Of a stretch of 51,910 bases of DNA, positions 1 to 51,910 are shown piece by piece (position 1 is the first letter of the stretch; the number at the start of each line of letters is the position of its first letter). The notes below the pieces were generated by a model. It was not told the DNA's origin. It ran no database searches and saw only the letters and a list, made by a program, of their open reading frames with translations. The DNA comes from Lentisphaerota bacterium (lineage in GTDB: Bacteria > Verrucomicrobiota > Kiritimatiellia > RFP12 > UBA3636): positions 1-51,910 of the forward strand of contig JALHHX010000004.1 of the NCBI GenBank assembly GCA_022837245.1, given 5' to 3'. The translations under genes were made by a program, and so were the position numbers.

Positions 1-149
1 GTGGCTGTGTTGGAACCCTGCCACCGTACCTTTCGGCATGACTAAATGTTTTTTTTAGGGGTTTGTACGCACCGTGTGCCGCAGGCATATAACACCATGG
101 CAAAGGCAGACCGCTGGTTATGACTCTCTGCTGTTCAAACAATAAGCCG

Positions 150-1305
150 AGGGGAAAATGGGGAAAGTCCGGGTTACACGCTTATCCCGATTTTTTCTGA
201 TGCCCTGATTTCGGAACGTTCGGACGTCACCGGCCTCGGGGCTTCTCTTCCGCCTGGAGCCGTGAAGTAAGATGGCGGTCTCCGCCATGTTCTGCTAGAA
301 TCAGCAGTGTAAAAAACAGGAAAGAAACAGGAACGGAGACCGCCATGTCCGATAATATACTAAAAAACGCTTGCCGTCACCTGCGGAGATTTCCTCTCGG
401 AGGTCTACGGAAAGACGAGCCGCCCCCGGTGGACCGCGCTGACGACGATCTTCAACGGGGTGCTGACGAACCAGTCGACGCTCGTGAAGGACATCTCGGG
501 GCACCTCCGGGGGAACTCCTCCGCGGCCGAGGGCAAGCGGACGCAGGAACGCGTGTCGGGCTGGCTGGGGAACTACGATTTCACGGCGGATGCCGGGCGG
601 TTCCTCCTGTCGGGGATTCCAGTGGACGCGGGAGACGGGCAGACGTACGCCCTCGACTTCCCGGACATCAGCAAGGAGTTCGGCGGGCGGGGCATGGACG
701 GCATGGCGATGGGCTGGGACGGGAGCCGCGGCGTCACGGCCATGGGGCACGACTTCGTCGACGTGTCGCTCGTCGGCGCGGCGTTCCGCCGGCTTGAGAA
801 CATCTTCACGCTGTGCATCCTCGCCTACGTGTTCGCGACGCGGTTCCTCCGCGAGGCGAAGGGGTTCAGGAGAATCCTGAAGTGCCTCTCCGACAACCTC
901 GAGGCGGTCTCGGCCCGGACGCACGCGCTTCTCGCCGGCATCCGCGTACTCGTGAAGGAGGAGCGCATCCGGTTCATAGGCGGACGTCCGCCGAAGAGAC
1001 GCGTCGCCCCGCCCGTACAGCTGCTGTTCGCGTTCGCCTGAGAGAGTCGGGGAACGTCCAGACCGGCCCAAGACCCTCCGCGACTCCCCTCCGCGGGGAC
1101 GGGAGACGCCGGAGGTGTCCCCTGCGCGCGTCCGGCGGCGCGGAAAACGGCCCCGGGGCGTGGAAAATGAGGCGGAAGAGCGATTCCCGGAGAAAGTCCC
1201 CGGCCATTTCCGCGGCGTCCGGAAATGTTTTTTCGCCAGTATTTAAAGGGGTTCGTCGAAATCCGAGATAAATTATCCCGAAAAACCGGGATAAGCGTGT
1301 TGGGA
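150..1305 (+). mobile_element. Degraded IS element (IS4/IS701-like DDE family, tentative) bounded by imperfect inverted repeats. Termini are approximate.
   Basis: Perfect 14-bp inverted-repeat core ACACGCTTATCCCG at 176-189 versus its reverse complement at 1287-1300. The repeat continues imperfectly inward (R-TTTTT, then GATTTCGRACG at about 207-218 and about 1254-1263). It encloses a transposase-like frame. Confidence 0.5.
345..1041 (+). pseudogene. DDE transposase remnant, frameshifted and internally deleted
   Basis: ATG at 345 reads MSDNIL in frame 3. The frame-1 continuation KTLAVTCGDFLSEVYGKTSRPRWTAL...YALDFPDISKEFG...GWDGSRGVTAMGHDFVDVSLV resembles the N-terminal region and first catalytic Asp of IS4/IS701-type transposases. 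The frames join at the A6 run at 362-367. The central catalytic part is missing, and the sequence jumps to a C-terminal-like RRLENIFTLCILAYVF segment. Total length is only about 230 aa. Confidence 0.5.
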
Positions 1306-1580
1306 AATCTTGCAAAACGGGCGCATCTCTGTTTAGCCACCGACTTTTTCTGCAGCCTTGGTGACGGCATGTGTCTGCGGCACATTGGTTTGCAGAAGGC
1401 GTGGAAAAATTCCTGCAGTATTAAAAAACGTTTTTGGATTGCGACGGCAACCAACGGGCGGCGCCGCTGTGTGGCGCAGTACCCGCCCCGCCACACGCGA
1501 TTATTTAAATCTTGCAAAAACATCCAGATTATATAAACGAGATTTCCAGTGTTTGCTATCCAACACCGTAGTCTGGCACC

Positions 1581-1719
1581 GTGGAGGCGTTCCAACTCTG
1601 CCACTTGAATTTATTGTAATCCCGTGAATTTGTGATTCAAGACTACTGTGGCGGTGTTACCACCCTGCCACGGGCAATTATTGTAATCCCGTGTTTTTTT
1701 CACCGGATTACAATAATTG
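1581..1719. repeat. Two tandem 67-nt-period structured repeat units. Each has a 24-nt box GTGG..G.GTT..A.C.CTGCCAC plus AATT(T)ATTGTAATCCCGTG. The second unit ends in a 19-bp-arm palindrome.
   Basis: Box copies lie at 1581-1604 and 1648-1671. The first 46 nt of the two units are about 80% identical. Palindrome: CAATTATTGTAATCCCGTG (1675-1693), T7 loop (1694-1700), CACCGGATTACAATAATTG (1701-1719), with 18 of 19 positions complementary. A third copy of the 24-nt box lies at 1-24. Confidence 0.7.
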
Positions 1720-1814
1720 TCTACGAATTCCGCGCAATGGTTCCGCGAGGAAAAACGTGATCGGCCCGAGCTGGCAATTATATCACACTGAGCTGATATA
1801 TCTTTTCTAAAAGC

Positions 1815-1841
1815 GGAACGGTTGAAGCTTTCAACCGTTCC
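1815..1841. promoter_or_regulatory. Perfect 12-bp-arm palindrome GGAACGGTTGAA-GCT-TTCAACCGTTCC. Candidate operator or RNA hairpin upstream of the acyl-CoA ligase gene.
   Basis: Read directly from the sequence. It lies about 115 nt upstream of the ATG at 1957. No T-run follows on either strand, so it is not a classical terminator. Confidence 0.4.
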
Positions 1842-1956
1842 AAGATCTTCTCCCAGTTTTCCGGCCAGATTACACTTGCGCAATTCAAACAAATATGCAA
1901 ATATTTTCAAACGAAAGGCGCGACATTTCGTGCGTGCCGCCAATGGATACGATAAA

Positions 1957-3645
1957 ATGTCAACTATAAGAACTCTTCTTTTGGATGCGGCGGCTCAACG
2001 CCCGTCGGCGATTGCCCTCAGGTGGAAGGCTGAGGGCGAATGGCGCACATGGACGTTTGCGGACTACCATTCCAAGGCGCGCAACGTGTCGGAGGCTGCG
2101 GCCTCACTCGGGGTTAAGACCGGAATGCGCGTGGCGCTCATGATGGAAAACCGTCCCGAATGGATCACGACGTATCTTGGGCTCGCGTGCTGCGGGATCG
2201 AGGTGGTGCCGGTTGATATCAATTTGCGCGAGAGGGAAGTGTCGCATATCCTCCGCGATTCCGAGGCCACGGCGCTTTTCGCCTCGGGCAAGGCGTGGCC
2301 GCAGATCCACGCTATCGAGACGGGCGAGCTAAGGCTTGACTCCCTCAGGAACGTCGTGTTGCTCGACGGGGTATTCAAGCAGGAGAGGAAAGACAACGGG
2401 ATATTGCATTCCGACTATGAGTCGCTTCTCGCCTCCACGGAGAAGGCGGCTTTGCGGCCTGACTCTTACTTCGACAGGAACGTGCCTTCCGAGTCGGACA
2501 TCGCCTCCATAATCTACACATCCGGCACCACTGGCCGCTCCAAAGGCGCCATGCTCACGCACGGCAACTTCACCTTCCAGCTCGAATCGGCTCTGCAGTA
2601 TTTCACCGTTTACCAGTGGGACAACTTCCTGCTCGTGTTACCTCTGCACCACGCCTTCGCGTTCACGGCCAACTTCCTCGTGCCCCTCGCCTGCATGTGC
2701 GAGAGCAGCATGGTGGAGAATCTGCGCACCATACCCGAAAACATGAAGGAAGTTTCCCCAACCATTTTGCTGGCCGTGCCGCTCTTGGCGGAGAAGATGC
2801 TGAACTCCATCCAGGCGAAGCTCAAAAAGAACACGGTCGCGAAGCTGATGATCAGCCTCGGAATGAGCAAGATAATCGGCAAAAAAATCGTTGAAAACCT
2901 GGGCGGGCGCCTGCGCATGATCATCTGCGGAGGCGCGGCGTCCGATCCCGGGATGTTGCGGGCCTACAACAAGCTGGGAATTAAGACATTCGAGGGCTAT
3001 GGCCTCACTGAGACATCGCCAATTGCGGCGCTCCCCCCTGAAAACGAGATCCGCTTCGGCACCGTGGGCAAGGCATTGCCCGGCTGCGAGCTTAGCATCA
3101 AAAATCCCGATGAAAACGGCATCGGAGAAGTCCTCGTCAAGGGACCGATCGTCATGAAGGGGTACTTCCACAATGATGCCGCGACGGCCGAGGTTTTTAA
3201 AGACGGATGGTTGCATACAGGCGATCTCGGCAAGCTCGACGCTGATGGCTATCTAACGCTCACGGGCAGGAAGAAGAGCCTTATAGTCAACCGCGAGGGC
3301 AAGAACATTTACCCCGAGGAAGTCGAGCTGGCAATAAAGGAGAGCGAATACATTCTCGAATCCATTGTCATCGGTTTCAAGTTGAACGGTGAAACGGGCG
3401 AGCGCGTCGGAGCCATAGTCGTGCCGAACCTCGACCGGATTGAGGAGGACAGGAAGGCAAAGGGTCAGTCGATGTCGGACGACGACATCATCGCCCTCTG
3501 CAAGAGCGAGGTGCAGCGCACGGTCAAGGCGATTGCCGAGTACAAGCGCCCGCGCCGTATTCAGGTCCGTTTCGAGCCCCTTGAGAAGACGACGACGCAG
3601 AAGGTCAAGCGCTATCTCTACAACCTGGACAACTCAGGCGAGTAA
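1957..3645 (+). CDS. fadD: Long-chain-fatty-acid--CoA ligase (AMP-dependent synthetase/ligase family)
   Basis: AMP-binding signature IIYTSGTTGRSKGAMLTH, then GYGLTETSP and TGDLGKLDADGYLTLTGRKK. I chose the internal ATG at 1957 (MSTIRTLLLDAAAQRP) because the upstream 45 codons are basic and non-homologous-looking. Confidence 0.9.
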   Translation: MSTIRTLLLDAAAQRPSAIALRWKAEGEWRTWTFADYHSKARNVSEAAASLGVKTGMRVALMMENRPEWITTYLGLACCGIEVVPVDINLREREVSHILRDSEATALFASGKAWPQIHAIETGELRLDSLRNVVLLDGVFKQERKDNGILHSDYESLLASTEKAALRPDSYFDRNVPSESDIASIIYTSGTTGRSKGAMLTHGNFTFQLESALQYFTVYQWDNFLLVLPLHHAFAFTANFLVPLACMCESSMVENLRTIPENMKEVSPTILLAVPLLAEKMLNSIQAKLKKNTVAKLMISLGMSKIIGKKIVENLGGRLRMIICGGAASDPGMLRAYNKLGIKTFEGYGLTETSPIAALPPENEIRFGTVGKALPGCELSIKNPDENGIGEVLVKGPIVMKGYFHNDAATAEVFKDGWLHTGDLGKLDADGYLTLTGRKKSLIVNREGKNIYPEEVELAIKESEYILESIVIGFKLNGETGERVGAIVVPNLDRIEEDRKAKGQSMSDDDIIALCKSEVQRTVKAIAEYKRPRRIQVRFEPLEKTTTQKVKRYLYNLDNSGE

Positions 3646-3652
3646 TCATCGC

Positions 3653-3680
3653 GCCACGGCTACGCAATGCAAGCTGTGGC
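3653..3680. terminator. Hairpin between convergent genes (possible bidirectional terminator)
   Basis: GCCACGG (3653-3659) pairs with CTGTGGC (3674-3680) at 6 of 7 positions, with a 14-nt loop. It sits between the stop codons of the ligase and the ABC gene. There is no clear U-tract. Confidence 0.3.
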
Positions 3681-5557
3681 TAGCGGCGGCATAGCGCGGC
3701 ATAGTAGCCGTCTTTGGCGAGGAGGTCTTCGTGGTTTCCGGATTCGAGAATTTCGCCTTTGTGCATAACTAGGATCGTGTCGGCATCGCGGATTGTGGAG
3801 AGCCGGTGGGCGATGACAATGCTTGTGCGTCCGCACATGAGGCGGAGCATGGCCTGCTGGATGTGCATCTCAGTGCGCGTGTCGACGTTTGAAGTGGCTT
3901 CGTCGAGGATGAGGATCGCGGGATCCGAGAGCGCGGCGCGCGCTATTGATAGGAGCTGGCACTGGCCTCGAGAGAGGGCGGTGTCGGCTTGGTTGATCTT
4001 GGTGTCGTAACCTTCCGGCAGGCGGTCTATGAAGAGGTCCGCGTTTGCGAGTTTTGCGGCTGCAATGATTTGCTCGCGTGTGGCATCGGGGTTGCCGAAG
4101 CTGATGTTGTCGGCGACGGTGCCCGTGAACAGGTGGGTATCCTGGAGAACGACGGCCATGTTTTTGCGCAGGTTTTTCTTGGCTATGTCGCGAACATCGA
4201 TGCCGTCGATCGTTATGCGGCCTTCTTGGATTTCGTAGAAACGGGTGAGGAGGCTGACTACGGTGGTTTTCCCTGAGCCCGTTTCGCCGACGAGTGCGAC
4301 TTTGGTGCCTGGCGCGACGTGCAGTGAGAAATTGCGCAGGACTGTGGTTTCGGGGTTGTAGCCGAACGAGACGTTGTCGAAGACAATCTGGCCGCGTGTT
4401 TCGGGGCGGGAGAGGTGGCGTTTGCCGGCGTCTTCCTCCGGGGGCATGTCGAGCATGGTGAAGACGCGCTCCGCGCCGGCGATGGCCGACTGTATCATGT
4501 TAAACTGCATGGCGAGTTCGTTGACCGGGCGCCCGAACTGGCGTGAGTACATCATGAACGAGATGATGACGCCGACGGTGATTTGGCCCTGTATCGCGAG
4601 CCATCCGCCCGCGACGACGACGAGCAGGAACGAAATGTTGTTGATTAGGTTCATGGCCGGGCCCATCATGCCGCCGCGGACTTCGGCCTTGAAACTGACG
4701 CGCCGCAGCTCCTCGGAGATGTAGTCGAATTCCTCGTCTACAATCTCCTCCCGGCAAAACGCCTGGACAACGCGTTGCCCGGTGATCATCTCCTCCGTCA
4801 ACGCATTGAGCTCCCCGACTGCGCGCTGGCGTTTTCGGAAGATTTTGCGCGAGATTTTGGCAATGACGCGCCCAACGATGGCGGACACCGGCAGGGTGAT
4901 GCAGGCGACGAGCGTCATACGCCAGCTTATGATCACCATGAAACAAAACGTACCGACGAGAGAGATTATGGTGCCGGCGAAGTTGAGCACGCCCGGGCCG
5001 AGCGTGTTGGCGACCATGTCGGTGTCGTTCGTTAGGCGGCTCATGAATTCGCCGTGCGTGATAGTGTCGAAGCGTTTGATCGGGAGCGACTGGACGTGGT
5101 GGAAGAGCATCTGGCGCATGTCGCGCACGGAGTGGTTGGAAAGCATCGTGGTCCCGTATCCGAGGAGCACGCCTGCGAACTGCCCTACTATGTTTGCGGC
5201 GAGTCCGACCGCCATGACTCCGGCGAGCTTGCGGAAATCCACAGATTCGCCGGGGCCGAGAGTCATGATGTCGGTCGCGAGTCCGAGGACGCGCGGCCAG
5301 ATGAGGCCGGTGACGGAGCCGACGGCGAGGGGGATCAGGAGCAGCACCATGAAGCGACGGCGGCCTTTGAGGAGGCGGAGCAGGCGCCGCATCGTTGCGA
5401 CGGGGTCCTTCGCGTGTTCGACCATGCCGTAGCGGCCGGCGCGGCTGCCGTAGCCCAGGCGCGAAATGTGGTGCGGCACGTGGCCGGCGGCGCGTGAAGC
5501 AGCATCAACGCGGGATGTGCGCTCTTGGCGGGTTTTTGAGGATTTATCAGGATTCAT
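3680..5557 (-). CDS. ABC exporter, fused permease/ATPase subunit (MdlB-like half of a heterodimer)
   Basis: Six-TM exporter domain followed by Walker A GETGSGKTT, signature LSRGQCQLL and Walker B ILILDEATS. The Gly-rich N-terminal extension before RRLLRLLKG is typical of B subunits. It overlaps the upstream partner by 11 nt. Confidence 0.9.
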   Translation of the reverse strand: MNPDKSSKTRQERTSRVDAASRAAGHVPHHISRLGYGSRAGRYGMVEHAKDPVATMRRLLRLLKGRRRFMVLLLIPLAVGSVTGLIWPRVLGLATDIMTLGPGESVDFRKLAGVMAVGLAANIVGQFAGVLLGYGTTMLSNHSVRDMRQMLFHHVQSLPIKRFDTITHGEFMSRLTNDTDMVANTLGPGVLNFAGTIISLVGTFCFMVIISWRMTLVACITLPVSAIVGRVIAKISRKIFRKRQRAVGELNALTEEMITGQRVVQAFCREEIVDEEFDYISEELRRVSFKAEVRGGMMGPAMNLINNISFLLVVVAGGWLAIQGQITVGVIISFMMYSRQFGRPVNELAMQFNMIQSAIAGAERVFTMLDMPPEEDAGKRHLSRPETRGQIVFDNVSFGYNPETTVLRNFSLHVAPGTKVALVGETGSGKTTVVSLLTRFYEIQEGRITIDGIDVRDIAKKNLRKNMAVVLQDTHLFTGTVADNISFGNPDATREQIIAAAKLANADLFIDRLPEGYDTKINQADTALSRGQCQLLSIARAALSDPAILILDEATSNVDTRTEMHIQQAMLRLMCGRTSIVIAHRLSTIRDADTILVMHKGEILESGNHEDLLAKDGYYAALCRR

Positions 5558-7283
5558 TTTCGTTCAACCCTCTCAGCGAATCCTGCGAATCGCAGATGTC
5601 GCGGTATGCCGCGCTGGTGCGTTTTAATTCCTCGTGCGGGCCTATGCCGGTTATGATGCCGTCCTCGATCAACACGATGCGGTCGGCATCCATGACAGAG
5701 CTGACGCGCTGCGCGATTTTGATGACCGTCATTCCTTCCATTTCGCCGCGGAGCGCACTCTGGATCTTGGCTTCGGTTATGACGTCGACGGCAGAAGTGC
5801 TGTCGTCCAGGATTAGTATTTTCGGTTTTTTGAGTATGGCCCGCGCGATGGAGAGGCGTTGCTTCTGTCCGCCCGACAGCGTGACGCCGCCCTGTGCTAT
5901 TTTCGTCTCGTAGCCGTGAGGGAATTGGTCGATGAATTTCGTGGCGCCGGCGATGCGCGCGGCGTGCTCGACCTCTTCGTCGGTCGCGTTTTCATTTCCC
6001 CAGCGGATGTTTTCCGCGATGTTGCCGAAGAAGAGGCGTGTTTCCTGCATGACGATGCCTATTGAATTGCGCAAGGCATCCAGAGAGTATTTGCGCACGT
6101 CCATGCCTCCCACGAACACCTCCCCTTCTGTGGGGTCGTAAAAGCGCGGGAGAAGGTTCACGAGCGAGGTTTTGCCAGCGCCGGTGGAGCCCATGATGGC
6201 TATGTGCTCCCCGCTTCTTATCGAGAGGGCGATATTGCGGAGCACGGGGTCGCCAGCGGCGGCGGGATATTTGAAGGAGACGTTCCGAAACTCGATCGAG
6301 CCGTCTGGCGGAGGTTCGTCAATGGGGCCGCTGGTGATGGATGGCGCCGTGTCAAACACCTCGTTTATGCGTTGCGAGGAGACCATCGCGCGAGTGAGGT
6401 GCATGATCTGGGTGCTGAGGGTTATGAGCGACATCATGACCTGCGTGGCGTAGTTGATGATGGCGGACACCTCGCCGATTTTGATAAGTCCGCGGTTGAT
6501 GTCGCGCGCGGAGATGAATACGATTGCGATCACGGTCAGGTACTGCACGAACGAGAGCCAGGGGCCGAGGGCGACCATTATCTTGCCGGTTTTGACGCTC
6601 GTCTCGGTCAGGCGCTCGTTGGCCTCATCAAAGCGCTCTCGTTCGTGCGGCTCGCTCGCGAACGCCTTGACCACGCGTATGCCAGTGAGGTTTTCCTGCA
6701 TCACGATGTTGACGTCGTCGAGCCGCGTCTGGATCTGCTTGTAGAGTGGACGTGTTATCTTAATCCGCCAGACTACTATAGCGGATAGCACCGGTGCGGC
6801 TGCCAGCAGCGGGATCGAAATGCCGGGGTTTGTGACCATCACCAGGTAAATGCTTCCCAGCAGGACAATCGGGGTGCGGAAGAGCATCCGCGTGATCATG
6901 ATCAGGCCATGCTGCAGTATGGTGATGTCGCGGGTGAGTCGCGTCACGAGCGAGCCCGTGGTGAATTTGTCGGTCTCTGCGAACGACAGGCGCTGGATAT
7001 GGCGGAAGAGGCTGCGCCGCATGTCGTTGCCGAACGAAAGCGCGGCGCGGCTCGAGCAGACGGAGCTTGCGAAACCGGCGAACAGGCCGATGATCGCGAA
7101 GATCAGCATCCGGACTCCGTAGTGGCGGATGGCGTCCTGATTGCTGAGCGTGACGCCCTCGTCCACGATCTGGCTCATGAGCTTGGGCTGCATCAAGTCC
7201 ATGGAGATTTCCAAGACCATGAGCGCCGAGGACAGGAGAAGCCAGAATAGTTGTGGTTTTAGAAACTTCAGTAGGCGGCGCAT
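5547..7283 (-). CDS. ABC exporter, fused permease/ATPase subunit (MdlA-like half)
   Basis: Walker A GSTGAGKTS, signature LSGGQKQRL and Walker B ILILDDSTS, with an N-terminal TM exporter domain. Confidence 0.9.
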   Translation of the reverse strand: MRRLLKFLKPQLFWLLLSSALMVLEISMDLMQPKLMSQIVDEGVTLSNQDAIRHYGVRMLIFAIIGLFAGFASSVCSSRAALSFGNDMRRSLFRHIQRLSFAETDKFTTGSLVTRLTRDITILQHGLIMITRMLFRTPIVLLGSIYLVMVTNPGISIPLLAAAPVLSAIVVWRIKITRPLYKQIQTRLDDVNIVMQENLTGIRVVKAFASEPHERERFDEANERLTETSVKTGKIMVALGPWLSFVQYLTVIAIVFISARDINRGLIKIGEVSAIINYATQVMMSLITLSTQIMHLTRAMVSSQRINEVFDTAPSITSGPIDEPPPDGSIEFRNVSFKYPAAAGDPVLRNIALSIRSGEHIAIMGSTGAGKTSLVNLLPRFYDPTEGEVFVGGMDVRKYSLDALRNSIGIVMQETRLFFGNIAENIRWGNENATDEEVEHAARIAGATKFIDQFPHGYETKIAQGGVTLSGGQKQRLSIARAILKKPKILILDDSTSAVDVITEAKIQSALRGEMEGMTVIKIAQRVSSVMDADRIVLIEDGIITGIGPHEELKRTSAAYRDICDSQDSLRGLNENES

Positions 7284-7284
7284 G

Positions 7285-8022
7285 TCACTTCAGAAGCGTG
7301 CCGCTCCAGTTTAGTTTGCGGCGCAGGGTTTCGAACGGGGAACGATCCGGAAGCATCACGAGGCGCACCTTTCGCTTGGCGTCCGAGATCCTCACGGTGT
7401 CGCCCACGGATAGCGTGGCGCCGAGCTGTCCGTCGATTGAGAAGTTGAGTGGGGAATACGCACGCGAGACCCGCAGGACGATTTCGGACACGATCGGCCC
7501 GCCCGCCGAGAGTGAATACGCAGTGCTCCCTGTGGGAGTCGCCACTATGAGGCCGTCGCAGAAGAACGCTGTCACGTCCTCGCCATCGACGCACAGATCC
7601 AGACCTGCGGTGCGCCCGGCGTCCGGGCGCGAGACAACGGCTTCGTTCAGCGCGTAAGCCGGTGGCACCAGTGGTTCGCCCGTCTGGTTGAAAGCCTCCG
7701 CCTTCAGCATGCGGCGATCGCTGATTATATAGGTCTCGTCCACAAGATGGCGCAGAACGGCGTCAAGCTCGTCAAGGCCGGCACAGGTGAGATAGCCGAG
7801 CGAACCGATGTTTATGTTGACGAGCGGGACGCGGCTGCCGCCGACTGAATGCACGGCACGCAACACCGAGCCGTCGCCCCCCAGCACCAGGTAAAAGTCA
7901 GGCGTCTCGGCCGAGCTGGCATCCAGGACTTCGATGCCCAGCCTGTCGGCGGCAATCCGCAGCTTGCGCACCGCGGAATCTGTGCCCTCAATCGTCCTGT
8001 TAAGGATTACTCCAAGTTTCAT
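7285..8022 (-). CDS. nadK: NAD(+) kinase
   Basis: GGDGSVLRA motif, NIGSLGYL, and ATPTGSTAYSLSAGGPIV. The ATG at 8022 (MKLGVILN) is preferred over the longer ORF start at 8094. Confidence 0.9.
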   Translation of the reverse strand: MKLGVILNRTIEGTDSAVRKLRIAADRLGIEVLDASSAETPDFYLVLGGDGSVLRAVHSVGGSRVPLVNINIGSLGYLTCAGLDELDAVLRHLVDETYIISDRRMLKAEAFNQTGEPLVPPAYALNEAVVSRPDAGRTAGLDLCVDGEDVTAFFCDGLIVATPTGSTAYSLSAGGPIVSEIVLRVSRAYSPLNFSIDGQLGATLSVGDTVRISDAKRKVRLVMLPDRSPFETLRRKLNWSGTLLK

Positions 8023-8190
8023 TGGCAAAGCATGTGTGGCAACATATAAGGTTTTGGTTCTTTTACTGGGTGGCGATTCTACCAGCTTGCGCAACGAAAC
8101 TCAAGCCTCTTGGACGCCGCACGGTAATCACTGGCCGATTACGGCTCTCCAGAAAAGAATTCTGGACATCCGCAAGTTAAGTTGGATAGA

Positions 8191-9851
8191 ATGCAAGGCA
8201 ACGAAAACAATGCGTGTCCAACACTCGAAATGAAAGCTGAAAGGGAAAAGAAATCTCCGGAAATCGACAGCCCAGAAGACGAGGGCTTCTTCGGGAGGCT
8301 GAGGCGCCGTTTCCGCGAAGCCTGGGCGCCGACATGGAAACTGCTGACCACGGACGTGTGGGATGTGGAGGCTGCCGCGCTGCCATACATCAAACGGAAA
8401 CTGGTGCGCACCACCCGTATTTTCACCATGGTCGGCAAGGGCTTCAAACAAGACGAATGCGGATTGCGTGCGTCATCTCTCACATATATGACGCTGCTCT
8501 CGTTCGTCCCCGTGCTTGCGCTCGCAGTCTCGGTGGTCAAGGGCATGAGCGACACCGAGGTTCTGCGCCAGAACTCGAAGAACTTCATCAGGTCGCTCGT
8601 GGCAGACGTGCAGCTGAAGAGCGAGGACATCGTCCCAGACGACGTTACGAACGGCGTCCCTGTCACAGCCGTGGAAGACATGACGGCGGACAACGGCGAT
8701 GCGCCCGCAACGGCGAACCACACCACGGTGGTGAACGCGTTGGAAGACGGCGCAGCCCCGGCAATCGAAGAAGAAGACGAAGACGCACCGCCCGGGGGGC
8801 TTACGATCGAGCGTATAGAGGAGATGATAGACTCAGGTTTCGACAAGGTTGAGGAGTTGAATTTCGGCGCCCTCGGCGGCATAGGCCTGATATTCCTCTT
8901 TCGGTGCTCGGCAACATTGAGGAGGCGTTCAACAAAGTTTGGGGAGTCACGAAAGGACGGACTCTTGCCCGTAAATTCACAGACTATCTGAGCGTCCTGA
9001 TAGTAGTGCCAGTGCTAATAATGGCGGCGTCTTCGCTCCCCGTTCTTAAAGTTATACAGGAGAATCTGAACAGGTTCGATGATGTTCTGAAGATTTCACA
9101 AACCGCAGGTTGGCCAGTGTTCGAGGGTCTCTGGGTGCTCTTTACCACAACTATCGCGTTCGCATTCATCCTGATTTTCACCCCGAACACGAAGGTCAAG
9201 GTCAAGTCCGGGATTATCGGGGGTTTCGTGTGCGCTATCGGGTTCGATTTGTGGTTGAAGATATGCGTCGCAATGCAGGTCGGGGTAGCAAAATACAGCA
9301 CGCTTTTCGGAAGCTTCGCGATCGTCCCGATCGTCCTGTCGTGGGTTTTCGTGAGCTGGGAGATTTTGCTTTTCAGCGCCGAGGTGTCCTACGCATTCCA
9401 GAATGTAGATATCTATAGCAAAGACATGGGATGGCGCAACGCAAACCAGAAAGGCCGCTTCATGCTCGCAGTGGCGATAATGCGCGAGGCAGCGAGGAGC
9501 ATAGCGCAAGGCGACGGACTTATCAGACTAGGGGATTTCGGCAGGCGCCATGGCCTCTCCCCCAGGCTGGTGCGAAACGTCGTCTCCGATCTGCAGGCAG
9601 GCGGGGTTCTGGTGGAGACGGCTGGCGATTCCGACGTGGTCGCCGTAAGAGTGGATATCGATTCATACACGGTGGGGGACGTAGTGCGGACACTGCTGGA
9701 GCTCGGGGTTTCGCCCGTGTCTCTCGGCGTGACGCACCTGTCGACTTCGTCCGTTGCCGGCGAAGAGATAGAGAGGGCGATTGCGGGCGGCATGGCGACA
9801 AGGATCAAAGATTTGCCCGACAACGAAGCGCGGGTGGAAGCGGATGGCTGA
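8191..9851 (+). pseudogene. YihY/BrkB-family membrane protein, split by a 1-nt frameshift at the T3 run 8899-8901
   Basis: Frame 1 carries LRASSLTYMTLLSFVPVLALAV...GALGGIGLIFLF. Frame 3 continues SVLGNIEEAFNKVWGV and the remaining TM helices. Together they reconstruct the family hallmark (compare E. coli YihY [21 protein letters not shown]). Changing T3 to T4 restores one ORF. Confidence 0.75.
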
Positions 9852-10368
9852 CGCAACGCGCAAAAAAGCGGATCTGCGGCATCGCGTGGCGGTTCTCGCG
9901 GAAAAGATTTTCTCGCTCGTGGCCTTCGCTTCGCTCGTCCCACTGTGCATGATGATGGAGGGATGCCAGACGGCGCAAATCCGGCCGGATCCGCGGTCGC
10001 AGCCGTTTACCACCAGCATGGAGGTGACGGGCTACGACAGCGGGCCGACATCCTGCGGATGGACGCGCGACTGGCTTGGCAGACCGGTCTACTCCTACGG
10101 GCCGTATAAGGGCAAACGCAAAGAGGTCGGCATCACCGCAAGCGGAAGCCGCGCCAAGCGGGGCACGGTTGCGGCCGACACGCGCTATTATCCCTTCGGC
10201 ACTATTCTGCACATCCCGGGATATGGGTATGGGCGCGTCGAAGACCGCGGCGGCGACATCAAAGGCGCACATCGGCTCGACCTCTGGTTCCCGACGGAGC
10301 GCGAGGCGCTCAAGTGGGGACGCAGGAAAAACGTGCGGGTCACCGTGTGGCGCCCGCCCCCCAAATAA
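9844..10368 (+). CDS. 3D-domain protein (MltA/YuiC-like cell-wall-binding or lytic domain), probably membrane-anchored or a lipoprotein
   Basis: C-terminal 3D-domain pattern GITASGSRAKRGTVAAD...YPFGTILHIPGYGYGRVEDRGGDIKG..LDLWF. There is an N-terminal hydrophobic segment ending in Cys. The ATG at 9844 overlaps the upstream stop by 8 nt. Confidence 0.8.
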   Translation: MADATRKKADLRHRVAVLAEKIFSLVAFASLVPLCMMMEGCQTAQIRPDPRSQPFTTSMEVTGYDSGPTSCGWTRDWLGRPVYSYGPYKGKRKEVGITASGSRAKRGTVAADTRYYPFGTILHIPGYGYGRVEDRGGDIKGAHRLDLWFPTEREALKWGRRKNVRVTVWRPPPK

Positions 10369-11652
10369 CTACTTGCCGAGTGGCGTGGTGGAGAAGAGTT
10401 TGCCTTCGCGCCAAACGCCACTGTGGCGCGAGCCGTCTGGCTGGACGTAAGTTCCTTCGCCCGAGATCATTCGTCCCGCTTTCCACTCTCCATTGACTTT
10501 GCCGCCATTGGCGTAGGTGAAGACACCTTTGCCGTGCGGGACGTCGTTCTTCCAGTTGCCGGAGTACTTGTCACCGCTGACGTAGGTGAAAGTCCCCACC
10601 CCGTTCCTCTTGCCTTTGCGCCATTCCCCTTCGAAGAATTCGCGGTCGTTTCTGCAGATCATTCCGAAGCCTTCGAACTTGCCGTTTTTCATCCCGCCCT
10701 GGTATAGCGAACCGTCGGGCATTTTGATGGTATTGGGGTCGTTTAGGAAGCGCCTGTACTGTTCTGCGACCGAGAGCCTGTACTCGGCGTCCCCGCCCGG
10801 CGTGGGAGGGGTTGCCGCTTCAGCCGCCTGAACGGGTTTGACTGGTTCGACCGAGGCTACTGATTCGGGTTTTACCGTCGTGGCGGTGTTCGCTTCGGGC
10901 ACAGCAGTAGGCTGTGGCGTGGCAGCGGGGAACGCCATGGCGGAGGCGGCCGCAATGGCGGCGATTTCGGGTGATATGCCCCCCGCCTGAACGGGCGCCG
11001 GACGGACAGAGGGACGGCGGGCCGGCTTAAAGACCGCTATAGCTTCTCCTGTTGCCAATTCCGCGGCGGTTTTGCCGACTTTGTTTTTAACGGTGGCGGA
11101 CGCACCCTTCGACAGGAGGAATCCCGCGAAAGCGCCTTTGCCGCCCGATGCGGCGAGATGGAGCGCGGTGCCGCCGCGGCCGTCCTGGGCGTCGATGGCG
11201 GCTCCGGCTTCGAGGAGGAATTTAGCGACCTCGGTGTTTCCACTACGCGCCGCGAAGTGAAGCGGAGTGAAGCCGTTCTTGGCGGCTGCGTTCACATTGG
11301 CATTCTGTTTGAGCAGCAGACGCAGCGTGTCCTTCGCGCCTTTGTCGGCCGCCCAGTGCAGAGGCGTGGTGAGGCTGCCCTCCGTCTGGGTATCAACGGA
11401 CATGCCGGCGTTGAGCAGACGGAAGACGGCCTCCGTGCTGTCGAGCGAAGCGGCATAGTGCAACGGCGTTATGCCGGCGCCAGTGCGCGACCCGAGGGTG
11501 GCTTCCTTGTTTGTGCTGAGCATCGTGGACACGGCGTCCATGTCATTAAGCATGATCGCGCCGAAGATGTCGCCCGCGACTGATTTTCCCGTCTGGGCCG
11601 ACGCGATTCCCGCGCATGTTGCGACCAGTGCCGCTATTATCTGTTGTTTCAT
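10369..11652 (-). CDS. Secreted ankyrin-repeat / MORN-repeat fusion protein
   Basis: Signal peptide MKQQIIAALVATCAGIASAQ. About five ANK repeats (G.TPLH.AA..G....V..LL..GA). A Pro/Ala-rich linker. C-terminal MORN repeats (YxGxWxxGKxxGxG, about 5 copies). Confidence 0.85.
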   Translation of the reverse strand: MKQQIIAALVATCAGIASAQTGKSVAGDIFGAIMLNDMDAVSTMLSTNKEATLGSRTGAGITPLHYAASLDSTEAVFRLLNAGMSVDTQTEGSLTTPLHWAADKGAKDTLRLLLKQNANVNAAAKNGFTPLHFAARSGNTEVAKFLLEAGAAIDAQDGRGGTALHLAASGGKGAFAGFLLSKGASATVKNKVGKTAAELATGEAIAVFKPARRPSVRPAPVQAGGISPEIAAIAAASAMAFPAATPQPTAVPEANTATTVKPESVASVEPVKPVQAAEAATPPTPGGDAEYRLSVAEQYRRFLNDPNTIKMPDGSLYQGGMKNGKFEGFGMICRNDREFFEGEWRKGKRNGVGTFTYVSGDKYSGNWKNDVPHGKGVFTYANGGKVNGEWKAGRMISGEGTYVQPDGSRHSGVWREGKLFSTTPLGK

Positions 11653-11683
11653 GTTCTTTTTCCTGTTAAGGTTAAGTTGGTGG

Positions 11684-12601
11684 TTAAGTTTTTGATGGGG
11701 CTCGCGGACCTGTCGGTGTCAGGATCCGCAGCGCGCCTTTCTCCACGGAAATATCGAGGTTCTTCGGCGCGTCGCGCAGTTCGCCGTCTATCTGTATTGA
11801 CTGCGATTCAGTCCGTTCGATGCGCACGTGCTGTATTTTGCGGTAGATGACGTTCGGGAGGTTTATAACGCCGCGGCTGAAGACGTCGGCGATATTCGCG
11901 AGCAGTAGCGGGGCGTCCTTCTGCCGTGCCGCCACGAGCTCGAGCTTGCCGTCGCAGCCGTCGGCCGCCTTGTCGATAAGCGCTCCGTAGCCCCAGCCGC
12001 TGAGGTTGCCGATCGTTAGCAGGAGCGGCCGGTCGATGTCTATCGTCTCGCGCCCGTCTATGATTATCCGCACGGGTCTGGACGAAAACTCGAAAAACGA
12101 ATAGACGCCGGCTATTACGTACGATCCGATCCCCCGCAAGGGCGACATGTTGTAGGCCTTTACGAGGGCGGCGTCCCATGCGGCGCTGGCGCTGATTAGA
12201 AACGGCGTTTCGTTCACGTAGCCCACGTCCATATCCCTGACGAATCCCGATGCCAGCTGCTCAATCGCCTCCACGGCGTTGAGCGACTGCGCGAAGTGGC
12301 GCGCGAGGCCGTTGCCGCTGCCGAGCGGCACGACTCCCATGCAGACATCGGAGCCGATGAGTTGCGTGCCGATGGTGCTGACCGTGCCATCGCCGCCACA
12401 CACGATCACGCAGTCCGTCCCATCTGCCAGCGCATTGGCGAGCATGGCATGAGATTCCTCTACGTTTGCCGGAAAATACCAGGCTATATCGCGGGCGGTT
12501 TTGCGCCAATACTGCGAAAAAGCCTCCAAGACACGCTGGAGGGATTGACCGCCGACGCCCGATTTGCTGTTGTAGAAAACTCGTACTTTCTCAAAATTCA
12601 T
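11684..12601 (-). CDS. Lipid/diacylglycerol kinase family protein (YegS/BmrU-like)
   Basis: DAGK catalytic-domain motifs VIVCGGDGTVS and VPLGSGNGLARHF. ATG at 12601 (MNFEKVRVFYN), 10 nt after the upstream stop. Confidence 0.85.
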   Translation of the reverse strand: MNFEKVRVFYNSKSGVGGQSLQRVLEAFSQYWRKTARDIAWYFPANVEESHAMLANALADGTDCVIVCGGDGTVSTIGTQLIGSDVCMGVVPLGSGNGLARHFAQSLNAVEAIEQLASGFVRDMDVGYVNETPFLISASAAWDAALVKAYNMSPLRGIGSYVIAGVYSFFEFSSRPVRIIIDGRETIDIDRPLLLTIGNLSGWGYGALIDKAADGCDGKLELVAARQKDAPLLLANIADVFSRGVINLPNVIYRKIQHVRIERTESQSIQIDGELRDAPKNLDISVEKGALRILTPTGPRAPSKT

Positions 12602-12611
12602 CGCCGGGTTT

Positions 12612-14687
12612 CTATTCAAGAGCCTTGCGCACCTCGCCGAGCCTCTCGCGTTCCGATATCGAAAGCATCTCCAAGTTCTTGTCGACGACCCCGACCGCCT
12701 TGGCGGCCGCTTCTTTGTCGCCATTCTCAAGGCTCAGTTCGGCATAGCGCAACTGCACACGCGGGTCTTCTCCGCCGGGCAGCGCCACGGCCTTTTTAAG
12801 CGATTCAAGCGCCTCCGCTTTCTTCCCGAGACCCGCCAGTGCGGCAGCTAGCGTGTCCCATACCGCCGGTTGTGTATCACCGCCCGAGGCCAGCGCGGCG
12901 CGCGCGAGGTTCTCGGCAAGTTGGAAACTCCCCATCTCGACAACCATCGCCGCGTAGTCGTTGGCCACGAACCACGCGGGATTCTGCGACAAGCTTATCT
13001 GGAAATGGCGCTCCGCCGCTTGGTACTGCTTCTTGCCCACCAACAGCGTCGCCTTCACGTAGTTGGCGAAAAAGTCCAGCGCGTTCATACGCAGCGCCGT
13101 GTCCGCGTGTTCGCCGGCCGCGATTGTGTCGCCAGTCATCATATCCAGCAACAATGCCGAACGGAACGCAAAGTCGGCATCGGCCCCCGCCTTGACCGCC
13201 TTATCGGAAAACTTCTTCGCCGTCGCGGCGTCATTCGCAACGAGCGCCTCAAGGCTCTTCGCCGACAGCCCGATCCACTCCGGCGCGCCTTCCATGGCAC
13301 CCAGCTCTTTTACGACTTGCAACAGCTTGGCGTTGTCGCCCATGTCTGAATAAATCGATGCGCATTTGCGCAGCACTTCAGCGGCGTTTCCTTCTGTTTT
13401 GGCTCCCAGCACGGCCTCCACAGCCTCAAGGTGCCTGCCCGTCCGCCGCAGGATGTCGGCTCTCGCGAAAGCCACCAGTTTGGCGTCCGCGCCCGGCATA
13501 GTCCCGGCCTTCTTAACCGCCCGTCCCGCGCGCACGGCATCGCCCATTATCATATGCATCTCGGCGATTTTCAAAAGATATTCCCAAGTCAGCCCCTCAT
13601 GCGGAAATTCCGAGAGCAACATCATCGGTGCCTGCGAACCTGCTGTCTGCATCCCGACCGACAGTGGCATCTGCTGCATGATTGCCATGCGCATGCCTTC
13701 GTCTTTCACAGCGCCCATGGCGCGCGCGTAGCTGTTCGTGTCCGCGGCGCCGATTCCGGAAAACGTCCATGTCCAGCCTGCCTCCAGAAAGTACTCAGGT
13801 TTCAGCACGTATCCGGCATTTGCGGCGAGAGTCCAGCTCCCGCCACCCGCACGGCCAAGCGCGTTAAGCTCGCCCGCAAAGCGCTCCATCAGTTCGGGCC
13901 GGGCGCCCTCGCGCACGAGCGTCGCCTTGTTCAGCAGCGCGCTTAGGTTGTCCTTGTCGATCGCGCCCGCTTGTATGAAGACATTCAGCGCCTCGTTCGT
14001 CATGGCCGCGTTGTATAGCAACACTCCGAGGTTGTTGCCTGACATCGCCGTCTGCGCGCTGATCCGCTTTTTCAGCGCATCCACATTATCTCCGCCCGGC
14101 ACCACCGCCACCATCTCCCCAACGGCGTCGCGCTCTTGAAGGTATTTCCCCAGCACCTTCTCCAGCAGGTTGGAATTGACCTCCTCCGGTTTCCGCAGCA
14201 AATACACAAGCCCGGAAGGCACCGCCTCGAAGCCACCGAAAGCCGCGAGCGAGGGCCACGCCGCGAGGGCCAAGTTCGTCGCCGCCACATCAGGCTTCTC
14301 CTTCATCCACGACAAAGCGAATGGCACCGAACCCAGCATGGCCGCTGCTTCAAGCTTGGGAGATCCGAGTTTTTGAACAGACGTCTCGAACGCATCCAGT
14401 TCCGCCTCGGTGGCCTGCCGCCCCGGCATCACCACAAGCCCGGCAAGACCCCTGGATTCCGCTCGCGCCGCCAGCTGTTCACCCAGAAACCCATCGCCCA
14501 GAACCCACTTGCGCCCTTCAAGGGAATCCAGAATGGAGTCCGAATAGAAAGAAGCCATCTGCTCCGAATCCGCATCTGGCGGACCGCCGGGCGATTGCAC
14601 GGCTACCGCAGCGGCCACCCCGCCCGTGCACGCGATTACCGTGCACAGCGCGATAAATGCGACCTTATGGAATTCCGTGTGTTTCAT
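12612..14687 (-). CDS. Membrane-anchored or secreted TPR-repeat protein of unknown function
   Basis: N-terminal hydrophobic segment VAFIALCTVIACTGGVAAAVAV. The C-terminal half is rich in 34-residue TPR-like Ala/Leu/Tyr periodicity (for example YQAAERHFQISLSQNPAW and EALESLKKAVALPGGEDP). Confidence 0.75.
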   Translation of the reverse strand: MKHTEFHKVAFIALCTVIACTGGVAAAVAVQSPGGPPDADSEQMASFYSDSILDSLEGRKWVLGDGFLGEQLAARAESRGLAGLVVMPGRQATEAELDAFETSVQKLGSPKLEAAAMLGSVPFALSWMKEKPDVAATNLALAAWPSLAAFGGFEAVPSGLVYLLRKPEEVNSNLLEKVLGKYLQERDAVGEMVAVVPGGDNVDALKKRISAQTAMSGNNLGVLLYNAAMTNEALNVFIQAGAIDKDNLSALLNKATLVREGARPELMERFAGELNALGRAGGGSWTLAANAGYVLKPEYFLEAGWTWTFSGIGAADTNSYARAMGAVKDEGMRMAIMQQMPLSVGMQTAGSQAPMMLLSEFPHEGLTWEYLLKIAEMHMIMGDAVRAGRAVKKAGTMPGADAKLVAFARADILRRTGRHLEAVEAVLGAKTEGNAAEVLRKCASIYSDMGDNAKLLQVVKELGAMEGAPEWIGLSAKSLEALVANDAATAKKFSDKAVKAGADADFAFRSALLLDMMTGDTIAAGEHADTALRMNALDFFANYVKATLLVGKKQYQAAERHFQISLSQNPAWFVANDYAAMVVEMGSFQLAENLARAALASGGDTQPAVWDTLAAALAGLGKKAEALESLKKAVALPGGEDPRVQLRYAELSLENGDKEAAAKAVGVVDKNLEMLSISERERLGEVRKALE

Positions 14688-14699
14688 AGGTTAAGAACA

Positions 14700-14773
14700 T
14701 GGAGCGGGTGATGGGAGTCGAACCCACGTGGCCAGCTTGGAAGGCTGGAGCTTTACCGTTAAGCAACACCCGC
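14700..14773 (-). tRNA. tRNA-Gly (anticodon UCC), CCA-encoded
   Basis: Reverse complement GCGGGTG-TT-GCTT-AACGGTA-AAGC-T-CCAGC-CTTCCAA-GCTGG-CCAC-GTGGG-TTCGACT-CCCAT-CACCCGC-T-CCA folds as a 74-nt cloverleaf. The anticodon loop is CU-UCC-AA. Confidence 0.9.
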
Positions 14774-15061
14774 GCTCTCAAAAACACAACGGAATTTATA
14801 CTATTCGCCCCGCAAAAGCAACAAAAAACGGTAAAGGAATGTGAAAGTCAGCGACTGGGGGGAGTGACAGGATGTCGGAATATTTGAATGGAATAATGTG
14901 ATGACGGGTGAAGGTAGTTTCGGGGACATGCGGCTAGAAAGCCATCTGGTAACATCGAACTTGAACCCATTGTTCCCAGACCTTGGCGGCGAATCCTTGC
15001 CGCAGAGCGACACGGAGGCTTCCGCGCATCCGGAAGCCCCCGCCGTTCGCTGAAAGAGCGT

Positions 15062-15316
15062 CTATTCCACTATGAGGATGACCACCGGATCGACGAGTGT
15101 CATGTCGGGGCCGTCAAAGGTGACGTCGAGGCGGACATGGCATGCAAGGTCCGTGAAGGGGAACACTAGCTTGTCCGTCGGCGTGATTGTGACTGGCACC
15201 GCGTTTGTCGAAATGCCCGTGATTGTGTAGCGGAATGGCACTGCGATGGTAACATTCGTGCCGCCTCCGAATGGAACCTCGAAGCGCGTGATCTGCGGCT
15301 TGTTGGGCAACGGCAC
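15062..15316 (-). CDS. Small hypothetical protein, or the 3' remnant of a longer gene
   Basis: 84-codon ORF with a GTG start. The same frame stays open and protein-like for about 40 more codons upstream (GTRVGVSAIERKPDTLIIERAFS) without any start codon. No recognisable motifs. Confidence 0.25.
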   Translation of the reverse strand: MPLPNKPQITRFEVPFGGGTNVTIAVPFRYTITGISTNAVPVTITPTDKLVFPFTDLACHVRLDVTFDGPDMTLVDPVVILIVE

Positions 15317-15483
15317 GCTGAAGGCGCGTTCGATGATCAGCGTGTCGGGCTTCCTTTCGATGGCCGAGACGCCGACGCGCGTTCCCGAGAATTCGCGGCG
15401 CGCGCCACACTTCCGCTTGCCCCGCGAAAAATTCCACCCTCCCCGAGCACTACCCGATTACGAGATTTCTGGGGATATTCTCT

Positions 15484-15580
15484 CCCCATTTTTCCAAGCC
15501 AAAGCTCAGTTTTCTGGGTCAAATGCTCTTCAATTTTGATGGGTAAATTACGCCTACGCCAAAACTCCGGAAAAATGGGG
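15484..15580. repeat. 12-bp perfect inverted repeat CCCCATTTTTCC / GGAAAAATGGGG separated by 73 nt
   Basis: Arms at 15484-15495 and 15569-15580, read directly. The right arm is part of the dispersed motif GGAAAA(A)TGGGG(A/G)AAGYCC, which also occurs at 153-173 and 42198-42213. Confidence 0.6.
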
Positions 15581-15692
15581 GAAGTCCAATATCACGTTTC
15601 CACTTGCACGAAATGGCGTCAAACTGCATGTTGGCTTTCTTTTGCATTTTTCTTTTTCTCCGCGGCTGCGAAGTTATGAACAGAGAATGTGG

Positions 15693-17150
15693 TTACGGCG
15701 TAACAATCTCTGCTTCAACGCCGAAACTTGCCGCGACCTTGGCGATGGTTGCCGCATTATGACCAATCCCAAGGGCGAAATGATGAGTCGGCCCAGCGAG
15801 GCTCCACCGGCGCAGGAAGGTGCGCATGTCAGGCGAAAATCTACCGTGTGTGTTAGTGTTGCCAGTAGGAGGGATCGGCCCAGCAGTGGATTCACCTTCC
15901 GCAATCACGAACTTGAATTTGCCGTCATGCATGCTACTAATGCTCAGCAGCGTTATCGGGCCTGTTTTGATGTTGAATTCCACTCCGGCACCGGATCCGG
16001 GTTTTCCATGGTATTTGCGAAGACTTCGCAGAACGGGTTTGCCGTCCGCGATGTTGAGGTGGTGCGGTCCATCGTGGCCGACGAGGACAGAGTCGCGTTC
16101 AAAGTCCATGGGATGGAATTCCGCGAAGCTACCGCCGATTTCGAGCCGGTCCATTATTAGCATCGCGATGCAAGTCTTTATGTCAAACTCGCCGCACATA
16201 GGGAAGCCTGCCGCAGTGAGAAGCGAGTTGCCCACGATAAAGTTTGTGACAAGCTTTCGCATTTCAGATCCAGGCTGCGCCTCGTAGTAGTAGGCAAATC
16301 CGGAAAGGTTTTTCGAATCGATGAATCGCTCAAGGGCGACGGCGGCGCGTGCGGCAGTGAGCAGGTCCGCATCTGTGAGTTTTGTCGTTAGTGGATCTGA
16401 TGCCGGTTCCGGCGTGTCGAAGAATGTTAGAATGCGCTCCTTCATAGCCTTGACGGCGCTGTCGTCAGCGTCGAGCTTTACGAAGTGCGTCATGATTTCG
16501 TCGGGCTCGCATTGCACGGCGTGGCATCCGAACGTGCCGGTAAGCGCAGTGACGTCGGTCTGCATGTCCAGCATTGATTCAAGCACGTGCCCCATGTGTC
16601 CGATGCGTGCGCGCCGCAGGTCGCGGCGCACATGCGCGATGCGGCACCATTCTGCGAGCGCGGCATCGGCGGCCTGGTCGTTTTCAAGAGTGCCCACGAT
16701 CACATCAGCCACAGGCTTTCCGACCCGGATCGCGACGCCAGTAAACTCGGGCACGCTGCAGTAGTCGTCATTGCAGAGCTGCATATACGTCGTGCCTTCA
16801 GCATATTTCATTGCCTTGAGCGGCTGGAGCGCAACGAGAATCACGGGGCAGTTCATCTCGCGCGCAATGGCGGCGAACGTCGAGCTGGTGGCATACGTCA
16901 CCATATCGAATAGAAGTATGTCGAGATCGGCCGCTTTAATTTTTGGGAGTGCCTCGTAGGCTTTGGCGGCGTTGTCAACCATGCCGAAATCAAAAACCGT
17001 CACCTGGTTCTGCTTCAGCTTGTCAATCAGGACGCCCGTCTTGCGGTTCATCTCGTCGAGAAGTCCTGGGAACTGTCCCCAGTAGGTGTCGAGTCCTACC
17101 GAGACCACCCCAACGTTCGCATCCAGCTTTTTAATCCGTTCAATTTTCAT
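15693..17150 (-). CDS. L-arabinose isomerase family protein (AraA-like sugar isomerase)
   Basis: Collinear with E. coli AraA over the catalytic half: GEFDIKTC (AraA GEGDWKTA), SFAEFH (SFMEDY), VGHDGPH (LGSHMLE), GPTHHFALG (GGAHHTVFS). The ATG at 17150 (MKIERIKK) overlaps the upstream stop by 11 nt. Confidence 0.8.
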   Translation of the reverse strand: MKIERIKKLDANVGVVSVGLDTYWGQFPGLLDEMNRKTGVLIDKLKQNQVTVFDFGMVDNAAKAYEALPKIKAADLDILLFDMVTYATSSTFAAIAREMNCPVILVALQPLKAMKYAEGTTYMQLCNDDYCSVPEFTGVAIRVGKPVADVIVGTLENDQAADAALAEWCRIAHVRRDLRRARIGHMGHVLESMLDMQTDVTALTGTFGCHAVQCEPDEIMTHFVKLDADDSAVKAMKERILTFFDTPEPASDPLTTKLTDADLLTAARAAVALERFIDSKNLSGFAYYYEAQPGSEMRKLVTNFIVGNSLLTAAGFPMCGEFDIKTCIAMLIMDRLEIGGSFAEFHPMDFERDSVLVGHDGPHHLNIADGKPVLRSLRKYHGKPGSGAGVEFNIKTGPITLLSISSMHDGKFKFVIAEGESTAGPIPPTGNTNTHGRFSPDMRTFLRRWSLAGPTHHFALGIGHNAATIAKVAASFGVEAEIVTP

Positions 17151-18177
17151 TTTGCACCGTGTCCCATTCCTCAAGCACGGCGAGGACCGTTTCGGGATTG
17201 CATCCGAGACCGATTTCAAACTGCACGAAACATCCGCCGCTACGGTCGTAGAAGTGCGACGCCACTTCGCGAACAGCCTTCCTCCCAACCTCTGGGTCTT
17301 TTGCCGGCAGCACGTGCTGCCGGTCGATCTCGCCCCAAAATGCAATCTTTCCCTTGGCGCGCTTCTCGAGGTCCGCCATGTCCATGCAGAAGAGCTGGGA
17401 GTTGATGGCATCTACCCCTATTTCGATTAGATCGTCGAATATCTCGGATATGAAGCCGTCAGAGTGCATGAACGTGAACTTGCCCGCCGCGTGCGCCATG
17501 TCGCAATAGTCCTTGTACATTGGCTTGAATATCTCCCGCCATATCGCGGGAGGGATCAGCAACTGTCGCTGCGACCCCCAGTCGTCCATGAACCCGATGG
17601 CGTCGACGTCCGTGGAGCACCAGAATTCGCACTCCGCCATGTAGAACTCGTGCATCCGCTTCAGAATCCCAAGCATGTCGTGATCGTAGTCCATCACGTC
17701 CATCATCGCACTTTCAGTTCCGCGCAGAAACTGGTACTGCTCCCACGGACGCGGATTCATGTTGGCGCGGATGAACTTGTCGCTCGCCGCATAATCGCGG
17801 TTCACGGAGTCGCGCGCCTTATCAATGTTTTCCGGAAGTGTTTCCCAAGGTGGCTGCACGACCGCTTTCCAGTCCGAGAGATTCGTCAGGATTGGGTGTT
17901 TTACCTCGCCGATCGAATCGTTTGACAGGTTTTCGAAAACGCAACCCCATGTATCCGTGTACCGCCCCCTGGCGTGCGGCTTGCCCCGCTCTCTTTTGGA
18001 CGGCCTGTAGACGTTTCGAACCCAGCCCATGTCGCCTGGCCAGCGGAACGCTATTTCCGCCAGCGTTTCCGGGATGTGGTTGCTCGCCCACGGCAGCGCC
18101 CACAAGTCGCGGGGCATTCTCTCAGGGTAATCGAAAGTCAGGGACTTCCTAACTATTTCCCGTGATGTCCGAGCCAT
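17140..18177 (-). CDS. Uroporphyrinogen-decarboxylase (URO-D) / MtaA-like TIM-barrel family protein
   Basis: Typical family layout with the C-terminal FMHSDGFISEIFDDLIEIGVDAINSQ block. SD-like AAGGAA lies 6 nt upstream of the ATG. Confidence 0.7.
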   Translation of the reverse strand: MARTSREIVRKSLTFDYPERMPRDLWALPWASNHIPETLAEIAFRWPGDMGWVRNVYRPSKRERGKPHARGRYTDTWGCVFENLSNDSIGEVKHPILTNLSDWKAVVQPPWETLPENIDKARDSVNRDYAASDKFIRANMNPRPWEQYQFLRGTESAMMDVMDYDHDMLGILKRMHEFYMAECEFWCSTDVDAIGFMDDWGSQRQLLIPPAIWREIFKPMYKDYCDMAHAAGKFTFMHSDGFISEIFDDLIEIGVDAINSQLFCMDMADLEKRAKGKIAFWGEIDRQHVLPAKDPEVGRKAVREVASHFYDRSGGCFVQFEIGLGCNPETVLAVLEEWDTVQNEN

Positions 18178-18209
18178 GTTATTTCCTTAATTTCCCGATG
18201 CGAACGGTT

Positions 18210-19772
18210 TTACGCGCCGGGCATGAGTACAAGCTTGACGCCGCCGTAAGAGTGGCGCCCTTCAAGCGAAACGTCGAGCATCATCTCGAGTCGTGCTCCG
18301 TCGAAATTCGACGCGTCAACCACGAAACTCGCCTCAGCCTTAGCACCCCACACTAGGTTGAGCGGGAGCGTGACGCAGCGCTCTGATAACACAGCCACGC
18401 TGGGCGGCGTGTACAGCGAGAGCCGCGCCCAGAGCTGCAGGTTGGTCGAGCCTGAATTGATCACCGTAACCTTGATTTCGCGTGGCTCGCATTTCTTGAA
18501 CCCGATCGATCCGCCGAAGTCGACCATAACGTCGAACAGCGGGAACGAATGACGTACTATGTACGGCGACATGGCGCAGACTTCGGCCATCGAAGGGAGC
18601 TTGTCCTTGCCGCCGCCATTGATCCCGGGGAGGTATTCTTTGTAGCGGTCGACGCTGAATAGTCCTTGCCCCTCCTCGCACTTGATGGTGTAGCCCCCCT
18701 CGGCGAACAAGTCGCAGCGGCCGACACCAAGGAAGTTTGGCGTATTCCTGAGCACGCGATCCGTCAGCTGGGCCACGGTGCGCGGAACCCACACTTTGCC
18801 GTTGGTCTTGTCTATGCAAATCGTCGCAATGACGTCGTTGAGCGGGGCCTTCCATTTTTCCGGAATCCCGGACGCCCCAGATATGATGCCCATCGTCGCG
18901 CCGAGCGTGGCGCAGGAGCAGTCCGTGTCCTCGCCAAAAGCGTTTGCGCAGCAGATTGATTTACCGAAATCGCCTTCACCATAAAGCCAGCCCGCGATCG
19001 CATACGCACAGTTCTCTGGCGCGTCGAAGCCCGGTTCTCCCACCTTGAAATCGGGATCGGAGCGGTCTATCTGCGACAACTTGCAGCCCTGCACGCCAAA
19101 CGTACCAGGCGCAGTGTTGTGGATACGCCTGCGCGCCTCTGCCAGCGGGACTCCTTCTTCCTTGCATCGGATGGCCTCGTTGATGGCGCGCGCAAGCGCG
19201 GATCCTTCCGGGATGTATGAAAGTCCGATGTCGATAAGCGTGCGCAAATCGCTCTCAACGAACGCCGCGCTCTGCAATGCCGAGAAAAACACCTCGCCGT
19301 ACACGCCCTCGCCAGAGTGATCCACGCTGCCGTCCTCGAAAGCATAGCGCGCGGCTATCTCCGGATTCCCAGGCGCGAGGCATGCCCAGATCTCGGACCT
19401 AATGAAGCAGCCGCAGGAGTTGCGGTACACGTTGTCGTGATGACCCGATATAGGCGGCATAAGACCGGCGCGCATGTTGCTTTTTCCGGTGCCGTACTCC
19501 ACCCAGTTGGGGATCACGAAGCTGAGCCAATATTCTCCGAGTATTGCGGAGTTGACTTGCCTGCCGTATTTTTCCACGGCGGCAAGCCATACAATCTGCA
19601 GGTCGAGGTCGTCGTTTGGAGGCGGACCCTTTGACAGATCCTGAACGTAGAAATCCACTTCATTTATCTTACGCTGCCCCTCAAACGGCGCACCCAGCAC
19701 TCCCCCGATGTTTTTACCAGTCCAGCATCCGGCAACCTTGTCCTTGTATGTCTCGAAATCAAGTGTTTTCAT
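18210..19772 (-). CDS. ADP-ribosylglycohydrolase (ARH/DraG) family domain fused to a roughly 190-aa C-terminal beta-rich domain
   Basis: N-terminal GGVLGAPFEG and metal-site motif GEDTDCSCATLGATMG (family pattern G-x-D-T-D). The ATG at 19772 is preferred. The longer ORF starts with GTG at 19784. Confidence 0.8.
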   Translation of the reverse strand: MKTLDFETYKDKVAGCWTGKNIGGVLGAPFEGQRKINEVDFYVQDLSKGPPPNDDLDLQIVWLAAVEKYGRQVNSAILGEYWLSFVIPNWVEYGTGKSNMRAGLMPPISGHHDNVYRNSCGCFIRSEIWACLAPGNPEIAARYAFEDGSVDHSGEGVYGEVFFSALQSAAFVESDLRTLIDIGLSYIPEGSALARAINEAIRCKEEGVPLAEARRRIHNTAPGTFGVQGCKLSQIDRSDPDFKVGEPGFDAPENCAYAIAGWLYGEGDFGKSICCANAFGEDTDCSCATLGATMGIISGASGIPEKWKAPLNDVIATICIDKTNGKVWVPRTVAQLTDRVLRNTPNFLGVGRCDLFAEGGYTIKCEEGQGLFSVDRYKEYLPGINGGGKDKLPSMAEVCAMSPYIVRHSFPLFDVMVDFGGSIGFKKCEPREIKVTVINSGSTNLQLWARLSLYTPPSVAVLSERCVTLPLNLVWGAKAEASFVVDASNFDGARLEMMLDVSLEGRHSYGGVKLVLMPGA

Positions 19773-19831
19773 TTTGTCTCGCACTTTTTTGTCGTTATCT
19801 CTGAATCAAAAATCAATGTCCGTAGCTGAGT

Positions 19832-20770
19832 CTATTCGTATATGCTGCGAGCGATTTTACGCATCACTTTGGCGTCCTCCGGCTTGACGTACGGCGACTG
19901 GTACCCATCCTCCGGCACCGGCTCACCAAACAGGAACTGGTACCATACGCACCCGAGCAGATAGTGCCCGGCGGAGCTGGCGTGGATCGCATCCTGCACA
20001 AGAACGTCCCCTTTTTTGCGATCTTTAATCCAATAGCCGTTCCTGTGCAGCGCAAACTTCTCATTCACTGGCAATGCCGGGTGAACTGCTTTTTCCCAGT
20101 CAAAATCGGGATCTGGCTGGAACTTGCCCCAATCTGGCGAGTGCCTAGCCGCCTCGAACGCATCGCCAGATCTAATCTGGCGCAATCCGTACTTCTCTGC
20201 GAGGCCGTCGTACGCTTTCTTCAACTGGGCATACATGTCGTCCGCCGTGAAAACTCCGTTCGTGAACGCCCTGTGGTCGTCGCGCCACGCCCATGTCTGG
20301 TGCACCACAATCTCCGCGCCGGGCGCGTTTTGATGAATGTATTCCACCAGCCTGCCAGCATACGGTTCGAACGTCTCCGGTTTAAAGCTCTTCGGGCTTG
20401 CCTGCTGAATCGTCACGACGTCCCATTTTTCCTTCCGCAGAAGTTCCTTAAGGCTCCTTTTCCCATAAGGCGTCGCCACGTGTGCGGGGCCGTTCGTCTC
20501 GAACGCTTCCAAACCGCGGACATGATCCTCCAGCGAACCGCCTAGTATTATAGCGTTTTCGTACACCAGGGTGTGCCCTTCGGTCTTCACTATGAACGGC
20601 AGTTGGGTCAGCGCATCGCGAGAGAAGCTGTTGCCTATCGCCATCACCTTAACCGTCTTCGGAGAGGCGTTCGTCTTTATAACCTGCGGCTCGTCTTCGC
20701 CGGCCATCACCGTTGCAGCGGTCATCGCTGCCAGCGCCGCCGACATTATAATCGTTTTTTTAAATTTCAT
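19832..20770 (-). CDS. Exported DUF4886 / SGNH-like hydrolase-fold protein
   Basis: Signal peptide MKFKKTIIMSAALAAMTAATVMAG, then VMAIGNSFSRDA, characteristic of DUF4886. Confidence 0.7.
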   Translation of the reverse strand: MKFKKTIIMSAALAAMTAATVMAGEDEPQVIKTNASPKTVKVMAIGNSFSRDALTQLPFIVKTEGHTLVYENAIILGGSLEDHVRGLEAFETNGPAHVATPYGKRSLKELLRKEKWDVVTIQQASPKSFKPETFEPYAGRLVEYIHQNAPGAEIVVHQTWAWRDDHRAFTNGVFTADDMYAQLKKAYDGLAEKYGLRQIRSGDAFEAARHSPDWGKFQPDPDFDWEKAVHPALPVNEKFALHRNGYWIKDRKKGDVLVQDAIHASSAGHYLLGCVWYQFLFGEPVPEDGYQSPYVKPEDAKVMRKIARSIYE

Positions 20771-20784
20771 ACCTTACAAGGATT

Positions 20785-22056
20785 TTACCCAACTTTATAA
20801 TTGATCTGCTTCCGCACTTCGGCGATTGGAACGTCCTCCGGCTTTTCGCCTCGCTGAGCGGCCAATGCCGCGATTGCCCCCGCCGCTTGGCCAGTTGCCA
20901 TGCAAGTCGCCTGAACACGCAACGCGCTGTGCGCGAGCCTATCGCTCGAAATCACCTTGCCCGCCATCAGCAGCCCCTCGCATCCCTCCGCAACAAGCGC
21001 CCTGCGTGGCACGGTGGGGACTACGCCAGGTTCCAGTTGCACGCAATTGAGGCCGCGCCCGCTCATCTCATGAAAGTCTATCGGATAAAACGAATTGCAT
21101 ACCGCATCGCGCCATTTACGTCCCGAAGCGTAGTCTCGTGCAGTGATCTCCACAAGCCCAACGACGGTTGTCGATTCGCGCACGCCCGTCTCCTGCGCAA
21201 CCCATTCCGCATGCAGGCCGCCAAGACCCGGGCGATCCCTGAGCCAGTTCACTATGCGGCGCACGGACGCTCGCGCCTCGACTTCCAGACGCGTCCGCCC
21301 TTCGCTAGTGCGGACCTCCGAGTCTACAGGAATATGGTTCGCATTGTTCCCGCGGTTGGAGAGCAGACCTGACACTCGGGGGTTGTTGCCACCCCACCCG
21401 GCGTCAGTCGCTTTCAACACGTCTGTATCCACGGCTTGCGCGAACTCGGCGTCAAGCGCCTTCAGATCCAGGCTTGTGATGTCGTATCCCGCAAGGCGGA
21501 AGCACAGCGTCCCCGGCTGGCATTCTCCGTACATACGGAGTTTGGCCCCGCACACCTCCGCCACATTTGCATCGCCCGTGCAGTCGATAAGCATTTTGGC
21601 GGACGTTTTGCGCATTCCCTCCTTGCAGCACAATGTCACGCGCCAGCCATCCTTCGAGCGCTTCGCGTCGCCAGTCATAGTATGCAGCAGCAAATCGGCG
21701 CCGGAGTTAAGCACCTCTTCGTCGCATATGGCGGCGAAAACCGGAATCGGCACTCTCACCTGGTACCAGGAGTGCCGCATACCGGGCGTGGTGAAATCCT
21801 GCAACGTTCCGCCGCTCTCCGAGACGGTGCGCGTCACGAGACCCCATCCTATGCCGTCGATCACCTGCTTGCCCCAAGCATGGAAAATCCCGGGGAAGTT
21901 GATCCCAACATTAGTGAGCGTGCCGCCAAGCCTCGCCTCGCGCTCCACCAGCAGGGTCGACGCCCCCGTCCGCGCCGACTGTATGGCCGCGCAAACTCCG
22001 GCCACCCCGCCGCCGAACACGATGACATCGTATTTACTTTTCACGGCAAAGCCCAA
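20785..22056 (-). CDS. FAD-dependent oxidoreductase (FAD_oxidored/GIDA-like fold)
   Basis: Dinucleotide-binding motif YDVIVFGGGVAGVCAAIQSARTGASTLLVERE..LGG. TTG start at 22056, with an alternative GTG at 22044. Confidence 0.85.
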   Translation of the reverse strand: MGFAVKSKYDVIVFGGGVAGVCAAIQSARTGASTLLVEREARLGGTLTNVGINFPGIFHAWGKQVIDGIGWGLVTRTVSESGGTLQDFTTPGMRHSWYQVRVPIPVFAAICDEEVLNSGADLLLHTMTGDAKRSKDGWRVTLCCKEGMRKTSAKMLIDCTGDANVAEVCGAKLRMYGECQPGTLCFRLAGYDITSLDLKALDAEFAQAVDTDVLKATDAGWGGNNPRVSGLLSNRGNNANHIPVDSEVRTSEGRTRLEVEARASVRRIVNWLRDRPGLGGLHAEWVAQETGVRESTTVVGLVEITARDYASGRKWRDAVCNSFYPIDFHEMSGRGLNCVQLEPGVVPTVPRRALVAEGCEGLLMAGKVISSDRLAHSALRVQATCMATGQAAGAIAALAAQRGEKPEDVPIAEVRKQINYKVG

Positions 22057-22065
22057 CGCCTGATC

Positions 22066-23214
22066 CTAGAAGATCTCGAGATAATCCGCCGGCGGCAGTT
22101 CAGGGAACTTAGTGGCTGGACCTTCCTGATACCAAAACGCCACGGACGCAATGTCGTCCTGAAGCGGCAGGTAGCGCCCGTCCTTGCGCCATCCGAGCGC
22201 CTGGATCGTCACCTTGAGGTCCTTCTCGAAGCGTATCGGGTCGGTCACGTGCCAGCGGTACATGCTGAAGCGCTGGTTCGCCTGATAAACACCATCTGGA
22301 CGCACGATGTGCGGCACGCCCGTGTATGGACCGGTGAATTCCTGATACTGGCCCGTCGCCTTGTTTTCAAAATTGTACGACCCGCAGAAATAGTCCTCTG
22401 TGCCGGTGCCGCATATCGTTGGGAACCCGGTCGAACCGGCAATCTCCTTACCACCGGACAATTTCGGATCAGTGTCGCCATCCATGTAGAACTTGATCTC
22501 GCCCTCGCCCCACCATCCGTTGTTGTTGAGCTGCCACGCCATATACGTCCCAACGTAATGACCTTTGCCTTTGACGCCGTCGAGAATCGTGTAGACATCC
22601 CGTGCCTTGAGAGGATTCACTCGGCGAAACTGCGCATGGAAATACGCTGCGTTATCCGGCACATTGTTGAGAGCGTAGTCGATTTGGTAGAAAATCGTCT
22701 TGGTCTCAGAGGCGCTTACATTCTCAAGCGTTATTTTGATGCGCTTGCGGAACGGCATGGGCCAATAGCAGTTGAACGCGTTGCCGGGGTTTACGCAGAC
22801 GGGAATGGATTTGATCGGCGCAAACACCTTGAAGCTAGTGAATGCAGATGCGAAGAAATCGCCAATCGGGCATTCCACCGAAGGGTTCTCCGCGCCGTCG
22901 TAGTAAATCCGCATTATGGTTGTTCTATTGTCGCCTGTCGGAGTCATCCATATATGCTGTATGCATCCGGGGCCTTCAATATCGGCCATCAAAAATGTTT
23001 CGCCCGGTTTAACACCGTCGCACGGATGCACCTTCCAACCCTGCCCCAGAGCTCGCGCCGGGCCGACTGGCTTTCCGTTCTCGTCCACTGGAGGCATAGC
23101 ATGCGCGCCGCCGGACTTCTCTCCCGTCCTGTTTTCTCCGCATATCGAACGCGTCTTGGCATCGGACATTAGCGCCATAGATGACAAATCGCACATCAAA
23201 CCGTCAAAGCTCAT
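22066..23214 (-). CDS. DUF2961 / glycoside hydrolase family 172 protein
   Basis: HIWMTP...RIYYDGAENPSVECPIGDFFASAF is the DUF2961 hallmark. No signal peptide. SD AAGGAA lies 8 nt upstream of the ATG. Confidence 0.8.
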   Translation of the reverse strand: MSFDGLMCDLSSMALMSDAKTRSICGENRTGEKSGGAHAMPPVDENGKPVGPARALGQGWKVHPCDGVKPGETFLMADIEGPGCIQHIWMTPTGDNRTTIMRIYYDGAENPSVECPIGDFFASAFTSFKVFAPIKSIPVCVNPGNAFNCYWPMPFRKRIKITLENVSASETKTIFYQIDYALNNVPDNAAYFHAQFRRVNPLKARDVYTILDGVKGKGHYVGTYMAWQLNNNGWWGEGEIKFYMDGDTDPKLSGGKEIAGSTGFPTICGTGTEDYFCGSYNFENKATGQYQEFTGPYTGVPHIVRPDGVYQANQRFSMYRWHVTDPIRFEKDLKVTIQALGWRKDGRYLPLQDDIASVAFWYQEGPATKFPELPPADYLEIF

Positions 23215-23267
23215 ACAATTATTCCTTATTTAATCTTTGGTTCCCGCAATCCTGCTATTCGTCCTCT

Positions 23268-23296
23268 ATTGTACCGTTTTGCCTCAAAGCTTTCAA
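23268..23296 (-). promoter_or_regulatory. Sigma70-like promoter for the GH172 operon: TTGAAA-N17-TACAAT
   Basis: On the minus strand, the -35 TTGAAA is at 23291-23296 and the -10 TACAAT at 23268-23273, with an exact 17-nt spacer. It sits about 50 nt upstream of the ATG at 23214. Confidence 0.4.
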
Positions 23297-23827
23297 CCAT
23301 GCGTTTTGGAATTGGAACGATGGAATATTGGATGGGTTGATTGTTGGAATTATGGAACACTGCGCGCTCCTCGAGGCTAGGAAAGGCGGGATGTGGGTAT
23401 CACGCGAAAACGCGACGACGCGAAGCTCTTGCCACGTGGGGTATGGATCCGCAGATTGACACGGATTTTCTCTTGCTACGCGGGTTTTGAGGGACTCTGC
23501 AGACGTGCTCTTGCAACGGTGTGGTGGACACCTTCGGTCAAGGGCCAGCCCGCAGGAAGTGAGTACAAGCGACGTGGATGAAGACGAAATTGACGAGGCA
23601 GGCATCTTAGCTGGCAATATGCGGAAGTGAAGCCTTTCAGCCATTGTTCCAGCATTCCATTCCTCCACCGCTCTCCAATGCGGGGCTACTGCGCTCGCGG
23701 CGAGGAAAGGCGGCGCAGGCGAACCGTCATTCGCGCAGTAAGGAAAAATCTGCGCATGTCTGTGGGAATCTGCGGATAAATACCACGTAGCAGAGAATGG
23801 TCGTCTGCCGTTTCCATCCCGTCATAA

Positions 23828-23856
23828 TTGCATCGCATCCGCTAAACGGCTATAAT
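23828..23856 (+). promoter_or_regulatory. Sigma70-like promoter TTGCAT-N17-TATAAT placed for a leaderless transcript of the SGNH esterase gene
   Basis: -35 at 23828-23833, -10 at 23851-23856, and the ATG at 23864 lies only 7 nt after the -10. No SD sequence is present. Confidence 0.4.
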
Positions 23857-23863
23857 CAAAGCC

Positions 23864-24580
23864 ATGAAAACAAAAACAAGCATATTACTCTTTTCTGGTC
23901 TCGTCTTTTCCGCACTGGCATTCCTCTCTGCTGGGTGCGCATGCAAATCAACATGGAAAGGCGACCCTCCTCCGCAACCCATTAAAATCGCCTGCATCGG
24001 CGATAGTCTCACGTTCGGCATGAACATCGAGAACCGCGCGAGTTCCAACTATCCCGCGCATCTCTCGCGCCTCGCCGGTCCCGGTTTCGAGGTGGAGGGC
24101 TTCGCCGTATCCGGAATGATGGCGCTTAAAAACGTACCCGGTCGCAGCTTCTGGGATCTCCCCGAATTCACTAACGCCCTCGCCTGGAATCCCGAAATCG
24201 TCGTCATCTGCTTCGGCGCCAACGATTGCTGGCCCGACATCTGGAAAGATCACAAAGACGAATTCAAGCCAGATTTGGCGGCAATGGCCAACAAATTCAA
24301 GGACCTCCCCTCCAAACCCGCCGTATGGCTCGCATCCCCTACGCCGATGGGCATACCCGCCGACCGCTTCCCCGGGAACGTGCAGCTCAAGATACTAAGC
24401 GACGAAATTGTACCTGCCGTGCGCGATGTGGCAAAGGAATCCGGAAGCGGCTACATAGACTTCTTTAACGAACTTAGCGGCAACCCCGCATGGTTTCAGA
24501 TCGACAAGGTGCATCCCACGGCCGCCGGCTCCGCCAAAATGGCCGAAGTCGTCTGGACTGCCATCAACCCAGGGAATTAA
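23864..24580 (+). CDS. SGNH/GDSL-family esterase lipoprotein (carbohydrate acetylesterase-like)
   Basis: Lipoprotein signal ...LAFLSAGC. Block I IACIGDSLTFG. Block V DKVHPTAAG. Confidence 0.85.
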   Translation: MKTKTSILLFSGLVFSALAFLSAGCACKSTWKGDPPPQPIKIACIGDSLTFGMNIENRASSNYPAHLSRLAGPGFEVEGFAVSGMMALKNVPGRSFWDLPEFTNALAWNPEIVVICFGANDCWPDIWKDHKDEFKPDLAAMANKFKDLPSKPAVWLASPTPMGIPADRFPGNVQLKILSDEIVPAVRDVAKESGSGYIDFFNELSGNPAWFQIDKVHPTAAGSAKMAEVVWTAINPGN

Positions 24581-24603
24581 TCATTCTGGAACGATCAGCT
24601 CTT

Positions 24604-24633
24604 CCACACTATTGCAAGTGTGGCAGTGTTTTT
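24604..24633 (+). terminator. Rho-independent terminator candidate
   Basis: CCACACT (24604-24610), loop ATTGCA, AGTGTGG (24617-24623), then CAGTG and TTTTT (24629-24633). It lies 24 nt after the esterase stop. Confidence 0.5.
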
Positions 24634-24772
24634 GTGGATGTGGTGGTGGCGTCAAGGTAGCTACTATGCCACGGATGTCACGTAGGACATGCTTCCCGGG
24701 GCTTCTCGTCTGACCCATTTGATATTGGAATTTCCCAACAGATTCATGACGAGGCATTTTCGTTAAATGCAG

Positions 24773-26143
24773 TTAATGTGAAACTTTGCGACGAGGAGCA
24801 GTAGGCTTTTTCGCGGAGGCGGGTTTGCGGGGCTGGATGGTTTTGGCTGCAGGCTTTTTGCTGGGTTTTTTCGATGTCGTGGCTTTTGGGGGCTTTGGCG
24901 GCGGCCGGTCGTCGGAGATTGCAAGCAGGATCCCGGTCATGAGAAGCGTTGTGACAAGCGAGCTGCCGCCATGCGATATGAATGGAAGCGGTATGCCTGT
25001 GAGCGGGATGGCCTTCACGACGCCGCCGATGTTGAGAAGCGTCTGGATGCCGAGGCAGGCGGCGACTCCGGTGGCAATGGTAGCCAGATAGTGGTCGGAC
25101 GTGCGTTCGGCGATGCGGATGCCGGAAATCACTAGAGCGCAGTAGAGCAGCGCAACGCAAATGCAGCCAAGTAGGCCTAGCTCTTCCCCGATTATGATGT
25201 ATGCGAAGTCGGATTCGATGATTGGCACTACGCCGGGCGAGCCGCCCCCAAGCCCGGTTCCGAAGAATCCGCCGGTGTAGAGCGCCATCAACGCCTGAAG
25301 CGGTTGCCATCCGGCGGAGGTGGCAACATCGAAGGGATTGAGCCAAGCTGCCAGACGGGCGCGTCCACGGGACGATAGCGGAATGAGGAAATATGCCAGG
25401 ACGAAAATGGCTGAAAGGCCGCCGACGAGATACGCAGAGCGGTTTGTCACAGCATATAGCATTACTATGAGCGTGGCATTCATGAGGGCGAACATGCCCA
25501 TGTCGCCCTGAAGCGCAAGAAGCAGCATGGGCGGCGCCCAGAGCACACCGACTGTCACGATGATGTTAAGTGGCGGAAGCGGTATCCCGAGGAAACCGCG
25601 CTTAAGTAGCACGCGGTGACCGGAGAGCATGGATGCGATGAAAATTATTAGAAGCGGTTTTATGATTTCAACGGGGTTGATGTTGCCGGGAAGGAATACG
25701 GCGCCCCGGTATTTGCGGCCGGCGATAAGAACGAAGAGAATCACTGCCACCGACAGGCCGAGAAATACAAGCCAGAAAGGCTCGAGCTTGCTGATGCGAC
25801 CGTAGCGTCCGGCCCAGTAAACTCCGAGCATGATGACAATGCCTATAGGAAGCGCAAGCTGAGAGATGGAAGTTATTTGAAGAGCTTGTATTGTGCCGAT
25901 ACGATATTGCAATACAATACCAAGGCCACAAAGCGCCAGGGCGGCGGCAGGAAATGCGATCGAGCCTCGGTAGCGGAGGAGACGGAGGGCGCCGTAAACG
26001 ACCAGCAGAACGATACCGAAGATGATAGTCGGCGTAAATTGGTCGAACCCCAGCGTTGGCGTATTGGACAGGTGCACCGCGAGCAAAGAGAGCTGCAGCG
26101 GGAACACGATCATGAATGGAAATAATACGAGCCAGAGGAACAT
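24773..26143 (-). CDS. rodA: Peptidoglycan glycosyltransferase RodA (SEDS family) with a Lys/Pro-rich C-terminal tail
   Basis: SEDS motifs ESDFAYIIIGEELGLLG and GIPLPFISHGGSSL. The ATG at 26143 overlaps the mrdA stop by 1 nt (TAATG). The longer listed ORF (to 26926) is an Arg-rich out-of-context extension. Confidence 0.9.
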   Translation of the reverse strand: MFLWLVLFPFMIVFPLQLSLLAVHLSNTPTLGFDQFTPTIIFGIVLLVVYGALRLLRYRGSIAFPAAALALCGLGIVLQYRIGTIQALQITSISQLALPIGIVIMLGVYWAGRYGRISKLEPFWLVFLGLSVAVILFVLIAGRKYRGAVFLPGNINPVEIIKPLLIIFIASMLSGHRVLLKRGFLGIPLPPLNIIVTVGVLWAPPMLLLALQGDMGMFALMNATLIVMLYAVTNRSAYLVGGLSAIFVLAYFLIPLSSRGRARLAAWLNPFDVATSAGWQPLQALMALYTGGFFGTGLGGGSPGVVPIIESDFAYIIIGEELGLLGCICVALLYCALVISGIRIAERTSDHYLATIATGVAACLGIQTLLNIGGVVKAIPLTGIPLPFISHGGSSLVTTLLMTGILLAISDDRPPPKPPKATTSKKPSKKPAAKTIQPRKPASAKKPTAPRRKVSH

Positions 26144-27741
26144 TACCGAGTTCCCACCTGTGTTGCCCGAACCGCCTCGTTGGCGGCATTTTCCTCCAGC
26201 AGCGCGGCCGCTACAGGAAGCGCGGCGGCGGAGCCGAAGCCGGCGTTTTCGACTATCACGACGATGGCGATCGTGGGGTTTTCGCGCGGGGCGAAGCAGA
26301 CAAACCAAGCATGGTCCTCGCCGCCGGGATTCTGGGCGGTGCCGGTTTTGCCGCAGACGTCCAGTCCGGGGATATCGGCTTTGCGCCCCGTGCCTGTGGT
26401 GATTGCGGCACGCATAGCCTGCTGGACGCGCCGTGCGGTGGCGCGGGAGAAGAGCATGCCATAATCCTCGACAGGATCGGATTCGGCGATTCGGGGCTTT
26501 ATCATTTGCCCGTCGTTCGCAATAGCTGCCACCATCATTGCCATGTGGAGCGGGGTTGTTGTGAGGCGTCCTTGTCCGATCGAGAGTTGCGAGAGCTCGC
26601 GCCGTTCCCCGCTGCCTAGTTTCGGGATGTTGCCAACTTGCGATGAGACTACACCATTTGTGCCTGTGAAGATTGGGACGCGCGAGTTGAAGCGGAGGCG
26701 CTCCGCCATGTTGTTGAAGGCAACGATGCCGCATTGCACGCCGGCATTGGCAAAATAGGAGTTGGATGATTTCGCGAACGCGGTGTCTAGATCGAGCGTG
26801 CCGAAACCGGGCCAGTTGAGGCCGCGCCGTTCGTACGCGTAGTATTCGTGGTCGCGGATTGGCCGGCGGGCACCGGGGGGATAGTATCCACCAGCTGGGC
26901 AGTGGATGTTCAACGGGATGCCGCATTCGACGGCGAGGCCGGCGATGGCGATTTTAAACGTCGACCCGGGCGGATAGCGCCCGTGCAGGGCACGGTTCAG
27001 AAGCGGCGAATCCGGGTCAATGTTGAGGGCGCGGTCGTAGTTGTTTGGATCGAACGAAGGAGAGGACAGAAGCACACGTATGGCACCGTCGCGCGGGTCG
27101 ATCGCGACAACCGCGCCCTTGCGCCCCTCCATCAGCGTGTGGGCGTAGGATTGCAGGTCGGCATCCAGCGTTAGGACGAGGTTTGTGCCGACGTGGCGGA
27201 CATCGCGTGTGCTATGCAGCTCGGACGAGCCTATTTTCTTCAGCGCGCTTTCGCCTTCGGGCATGTAGCCGCTGAGCAAGAAGTCGGCAGCGTTTTCAAG
27301 GCCGGTCAAACCCTCGTCTGGGTGGCGGAAGCCTACTACATGGGCGCTGGTGGCTCCGTACGGATAGTCGCGCAGACCTTTTGCCGTGGAATCGGTTTCG
27401 GCAAGGATTTTGCCATTTCTGTCGAGTATGGCGCCACGGACGAGTTTGCCGGCGGCGTTGTCGGAGCGCGGGTTGTGGCGTTCCATGGAGCGCACGAACT
27501 CGCGCGATCTGAAGCCAGCCAGTTGCCATGTTGCCTGATAAAGCTGTATTGTGCCGATGGCGGCTAAAAAAAGCACAGGAAATAGAAACAGGATGCGGTA
27601 GCGCGTGCGTGGGAGCATCGGGCTGCGCAACATGAGCATCGCGGTGAAGGTGATTGCCGCGATGCAGAACATGGCACTGAACACCGCGAGCGTCGTCCGG
27701 GTGTGCTCAGGTGTAAGGAAGTTGGTTATGGACTGCAGCAC
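26143..27741 (-). CDS. mrdA: Penicillin-binding protein 2 (elongasome transpeptidase)
   Basis: Transpeptidase motifs STFK (GSTFKIAIAG), SSN (KSSNSYF) and KTGT (GKTGTAQ). Has an N-terminal TM anchor and is coupled to rodA. Confidence 0.9.
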   Translation of the reverse strand: MLQSITNFLTPEHTRTTLAVFSAMFCIAAITFTAMLMLRSPMLPRTRYRILFLFPVLFLAAIGTIQLYQATWQLAGFRSREFVRSMERHNPRSDNAAGKLVRGAILDRNGKILAETDSTAKGLRDYPYGATSAHVVGFRHPDEGLTGLENAADFLLSGYMPEGESALKKIGSSELHSTRDVRHVGTNLVLTLDADLQSYAHTLMEGRKGAVVAIDPRDGAIRVLLSSPSFDPNNYDRALNIDPDSPLLNRALHGRYPPGSTFKIAIAGLAVECGIPLNIHCPAGGYYPPGARRPIRDHEYYAYERRGLNWPGFGTLDLDTAFAKSSNSYFANAGVQCGIVAFNNMAERLRFNSRVPIFTGTNGVVSSQVGNIPKLGSGERRELSQLSIGQGRLTTTPLHMAMMVAAIANDGQMIKPRIAESDPVEDYGMLFSRATARRVQQAMRAAITTGTGRKADIPGLDVCGKTGTAQNPGGEDHAWFVCFAPRENPTIAIVVIVENAGFGSAAALPVAAALLEENAANEAVRATQVGTR

Positions 27742-27762
27742 GTGTGTGCGGCTCCTGGCTTG

Positions 27763-28965
27763 TTATTTCGAGCTTCGGCGGCGGTACATGGCACGCGCGT
27801 CGGGCGTGAGCGCCGGGTTCGCGAGCAGGCGGCATTCGATTCTGCCGCTATAGAAAGACCCGCGGTCTTCGGCGACGATGCCGGCGATTTCCGCGATCTC
27901 GGGGCTGCCTGTGAAGATAAAACCGTCGTATGAGGAGGCGTTGTCTTCGAGAAACACGCCTATATCGGCATAGGTGTCGCGCAGGAGCATTGGGTCTCCC
28001 ATGCGGTCGCCGTATGGCGGATTAACCAGTATAACGCCACGCTCTGTAGTTTCGGGAACAGAACTCATCGCGACATCCGCAACCTCGCAGCGTATGCGGC
28101 CTTCGGCTCCTGCGGCCTGGGCGTTTGCAAGTGTTGCCTCAACCATTCTGGGGTCGATGTCGCTCGCTATGATTTCGCACGGAATGGTTTTGTCAGGCTC
28201 GTACGCCTTGACGGCATCGGCCTTGACTTTGGTCCAGAGCGAAGGCTCGTAGCAGGCAAGGTGCATGAAGGCGAAATTCTCGCGCGTGAGCGCCGGAGCG
28301 CGGTTTTGCGCGATCCATAGCGCTTCGATGGCAATCGTGCCGCCACCACACATAGGGTTTAGGAAATTCGTGCGTCCGTTCCAGCCTGTGGCCTTAACCA
28401 GCGCGGCGGCGAGTGATTCACGCATTGGAGCATCAGATGATTCCAAGCGGTAGCCGCGGAAGCTGAGCGACTCGCCGGTGGTGTCAATGTAGATTGAGGC
28501 GCGGTCGTCCACCCAATGCAGGAAGAGGCACGCCTGGTCGCGTTCGTTGCCGGAATCGGGGCGGCGTCCGAACTTCCCGCGCAGGCGGTCGACCACTGCG
28601 TCTTTCACCTTGAGCGAGGCGTAGCGCGTGTCGAGGATCGTCGTATTTTCGACGGTTCTATCTACGGAGAAATAACCGTCTGGCTGGATGTAGCGTTCCC
28701 AAGGAATTTCGACGAGCGAGTTATAGAGGTTATTGGCGTTGCGCGCGCGGAAACGGTCGAGCGTATAGAGAACGCGGTGGGCGGTGCGCAGCTTCATGTT
28801 GAGCGTCATGCAGTCGGCAAGCGTGCCCTCTGTCTCGACGGCACATGACGACTCCCACGCGACGCGGAATCCCAACTCGCGCACTTCGTCGGCCAGAAAA
28901 TGTCCGATACCGGCGGAGCAGGTTATGACGATTACGCTCGGCTCCCCGTCGAAGACTCCACTCAT
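27763..28965 (-). CDS. THUMP-domain class I SAM-dependent RNA methyltransferase (RlmL/YpsC-like)
   Basis: N-terminal THUMP-like region. Methyltransferase core with MCGGGTIAIEA and the catalytic NPPYG (LVNPPYGDRMG). ATGA overlap with the aconitase stop. Confidence 0.85.
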   Translation of the reverse strand: MSGVFDGEPSVIVITCSAGIGHFLADEVRELGFRVAWESSCAVETEGTLADCMTLNMKLRTAHRVLYTLDRFRARNANNLYNSLVEIPWERYIQPDGYFSVDRTVENTTILDTRYASLKVKDAVVDRLRGKFGRRPDSGNERDQACLFLHWVDDRASIYIDTTGESLSFRGYRLESSDAPMRESLAAALVKATGWNGRTNFLNPMCGGGTIAIEALWIAQNRAPALTRENFAFMHLACYEPSLWTKVKADAVKAYEPDKTIPCEIIASDIDPRMVEATLANAQAAGAEGRIRCEVADVAMSSVPETTERGVILVNPPYGDRMGDPMLLRDTYADIGVFLEDNASSYDGFIFTGSPEIAEIAGIVAEDRGSFYSGRIECRLLANPALTPDARAMYRRRSSK

Positions 28966-30917
28966 TCAGCGCCACCCTGCTTCTGTTTCGAAGCGATCTG
29001 CTTCATCAGGCCGCCTGCGAGAACGATCGCCTTTTGCCTCTCGGAGAGCTTGGTGACAACCTCAAAAGACGTGTTCTTGGTGGTGTTGCGGACCACAAGC
29101 CCGCCGTCGCCGCGCACTGCGTCCGCAATGCCTTCGAACTCAAGCGCGTCGCCGGCTTCGACGCCGTCGTATGCGGCGGGGTTGCTGAAGGTGAACGGCA
29201 CGATTCCAAAATTGACCAGGTTTGCGAAGTGGATGCGCTCCATGCTTTTCGCGATCACGGCGCGCACACCCAGATACATGGGGCACATGGCAGCGTGTTC
29301 GCGGCTGGAGCCCTGTCCGTAGCTTTCACCGGCAATGATTACGTTTGCGAGCCCCTTTTCTTTGTTGGCGAGCGCCTTGTCGTGGAATTTGGGATCGACC
29401 GGCTCGAACACGTATTTCGAATACTCGGGGATGTTGGAGCGGTATTTAAGGCGCGAACCCGCGGGCATGATGTGGTCAGTCGTGATCTTGTCGCCTACTT
29501 TTATAGCCGCCACGCCGCGCATCGATGGAGCGAGCGGCTCGCCGGCTGGGACTTTGCCGATGTTGGGGCCGCGCACTATTTCGGCATCCGGCACGCCCTT
29601 GGAGGCAGTGTCGCGGAAGAGGAACATCGAATCATCGATAATGAATTCAGACGGTATTGCCACAGCGGGGGCCGTTTCGACTGTGGTGGGATCGGTGATT
29701 ACGCCAGTGAGCGCCGCCGCGGCCGCCGTTTCGGGGCTTACCAGGTAAACCTGCGCCGATTTAGTGCCTGAGCGGCCTTCGAAGTTTCGATTGCTTGTGC
29801 GCAGCGACACGGCATTCGTGCCTGGCGACTGGTTTAAGCCGATGCAGAAGCCGCAGGCGTTCTCCAGGATGCGCACGCCCGCAAGCACGAGTTCGCCGAG
29901 CAGCCCTTCTTTCGCAAGATGCAGGACCACCTGGCGTGAGCCAGCGGCGATGCCGACTGAAACGTTTGGGTTGATTTTCTTGCCCTTGAGCAAAAGGGCG
30001 ACGGTCTTCAAATCGCGGTAAGAGGAGTTAGTGCAGGAACCTATGAGCACCTGATTCACCTTTTTGCCGGCAAGAGACGAGATCGCCATGACGTTCGCCG
30101 GGTTGTGCGGCCCTGCGGCGAGCGGCACGATTTCAGAAAGATTTAGTTCGAACACCTCGGCGTATTTCGCATCTGGGTCGGCCTTGATCTCGACCCAGTC
30201 CTCTTCGCGCCCCTGAGCGGCGAGGAACCGGCGCGTAACATCGTCGCTGGGGAATACCGAAGTCGTGACGCCCAGCTCCGTGCCCATGTTCGTGATCGTG
30301 GCACGTGAAGGCACATCGAGCGTGGCGACGCCTTCGCCTGCGTATTCCATCACCCTGCCGACATTACCGGATGAGCCGTAGCGCTCGAGGACCTTGAGGA
30401 TCACATCCTTCGCCGAAACCCCGGGACGCAGCTTGCCTGTGAGGTTCACCTTAACCACTTTTGGAGCCGCTAGATAGAACGCGCCGCCGCCCATTGCCAC
30501 GGCAACATCGAGACCTCCGGCGCCGATTGCGATCATGCCGATACCGCCGCCGGTGGGCGTATGCGAATCCGAGCCGATAAGCGTTTTTCCGGGTTTGCCG
30601 AAGCGTTCGAGGTGTAGCTGGTGGCATATGCCGTTACCGGCACGAGAGAATATAATGCCGTATTTGCGAGCCACCGACTGCAGGTAAGCATGGTCGTCGG
30701 CGTTCTCGAAGCCAGTCTGGTCCGTGTTGTGATCCACGTAGCTGACGGACACCTCCGTTTGCACCTTGTCGACGCCCATGCTTTCGAACTGCAGGTAAGC
30801 CATCGTGCCAGTGGCATCCTGTGTCAGGGTCTGGTCGATTTTTATGGCTACCTCCGAGCCCGGCTCGAGTTTGCCGGATAGGAGGTGTGCGTTTAGAATT
30901 TTTTCAGTGATATTCAT
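28962..30917 (-). CDS. acn: Aconitate hydratase (short, roughly 650-aa type)
   Basis: N-terminus MNITEKIL..H...G. Fe-S ligand regions DSHT, GSCTNSS and NACGFCIG. Swivel domain with GESYGQGSSREHAA. Confidence 0.9.
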   Translation of the reverse strand: MNITEKILNAHLLSGKLEPGSEVAIKIDQTLTQDATGTMAYLQFESMGVDKVQTEVSVSYVDHNTDQTGFENADDHAYLQSVARKYGIIFSRAGNGICHQLHLERFGKPGKTLIGSDSHTPTGGGIGMIAIGAGGLDVAVAMGGGAFYLAAPKVVKVNLTGKLRPGVSAKDVILKVLERYGSSGNVGRVMEYAGEGVATLDVPSRATITNMGTELGVTTSVFPSDDVTRRFLAAQGREEDWVEIKADPDAKYAEVFELNLSEIVPLAAGPHNPANVMAISSLAGKKVNQVLIGSCTNSSYRDLKTVALLLKGKKINPNVSVGIAAGSRQVVLHLAKEGLLGELVLAGVRILENACGFCIGLNQSPGTNAVSLRTSNRNFEGRSGTKSAQVYLVSPETAAAAALTGVITDPTTVETAPAVAIPSEFIIDDSMFLFRDTASKGVPDAEIVRGPNIGKVPAGEPLAPSMRGVAAIKVGDKITTDHIMPAGSRLKYRSNIPEYSKYVFEPVDPKFHDKALANKEKGLANVIIAGESYGQGSSREHAAMCPMYLGVRAVIAKSMERIHFANLVNFGIVPFTFSNPAAYDGVEAGDALEFEGIADAVRGDGGLVVRNTTKNTSFEVVTKLSERQKAIVLAGGLMKQIASKQKQGGAE

Positions 30918-31131
30918 CGATTCCTCCGCTTTCTGCAGGTGTGCGGGTGCGGTATGGTGTATTAAGAGGTGTTTTAGGGTACATTATGCTGGTGTAAAAG
31001 TCCATTCTTTTCACCACAGGAAAAAAACAGGGGAAAAAGAAATAATTCAGAAAAAAGGGAGATTACACCGTAAACAGGCCAAGAACTCGCTAATGCGCCC
31101 CCGGAAAGTGGCGCATGAAGAACAAGTGTCG

Positions 31132-31162
31132 CCAACATTCTTCAGCGTCAATGTTGGTTTTT
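31132..31162 (+). terminator. Plus-strand-oriented hairpin plus T5 with no plus-strand gene upstream
   Basis: CCAACATT (31132-31139), 10-nt loop, AATGTTGG (31150-31157), TTTTT (31158-31162). It lies between two minus-strand genes. On the minus strand the hairpin is preceded by A5 but not followed by a U-tract. Confidence 0.35.
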
Positions 31163-31187
31163 GGTCGGCTTTGTCGCTGTTGGTTGC

Positions 31188-34100
31188 TTACCTGAATATT
31201 ATCATCGTCTCGTTCGGGGGTGGGAGGTGTTCATATACACCGATCTCCACCGAGGAGCCGATGATCCGATCCATGCCGAGCGGATCATCGGCTCCGGCCA
31301 TCCAGTCTAGGACTTCCCCCGCGTCGATGCACGGCGAATGGTTGGCCAGACGGAAGTCGGACGAACCCACATTGTAGAACATCGGGGCTGCGCTGATAGA
31401 GTTTGTCGTCGAGTATTTGTCGTTACCTATGTCTATGGCCAAATTAGCGGACGGGTTGCCGTGGAGGTTGTTGTAGCGGTCAACAAGTACATCCATCCAA
31501 TCGTTGTCAGAGTTTATACCATATTGCGCGTTGTTAGCGGAAATCGTGTTGCGCACGGTCATGCCGGAACGCGGCGACAAGACAATGCCGCTTTTGTTTG
31601 CGTAAACAACGCAGTTCTCCACGATGCCGCCGCCCGTGTCAACCCCGCTCTGGATTCCGTTGCCCAGATTGCGATAAATTTCAGATTCGCGAATGGTGAA
31701 ATCCGAACCGCGCCTATAAAACCACTCATATCCTGCGGGAGCCGGTTGGTTGTGATCGTAGTTGAAACCAATTCCGCTGTTTTCGCGTATGATGCTGCGA
31801 AAGACCTGGTCTAGTCCGCACCCGGAGAAGTTAAGACCGGCCCCCGTGTTATTGGCGACAACGCAACGGTCGAATGAGTTTGCTGGACTAAAGTTCTCGC
31901 CATGGATTCCATTAACGCCATTCGTCAAGACGGAGACATCGTTGAAAACGCCGCCGCCAGACTTGCTAAGCCAAACCCCATGGCCACCGTTGCCGGCGAT
32001 AATGGTGTTTTCCATACCATTGGCTGGCGAGTTGGTAGAGGCAACGCCGTTGCGGCTGTTCCCGATGATTGTCAGATTCTTAAACTGATTTCCGTACGAG
32101 CCAGACAATGCCACGCCGTCCACGGCGTTGCGTATATCGAAGCCTTCGAGAGTTACCGACTCTACCGCCTGGAGCTTGACGGCATAGGGAAGCGATCCGC
32201 CGCCGTCTATTATGGCGGTTCCGCCGTCGGAGCGCACCGCGACCCCCGACTTTGTGAATACGACTTCCTGCTCATAGGTCCCCGGCTGGACAAGAATGGT
32301 GTCGCCTCGCTCCGCAACGTCGGCGGCTCGCTGAATTGTAAGAAAAGCCCCGCCAGCCGCGTTTACCAGCCCGGAGCTGGAGTCGTCGCCGTCTGTTCTA
32401 ACATAATACGTTTCCTGTGAGGGCAAGTCCAATGGCTCCCCGGCCGGGTACACGCCGATGTGTCGGCCGTCGTTCCCGGCGTTAAGGCAAGCTGAAGTTT
32501 CGTACAGACGGAAATCGCCTGCGAATGGATCGACGAAAAGCGGATTGCCGGTGACAGAGTGTCCCCCGATGTTGTCGCCCGCATGCGACCTGTACAGATA
32601 TTCGCCCGCGTTTCCGAAAATCAGGTTGTAGTCGGCGGTAAGCGGTGTGCTCGACTCCCAGTCGTTAGCCTTCGCGAAGGCCGGTCCGAGATTGCCGGCG
32701 ATGATTGTGTTGCGCACGCTGACCGACGCGCGAGGATCTTGAAACACTCCGGCGTACCGGTTGCCGAATACTACGCCGTTCTCAACCAGCCAGCCTCCGT
32801 TGTCAACGCCAAGATGAATGCCGAAGCCGGAGTTGGAATGCACACGGCACTCGCGTATAACACCGTAGTCACCATCGCCGTTACCATCGGATTTCAGTCC
32901 ATCCCGCAAGTTGCTGTGCAGGTTGCATCCAATAAGAGAAAACCACGCACTGCCGTTGATAAGGTGCACGCCATCCTCAATAGCATTGCGAATTTCGAAA
33001 CCCTCGATAGAAATATAGTCCGCTTTGTCGAGCCTGAATCCAGAGGAACGCACGCCCCCGCCATCAACAACGGGGGTCTCTCCTGATTTTGCGACGATGC
33101 GGTTCGCCTTTCCCGCAGTCCCCGAATGGGCGGAATTCAGCGACACCATTTCCGGATACGTGCCGCCGGCGACAATAACCATGTTGCTTGCTGTAGCATA
33201 GAAGACCGGGTCGTCAACACCTTCTTGTATGGTCCGGTAGGCAGTTTCCCAAGATATCCCGTCAAATACTGGACCCGGCGATGCGGTATCGACGTAAACA
33301 ATGCCACCATCGACCGCAGTCGGTGCAGGACGGTTTGTAATCGTGACAGTCGCAACCCCCGGAGGTGTAATCTGGTAGCTCCCCTCGTCGAGCGTCAGAA
33401 CGACAGTCGTGTCACTCTGAGAACTCCAGTCGTTTATAGCGGCAACTGTGACTGTGGCCGACGAAACGCCTGACGGCAATGTTACCCCAACACCCAAAGT
33501 CCCCGCATAGTTCACACCCGGTACGGCCGTACCACCAACTGAATACGGAACAAACATTGAAAAATTAGCCGCAGTTTCGGGACGAGTGATTGTGAAAGAG
33601 CCATAAACCGGCCCTATTTCAGAGGCCTGAGTCGTCGCTTCCGCTGAAATCTCTCCGGTTATTAGCACTGCCGTTTCTTCCGTCCAGACCGTCTCAACCT
33701 CGTTGCTGGCGGCGAAACGGAAGAAATAGGCGGTGTTTGCCGAGAGCCCGGTCAGCTCGTATGTAAAGTCCCCGGGGTTTTGCGGAGCGGCCAAAACAGC
33801 TGAATTAGCCCATGATGAAGCATTTGTTCCGCCATCGGCCGTCCCCCAATATATGGAAACCGCCGTTGATGCAGTACCGGTAGATGTGAGCAAACCTTTG
33901 ATCCATGCGGACGATAGCGTGACATTTGTCGCAGGTAGCGTTTCAATATTGAGCGGGGGAATTGCCGGGATGCTTTCAACACCTACAAATTCTATCTCAC
34001 GATAGCCGACGTGACCGTTCTCCTGAGCACCGAAATTGATACGCAAGGAGTGGACGTTCTGGGCAATCGGACCACCGACCGCAGTGTAACGGACAAGAGC

Positions 34101-34556
34101 TGTAGACGTTCCGCCTTCGTAGTTTACGGCCGTGCCGGGTATGACGATAAAGGTTGTGGGATCGTTTGCCGTGGAACAGGCAAGACTAGTCACTGTGATG
34201 TTATCACGTCCGGAATCCGCCCAACCAGAGTAGAGATTGACTCCAGTGATATCGTAGCCCAGTTCCGCATTCCCCAGAGCATAAGTCAGCACGGCGTTGT
34301 CGCCGATCGTATAGGTGTTCGCTTTGTCGTGGATAATTGAGCCATCGGTCAATTTTGTCACAGGGCCAGTGCTTTCTGCCCCTGCGGCGCCGTTCGCCAC
34401 CGCGCTGGGCTCCATGCCGGCAATCAAGTTGCCTTCCGCCGACGTGAACGAGTACGTGTTGGTCGTTGAAATGGATATAGTGCCGACCTCTGCCTTTGCA
34501 CAGATTACGGCGACAAACGAAATCATGAATCCAAGTATTTGAACTGTTTTTTTCAT
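31188..34556 (-). CDS. Secreted multidomain protein: jelly-roll (discoidin-like) domain, FN3-like domain, Calx-beta-like domain, then two right-handed parallel beta-helix modules
   Basis: Signal peptide MKKTVQILGFMISFVAVICAKA (ATG at 34556). Beta-helix module openers YVDTASPG...YRTIQEGV and TYYVRTDGDDSSSG...AFLTIQRAADVAERGDTILVQPGTYE. Repeated NxxxGxG rungs. C-terminus DFRLANHSPCIDAG...VEIGVYEHLPPPNETMIIFR. Confidence 0.85.
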   Translation of the reverse strand: MKKTVQILGFMISFVAVICAKAEVGTISISTTNTYSFTSAEGNLIAGMEPSAVANGAAGAESTGPVTKLTDGSIIHDKANTYTIGDNAVLTYALGNAELGYDITGVNLYSGWADSGRDNITVTSLACSTANDPTTFIVIPGTAVNYEGGTSTALVRYTAVGGPIAQNVHSLRINFGAQENGHVGYREIEFVGVESIPAIPPLNIETLPATNVTLSSAWIKGLLTSTGTASTAVSIYWGTADGGTNASSWANSAVLAAPQNPGDFTYELTGLSANTAYFFRFAASNEVETVWTEETAVLITGEISAEATTQASEIGPVYGSFTITRPETAANFSMFVPYSVGGTAVPGVNYAGTLGVGVTLPSGVSSATVTVAAINDWSSQSDTTVVLTLDEGSYQITPPGVATVTITNRPAPTAVDGGIVYVDTASPGPVFDGISWETAYRTIQEGVDDPVFYATASNMVIVAGGTYPEMVSLNSAHSGTAGKANRIVAKSGETPVVDGGGVRSSGFRLDKADYISIEGFEIRNAIEDGVHLINGSAWFSLIGCNLHSNLRDGLKSDGNGDGDYGVIRECRVHSNSGFGIHLGVDNGGWLVENGVVFGNRYAGVFQDPRASVSVRNTIIAGNLGPAFAKANDWESSTPLTADYNLIFGNAGEYLYRSHAGDNIGGHSVTGNPLFVDPFAGDFRLYETSACLNAGNDGRHIGVYPAGEPLDLPSQETYYVRTDGDDSSSGLVNAAGGAFLTIQRAADVAERGDTILVQPGTYEQEVVFTKSGVAVRSDGGTAIIDGGGSLPYAVKLQAVESVTLEGFDIRNAVDGVALSGSYGNQFKNLTIIGNSRNGVASTNSPANGMENTIIAGNGGHGVWLSKSGGGVFNDVSVLTNGVNGIHGENFSPANSFDRCVVANNTGAGLNFSGCGLDQVFRSIIRENSGIGFNYDHNQPAPAGYEWFYRRGSDFTIRESEIYRNLGNGIQSGVDTGGGIVENCVVYANKSGIVLSPRSGMTVRNTISANNAQYGINSDNDWMDVLVDRYNNLHGNPSANLAIDIGNDKYSTTNSISAAPMFYNVGSSDFRLANHSPCIDAGEVLDWMAGADDPLGMDRIIGSSVEIGVYEHLPPPNETMIIFR

Positions 34557-34653
34557 GTAACACCCCATCTGTTTTGTTGTTGCGTGGAATCCAATAATGC
34601 TCCGCATGATACTGTTGGTAGGTGGAAAAGAGATAGCTTAACTTTTGAGAAAA

Positions 34654-36474
34654 TCAAATCTCAGTCAACATTGTTGAGGATGCGGGAAGCACCTTTAAAA
34701 TACGTATCTCGTCTGGTGCGAGTGTCTGACTGGCCGGTGCAGGCGCGCCATCCCATGTGGCAAGCGATTCGCCTTCTTCGGGAAGACGCACCGAGACGCG
34801 CCGCAATTTGCGAGTCAGGTTCACAATCATCAAGGCACGGGTTCCATCGTCCTGTTCGGCGCATGCAAGGAAGACGTCGAAATCTCCTGAGAGGGTTGGC
34901 GCTCCGGCTAGAGGCGCGATAACGCGGCGGATTGCACCTAGAACCGCATCGCGTGTTTCGGGCGGCGTCGAGTGCCATACGCACGGCACTATTATCCAGC
35001 CGGGCTTTGTGAAGAGAGACCCGTCGCGTGTCCACTCCGTTGCCGACTCGAACGTGACGATCCCGCCGTCGCCCTCAACCACATTATCCACGCCAAGACT
35101 GCGGCGTAGCTGCGAATCATGAAGCAAAGCCGAGCCGTCAAGCACAACTGTTGATCCTTCAAGCCACTCATGCGGAGTGTCAAGCACGGCACGTCCCATG
35201 ACTGCCACAACACGCGCGCCGCCGGGTGGCACCTGACCGGGCGAACGCGTGACAACCGTGCCTATTCCCGCAAGGTTGAACCATGGGAATATTTGGCGGT
35301 CCGCTGCACGCTTGACTGGATCGCTTGAGCCGAACCCGGCGGCTGGAGTACGTAGGATTACAACAGGATTGACCAACCGGGAGCGATCACCGAAAGCCGC
35401 GCTCCATTGCCGGATTTCCGGAAGATCGGCTTCCAGGAAGTCCTGGTGGCGGATCCATCCATCTACGCATGGACAGTAGGAAATTTCCTTAACCCCGGCT
35501 GCAAGCGCTAGCGCGATTTTCTTGCGGATGTCCTCATGACGAATGCCTTTGAAATAAGTCGTCTCGCTGAGCACCTCGACGGAAGGCGGCAGCCAACCGA
35601 CGTGGTGTGATACGGAGAGATACGACAGCACAGGCCCCTGCGGGTCGCTGTATTCGTTAGGACCGAAGTGCCCTTCCCCAGCTCTTACACGCACGTCGCC
35701 CTTGAAGCTTGGAAACAATTGATCGAGATCGATGCCGTCTCGCTCTTCGCCGCCCCAGCGAACCATGAGACCGAGCTTTAGCTTTGGGTTGACCGACCTG
35801 CCTATATTGCCGACGGCCTCCCAGAGTGCGGTCAGACGATCGACCTTCATGCGGATCCACTCCCCGTGCAGCTCGGCGCTATTCATGACGTCAACGCGCC
35901 GTACCGTACGGCCGACGCGTTCAGACAGCTCAGCCATGCAACGGTCGCAGTAGCAAGAAGCGGTGCTTCCAGCCGCATTGCCTGCTCCTTGGTCGCCATC
36001 GACTCGGTAATCATCGTCGTACCAAATCTCGTCGAACACCTCGGCTAGCGCACGCATGATGTTCACGTTCCCTTTCATGCATGCATCATCCGGGCAGGCA
36101 CAGCAGAAGACGGGATTCCCGAATTCGTTGACGGCGTATCTCCAACTGCGTGGCAGCGGCCCGGCGGTCTGCCAGTCCGCCGCAACCAATCCGCCCGTGT
36201 AGAACGGTATGGGATCAGGGGGAGTATCGCGTCCGCCGTAATACTTGTCCATCGCAGGGTGCCCGATCGCGTAGATCATGCCGAACACGGCGATGCCGTC
36301 GCCTTCGAGGCGGCGGCGCATTCGCAGCATCGCTTCCGGCTCGCCCATGAGCTTTCCGGTCATAGAGGCGGTGATTGCTATTTTACCAATGGCCTGCCGC
36401 CGGCATGATTCCAGAATTTTGTCGTACGATTCTTCCAAATGCGCCGCGGATACGGCGTACGCGCTTATTTTCAT
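34654..36474 (-). CDS. Cys-rich cytoplasmic hypothetical protein (possible TIM-barrel glycosidase-like N-terminal half)
   Basis: 606-aa ORF with coherent composition and no signal peptide. Cys clusters FCCACPDDAC, SCYCDRC and SYCPC. The ATG at 36474 is 8 nt after the upstream stop. The function call is weak. Confidence 0.65.
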   Translation of the reverse strand: MKISAYAVSAAHLEESYDKILESCRRQAIGKIAITASMTGKLMGEPEAMLRMRRRLEGDGIAVFGMIYAIGHPAMDKYYGGRDTPPDPIPFYTGGLVAADWQTAGPLPRSWRYAVNEFGNPVFCCACPDDACMKGNVNIMRALAEVFDEIWYDDDYRVDGDQGAGNAAGSTASCYCDRCMAELSERVGRTVRRVDVMNSAELHGEWIRMKVDRLTALWEAVGNIGRSVNPKLKLGLMVRWGGEERDGIDLDQLFPSFKGDVRVRAGEGHFGPNEYSDPQGPVLSYLSVSHHVGWLPPSVEVLSETTYFKGIRHEDIRKKIALALAAGVKEISYCPCVDGWIRHQDFLEADLPEIRQWSAAFGDRSRLVNPVVILRTPAAGFGSSDPVKRAADRQIFPWFNLAGIGTVVTRSPGQVPPGGARVVAVMGRAVLDTPHEWLEGSTVVLDGSALLHDSQLRRSLGVDNVVEGDGGIVTFESATEWTRDGSLFTKPGWIIVPCVWHSTPPETRDAVLGAIRRVIAPLAGAPTLSGDFDVFLACAEQDDGTRALMIVNLTRKLRRVSVRLPEEGESLATWDGAPAPASQTLAPDEIRILKVLPASSTMLTEI

Positions 36475-36482
36475 GTGCCAAA

Positions 36483-37021
36483 CTACCTTATCAGTATCAT
36501 GCCCATATCATTGCCAAAAAATTCGTAGGCGCCCATGTCCACAACCTTGTGGTGTATGCGCGGGTTGCCAGCAAAATCCAGAGCTTCATCCATCCATTCC
36601 ACTACGTTTTCCCCCTTGTTGCGACATGGGGATCTCCAGTCGAGCGAGTAGCAGAAATACAACCGTTGTTCGTGCTGAATGCGAGAATCGAAACCTTACC
36701 CACATCAGCCATGAGCACCGCCTCGGGATTCCGGACGCCGTTCCAAGGGATGTCCGCGTTGGGACCCCTGAGGGTTACAGGAACTGCGACATTGATCGCG
36801 GTGGGATATTCGCCTGCGGCGACCTCCACTACATCGCCATCCGCAACATGAATCATCGCATTAGTAATAGACGCCCAAGGGGTGGCCTGATTCTCCGCCT
36901 CCGCAGGCGTACGCGCATCGTTCCCATTGTTGGCATCGACATAATAAGTCGTCGCCATAGCCCCGCCCGCAAAGGCAAATCCGGCTGTTAGGAGTCCCAA
37001 TATGCACTGTAACGTTTTCAT
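36483..37021 (-). pseudogene. Mini paralog (about 179 aa if repaired) of the beta-helix family: signal peptide, N-terminal cap and C-terminal tail module. Split by a 1-nt frameshift in a C4 run (G4 at 36628-36631 on the plus strand).
   Basis: The listed 139-aa ORF (MKTLQCILGLLTAG...TTYYVDANNGND...GDVVEVAAGEYP) stops at 36602. A second frame continues PCRNKGENVVEWMDEALDFAGNPRIHHKVVDMGAYEFFGNDMGMILIR to a stop at 36483-36485. Changing C4 to C5 fuses them as ...STGDPPCRNKG... Confidence 0.6.
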
Positions 37022-37287
37022 ATCAATCTCCGAAGCTTATTGTTTTTTGTAAAGCCGTAGCTCAACTTTCACGAGTGATTAAACCAGAACCCACACCATA
37101 ACGCAAGGGGAAAAAAACACTCTGAATATACAAAAAAACTATTTCTATACAAAGCGTGCTATGTAGGACTAGGTTGGCTTCGCTGCACGATGCAGCGCGA
37201 AAACGCTATCGAAGCACTCCACTATCCAATTATTCCTTTGTCCATGGCATCTAGCTTCTTATTTGCGCCTGTTCCCCATACCCTATT

Positions 37288-40200
37288 TTACCGCACAATC
37301 ATCATCGACGGTGCCGTGAACACTTCGTAGGCTCCGATGTCGACAATGCCGCCCGCGATGCGCGGGTTGCCGTCCAGATCGAAGGCCGTGGCCTCGCCCT
37401 TGGCCATCCAGAGCTGGTTCGCGCCCGCGTCCACGCACGGCGAGGCCGCGAGAATGTGGAAGTTCCCGGTGGCGCGGCCGCGGTAGAGCGGATCGACCGA
37501 GATCGAGTTGACCGGTGTGATCGCGTTGCCCGAGAAAGCCGTGCCGTTGCCGAACACGTCGCAGTTGACCACGCTCAGTCCGTACTGCGTCTCCCGGTAG
37601 ATGCCGCTGCCCGTGTTGAAGGTGACCGCCGTGTTGCGGATCAACGTGGCGTCGCCGCCGAAATAGTTGACGTGGATTCCGCCGCCGTTGCCGTCGAAAA
37701 CGGAGTTCTCGAAAGTCCAGTTGTGTGAGGCGGAGTCCCGAGCGGTGGCGAAGCCGTAGCCCGTGTTCTGGTAGACGAGGCTGTTGCGGACGACGCCCCA
37801 GACCGCGCCGCCGACAGAGCCGCCGCCGTAGCGGCCGCTGTAGATTCCAGCTCCCGTGTTCCCGAAAACCCGGCAGCGGTCGAAGAACGTCTCTCCAGAG
37901 AGATAGAGCAAGGCGCCGTTGACCTTGTTGCCCGAAATTGACGTGTTGACGAACTCGGCCTCGTGCGAGCGGTTGAGGAAGGCGCCTGCGAGCTTGCTGC
38001 CGGTCAGCGCGCAGTTTTCGAAGCGGCAGCCCTGCGCCTCGTTCAACTCGACGCCGTTGCCGTTGGCCGCCGTGAACGCGAAGCCCTTGAAGGCCACGCG
38101 ATTGGCGCCTTGCATCGAGAGCGCGGGGCCGGAGGCGTTTGTCACCGCCACCGCGCCGTCGGCCACGAAGCGCACCCACTGGTCGCCGGAGCCGCCGGTG
38201 GCGATCGTCGCGCCCGCTGCGTACGTCCCCGCCTGCACGCGCACGGTGTCGCCCGGCGTCACGGCGTCCGCCGCCTTCTGCAGCGTCAGGAAGGCGCCTG
38301 CAGGCGTGTTGTCGAGGCCGGTGTTCGCGTCGCTCCCGTCGAGTCGCACGTAATACGTCTGGATCGGCGGGAGCGCGACGCGCGGCCCGCTCGGGCTTGG
38401 CCCCAGGTCTTCGCCGTTGACGCCGTAGCCGGCCGCCGGCGCGCCTTCGTAGAGCCGGAAGTCGTTGGCCCACGGCGCGACGAAGCCCGGATCGGCCCAG
38501 AGGTTGTTGCCGCCGTCGATGAAGTGCTTGACGCCCGGCACGAAGTGGTTGCGCGCGGCGTAGAAGCACGTGTAGCTCACCCGCACGCCGGTGCCGTAGT
38601 CGGCATCGGGATACAGGTCGTACTGGTGGTTCGCCGCGAGAATGCTGTTCGTCAGCACCATGCCGCTGTTCCAGGCGCCCTTGTCGATGCCGCTGCCGTA
38701 GTTGCCGTACGCCAGACATGCGTCGATGATCCAGTTGTCGGAATGCGAGTCGCGCTGCAGCGCGACGCCCGAGCCCGTGTTGCGGAGGAACCGCGAACGG
38801 CGGAGGACCACGTTGTCCGAGCCGGCGGCGCTGTTGTTCGGTCCGGCGTAGATGCCGTTCTGCTTGTTCCACCCGAAGGTCGAGTCGTGGACGGTCGTGT
38901 AATTGGCGGCGTAGAGGTAGAGGCCGTGCGAGGTGTTGTTGGTCGCCAGGCAGTGGGCCACCACGTTGTTGGGCGAGCTGAGCAGCTGGATGCCGTACGT
39001 TCCGCTGCTGGCCGCCGTCAGATTCGTCAGGACGCAGTTGCGGGAGGCGCTGAGGCGCACGCCATCGGATCCGGCGCCGCCGGTCACGGCGAAGCCGTCC
39101 AGCACGATCCCGGCGGAGGCGTCGAGCAGGAAGGCGTGCCCGCCGCCCGTCACCTGCACCGCGCCGTCGGCCACGAACGTCGCCTGAAGGCTGGAGGGGG
39201 CGACGAGGGAGATGACGACGCTCTCGTTGTACGTTCCCGGCTGCACCCGGACCGTGCCGTTGGCGCCGACGGTCGAGGCCGCCTTCTGGATCGTCAGGAA
39301 CGCGCCGCCCGGCGTGTTCGCGAGCCCCGTGTTCGAATCGCTCCCGTCGGTGCGCACGTAGTAGGTCGCGGCGCCCGGCAGGGGCGCCCCGGCCCCATCG
39401 GGCCACACGCCCATGTCGATGCCCGCGAGGCCCGTGTCAATGGAAGGGGATCCGACGAACAAGTGGAAGTCGGTGGCGCCGGGGTTGACCAGCAGCGGAT
39501 CGGCGGAGATCGAGCCGGTTCCCGCCGTGAACCCGGAATAGTTGGCAAACGTGTTGCCGTAGACGTTGTTGTAGGTGCAGGCGATGCCGGCGCTGGTGCC
39601 GGCCGGCCCGACGCCGTTGCCCCGGTTGAAGCACACGATGCTGTTCCGGAGCACATGGCCCGAGCACCAGTGGCCCGCCGTCATGCCCGAGCCGCCGTTG
39701 TAGACGACCGCGCAGTTGTCAACCGTCCAGTTGCTGCAGTAGGAGTCGCCTTCCAAGCAGATGCCGTGGGCGTTGTTCGCGAAAATCGAGCACCGGTAGA
39801 GCGTCACGTAGTTGGCGAGACGGCGGCCGGCGGCGAGGTTCGCGCCGCCGTAGAGGCCGCTCCCCGTGTTCCGGGCGATGTGGCAGCGCTCGATGCGGGA
39901 CGCCCCCTTGCCATAGAAGTGAATGCCATGCGAACCGTTCCAGATCACCTGCGAGTCCACCATCGTCAAACCGGCGCTCTCGTTTACGAAGACGCCGTAC
40001 GACGTGTTCCGGGCGACGATGCAATTGGTGACGCGCGACTCGGACGCAAAGTCGAGCCTGATGCCGTGGGTGGCGTTCGAGAAGCAGAGGCCGTCGAGGA
40101 CGTTCCAGCTAGCGCGGTCGATCGTCGCCGCCGCCACGGTGCCGGTCACCGTCACCGCGCCGTCCGCGACGAAGCGCACGGGGCTGTCGGCCGTGCCGGA

Positions 40201-41502
40201 AGCCGTCAGCGTGAAGGTGTCGTAGACGCCCGGCTGGACGCGCACCGTGTCGCCCGGCGTCGTCAGGGACGCGGCCTTCGCCAGCGTCAGGAAGGCGCCG
40301 GATGCGTCGTTGGAGAGTCCGGTGTTCGCATCGCTGCCGTCGGAGCGGACATAGTATGTTTCGATCGTGGGAAGCGCCACGACGGAGCCTTCGGGGTAAA
40401 GTCCGAGATCCGTGCCGCCATCGCCAAGCGCCTGGCAGTCGGAATCGGCGTAGAGGCGGAAGTCGCCGCGGTCGCCGGCGACAAAGCTTGGCGCGACCGC
40501 GTAGGGCGAATTGAGCGTGAGGCGGGTGGTCGTGGTATAGGGCAGTCCGTTGCCCCAGAACGCCGTCCGGTTCGCCACCACCGTCGCCGAAGAGTGGTTG
40601 ACAACCATCAGCCCCACGGTGCCGTTGTAGGCGATGATCGTGTCGAACACGGTCGACGAGCAGGTTTCCCAGTTGTAGAGGCCGGACTGGGTGTTCGCAT
40701 AGAGCACGCAGTTGGTGATCACCCACCCCGTGCTTTTGGAATTGTGCTGCAGCGCGATGCCGCTGGACTGGTTAGCGTTGTTGCCGCCATTCTTGTAGCT
40801 TGAACTCAGCGACAGTCCGTTCTGATAAATGGCGCAGCGTTCCAATGTGATGTTGTCGGACTCGTAGGTTGCGGAGTTCTGGGTCCCTCCGCGGATGCCG
40901 TTGTAGCGGTTGCCGTGGATGGCCGCGCCGACGACGCGGCTGTTGTCCGTGTTCTCGAAGGCGATGCCGTCCGACCGGTTGTGGGCGTACGAGCCCCCGG
41001 TGATGGTGAAGGACTGGCCGTCCCGCAGGAGCAGGCCGACGCCCGTGTTGCCGCAGGACGAGACGTTGGTCAGCGCGTTGTTGGTGGACAGCGAGAGGAA
41101 CTTGATGCCCTCCGCCGTGGCGTTCGTCACGCTCAGCCCATCGAGCACGAGCCAGGAGACGCCCGTCGCGGCGATGCCGTTTGCGCGCGTGGCGCCGCCG
41201 TCGATGACAACCGCGCCGCTCGTGTTCGCCTGGATGCGGTTGGGTGCGCCGCTGGCCCCGCTGTTGTCCGCAGCCAGCGTCACGGTCTCCGGATACACGC
41301 CCTCCGCAACGAGAATCGTGGCGTTCGACGTGCTGGTGAAGGCGGCGCTGTCCACCGCCGCCTGGATGGTGGTATAGGCGTCGAGCCAGGACGTGCCGTC
41401 GTTGGCGCCCGTCGCCGCCGCGTCGACGAAGATCTCCGCTGCCGAAACCACTCCAGTCATCCCGGCGAGTATGAATCCAAGTATTCGAGCTGTTTTGTTC
41501 AT
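37288..41502 (-). CDS. Giant secreted protein made of four tandem right-handed beta-helix modules
   Basis: SD GGAGA lies 6 nt upstream of the ATG at 41502. Signal peptide MNKTARILGFILAGMTGVVSAA. Module openers sit at ORF residues about 41, 401, 732 and 1068, and three of them read TYYVR.DGSD.NTGL......GAFLT..KAA......GDTVRVQ.GTY. Each module ends DF(R/H)L(Y/F). The C-terminus is SPCVDAG...DIGAYEVFTAPSMMIVR. Confidence 0.85.
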   Translation of the reverse strand: MNKTARILGFILAGMTGVVSAAEIFVDAAATGANDGTSWLDAYTTIQAAVDSAAFTSTSNATILVAEGVYPETVTLAADNSGASGAPNRIQANTSGAVVIDGGATRANGIAATGVSWLVLDGLSVTNATAEGIKFLSLSTNNALTNVSSCGNTGVGLLLRDGQSFTITGGSYAHNRSDGIAFENTDNSRVVGAAIHGNRYNGIRGGTQNSATYESDNITLERCAIYQNGLSLSSSYKNGGNNANQSSGIALQHNSKSTGWVITNCVLYANTQSGLYNWETCSSTVFDTIIAYNGTVGLMVVNHSSATVVANRTAFWGNGLPYTTTTRLTLNSPYAVAPSFVAGDRGDFRLYADSDCQALGDGGTDLGLYPEGSVVALPTIETYYVRSDGSDANTGLSNDASGAFLTLAKAASLTTPGDTVRVQPGVYDTFTLTASGTADSPVRFVADGAVTVTGTVAAATIDRASWNVLDGLCFSNATHGIRLDFASESRVTNCIVARNTSYGVFVNESAGLTMVDSQVIWNGSHGIHFYGKGASRIERCHIARNTGSGLYGGANLAAGRRLANYVTLYRCSIFANNAHGICLEGDSYCSNWTVDNCAVVYNGGSGMTAGHWCSGHVLRNSIVCFNRGNGVGPAGTSAGIACTYNNVYGNTFANYSGFTAGTGSISADPLLVNPGATDFHLFVGSPSIDTGLAGIDMGVWPDGAGAPLPGAATYYVRTDGSDSNTGLANTPGGAFLTIQKAASTVGANGTVRVQPGTYNESVVISLVAPSSLQATFVADGAVQVTGGGHAFLLDASAGIVLDGFAVTGGAGSDGVRLSASRNCVLTNLTAASSGTYGIQLLSSPNNVVAHCLATNNTSHGLYLYAANYTTVHDSTFGWNKQNGIYAGPNNSAAGSDNVVLRRSRFLRNTGSGVALQRDSHSDNWIIDACLAYGNYGSGIDKGAWNSGMVLTNSILAANHQYDLYPDADYGTGVRVSYTCFYAARNHFVPGVKHFIDGGNNLWADPGFVAPWANDFRLYEGAPAAGYGVNGEDLGPSPSGPRVALPPIQTYYVRLDGSDANTGLDNTPAGAFLTLQKAADAVTPGDTVRVQAGTYAAGATIATGGSGDQWVRFVADGAVAVTNASGPALSMQGANRVAFKGFAFTAANGNGVELNEAQGCRFENCALTGSKLAGAFLNRSHEAEFVNTSISGNKVNGALLYLSGETFFDRCRVFGNTGAGIYSGRYGGGSVGGAVWGVVRNSLVYQNTGYGFATARDSASHNWTFENSVFDGNGGGIHVNYFGGDATLIRNTAVTFNTGSGIYRETQYGLSVVNCDVFGNGTAFSGNAITPVNSISVDPLYRGRATGNFHILAASPCVDAGANQLWMAKGEATAFDLDGNPRIAGGIVDIGAYEVFTAPSMMIVR

Positions 41503-41668
41503 ATTAGTTCTCCGATGTTTTGTCATTTTATAGATTTCAAAGTCATATTTGAAACTCATTCAAGTCCTGATTTATAGACTGCAGGTTATACGACATGCGT
41601 TTGTCGGTTTTTGATTTCACGACATCAATGCCCCTTGGGTACACTCCTCCATCAATTGAACAGAGAGT

Positions 41669-41697
41669 ATTAGAACAAATTTAGAATTTCATGGCAA
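41669..41697 (-). promoter_or_regulatory. Sigma70-like promoter TTGCCA-N17-TCTAAT upstream of the giant beta-helix gene
   Basis: On the minus strand, -35 at 41692-41697 and -10 at 41669-41674, with a 17-nt spacer. An A/T-rich tract (41705-41750) lies upstream. This implies a 5' UTR of about 160 nt. Confidence 0.3.
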
Positions 41698-42230
41698 GCA
41701 ATAAAATACAGTTTGAGACAAAAAAACAAAAAAAGAACAAAACTGCATGGCTTCTATGGAATAATTGGATTGGCCAAACCTTTCTGGGGGACACATTATG
41801 ACCTCGGCATATCGGCACACCAGCACCAGGACATTCCCCATTTTTTGGGAGTGTTTTTTCACGATCGGCGCTGTGGGCTTGTGTTTTATGCATAAAAACG
41901 TGGTTCAGCGTGCTTTAGAAAGCCCGCGGGCAAGAGCCTGCCCGCAGGGAGTGAATAAAAGCCACGCGGGAGGATGGCGCTATTGACCAAGGCCCAATAC
42001 CCATGGCCTTCCTCTTTGCGCAAGGCTTTTCAACCACTTCCCGCAAGCAGGCTCTGTTTGCGGGCTCCAGCCCGCCCGGCGGCGGTACGGGCATGGTCAG
42101 ACGCGTCCACGGCGTGGTGTTTGGGAGTGCCCCGTTCTGCGCGCCGTGTTCCGCAGGCACACACCGACACCAAGGCAGTTTCCAGCAAGGTGTCAACAAA
42201 TGGGGAAAGCCCCGCTCAAACCTTGCCTTG

Positions 42231-42803
42231 CTATTTTCTTATGAAACGCTGGCGTTTCGGAAGATATCCGCCGCTTAGGTTGTTCACGTCGCTGACGCCG
42301 ACCACTGCCTTTGGGTCGATGCTCCTGATACTGCTGAGCATATCGGTTGTCTCCGAGCGTTCAACGTAAACAAGCAAAACTTTTCTCGATGTATTGAGCC
42401 CTTTGCCGTCTATCTCCGTCGCTCCATTCCCCCTGCTGCGTACCATTTCCACGATATTGGTGCTGGCGGGTTCCGAGGAGATTACCTGGACAAGCACGTG
42501 CCCAAAAGCGAGTTTTGATTCAATAAGAGATCCGAGGAATACGCCTGTGGCGAAACCTATCGAGTATACTATGGCTTTAACGGGCGCTTCGTTAATGTTT
42601 TGAACCACGCTTGCAGCCACGAAGACCCAGAGTAAAACCTCTATGAATGCGAGCAGAGTGCCCAGCTTGCGGAAACCGCGCTGGATCAAAATGATCCGCA
42701 TGGTCGAGATCGTCACCTCGATTGTTTTGACCACATAGATGAGCAAAAGCACCCACCACGGCGTGGCCGTAAGAAAACCCATGATATCAAAGTTCACTTG
42801 CAC
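42231..42803 (-). CDS. UPF0316 family membrane protein (DUF5698 plus DUF2179 domains)
   Basis: Three N-terminal TM helices (VKTIEVTISTMRIILIQRG...) followed by a soluble DUF2179-like C-terminal domain (GATEIDGKGLNTSRKVLLVYV). Confidence 0.75.
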   Translation of the reverse strand: MQVNFDIMGFLTATPWWVLLLIYVVKTIEVTISTMRIILIQRGFRKLGTLLAFIEVLLWVFVAASVVQNINEAPVKAIVYSIGFATGVFLGSLIESKLAFGHVLVQVISSEPASTNIVEMVRSRGNGATEIDGKGLNTSRKVLLVYVERSETTDMLSSIRSIDPKAVVGVSDVNNLSGGYLPKRQRFIRK

Positions 42804-43288
42804 ACCCCTGATTGCTCGGTTTCAAGCTTCAACAAACGCCGTTTTACCGAAACTCCCCACCGGTATCCGCCGTATGTGGCGGGATTGGTGCGCACGAAAG
42901 ATGCCGGGACGATCCTGTGGCAGGGTAGCAACACTGCCAAGGAATTCCGTCCGCAGGCGGCACCCACGGCGCGTGCGGCGCCGGGCTTGCCGAGCCTCTT
43001 GGCGATTTCGCCGTAGGTGGCCGTTGAACCGTAAGACACTCGCGCCATCTGATCCCAAACCGCTTTGTCGAAGTCGGTGCCTTGGGGCGCAAGCGGCAAT
43101 GTGAATTCGCGTCGAATCCCGGACAGGTATTCGCCAAGCTGCCTGAACGCCTCCTCAAGGAGCGGCGTGGCGGGGTCGGGACTCTGCCACGAGGTGCTGG
43201 GCGGCATAAACGCCAAGGCGACGATTGCGCCGTCCTTTTCGGTGATGCGCACCGGCCCATAAGAGGTGTCGCGGGTGGTTCCGTTCAT
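42794..43288 (-). CDS. ogt: Methylated-DNA--protein-cysteine methyltransferase
   Basis: Active-site PCHRIV (LLPCHRIVPAS), preceded by TYGEIAKRLGKPGAARAVGAACGRN. Confidence 0.9.
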   Translation of the reverse strand: MNGTTRDTSYGPVRITEKDGAIVALAFMPPSTSWQSPDPATPLLEEAFRQLGEYLSGIRREFTLPLAPQGTDFDKAVWDQMARVSYGSTATYGEIAKRLGKPGAARAVGAACGRNSLAVLLPCHRIVPASFVRTNPATYGGYRWGVSVKRRLLKLETEQSGVCK

Positions 43289-44073
43289 AACAGCGGAATG
43301 AGGATGGAGGCTATTGTTTTATGGAGATTGCCATTGGTCCCGAGATAGCCCATTTTGCCGCCGTTGAATTCTTTCATGATTTCTCCTTGCCCACCTGCGC
43401 GGCGCAGTATGAGGTCTGCGGCGGCTATGTCCCAGATGTATATGCCGGGCTCGAAATATCCGTCCGAAGCGCCGGCGGCGACGAGGCAGACGTCGAGCGC
43501 GGCGGCGCCGCACACGCGGACGCGCTGCACGGAACCGGCTATGGCGCTGAAGAAACGGAATGCGTGAAGCGATTCGTCATCGGATTTATCGGCACCGGTG
43601 TGAACCATGGCGAGTCCTATGTCGCGGGTTTTCGACACGTGGATTGGCTTGCCGTTGCAGAGTGCGGGGCCGTCGGCGGAAGCTTGGAAAAGCATGCCGA
43701 CGTCCGGCGCGCTGACGCAACCAGCCAAGGTCTGTCCATTGAGGCGGACGGCAACAGACGAGCACCAGTGCGGGTTGCTGTGGAAGAAGTTGACGGTACC
43801 GTCGATGGGATCGACAACCCATTCGTACTGTCCGGGGGCCGGAGCGCGGTTTTTAGAAGCATCCTCCTCGCCGAGTATGAAGTGGTCTGGGAAGGCGTCG
43901 AGAATTGTGCGGGAGATAATTGCCTGACATTCAACGTCTAGCTTGAGCTTGACATCGTGGGACGTGATGTCGTTCGCATCCTGGTTGCGCCCGCGTTGCG
44001 CGGCGGCGTGGTTCGAGCCGGCCGTGGCGGCGGCGATTGCGGTTTCGAGGAGTTTGCTGGTGGCGGGTGTCAC
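43285..44073 (-). CDS. Inositol monophosphatase family protein (SuhB/CysQ-like)
   Basis: Motifs ILGEE, WVVDPIDGTVNF and a C-terminal WDIAA. ATGA overlap with ogt. Confidence 0.9.
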   Translation of the reverse strand: MTPATSKLLETAIAAATAGSNHAAAQRGRNQDANDITSHDVKLKLDVECQAIISRTILDAFPDHFILGEEDASKNRAPAPGQYEWVVDPIDGTVNFFHSNPHWCSSVAVRLNGQTLAGCVSAPDVGMLFQASADGPALCNGKPIHVSKTRDIGLAMVHTGADKSDDESLHAFRFFSAIAGSVQRVRVCGAAALDVCLVAAGASDGYFEPGIYIWDIAAADLILRRAGGQGEIMKEFNGGKMGYLGTNGNLHKTIASILIPLL

Positions 44074-44104
44074 GGATATGTGGTTGTTGGTTTAAGACCG
44101 CGGT

Positions 44105-44530
44105 TCACGGCTTGTAGCCGGATGGCGCGGGGCGCAGGTTGATTGACTTGACGATGGTCTCGCCGTGGTGTTCGTTGATGCGCCTGATCATCTTTGGCAG
44201 GGAGCTGCGTCTGAGTTCGGCAAGCCATGCGGAACCCATTACGTAAACGGTCAGGTTGCCTTTGTCGAGATTGCCCGGGATGGTGTGTTTGGCCAAGTCG
44301 GGCCCGACGATTTTGATCCATTCGCTTTGTATCAGGATTTCGTGCGCGGAAGTTTTGATGCCGAACTTTTCCATGCGCTTCAACGCCTTCTCCACCCCTT
44401 TGGATGCGGGCTCGGGTTCCTTGAACGGTGGTTGCGGCAACGGATCGGCAAGCTGGCTGCGATCTTTCTCCACGAGCCAGCGCGTGTAGTCGAAATCCTT
44501 TGGGAGAGCGCGCCTGATATATCCAGCCAT
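44105..44530 (-). CDS. DUF721 (DciA-like) domain protein
   Basis: C-terminal pattern W..IVGP.LA.HT.P..L..G.L.V.V.....A.EL typical of DUF721. The ATG at 44530 was chosen because it avoids overlap with the upstream gene. Confidence 0.7.
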   Translation of the reverse strand: MAGYIRRALPKDFDYTRWLVEKDRSQLADPLPQPPFKEPEPASKGVEKALKRMEKFGIKTSAHEILIQSEWIKIVGPDLAKHTIPGNLDKGNLTVYVMGSAWLAELRRSSLPKMIRRINEHHGETIVKSINLRPAPSGYKP

Positions 44531-44547
44531 GTGGTTCCGCGAAACGA

Positions 44548-45339
44548 TTATATCCCGCCGCGCCGCTGTGAAAACAGCCAGTCGAGGTTCTTGTCGTTGT
44601 CGTACGCTGCTGTCCACACGTTATGTCCTTCGCCGCGGCGTTCCTCGAATTTCATCTTCGTGCCGCCCGCCTTTTTTATAGCGTGGTACATGCTGCTGGT
44701 GCGCATGACTGGGACGGAGGTGTCTTCGGTGCCGTGTATGGCGAGGATGGGGATGGAGACCAGGCGTGATGCCAGATTTGAGTCGCCGCCGCCGCAGATC
44801 GGGAAGGCGGCCGCGAACTTCTCGGGGAAGCGCTGCAGCAGATCCCAAGTGCCAAAGCCGCCCATGGAAATCCCGGAAACATAGAGGCGTGATTCATCCA
44901 CGGGGTTTGCGGCGATTTCCTTGCGGAGGATTTCAATAACCGCCTGCAGGGCCTTGGAAGGCTTTTCGGACATCGTGTGCGAAGTGTCGCCGAAGGGGGT
45001 GTTGACCCACTGCATTCCGTTCGGACACTGCGGGGCGATGACAATCGCGGGGTGTTTGCCGTCGATGATATAGCGCAGAAGCGACGGCACGCAGTGCAAT
45101 AGCTGCGAGGAGTTGTTGTTGCCGCGCTCTCCGGCGCCGTGCAGGAACAGGATCAGGGGGATTTTCTGTTTCCGGTCCCCTTCGGACTCGTAGAAACGGT
45201 ATGGTATTTTCTGCCCGTCAGAGGACGTGAAGGTTTTGGCGCGCATTATATCGGACGGAAGCATTGCTCCGTTCGCACAGGCGTTGGCCACGGCTGTGGC
45301 AGCACATACTACGTCTGGCTGTTTCTTGTTTTCATTCAT
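44548..45339 (-). CDS. Alpha/beta-hydrolase (carboxylesterase / CE1-like, dienelactone-hydrolase fold)
   Basis: LILFLHGAGERG, nucleophile elbow GISMGGFG, and HGTEDTSVP. The ATG at 45339 has AGGAG 8 nt upstream. The listed ORF start at 45360 is a TTG. Confidence 0.8.
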   Translation of the reverse strand: MNENKKQPDVVCAATAVANACANGAMLPSDIMRAKTFTSSDGQKIPYRFYESEGDRKQKIPLILFLHGAGERGNNNSSQLLHCVPSLLRYIIDGKHPAIVIAPQCPNGMQWVNTPFGDTSHTMSEKPSKALQAVIEILRKEIAANPVDESRLYVSGISMGGFGTWDLLQRFPEKFAAAFPICGGGDSNLASRLVSIPILAIHGTEDTSVPVMRTSSMYHAIKKAGGTKMKFEERRGEGHNVWTAAYDNDKNLDWLFSQRRGGI

Positions 45340-45411
45340 TTTTCCACTCCTGATCTTCAAATCTGGGTCTTTTTGATCTCCTATGATTTAATTTTTTGTT
45401 TTGGTTAAAAG

Positions 45412-46452
45412 TCATGCGAATCTCGTAATGCCGCTGCCTTCCTGAATCTCGCCGACCACCATTGGCTGGGCTTTGGCTTTTTCGAGCGCGTTGAGGGCGG
45501 TGGCGCTGTCTTTGCGGGACACGCAGATTACGTAGCCGACGCCCATGTTAAATACTTTGTACATCTCCTCTGTTTCGACACCGCCGTTTTCCTGCAGCCA
45601 CTTGAAGAGCCGCGGCACCTTCCATGAGGAGCGGTCAAACACCGCGTCCACGCCTTTGGGAAGCATGCGCGGGGTGTTGTCTATGAGGCCGCCGCCCGTG
45701 ATGTGCGCCATGCCTTTGATTTTTGCGCCCGATTCGCGCACGGCAAGCACTGGCTTGAGGAAACTAGAATGGATGGCTAGGAGCGCGCGGCCGAACGTCT
45801 GCTTAGTTCCGGGCACCACGTCGTCGATGGTCTTCTTGGCTTTTTCAAATACGATTTTCCGCGCGAGTGAATACCCGTTGGTCTGGAGACCCGTGGAGGG
45901 GAGCCCGATGAGGATGTCGCCAGGGCGGATTGAATCGCCGGCGACGTAGTCCTTCTTTGAGACGACGCCCACGATCGTGCCCACGAGGTCGTATTCGCCT
46001 TCGGGGTAGAGCCCGGGCATTTCGGCGGTTTCGCCGCCAATGAGGGCGCAGCCGTTTTCGCGGCACGCCTTGCAGAGACCCTTAACGACGTCGGCGAAGA
46101 TTTTTGGCGACAGGTGCGCAGTGCCGATATAGTCCAGGAAGAAGAGAGGCGTCGCGCCTTGGGTCAATATATCGTTGACACAATGGTTGACGAGACATTG
46201 GCCGACCGTGTCGTGCTTGCCCGCCATGTGGGCGACCTTGAGCTTCGTGCCCACGCCGTCGGTGGAGCCGACGAGTATCTTGTCTCGCCCCGGCGACCTG
46301 ACGAGGCCACCGAAGCGGCCGATGTCGCTCAGAACGTCGGGCGTGCGTGTGGACGACACGGATTTTTTGATCGACGCGATCATGCGCGTCTTTTCATCGA
46401 TATCCACGCCGGCTTCGGCGTATGCGGATTTTTTTGCGGGGTCTTTGTTCAT
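45412..46452 (-). CDS. purM: Phosphoribosylformylglycinamidine cyclo-ligase (AIR synthetase)
   Basis: SAYAEAGVDIDE N-terminus, DGVGTK, and GGETAEMPG. The ATG at 46452 gives the same N-terminal spacing as E. coli PurM. The listed start at 46473 is a TTG overlapping ruvA. Confidence 0.9.
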   Translation of the reverse strand: MNKDPAKKSAYAEAGVDIDEKTRMIASIKKSVSSTRTPDVLSDIGRFGGLVRSPGRDKILVGSTDGVGTKLKVAHMAGKHDTVGQCLVNHCVNDILTQGATPLFFLDYIGTAHLSPKIFADVVKGLCKACRENGCALIGGETAEMPGLYPEGEYDLVGTIVGVVSKKDYVAGDSIRPGDILIGLPSTGLQTNGYSLARKIVFEKAKKTIDDVVPGTKQTFGRALLAIHSSFLKPVLAVRESGAKIKGMAHITGGGLIDNTPRMLPKGVDAVFDRSSWKVPRLFKWLQENGGVETEEMYKVFNMGVGYVICVSRKDSATALNALEKAKAQPMVVGEIQEGSGITRFA

Positions 46453-46459
46453 GCGGTTG

Positions 46460-47047
46460 CTATCTTGATGCAAGTGCTTGTTTTATTATTTCCTCCGTTG
46501 TTTCAGGAGGGTTTGATGATTGTGAAATGGCGTGGACTAACCTGACCGCGGCTTCCTGGGTGTTGCCGAGAGCGGTGAGGGCGAGAACGGCATCGCGGTA
46601 CTTGTCGCCAAGCGGCGGAGAGTCGTCGGCGGCCATCGTCTCAAGCGGGTCTATTTTGTCGTGCAGTTCGAGGACAATGCGCTCAGCCGTCTTCTTTCCG
46701 ATGCCCGGGAGTTTTGAGAGGCGCTTTGAATCTCGGTCCGCGATGCAGCGGCGCAATTCCCTCACGCTCATGGAGCTGATGGCGCCTAGCGCCGTTTTGG
46801 GGCCGATGCCCGAAACGCCCTGTATCAGGCGGAAGAAGTCGCGTTCCCGTTTCGCGGCGAATCCGTAGAGCACGTGGGCGTCCTCGCGGACGTAGTCGTG
46901 AATCAGCAAGTGGACGCGGCCGCCTTCGGGCGGGAGCACGTCGTAGGTGCTGAGCGGGATTATGACCTCGTAGCCGACGCCGTTGACGTTAACCACCACG
47001 CAGGCAGGCGTCTTTTCGTGGATCATGCCTTCGAGAAAGTCGATCAT
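46460..47047 (-). CDS. ruvA: Holliday junction branch-migration complex subunit RuvA
   Basis: MIDFLEGMI...VNVNGVGYEV, two HhH motifs (GVSGIGPKTA and LPGIGKKTAERI), and a C-terminal domain III. Confidence 0.92.
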   Translation of the reverse strand: MIDFLEGMIHEKTPACVVVNVNGVGYEVIIPLSTYDVLPPEGGRVHLLIHDYVREDAHVLYGFAAKRERDFFRLIQGVSGIGPKTALGAISSMSVRELRRCIADRDSKRLSKLPGIGKKTAERIVLELHDKIDPLETMAADDSPPLGDKYRDAVLALTALGNTQEAAVRLVHAISQSSNPPETTEEIIKQALASR

Positions 47048-47054
47048 CCGTCTT

Positions 47055-48035
47055 TCACTCCACTATGGAGACGGGAGTGCCGCGCGGCAACAGCATGAAA
47101 ACCTCTTCCACGTCTGGATTCCTCATCCTGACGCATCCCGCGCTTGACTGCTTGCCGATCGTGGAGTCGTCCCATGTGCCGTGAATGCCATAGCCGCTCA
47201 CCCGCGGCGTGTCGCCCGTGGCCTCGATCGCGAGCCAGCGTGTGCCAAGGATGTTTTTGGGGTCGCCATAGGGGACCGGAGCCTTGCCGCCTTCCGGCCA
47301 CCAGGGGGGCTCGGAGATTTTCTTCACTATTTTGAATGTCCCGACCGGCGTTTTGGAATACATGCCAGTGCCGACCGAGTAGTTCTTGAAGAAAACGCCG
47401 TCAAGCAGCAACGTTAGCGTGTTGGATGCCTTGGATACGACAACGGAGAACTTCGGATTGTCAGGGAACACAAGCTTGCTTCCAACCCGGATTTTCGCCG
47501 GATCCTTTATTTTGTTGGCCTTGCTGATAAGTTCGACGGGGCATTCATAGCGCGAGGCTATGGCCGAAAGGCTGTCACCGGATTTGACAATGTACTCTAC
47601 TTTGCCCTTCATCGGACGGGGCGTCGTGAACAGCTCTATGCTGAGCGAACCAATTTCCCTCTCGATTTCCGGGCGCGTCGCGGCGTCCACGCGCGCGAGT
47701 ATGGACAGGTATTTATTTCGCGACCCTTCGAGATCGCCCGCCGTCTTCATTCCGCGCGCCTCGGCGATGGCGGCGGCGGCGTCGGCCTTTGAAATGGGTT
47801 TGTCCGGAACGGGGACAACTGCCGCGATAGCGGGCGGGGCAGTTAGATCGGCGGCCTGTGCCCCCGTTGCGGCGACGTCCTCTTCAACAGCAGCGGGCTC
47901 CTCTTTGTGTTTCTGGCCGGAGTCACCGGAGAAAATGGCGACGCCGACGCCTATCACCAGGATGGCGACTACGATTACTGGCAGCCATGGAAATCTTCTG
48001 GGGCGGTAGTATTCCTCGATATCGTACATTTGCAT
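47055..48035 (-). CDS. LysM-domain L,D-transpeptidase (YkuD family), membrane-anchored
   Basis: TM helix WLPVIVVAILVIGVGVAIF. LysM YIVKSGDSLSAIASRY...GSKLVFP. YkuD catalytic GIHGT....G...SAGCVRM. Confidence 0.85.
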   Translation of the reverse strand: MQMYDIEEYYRPRRFPWLPVIVVAILVIGVGVAIFSGDSGQKHKEEPAAVEEDVAATGAQAADLTAPPAIAAVVPVPDKPISKADAAAAIAEARGMKTAGDLEGSRNKYLSILARVDAATRPEIEREIGSLSIELFTTPRPMKGKVEYIVKSGDSLSAIASRYECPVELISKANKIKDPAKIRVGSKLVFPDNPKFSVVVSKASNTLTLLLDGVFFKNYSVGTGMYSKTPVGTFKIVKKISEPPWWPEGGKAPVPYGDPKNILGTRWLAIEATGDTPRVSGYGIHGTWDDSTIGKQSSAGCVRMRNPDVEEVFMLLPRGTPVSIVE

Positions 48036-48089
48036 GTTGAATCCTTTCGTAAGGATGCCATGGAGTATAGCATAATCACGGCAGGTTTA

Positions 48090-49046
48090 TCAAACATTAA
48101 CGGAGCGGGCGTCGCCCAGGTAAGTTATCGGCCCCAGTTTAAGCACCCTGTATTTTTCCAACGGGATGCGCTTGAGTTCGTCCGGCGATAAAATTCCATC
48201 CCATGTCCAGCCGGGATGTCCGTACAGCCCCTCTGTATAAACCGCGTTGCCACGTGCGTTGTCCACATTGACCATCCCATATCTCTGCATGGCGCGCGAC
48301 AGCGTCCTAGCGGCGGGAGAGAGATCGTATTTTGAGAGATCAAGCTCTGGATCGAGTTGCATCACTGCTCCTTCGGGGAGTCCGCCGTCTTCAAAACCAT
48401 CCGTCCATATGGCCGGCGCTGTGAATTGCTGGAATGCGTTATGCCACGTCGCCATGGCGATCTTATGGCGTATCTCTCCCGAAAGTATCTCGTCCCGCAT
48501 CGCAAGACCAGCCACTATAGGCACGCCCGCAGCCCTGCTTGGACCGTAGAAATGTATGCTCTCGCCGTTTTTGACCGGGAAATCCTCAGTCTTCCAAACG
48601 CCGGGGCCGTCGGCCGCGTAGACCATGCCGGTTCGCGACTCCCATTCGCCGTCCGGACGGATGCGCGCGGCCCACATGTCCCAAACCAGATTGCGCGACC
48701 AATCGACCACCGCCAAATGGGCGTCAGTTCCCGGGTCTGGTATGGCGTTATCAGGTATCGGCACTTCCTTCCCAAACCCCGGGCCGTGGCTCCAATATTT
48801 GTCGCGAGGCGCCCAGCGGCCAGGTTTCCACGAAGGCTCCATCTCCCGTTGATGAACCGTGCGTAGTGGCGTGTATTCATCAACTTCATACACTGGCATC
48901 GCATATTCGTTGCAGTTTATCCAGAACGCTCCGCCAGGCTCCACTGCCAGCCGCTCCAAAAAGTCGTCGCTTCTCTCATCTGCCACGGCGTCCGCCGCAA
49001 TTGGTTGATTCCAAAAACTATCCTCCGAAAAAAAACATCTAGCCAT
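48090..49046 (-). CDS. Hypothetical cytoplasmic protein
   Basis: 318-aa ORF with protein-like composition and Trp-rich conserved-looking blocks (SFWNQPI, DAHLAVVDWSRNLVWDMW). I recognise no family. Confidence 0.6.
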   Translation of the reverse strand: MARCFFSEDSFWNQPIAADAVADERSDDFLERLAVEPGGAFWINCNEYAMPVYEVDEYTPLRTVHQREMEPSWKPGRWAPRDKYWSHGPGFGKEVPIPDNAIPDPGTDAHLAVVDWSRNLVWDMWAARIRPDGEWESRTGMVYAADGPGVWKTEDFPVKNGESIHFYGPSRAAGVPIVAGLAMRDEILSGEIRHKIAMATWHNAFQQFTAPAIWTDGFEDGGLPEGAVMQLDPELDLSKYDLSPAARTLSRAMQRYGMVNVDNARGNAVYTEGLYGHPGWTWDGILSPDELKRIPLEKYRVLKLGPITYLGDARSVNV

Positions 49047-49247
49047 TATGTTCTTGTCTCTCTTTTAATGTTATTTTTAAATAAGCCCCAAACGCCCCTA
49101 GCCGTTAGCTTGGACAGGCACTGAAAAAGCGCGCCGTTGCTTGAACCGCCCAACCTGTTGCATTATAGTCGCGAAGCACACCAAAAGTCAACAAAACGCG
49201 CCTTTTTGCGCTTCACGCCTTTAGACTAATTGTGCTAATATTTGGTC

Positions 49248-51183
49248 ATGGCAACGCGACACGAAGATATCTCTCTGCACCATGCACTGGTGGATATCAG
49301 GGACAGCGTCGAATCTCTGTATGATTCGCTGTCGCTGGATTCCGTCGCGGATCTGAATGGCTTTAAGAATGTCATAGATTCGAAGCTGCTCGCGCGGACC
49401 TCTCCCGACTACCCGCTGGTGGTGTCTATCGCCGGAGGCGGCAGCACTGGCAAATCCACGCTGTTCAATGCCATGACAGGTGCCGCCTACAGCATCGCCA
49501 AAGCGCGAGCTGGCCTCACCCGCCGAACTCTCGCTGCAATCCACCCAGACGTGCTGCACCGGGAAGGCTTCCTCGAAAACCTCTTTTTCGCCATTCAGCG
49601 AAGTTCCCACACAGCTTAAATCGCAATCCGAATTAACTGAGCCAGGTTCGCCTCGTTTTATCGAATGCGCCGCCATCCCGCCGAGCATAGTGCTGCTTGA
49701 CACACCGGATTTCGACACTGGCGACAGCATACGCCTATTCAACCGCGATGTGGCAAAGCCCGTTCTCGAGGCAAGCGACGTGCTCATCTACACGTTCACC
49801 GGCACCACATACAACAACCGCGCCAACACGCAGTTCCTCGGCGGCGTCCTGCGTGATCTCGGTTGCCGCAAGGTTGTTCTCGTGTACCGCTGCTACTCAA
49901 GCCTCCCCGAGGAAGAGGTCCGCGAACACGCAGGTGTCGTCCTCGAAAACATATATGGTCGCGACGGCGCGCAATGGTGCCTCGGCGTTTACCGAGTAGA
50001 CGAGGAGAACCTCGTCGCCGAAGGGAAAAAACCGGCGGATATACAACCGCTTTCCGGTGGACGTCCCATATATGAGGTGCTCGCCGGACTTTCGCCTCAG
50101 GATGTGCGGAGCGATTTTATCCGCGAGGCGCTACATGGCGTGCGAGAGGTCGCGGGGAAAGTCCACGACGCAGCGGAATCCGCCCGTCTTGAACTCTCGC
50201 TCTACACCACAGCCACGAAGATCGCCACAAGCTGGGCTGCCGCCGATGCCGTGCAGTCGTTCCCGCAAGCGGCGCTGCTCGACCGCTTTGCCGACATATG
50301 GCTAGACTCCAAACCGGTCTTTCTTAGCGCGCCAGTCAAGTTTACCAATTGGCTGAAGGCAAAACTCCGACCTGATACCCGCCGCGGCGACGCTATCGCT
50401 GTTGCCGAAGCGGTTTTCAAAAAGGACATCCTCGAAGCCGCCAATAAACTGCGCAACCAACTCGCGGCGGAAGGGTTCGCGGTCAAAACTTCGCTAAACG
50501 ACCAAGCCGGCAAGACAGCTGCAGAGGACGTTGCGCGGCTGGAAAGCCTTGGGGTATCGCCATCCGGACTCTTTGCCATAGACAAGACCCAAGGCGGCGT
50601 CAATCTGCGAGTGTCTAAACCCCGACAGTTTGGTACGCGTAAGATCGATTCGTGGGAGGCCCGTATTGGCGAAATCGAGGAGGACGCAAGCGGAGTGATG
50701 GAGGAGTCCGAGCAGTTCGACTCCCGTCTCCGCGCAATCGCTGTGGATTTTCGCGGGGGTTTGGGGTTCAAAGACAAAGTGAGAGAATCCGTAACCGGCG
50801 CACTGCCCGCCGTCACTGCCGTGGCCGCCGTTACCTGGGTAATAGGTACTGGTGGCACGGGCGCGGCAGGCGGAGGCATCATTGCGCACATCAGCGGCAT
50901 GTTCGGAATGAACGATCTCTTTGCTCTAGTGGCCCTGCCCGTCATACCAGGACTTGACAAGCTGAACCGCGCCACGCTCGCCAAACTCATGAAGCCCATA
51001 ATGGGCGCATGGCTAGACGAGAAAACCACGGCGGTACGGGTCATCCTCGAGAACAGAATCGCAAAACCCTCGCTCGACGCCGCAACCGAAACAATCGCTA
51101 AAATCGAACCGCATATCCGGAAGCTGGAAGCTGCACAAGAGATTTTGCCTGGTAAAGTTGCGGGGAAGGAGAATTCGAAATGA
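49248..51183 (+). pseudogene. Dynamin-like / HSR1-type membrane GTPase, split by a 1-nt frameshift at the T5 run 49584-49588
   Basis: Frame 3 carries G1 SIAGGGSTGKSTLFNAMTG. Frame 1 continues ...SPFSEVPTQL...IVLLDTPDFD (G3), a long helical region and a Gly/Ala-rich hydrophobic paddle (VTAVAAVTWVIGTGGTGAAGGGIIAHISGMFG). Changing T5 to T4 fuses them as ...ENLFSPFSEV... Confidence 0.7.
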
Positions 51184-51910
51184 AAGAGAAAGAAAGAGCC
51201 GACGCTGTCATTGCTTTCGAAACACAGCGCGAGGGCGTCTCCGCCCTGGGCCGCAGCCTTGACGCGCTACCGCATTGGCGCCCAGCAAAAGCGTTGCGTG
51301 TCGTCGTGACCGATTACGAAACGAGGCTCGCCTCCATGAAAGCTCGTTTCGATTCCAAGCCAGTTGTCTCCGTTGTAGGTCCTACTGGGTCAGGAAAATC
51401 CACACTCGCAAACGCGCTCGTGGGCGCCGACGATGCCGTTGTAGTTGGTACCAGCCGTCCAACTACACGTGGCGTTGCGATTGTTGCTCGCACCGTGACT
51501 GATGCAGCGCCTTTACTGAACCAGCTCTCAACCGAAAAGCCGGATCTAGTAACACTTCCAACAACAGCGCTCCCAGATGCGCTTCTGCTCGACACTCCGG
51601 ACACAGACAGCGCCGAATGCGAGCGGCACCGCCCATTGCTCGAGGAGGCCATGCGCACCTCCGACGCACTTGTATGCGTTTTCGATGCCTCAAACCCAAA
51701 GCGCCGCGACAACGTGGACGCGCTCAAGTCGTGGGTCGATTCTTTTTCCGGCGAATATGTGTTCATCGTGCTCAACCGCTGCGACCGCATCCGCGAAGCG
51801 GAGCTGCGGAACGACATCCTGCCCGACTTCCGCGCCTACATCGCCCAAGCCTGGACGCGGAAACCGGGCGAGATTTTCCTTGTATCCGCCAGGGGCGGAT
51901 TGGAAAACCC
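51180..51910 (+). CDS. Second dynamin-like GTPase, 5' part only (runs off the window)
   Basis: Not in the ORF track because it has no stop inside the window. The ATG at 51180 overlaps the upstream TGA (ATGA). It is open for 243 codons. G1 VVGPTGSGKSTLANALVG, G3 LLLDTPDTD, G4-like LNRCD. Confidence 0.7.
   Translation, partial: MKEKERADAVIAFETQREGVSALGRSLDALPHWRPAKALRVVVTDYETRLASMKARFDSKPVVSVVGPTGSGKSTLANALVGADDAVVVGTSRPTTRGVAIVARTVTDAAPLLNQLSTEKPDLVTLPTTALPDALLLDTPDTDSAECERHRPLLEEAMRTSDALVCVFDASNPKRRDNVDALKSWVDSFSGEYVFIVLNRCDRIREAELRNDILPDFRAYIAQAWTRKPGEIFLVSARGGLEN

Follow-up and report, generated by a model that had tools for sequence, protein, structure and literature searches.

A compact six-gene cluster of putative carbohydrate-finishing enzymes kept together in a single species of Lentisphaerota

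Six co-oriented genes, all on the minus strand and spanning positions 15693-23214 of the 51,910-nucleotide stretch analysed here (the window: Lentisphaerota bacterium contig JALHHX010000004.1, assembly GCA_022837245.1, positions 1-51,910), form a compact cluster that is kept together in one species only, and the set is not a demonstrated new pathway. As judged from sequence comparisons, the six genes fall into six separate families, each of wide distribution. The explanation favoured here, to which we give an even chance, is that of a lineage-specific operon of six carbohydrate-finishing enzymes of independent origin in a PVC-type bacterium, rather than a conserved dedicated pathway.

The open reading frames and their translations place the genes, 5' to 3' on the minus strand, in the order GH172, FAD-dependent oxidoreductase, DUF4886, ARH, URO-D-like and isomerase (Table 1), separated by gaps of 9, 14, 59, 32 and -11 nt. 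The third gap shortens to 47 nt with the GTG start of the ARH gene, for which gene callers take the ATG at 19772, whereas the negative value reflects the isomerase start overlapping the URO-D-like stop. The longest reading frame of the isomerase extends to 17411, and the MKIERIK start at 17150 agrees with the called product. Pfam searches upheld the domain call for all six genes, and both these identities and the compact co-oriented layout agree with a first-pass annotation of the same DNA. The near-consensus promoter that it had placed ahead of the first gene is present as a site, followed by an AAGGA ribosome-binding site before the GH172 ATG; however, the 9.4-kb region has four promoter-type sites where shuffles predict 4.7 +/- 2.3, so that by itself the motif is no more frequent than by chance, and the one point in favour of this putative promoter is its position close upstream of the first ATG. 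Co-orientation, short gaps and a single upstream promoter-like site are all found, no convincing minus-strand terminators lie between the six genes, and co-transcription is thus probable. The flanking genes are of housekeeping type and share the base composition of the six genes (GC 0.55-0.61, GC3 0.66-0.73). In Pfam scans, none of the larger open reading frames of the window matched a sugar transporter, a sugar kinase or a regulator, as had been noted earlier for the adjacent genes.

Table 1. Features of the cluster and its surroundings in the window
Feature	Position	Strand	Remarks
GH172 (DUF2961)	22066-23214	-	382 aa; Pfam 8e-91
PF12831 FAD-dependent oxidoreductase	20785-22056	-	423 aa, TTG start; Pfam FAD_oxidored 6.5e-85
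DUF4886 SGNH-type esterase candidate	19832-20770	-	312 aa; Pfam 1.1e-38
ARH-fold protein	18210-19784 (GTG) or 18210-19772 (ATG)	-	520 aa from ATG; Pfam ADP_ribosyl_GH 4.1e-37
URO-D/MtaA-fold protein	17140-18177	-	345 aa; Pfam URO-D 8.7e-09, partial
AraA/FucI-superfamily aldose-ketose isomerase	15693-17150	-	485 aa; Pfam Arabinose_Iso_C 2.3e-09 and Fucose_iso_C 1.4e-05
Sigma-70-like promoter match TTGAAA-N17-TACAAT	23268-23296	-	10/12 matches; ~54 nt upstream of GH172 ATG
Divergent GDSL/SGNH lipoprotein	23864-24580	+	Pfam Lipase_GDSL_2 1.2e-20; lipobox LSAGC
tRNA-Gly(TCC)	14700-14773	-	Downstream boundary of cluster region

The earlier proposal that the six genes make up one pathway is not supported: a lack of synteny in relatives, the result that it had named as its refutation, is what the comparison of neighbourhoods gave. 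Synteny was followed from four of the six genes (URO-D-like, GH172, ARH and isomerase) within +/-10 kb, at 80 loci for the URO-D-like gene, 80 for GH172, 8 distinct ARH contexts and 4 isomerase contexts. Beyond this contig, the block was met only in same-species contigs of 97-100% identity; the identical block lies on contigs of at least five assemblies, and variants of 97-99% identity share contigs of up to 9.1 kb. None of the loci from other organisms reached from the four anchors carries it, nearest relatives at 70-83% identity included, and no fixed adjacent pair emerges among them as a rule. The closest homologues come from Kiritimatiellia and Lentisphaeria, and the nearest relatives of the ARH (74-76% identity), URO-D-like (70-72%) and isomerase (79-83%) genes all lack the cluster partners. 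Around the URO-D-like anchor, 80 species yielded one ARH, two GH172, one FAD and no isomerase gene, while the 80 metagenome loci around GH172 (59-78% identity) yielded one ARH and one FAD gene and neither isomerase nor DUF4886. Single pairs recur only sporadically, at 1-6% of loci, which we estimate to be about the rate that chance would give for abundant paralogous families within 20 kb. Nevertheless, every family pair of the cluster occurs together at least once elsewhere (loci L036, L085, L094, L097, L102 and L121), which is a hint of a loose functional guild. In L121, two GH172 genes are immediately preceded by an ARH gene (45% identity); the Verrucomicrobiota locus L036 has ARH and URO-D family members in alternation; and in L102 GH172 adjoins URO-D paralogues. 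No description of the gene combination was found in the published literature, in keeping with the first-pass annotation, which knew of no described pathway of this make-up.

The GH172 protein is a candidate ExoMA1-type exo-alpha-D-arabinofuranosidase. The DUF2961/GH172 double jelly-roll domain (PF11175) covers its full length, its precomputed annotation lists GH172_1st, GH172_dom and GH172_2nd, and it carries no signal peptide. It shares 53% identity over 351 residues with the characterised exo-alpha-D-arabinofuranosidase ExoMA1 (PDB 8IC8, E 8e-114), in a match spanning the whole protein (residues 7-381), which bears out the furanoside theme of the first-pass annotation. The comparison of catalytic residues that it had suggested was also favourable: the glutamates of the WWGEGE and GTGTEDYF motifs are kept, E237/E239 and E273 aligning to ExoMA1 E223/E225 and E245, and N281 aligns to ExoMA1 N253, a position at which Asn blocks alpha-D-fructofuranosides and alphaFFase1 has Gly. 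In the GH172 homologue Dg67, the nucleophile and the acid/base have been established as E264 and E242, respectively (bioRxiv 10.64898/2026.08.13.744632). The neighbours of GH172 genes in other organisms include SusC/SusD, GlpK-like kinase and GH116-like genes.

The isomerase belongs to the AraA/FucI superfamily, as a distant member, and scores 56.7 bits against the NCBIfam AraA equivalog, far under the cut-off of 622. Its alignment with E. coli AraA (2AJT) is limited to residues 140-478 at low identity, yet it includes the C-terminal domain and keeps the GE(F/G)D, (A/M)E, H and HH motifs. The Glu, Glu, His and His conserved there are presumably the metal-binding and catalytic residues of AraA, so that the residue check against this structure also came out positively. 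In other organisms, the isomerase gene follows an AraC gene and a gene for an unknown protein of about 810 aa.

The pairing of GH172 with the isomerase is the only link in the cluster with a precedent, namely in the D-arabinan loci of Microbacterium arabinogalactanolyticum (PMC10509167) and Dysgonomonas gadei (PUL42; PMC10115798). In these loci, an intracellular ExoMA1-type GH172 shares its cluster with an aldose-ketose isomerase, FucI-type or 'putative', and a predicted fucose isomerase is the most abundant carbohydrate-active protein of D. gadei on D-arabinan. However, the larger reading frames of the window lack, by Pfam, the GH183 (DUF4185) endo-arabinanase, the GH116 beta-D-arabinofuranosidase, the ABC or SusC/SusD transporter and the kinase, the isomerase is not a canonical FucI, and the text consulted for those loci describes no counterpart of the flavoprotein, DUF4886, ARH or URO-D-like proteins. 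With GH183, GH116, transporter and kinase absent beside GH172, the cluster does not qualify as a D-arabinan utilisation locus.

The ARH-fold protein consists of an ARH domain (residues ~1-350) followed by a C-terminal beta-sandwich (~400-520), and both Pfam and its AF2 model (pLDDT 88) support the PF03747 fold. Foldseek matched the model to ARH3, DraG and TTHA proteins with probability 1.00 and target-normalised TM of 0.6-0.73 (0.70 at 15% identity for ARH3, 6hgz). The acidic two-metal motifs, a DD near the N-terminus and a DxD(T/S) near the domain end, are present, with N53-D54-D55 and D282-T283-D284 invariant across 28 homologues; we take these to be the counterparts of ARH3 D77/D78 and D314/D316/T317. 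Unlike ARH3 and DraG, with which it shares the all-helical fold at only 12-16% identity, the protein bears the additional beta-sandwich of ~120 residues, and its orthologues lie beside sugar importers, not ADP-ribosyltransferases or nitrogenase. For the NCBIfam Tri1 equivalog the score is only 18 bits, with the cut-off at 490. The family is 60-65% identical across phyla and is the sole enzyme family in CUT1-type sugar ABC-importer operons of Firmicutes and one spirochaete, a context that argues for free glycosides over ADP-ribosyl substrates. The suggested link to ribose also found support, since ARH genes occur in the Bacteroidota rus loci among variable glycosidase and esterase sets for scavenging ribose nutrients (Glowacki et al., bioRxiv 10.1101/574913). 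This likeness holds at the level of the ARH family; enzyme content varies greatly between species there, as with the present cluster, whereas the window lacks a ribokinase, a RusT-type transporter, a SusC/SusD pair and a RusR regulator.

The URO-D-like protein matches Pfam over residues 152-316, and its AF2 model (pLDDT 93) has the URO-D TIM-barrel fold, with Foldseek TM of 0.63-0.71 to 4ay7, 1uro and others (0.68 to 4ay7 and UROD) at 10-14% identity. It is neither a HemE nor an MtaA equivalog, as NCBIfam gives no HemE match and only 27.3 bits for MtaA (cut-off 400), and no PDB entry matches its sequence. The zinc site of MtaA-type methyltransferases is His-x-Cys...Cys. At the His-x-Cys position, placed by profile alignment, the URO-D-like proteins carry an invariant H238-S239-D240 instead and thus lack this site. 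They make up a highly conserved subfamily that is uncharacterised, and its members adjoin GH38-like and GH2-like genes, symporters and AraC regulators.

The flavoprotein matches Pfam over its full length and has an N-terminal GxGxxG motif, while its PDB and NCBIfam matches are limited to the first ~50 Rossmann residues. DUF4886, with a signal-peptide-like N-terminus (MKFKKTIIMSAALAAMTAATVMA/GEDE, Sec-type; judged by eye), is predicted to be the only exported product of the six, which leaves five cytoplasmic proteins, as originally proposed. In the PDB it matches a hypothetical protein (4I8I, 1.3e-22), GNSF (Ser48) and DAIH (D260/H263) motifs are present, and no member of the family has been characterised (PMC9487903). 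The divergent GDSL lipoprotein gene, which shares a 650-nt intergenic region with the GH172 gene and adjoins the cluster in same-species contigs L001, L004 and L005, may be associated with it.

If the operon indeed gathers finishing enzymes of independent origin, oligosaccharides or glycosides would be trimmed outside the cytoplasm, where DUF4886 and the GDSL lipoprotein may strip acyl groups, and the products would be imported by transporters encoded elsewhere. The cytoplasmic, retaining GH172 would then free D-arabinose from alpha-D-arabinofuranosyl ends, with Glu273 as the predicted nucleophile, Glu237 or Glu239 as acid/base, and Asn281 excluding fructofuranosides. The metal-dependent isomerase would convert a released aldose into its ketose, for which D-arabinose to D-ribulose is the precedent. 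The ARH-fold enzyme would act as a two-metal glycosidase on a different imported glycoside, most plausibly of ribofuranosyl type, and the flavoprotein and the URO-D-fold protein may act on sugar-derived substrates.

Tight spacing and an 11-nt overlap usually mark functional coupling, so that a single-substrate pathway private to the lineage is possible. In that case a single unusual, decorated alpha-D-furanosidic glycan would be handled by all six enzymes in turn: DUF4886 would deacylate it, GH172 and ARH would cleave it, the flavoprotein and the URO-D-like protein would carry out redox steps and the decarboxylation or demethylation of a modified sugar, and the product would be isomerised. The ARH family acts on alpha-D-pentofuranosyl-type bonds, which counts for such a rare pathway, as do the pairings in L121, L036 and L102. 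GH172 is likewise known for this type of bond (PMC10509167). We consider the pathway unlikely, since no relative keeps the block or a fixed pair, the pair frequencies approach chance, the ARH orthologues manage as the only enzyme family of importer operons, and the cluster comes without a transporter, kinase or regulator. The same missing synteny, together with the promoter motif at chance level, the room for internal starts in the 47-59 and 32 nt gaps and the one exported product against five cytoplasmic ones, would fit genes that became neighbours by rearrangement, have internal promoters and share no functional relation. Such a chance juxtaposition is decidedly unlikely, given that six genes in a row share one orientation, with gaps of at most 59 nt, one overlap and no convincing terminators; moreover, each of the six families occurs in carbohydrate-related contexts elsewhere, which makes the grouping thematically non-random.

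The family names, the fold matches to ARH3, DraG, UROD and MtaA and the housekeeping flanks would also agree with a role apart from glycans, in which the ARH protein reverses ADP-ribosylation or degrades NAD-derived ribosides, the URO-D-like protein serves tetrapyrrole or methyl-transfer chemistry and the flavoprotein is redox housekeeping. This is highly improbable, as identity to those four proteins is only 10-16%, the ARH and URO-D-like orthologues keep to the sugar contexts described above, the MtaA-type metal motif is replaced, and no corrinoid protein or ADP-ribosyltransferase gene occurs among the scanned reading frames of the window. A more specific proposal is doubtful and offered tentatively: the 520-aa ARH protein would represent an undescribed metal-dependent glycosidase family that acts on a small glycoside after its import, most plausibly one of alpha-D-ribofuranosyl type. 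In the ABC-importer operons of Firmicutes and the spirochaete this family would suffice on its own, and here it would have joined an alpha-D-arabinofuranosidase and an isomerase to form a cytoplasmic alpha-D-pentofuranoside operon, while a modified sugar beyond the reach of both hydrolases would fall to the flavoprotein and the URO-D-fold enzyme.

Being private to one species, the cluster is weak as a pathway, and its value is that of a pointer to three subfamilies, the 520-aa ARH, the 345-aa URO-D-fold and the 485-aa AraA/FucI-like isomerase proteins. Each of them is 55-80% identical across distant phyla, lacks a solved structure that is detectably close to it in sequence and sits in carbohydrate-uptake contexts, and the latter two are without a specific functional name. 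The ARH family is the most tractable of the three; since it is the only enzyme family in several importer operons, its substrate would follow from the ligand of the cognate binding protein. Moreover, the cluster extends the ExoMA1-type D-arabinofuranosidases, as predicted here, to an anaerobic PVC lineage, which raises the question of which D-arabinofuranosyl glycans such organisms meet.

The region 15693-23214 holds six consecutive genes, all on the minus strand, and Pfam confirms each of the six domain calls of the first-pass annotation (see the table). The reading that we favour, and hold with about even confidence, is that these genes form one transcription unit in the source species, built from enzymes that travel and function separately elsewhere; the step assignments proposed below for the GH172, isomerase, and ARH enzymes belong to it. 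We rate the cluster as an operon for carbohydrate catabolism whose composition is unusual and not conserved. The first-pass annotation knew of no described pathway with this gene combination, and none was found in the literature searched, either for the six-gene combination or for single families and pairs (GH172 with ARH; ARH with ABC transporters or PULs; DUF4886; PF12831; URO-D with glycoside hydrolases or Kiritimatiellia).

Coordinates of the cluster genes and of other features (L-numbers are fetched database loci carrying homologues)
Feature	Position	Strand	Family match or content
GH172	22066-23214	minus	Pfam DUF2961/GH172, 8e-91
Flavoprotein	20785-22056	minus	Pfam FAD_oxidored PF12831, 6.5e-85
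DUF4886	19832-20770	minus	Pfam DUF4886, 1.1e-38
ARH (ATG start)	18210-19772	minus	Pfam ADP_ribosyl_GH, 4.1e-37
URO-D-like	17140-18177	minus	Pfam URO-D, 8.7e-09, partial
Isomerase	15693-17150	minus	Pfam Arabinose_Iso_C, 2.3e-09; Fucose_iso_C, 1.4e-05
Divergent intergenic region	23215-23863		650 nt
Direct repeat	23370-23389 / 23694-23713		90%
Inverted repeat	23440-23465 / 23759-23784		81%
Isomerase stop to tRNA-Gly(TCC)	14774-15692		~0.9 kb
Sole ORF in that interval	15062-15316	minus	84 aa; no family match
First beta-helix protein	31188-34607		1139 aa
Second beta-helix protein	37288-41559		1423 aa
GC-rich segment in second beta-helix gene	38001-40000		up to 68.5% GC
ARH and URO-D run, Verrucomicrobiota MAG	L036:1-21012		
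ARH and two GH172, metagenome contig	L121:670-4858		
~810-aa protein, Victivallis-type	L093:3505-5958; L094:5565-7994		

Conservation was followed from four anchors, the URO-D-like, GH172, ARH, and isomerase genes. The URO-D-like anchor covered 80 loci from 80 species with flanks of +/-10 kb (45-70% identity; Lentisphaerota, Verrucomicrobiota, Planctomycetota, Armatimonadota, KSB1, and others). None of these 80 loci has the isomerase beside the URO-D-like gene, though these genes overlap in the window; two loci contain GH172, one an ARH-family gene, and one a PF12831 gene. What recurs in the neighbourhood instead are genes for a GH38-like protein of ~1000 aa (12 loci) and for a sodium-solute symporter (8 loci), together with GH2-like genes, AraC regulators, and more URO-D paralogues. 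Around GH172, anchored in 80 metagenome loci at 59-78% identity, ARH adjoins once (L121), a PF12831 gene with 25% identity lies 3 kb off once (L097), and neither the isomerase nor DUF4886 occurs in any locus; the neighbours are SusC/SusD pairs, GlpK-like kinases, and GH116-like genes. The ARH gene stands alone in Kiritimatiellia relatives (74-76% identity), and the isomerase orthologues of Lentisphaerota and Kiritimatiellia (72-83% identity) either are alone or, in Victivallis-type genomes, come after an AraC gene and a ~810-aa protein. Iterated profile searches for distant members, run over every six-frame ORF in the fetched loci, yielded sporadic pairs only.

The most notable of these pairings, in a Verrucomicrobiota MAG (L036), includes two ARH and two URO-D family genes, and this is the only other fetched locus in which both families are clustered. 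Its co-oriented run comprises a PA14 protein, an EEP phosphatase-like protein, a PQQ-type propeller, ARH (450 aa), an AXE1-like esterase, the URO-D-like orthologue (59% identity), a 979-aa protein without assigned family, a URO-D paralogue, a second ARH (405 aa), a GH5-like gene, and a glycyl-radical enzyme. In L121, the only ARH-GH172 adjacency found outside the source species, an ARH gene (45% identical to that of the window) immediately precedes a pair of GH172 genes (65% and 47%), with a BT_1020-like beta-propeller/sialidase-like CBM protein further downstream.

The first-pass annotation had proposed a pathway for an unusual furanosidic sugar and had named a lack of synteny in relatives as the evidence against it. 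Since no six-gene block was found outside the source species among loci anchored on the four genes, relatives lacking the syntenic block are what the data show. Within the species, the block is identical on contigs of several assemblies (variants 97-99%). We consider a genuine pathway for one substrate, confined to this lineage, unlikely. Unregulated adjacency of the six genes appears somewhat less likely still. The intergenic gaps along the cluster are 9, 14, 59 (47 with the ARH GTG start), 32, and -11 nt, and a terminator scan, with counts inside shuffle expectation, gave nothing convincing between the genes. A promoter-like TTGAAA-N17-TACAAT lies at 23268-23296, where it had been placed from the sequence; however, shuffled sequence yields sites of this kind just as often (4.7 +/- 2.3 vs 4 observed) and, thus, only its position favours a promoter. 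The Rfam scan of the whole window returned tRNA-Gly only and detected neither a riboswitch nor a leader ahead of the cluster. A non-glycan role of the cluster is highly improbable. The window contains no sugar transporter, sugar kinase, or regulator, in keeping with the earlier statement that none is adjacent. GH172 matches the crystal-structure sequence of the exo-alpha-D-arabinofuranosidase ExoMA1 (8IC8) with an E of 8e-114 and 53% identity over 351 aligned residues.

On the favoured reading of one unit assembled from separately travelling enzymes, D-arabinose would be released by GH172 from alpha-D-arabinofuranosyl ends in the first step, and a FucI/AraA-type isomerase would convert an aldose into a ketose in the last. 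The isomerase falls far below the AraA equivalog (56.7 bits, threshold 622), and its alignment to E. coli AraA spans motifs that we take to hold the metal and catalytic residues of that enzyme. The ~810-aa protein that comes after the AraC regulator and precedes the isomerase orthologue in Victivallis-type genomes is conserved (L093 and L094 copies 56% identical), and searches with it against Pfam, NCBIfam, and PDB sequences found nothing. The enzyme ExoMA1 is retaining, acts inside the cell, and is specific for alpha-D-Araf, with Asn253 blocking fructofuranosides (PMC10509167). The comparison of catalytic residues that had been suggested shows that the equivalent of Asn253 (N281) and the glutamates of the WWGEGE and GTGTED motifs are retained in the window GH172; the roles of this glutamate pair as nucleophile and acid/base were recently fixed by the covalent-inhibitor structure of a homologue (bioRxiv 10.64898/2026.08.13.744632). 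Relative to ExoMA1, the window GH172 carries a 14-residue insertion, PKLSGGKEIAGSTG (residues 250-263), between the acid/base and nucleophile motifs, in a region that could influence the rim of the active site or the contacts within an oligomer.

In part, the cluster works like D-arabinan utilisation loci. A predicted fucose isomerase from a GH172-containing locus ranks first in abundance among the carbohydrate-active proteins of D. gadei growing on D-arabinan (PMC10115798), and a putative isomerase and a kinase also occur in the Microbacterium locus (PMC10509167). Only the first and last of the putative steps have precedent. The cluster is not a D-arabinan utilisation locus, since it lacks the endo-arabinanase, beta-arabinofuranosidase, transporter, and kinase that define such loci.

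The model of the URO-D-like protein (pLDDT 93) adopts the URO-D/MtaA barrel, the protein shares 10-14% identity with solved members, and a PDB sequence search gave no match. Its subfamily (45-72% identity in more than 10 phyla; alignment A1), frequently with several paralogues per locus, keeps His238-Ser-Asp240, Glu283, Asp285, and Glu321 invariant. MtaA-type enzymes have a His-x-Cys zinc site, the position of which is presumably that of His238-Ser-Asp240; the invariant residues found in its place suggest a different metal site and a different chemistry. A corrinoid-dependent demethylase was set aside, as the motif is missing and no corrinoid protein is found among the scanned window ORFs. The flavoprotein matches PF12831 end to end, while characterised enzymes match in the dinucleotide-binding segment only, and the PDB sequence search with it likewise returned only the Rossmann segment. 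The DUF4886 product carries SGNH-type GNSF and DxxH motifs and, as noted before, is the only one of the six with a signal-peptide-like N-terminal segment; no protein of this family has been characterised (PMC9487903).

Outside the cluster, the window encodes housekeeping functions (RodA, PBP2, RlmL, aconitase, RuvA, PurM-like, DciA, tRNA-Gly, TPR, lipid kinase, and NAD kinase), along with two ABC exporters and a pair of very large right-handed beta-helix proteins. The GC and GC3 of the six genes are those of their neighbours and neither flanking direct repeats nor tRNA-fragment duplication were found at the boundaries; therefore, recent horizontal acquisition is not indicated. The divergent neighbour is a GDSL/SGNH lipoprotein, and the repeats in the intervening region could be regulatory or a small repeated element. 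The small ORF between the isomerase stop and tRNA-Gly(TCC) is a called gene in the same-species contig L001. The beta-helix proteins (Beta_helix, NosD, and DUF5123 domains) may be surface polysaccharide lyase-like or adhesin-like, and long ORFs overlap on both strands in the GC-rich segment of the second.

The ARH model (pLDDT 88) combines an ARH domain with a C-terminal beta-sandwich; among solved structures, ARH3 and its relatives come closest (12-16% identity), and a PDB sequence search gave one marginal match only. The acidic motifs are invariant within the 520-aa family, which shows 60-65% identity across Kiritimatiellia, Treponema/Spirochaetia, and Clostridia (L006-L010, L181). In four distinct genomes, namely a spirochaete, Oliverpabstia, Limiplasma, and one more MAG (L181, with a second ARH paralogue beside the first), orthologues at 61-65% identity are part of operons that also encode a sugar-binding protein, two permeases, and a regulator, and in which ARH is the sole enzyme family. 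ARH genes are also contained in Bacteroidota ribose-scavenging loci (bioRxiv 10.1101/574913). Most likely, the ARH enzyme would cleave a different imported glycoside, for which these importer operons and ribose loci make a ribofuranosyl-type substrate the best guess. The 520-aa ARH family is a candidate for an undescribed glycosidase family and, going beyond the finding as first stated, a more promising lead than the cluster itself.

Follow-up and report, generated by a model that had tools for sequence, protein, structure and literature searches.

A short strand-like C-terminal tail follows the choice-of-anchor Q module in secreted beta-helix proteins of Kiritimatiellia- and Lentisphaeria-type bacteria

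Three loci on the reverse strand of the window (the whole stretch analysed, 51,910 nucleotides) encode a short hydrophobic C-terminal ending that terminates in Arg. The largest, p1 (37288-41502), is an intact ORF of 1404 aa, which begins MNKTARILGFILAG and ends DIGAYEVFTAPSMMIVR in translation, and comprises four tandem right-handed beta-helix modules, a choice-of-anchor Q cap and the tail. The beta-helix region reaches the Pfam gathering score (203 bits; Beta_helix, PF13229, 2.6e-60; NosD, PF05048, 4.8e-33). Modules start with TYYVR at aa 382, 713 and 1049; this junction strand lies at 38344-38358 between modules 3 and 4, with equivalents at 39352-39366 and 40345-40359. The cap (37324-37473; SPCVDAG..WM..DLDGNPRI..VDIGAYE) scores 34.9 bits with NF041518, for which the cut-off is 25, and the model ends one residue past GAYE. 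An 11 aa tail, VFTAPSMMIVR (37291-37323), runs to the stop codon (37288-37290). Metagenomic orthologs end in SMLIVR, SLMMVR, SLMIVR or TLYILR.

The second gene, p2 (31188-34556), is an intact, secreted-type ORF of 1122 aa, from MKKTVQILGFMISF to EIGVYEHLPPPNETMIIFR, with an N-terminal non-helix region, two beta-helix modules (Beta_helix, 5.3e-29; 101 bits, gathering score reached), the choice-of-anchor Q-like cap and the tail. The p2 cap (31230-31361; SPCIDAG..WM..GMDRI..VEIGVYE) scores 23.7 bits with NF041518, slightly below the cut-off, and aligns column for column with that of p1. Its tail, HLPPPNETMIIFR (13 aa; 31191-31229), ends in MIIFR, and an internal junction strand TYYVR (32397-32411) forms a beta-strand in the AlphaFold2 model (residues 157-160). 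In sister strains p2 is frameshifted.

Putative Sec-type signal peptides can be read at the starts of both genes: MNKTARILGFILAGMTGVVSA followed by AEIF in p1 (41440-41502), with a basic n-region and hydrophobic core, and MKKTVQILGFMISFVAVICAKA followed by EVG in p2 (34491-34556). The leaders of the three loci, described in the original prediction as near-identical, have just 6-7 of their first 14 residues in common (an ILG core) and appear to be ordinary Sec-type leaders, with AxA-like sites VSA/A (in p1), AKA/E and AMA/T. These features mark p1 and p2 as predicted Sec-exported proteins in which choice-of-anchor Q precedes the tail; their endings MMIVR and MIIFR, as originally reported, are present in the ORF translations.

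The third locus (36483-37021) is a frameshifted deletion remnant, a pseudogene. Its N-terminal frame (36602-37021), starting MKTLQCILGLLTAG, encodes 139 aa to a stop after ATRGKT, the same length as called in the Logan assembly, and contains a putative signal peptide, MKTLQCILGLLTAGFAFAGGAMA, and a beta-helix N-cap with weak matches to LIC10774 and DUF1565. The C-terminal frame (36483-36695), out of frame with the first, encodes a choice-of-anchor Q cap (NF041518, 30.3 bits, above the cut-off) and the tail FFGNDMGMILIR (36486-36521), ending in MILIR. Because the entire beta-helix core is absent, the locus is a deletion remnant rather than a paralog of about 120 aa. Thus two of the three genes proposed to share both ends are intact, while in the third the ends lie in different frames; the shared SPC(V/I)DAG module likewise holds for p1 and p2, but the remnant reads SPCRNKG. 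The range of body sizes, from about 120 to about 1350 residues, which had been taken as an argument for separate selection on the ends, loses its lower member to the pseudogene.

The window has 728 stop-to-stop frames of 40 aa or more, of which those at the three loci alone have an ending of the form M-[MILVF]3-R; by a rough estimate, ~0.03 such endings would be expected by chance. Codons differ between the local tails (CGG vs AGG, ATT vs ATA), and conservation therefore acts on the protein level. It also extends well beyond the local paralogs, contrary to the confinement to three loci that would have spoken against the original prediction. A set of 99 distinct tails, drawn from metagenomes and PVC-type MAGs, gives the consensus G-[TSN]-h-h-x-h-[R>H,F,P,Q,K]-COOH. 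The pentapeptide first proposed, M-[MI]-[IL]-[VFI]-R, was therefore too narrow; what is conserved is G-[TSN]-h-h-x-h-R. Gly occupies position -7 in 70 of the 99, and T, S or N position -6 in 76; positions -5, -4 and -2 are hydrophobic and -3 is variable. The last residue is R in 67 tails, H in 9, F in 7, P in 5, Q in 4 and K in 3, and a free Arg-COOH is therefore not obligatory.

The ending is common among secreted beta-helix proteins of Kiritimatiellia/Lentisphaeria-type bacteria. The named genomes that carry it are Kiritimatiellia, those with Lentisphaer- names and 'Verrucomicrobiota' MAGs only, in addition to one unlabelled rumen MAG (L042), and it is absent from all Bacteroidota, Planctomycetota, Leptospiria, Acidobacteriota and Cloacimonadota loci examined. 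Tail-bearing relatives have leaders resembling those of p1 and p2, and NF041518 is also passed by two of them (L006, 30.7 bits; L097, 29.9 bits). Many tail paralogs occur per genome in PVC-type bacteria. Many of the choice-of-anchor Q relatives used share less than 50% identity.

The original prediction held that the xDxGAYE block is of a kind that precedes alternative C-terminal anchors. This is borne out: the block belongs to choice-of-anchor Q (NF041518), and homologs carry various ends at this position. Counted from the E of GAYE, the stop lies 11-14 residues away in 66 of 157 choice-of-anchor Q ORFs (11 residues in 19, 12 in 38, 13 in 5 and 14 in 4) and 5-10 or 15-24 residues away in none; in PEP-CTERM versions the distance is spread across 25-37 residues. 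In a sample of ~1.8 Mb of related loci, chance would place the tail pattern after GAYE 0.7-3.5 times, and it was observed there 21-22 times. Among the other ORFs of this ~1.8 Mb, those of 300 aa or longer show no instance (0.28 expected) and those of 60 aa or longer show eight (3.5 expected), mostly in spurious frames. Two unselected flank genes with the tail also encode choice-of-anchor Q proteins. Two possible carriers outside this family, L053 5790-6086 (ending LLHYEPPPMGTVIIFR) and L133 2620-2919 (ending LEKTPAGTMILLK), are doubtful, as an assumed frameshift is needed to connect each to a long gene. These two apart, the ending was not found on several unrelated exported families in the ~1.8 Mb of loci, and a portable C-terminal sorting tag is not supported there.

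No known sorting signal accounts for the ending. As had been pointed out, the tail is far below the length of known CTERM signals, and none of the Pfam or NCBIfam models covers it. For PEP-CTERM (TIGR02595) there is no NCBIfam match, and the tails have 4-5 hydrophobic residues with one Arg and no PEP (TAPS, PPPNE and GNDMG instead). A T9SS C-terminal domain (TIGR04183) was rejected, with no model match and just 11-13 residues past the cap; for LPXTG/sortase and GlyGly-CTERM/rhombosortase there is no motif or helix in the last 40 residues and no model match. The 52-kb window contains no exosortase-like gene. In the loci examined, the tail is accompanied neither by a conserved neighbour nor by a gene resembling a sortase, exosortase or peptidase, and tail-bearing loci have no PEP-CTERM-like ends. 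In one PEP-CTERM locus (L008), the signal is present on two further ORFs within 14 kb, neither of which matches the choice-of-anchor Q query.

The near-chance occurrence on other ORFs, the quantised spacing from GAYE and the lack of a partner gene speak against the independent export, anchoring or processing tag originally put forward. Since its 11-14-residue spacing after one cap domain is fixed, the tail is more likely to be a closing strand than a new general signal. We put at about an even chance that it is a domain-intrinsic closing strand or extension of an 'anchorless' choice-of-anchor Q cap, and not a portable sorting signal. In this mechanism, Sec export and signal-peptide removal would be followed by folding of the beta-helix. 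Within the last 11-14 residues, the conserved Gly -7, in many cases with Pro before it, would then form a turn, and a 5-6-residue strand (T/S-h-h-x-h-R) would pack back on the D-x-G-A-Y-E strand and the adjoining W-M hydrophobic patch. An antiparallel register would set the terminal Arg across from the nearly invariant Asp of VDxGAYE and the variable -3 residue across from Gly, with -2 and -4 forming the buried face. In members with no following domain or membrane anchor, which would be released forms, the strand may thereby close off the last helix module at its hydrophobic end. Tail-bearing modules have the W-M dipeptide of the cap in 95% of cases, compared with 71% for the PEP-CTERM type, 38% where a domain follows and 0% for bare modules, a correlation that may reflect subfamily ancestry alone. 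Some homologous caps have two residues only past GAYE, or run directly into other domains; the cap can therefore fold without the tail, which counts against the closing strand.

The AlphaFold2 models of p1 and p2 are all-beta solenoids, for which Foldseek matches PL6 alginate lyase, Pel9A and AlgG folds; no solved structure holding a choice-of-anchor Q module was found. In p1 the last ten residues have pLDDT 58, compared with ~80 for the cap, and the tail has no DSSP strand; in p2 the tail has pLDDT 61-65 and no strand. This predicted lack of structure is the main evidence against a closing strand. A last buried strand without enrichment on other exported proteins had been anticipated as the simple explanation of the pentapeptide; the enrichment is indeed absent, but AlphaFold2 does not place a buried strand. 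The local tails MMIV, MIIF and MILI are hydrophobic on both strand faces, a pattern less suited to a surface hairpin than to a strand buried in lipid or at an interface.

The flexibility of the tail in these models would also fit a trans-acting C-terminal tag of minimal size, in which a hydrophobic strand with a basic terminus stays exposed and docks on an envelope component or another subunit. Docking by beta-augmentation or lipid insertion could lead to surface retention, secretion targeting or oligomerization without a transmembrane helix or sortase-type enzyme. The tail fills the exact slot that in homologs holds PEP-CTERM, a T9SS-CTD-like end or another C-terminal domain, has a strongly hydrophobic composition, ends in R or K in ~70% of cases, and is limited to the few taxa given above among named genomes. 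L053 and L133 could be carriers without choice-of-anchor Q, but both depend on the assumed frameshift; the tail is not portable across the ~1.8 Mb, its spacing from GAYE is rigid, its terminal residue is variable, and no co-located or recurrent partner gene was found. A tag of this type is rather unlikely. A more specific form, in which G-[TS]-h-h-x-h-R-COOH is a minimal signal for targeting or attachment in Kiritimatiellia and Lentisphaeria whose strand docks on an envelope receptor and needs no transmembrane helix or sortase-like enzyme, with choice-of-anchor Q proteins as main clients and L053/L133-like repeat proteins as minor ones, is unlikely. A minimal signal of that kind would be too short for HMMs to catch.

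The analogy of the tail with TonB boxes ([DE]-T-h-h-V) and C-terminal PDZ ligands is functional only: these are strand-forming, mostly hydrophobic stretches of 5-7 residues that can be recognized through edge-strand pairing, and p2 ends E-T-M-I-I-F-R. TonB boxes, however, are N-terminal, in TonB-dependent transporters, and PDZ ligands have an apolar last residue. A short hydrophobic C-terminus on Sec-exported proteins, flexible in AlphaFold2, could also be a motif for periplasmic quality control or processing, such as a ligand of a PDZ-domain protease or of a tail-specific protease. Prc/Ctp and DegS-type PDZ domains favour an apolar or aromatic last residue, whereas that of the tail is mostly Arg, and a general degron would not be expected to stay within one domain family; we regard this function as very improbable.

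Comparison with homologs and with internal junctions bears on the origin of the tail. PEP-CTERM choice-of-anchor Q proteins have the same cap (SPCxxxG..DLDGNPRI..VDxGAYE) on secreted right-handed beta-helix proteins, a similar start after it (GAYE-[FYW]-[IV]-P) and a basic last residue. They differ in having a PEP motif, a transmembrane helix of 15-20 residues and an Arg/Lys cluster, 25-37 residues in total; the tail has 11-14 residues, of which 4-5 are hydrophobic, and stays on choice-of-anchor Q proteins. In Bacteroidota homologs, the T9SS type A CTD (TIGR04183) follows choice-of-anchor Q and its last strand reads h-h-h-[KR] (KVIIK, KIIVK), but it is a folded beta-sandwich of ~70-100 residues as against 11-14 residues in PVC-type genomes. 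The T9SS, which recognizes this domain, is a system of the FCB group.

The p1 junction DLGxYPxG-x(8-9)-TYYVR is collinear with the terminal DIGAYE-x(6)-MMIVR, as are the four internal junctions of p1 and p2 (LPxxxTYYVR) with the tail; across the two proteins, D-x-G-x-Y-P-x-G-x(8-9)-T-Y-Y-V-R aligns in this way with D-x-G-A-Y-E-x(6-8)-h-h-h-h-R. The junction strand is of the type Y-Y-V-[RDS] followed by xDGSDxNxG, as in Pel9A/DUF1565-type modules, and strands such as NGIVYVD and PTTYYVD follow GAYE wherever a further helix module comes. At junctions, however, the strand is part of the next module and the residue after it is usually D, K or S; in the tail the strand closes the protein, with a linker shorter by 3-5 residues and R as the predominant last residue. 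The proposed closing strand may thus derive from the linker and first strand (LPxxxTYYVR) of what was once a further beta-helix module, cut directly after that strand.

The same resemblances could mean that the tail is a functionless vestige, either the first strand of a lost module, as the junctions TYYVR, NGIVYVD and PTTYYVD might suggest, or a PEP-CTERM signal minus its transmembrane core. PEP-CTERM homologs read GAYE-[FY]-[IV]-PEP-x-h(15-20)-R/K and many tails GAYE-x-[IV]-P-x-x-G-h4-R, so that GAYEF-IPEPG-LLIV[..]R could have given GAYEY-IPAGG-LFSIR; gene decay at the locus, seen in the remnant and in p2 of the sister strains, is in keeping with this. Against decay, the length, Gly -7, hydrophobic pattern and end point are kept across 99 distinct sequences, and the synonymous codon differences among the local tails indicate selection on the peptide. 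A vestige is improbable.

Choice-of-anchor domains serve to infer how surface proteins are sorted. A large subfamily of choice-of-anchor Q proteins (66 of 157 sampled ORFs) ends in a fixed strand-like tail with no known anchor, which is unregistered in annotation because the NCBIfam model ends at GAYE. On either reading, the ending no longer looks like a new sorting signal of general use, and one of the three local genes is a pseudogene. As a docking tag, the tail would give a little-studied phylum a sorting signal of unusually small size. If it is structural, it would mark released, anchorless forms of polysaccharide-lyase-like proteins, and better domain boundaries and construct design would be possible.

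The minus-strand region 31188–41502 contains two long genes in intact form, a third that is short and broken, and an unrelated 606-aa ORF. The gene p1 (37288–41502, minus strand) encodes 1404 aa arranged as four tandem right-handed β-helix modules; modules 2–4 open with ..LPxxxTYYVRxDGSDxNTGL, at aa 382, 713 and 1049. Its neighbour p2 (31188–34556, minus strand) encodes 1122 aa with one module junction, at aa 716. As read from the sequence, the N-terminus of p1 is MNKTARILGFILAGMTGVVSA, with the cleavage site followed by AEIF, and that of p2 is MKKTVQILGFMISFVAVICAKA, with the cleavage site followed by EVG. At the C-terminus, p1 matches choice-of-anchor Q (choice-Q; NCBIfam NF041518) at 34.9 bits and the p2 cap scores 23.7 bits (cut-off, 25). 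The sequence between this cap and the stop codon, referred to here as the tail, is VFTAPSMMIVR in p1 and HLPPPNETMIIFR in p2. AlphaFold2 (AF2) models of the C-terminal parts of both proteins have a β-solenoid fold, and their Foldseek relatives are PL6 alginate lyase, pectate lyase Pel9A and alginate epimerase AlgG. Both proteins are members of the β-helix and choice-of-anchor Q families. The G+C content of the p1 body (37700–41300) is 65–70 %, compared with 50–60 % in p2, the 606-aa ORF and the flanks, and may reflect either a Gly/Ala-rich composition or a different origin; long spurious opposite-strand ORFs, such as 37963–40803, result.

The third local copy is a frameshifted deletion remnant, i.e. 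a pseudogene. One frame (36602–37021, minus strand) opens with MKTLQCILGLLTAG, retains the signal peptide and N-cap, and stops after 139 aa; another (36483–36695, minus strand) retains the C-cap (NF041518, 30.3 bits) and the tail, ending GAYEFFGNDMGMILIR. The entire helix core is missing. The Logan SRR18493544 assembly contains an identical copy of this locus in the same broken state, with the same 139-aa ORF called. The original prediction had emphasized conservation of the tail across bodies of 120 to 1350 residues, a contrast whose short member is in fact a decayed gene. In sister strains 99.7–99.8 % identical to the window (Logan SRR18493547, and GCA_022840655.1 contig JALHED010000033.1), an A-run near position 31678, within p2, is longer by one A (gaaattt to gaaaattt), splitting that gene into 958 and 124 aa; the insertion maps to positions 1687 and 3165 of the two sister loci (L139 and L140), and L140 also lacks approximately 40 bp matching 33208–33247. 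Either the gene is truly decaying in these strains or the frameshift is a sequencing error in the homopolymer.

The shared ending itself was confirmed, M-[MILVF]3-R occurring on 3 of 728 frames in the window, at just these three loci. The tail codons differ between the local copies and therefore the peptide is the conserved level; a DNA-level repeat or terminator as the cause of the shared ending was rejected on the same grounds, with no terminator-like site at the gene ends. Confinement of the tail to the three local copies was ruled out by C-terminal-region and profile searches, in which it was widespread. Metagenomic orthologues end in SMLIVR, SLMMVR, SLMIVR and TLYILR. A profile was built from 99 distinct tails, with positions counted back from the last residue (–1). 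Gly occupies –7 in 70 and Thr, Ser or Asn occupies –6 in 76; –5, –4 and –2 are hydrophobic and –3 is variable. The last residue is most often Arg (67), followed by His (9), Phe (7), Pro (5), Gln (4) and Lys (3). Cross-strand covariation between GAYE, the motif closing the cap, and the tail residues gave no independent signal, the sole association (GAFE with Val at –5) stemming from close relatives.

Among GTDB species genomes, the short tail was present on 15 of the 59 modules matched; the labelled metagenome-assembled genomes behind these 15 were Kiritimatiellia, Lentisphaer* or 'Verrucomicrobiota', and none of the 15 came from Bacteroidota, Planctomycetota, Leptospiria, Acidobacteriota or Cloacimonadota. 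JGI metagenome contigs yielded a large set of single-module secreted tail proteins of ~470 aa, with many paralogues per large contig and endings that include GAYEAVLRQGNIYRVR, GAYETRIWQGTIFKIP and GAYETIYEGTFYKMGF. Several of these (from L076, L089, L094, L097, L103 and other contigs) share a leader end, ..C-[MP]-A-/-D-T-H-Y-V, in which a conserved Cys precedes the likely cleavage site (slash) by three residues; the site may be either a lipobox variant or of AxA type. The choice-Q profile search matched 33,224 cluster representatives; the best 150 were mostly giant multi-module proteins, three of which had the tail (..TVFLFR, ..GTILMVR and ..GSLILIR), and the rest ended in T9SS-CTD-like strands, PEP-CTERM, dockerin-like domains or an 'FYRIRV..P' domain. 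In many giant choice-Q proteins (representatives P0006–P0155; loci L001, L007 and L022) ..FYR[IVL]R[VI]..P closes the terminal domain, and in many GAYE is linked to a ..SYAWLQQYGLPxDGSADxxDxDGDGMNNWQE.. segment; both are further alternative endings of the choice-Q cap.

The distance from the Glu of GAYE to the stop codon is quantised. Amongst 157 choice-Q ORFs it was 11–14 residues in 66 (mode 12), 2 in 10, 25–37 in 17 and more than 40 in 63, with none at 5–10 or 15–24. The 25–37 class comprises 16 PEP-CTERM-type endings (e.g. L008 and L049) and one tail with a longer linker (L093). In ~1.8 Mb of related loci, the pattern [GAPN][GTS]hhxh[RK]$ (h, hydrophobic) was found after GAYE 21–22 times, where its internal frequency would predict 0.7–3.5. 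Among other ORFs, those of at least 60 aa had it eight times (3.5 expected), mostly on spurious frames, and those of at least 300 aa not at all (0.28 expected). Two tail genes found by chance in flanks (L004, 13170–14453; L020, 16545–17969) also encode choice-Q proteins. By contrast, at the PEP-CTERM locus L008 the signal recurs within 14 kb on two more ORFs without a choice-Q query match. Two candidate carriers without choice-Q, ending LLHYEPPPMGTVIIFR (L053, 5790–6086) and LEKTPAGTMILLK (L133, 2620–2919), each require an assumed frameshift to join a long gene. So joined, the former (3029–6086) is a Gly-rich repeat protein ending HYEPPPMGTVIIFR and the latter spans 1863–2919. Neither matched a named family, and both share their Lentisphaerales-type contig with genes for tail-bearing choice-Q proteins.

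When flank ORFs from 16 tail-bearing loci were clustered all against all, no gene family recurred beside tail genes; the only clusters were the β-helix family and synteny among three close relatives. The 52-kb window contains housekeeping and glycan-related genes, and no sortase-, exosortase-, rhombosortase- or peptidase-like gene. The 606-aa ORF between the β-helix genes (34654–36474, minus strand) lacks a signal peptide and had no Pfam, NCBIfam or PDB sequence match; tblastn detected no homologue in 59 genome loci, 15 of them tail-bearing, and it is therefore not a conserved tail partner. Elsewhere in the window, a 427-aa ORF (10369–11652, minus strand) combines ankyrin and MORN repeats, an arrangement resembling eukaryotic repeat proteins although the contig is bacterial. 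The quantised spacing, the near-chance frequency away from choice-Q and the lack of a recurrent neighbour argue against the proposal that the tail is an independent, portable tag.

With regard to origin, the tail is collinear with the internal module junctions. In p1, the junction DLGLYPEG-SVVALPTIE-TYYVR, continuing into SDGSD, aligns with DIGAYE-VFTAPS-MMIVR at the C-terminus; in p2, HIGVYPAG-EPLDLPSQE-TYYVR aligns with EIGVYE-HLPPPNE-TMIIFR. The internal ETYY is a strand in the AF2 model. Elsewhere, a strand such as NGIVYVD or PTTYYVD follows GAYE only where it leads into another helix module. A tail-like strand as a general follower of internal GAYE was rejected (64 of 749 junctions, 8.5 %, vs 6.1 % background). 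As PEP-CTERM homologues start similarly after the cap (GAYE-[FY]-[IV]-PEP-G-h..), a PEP-CTERM signal with a deleted helix is an alternative origin.

The tail may well be a cis-acting closing strand of the choice-Q cap. A conserved Gly/Pro turn and a strand of 5–6 residues would fold back onto D-x-G-A-Y-E, in a putative register that would place the terminal Arg opposite the near-invariant Asp and the variable –3 opposite Gly, with –2 and –4 buried, perhaps on the W-M patch. Such a strand would explain why the tail has a fixed length and is coupled exclusively to the cap, as well as its profile and the variation in its last residue. The W-M patch occurs in 95 % of modules with the tail and 71 % of those of PEP-CTERM type, in 38 % of domain-followed modules and in 0 % of bare ones. 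Its role as a docking site is doubtful: it is correlated with the tail, yet found with many different followers, and may be a mere subfamily marker. The main evidence against a closing strand is the AF2 predictions, both of which leave the tail as a low-confidence coil (pLDDT 58 and 61–65). This coil, the existence of choice-Q caps without any tail, and the hydrophobicity of the p1, p2 and remnant tails on both strand faces keep alive a rather unlikely alternative, that the tail is a docking tag acting in trans. A functionless vestige is quite improbable, conservation over 99 distinct sequences being hard to reconcile with it.

As originally predicted, the tail is too short for a PEP-CTERM, T9SS CTD, LPXTG or GlyGly-CTERM signal, and it lacks every defining sequence feature of these four. 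Pfam and NCBIfam have no model that extends over it; NF041518 ends one residue past GAYE. PDB searches with the last module and the cap profile gave no usable precedent, the profile search finding no entry with the cap module, and no such tail was found in the papers searched on choice-of-anchor Q or on C-terminal sorting in Kiritimatiellota/Lentisphaerae. The tail would become considerably more notable only if it were shown to act as a tag. Real and frequent among PVC-type bacteria, and with a role that is probably structural, it is most suitably classed as a variant ending of a known domain that had not been modelled before.
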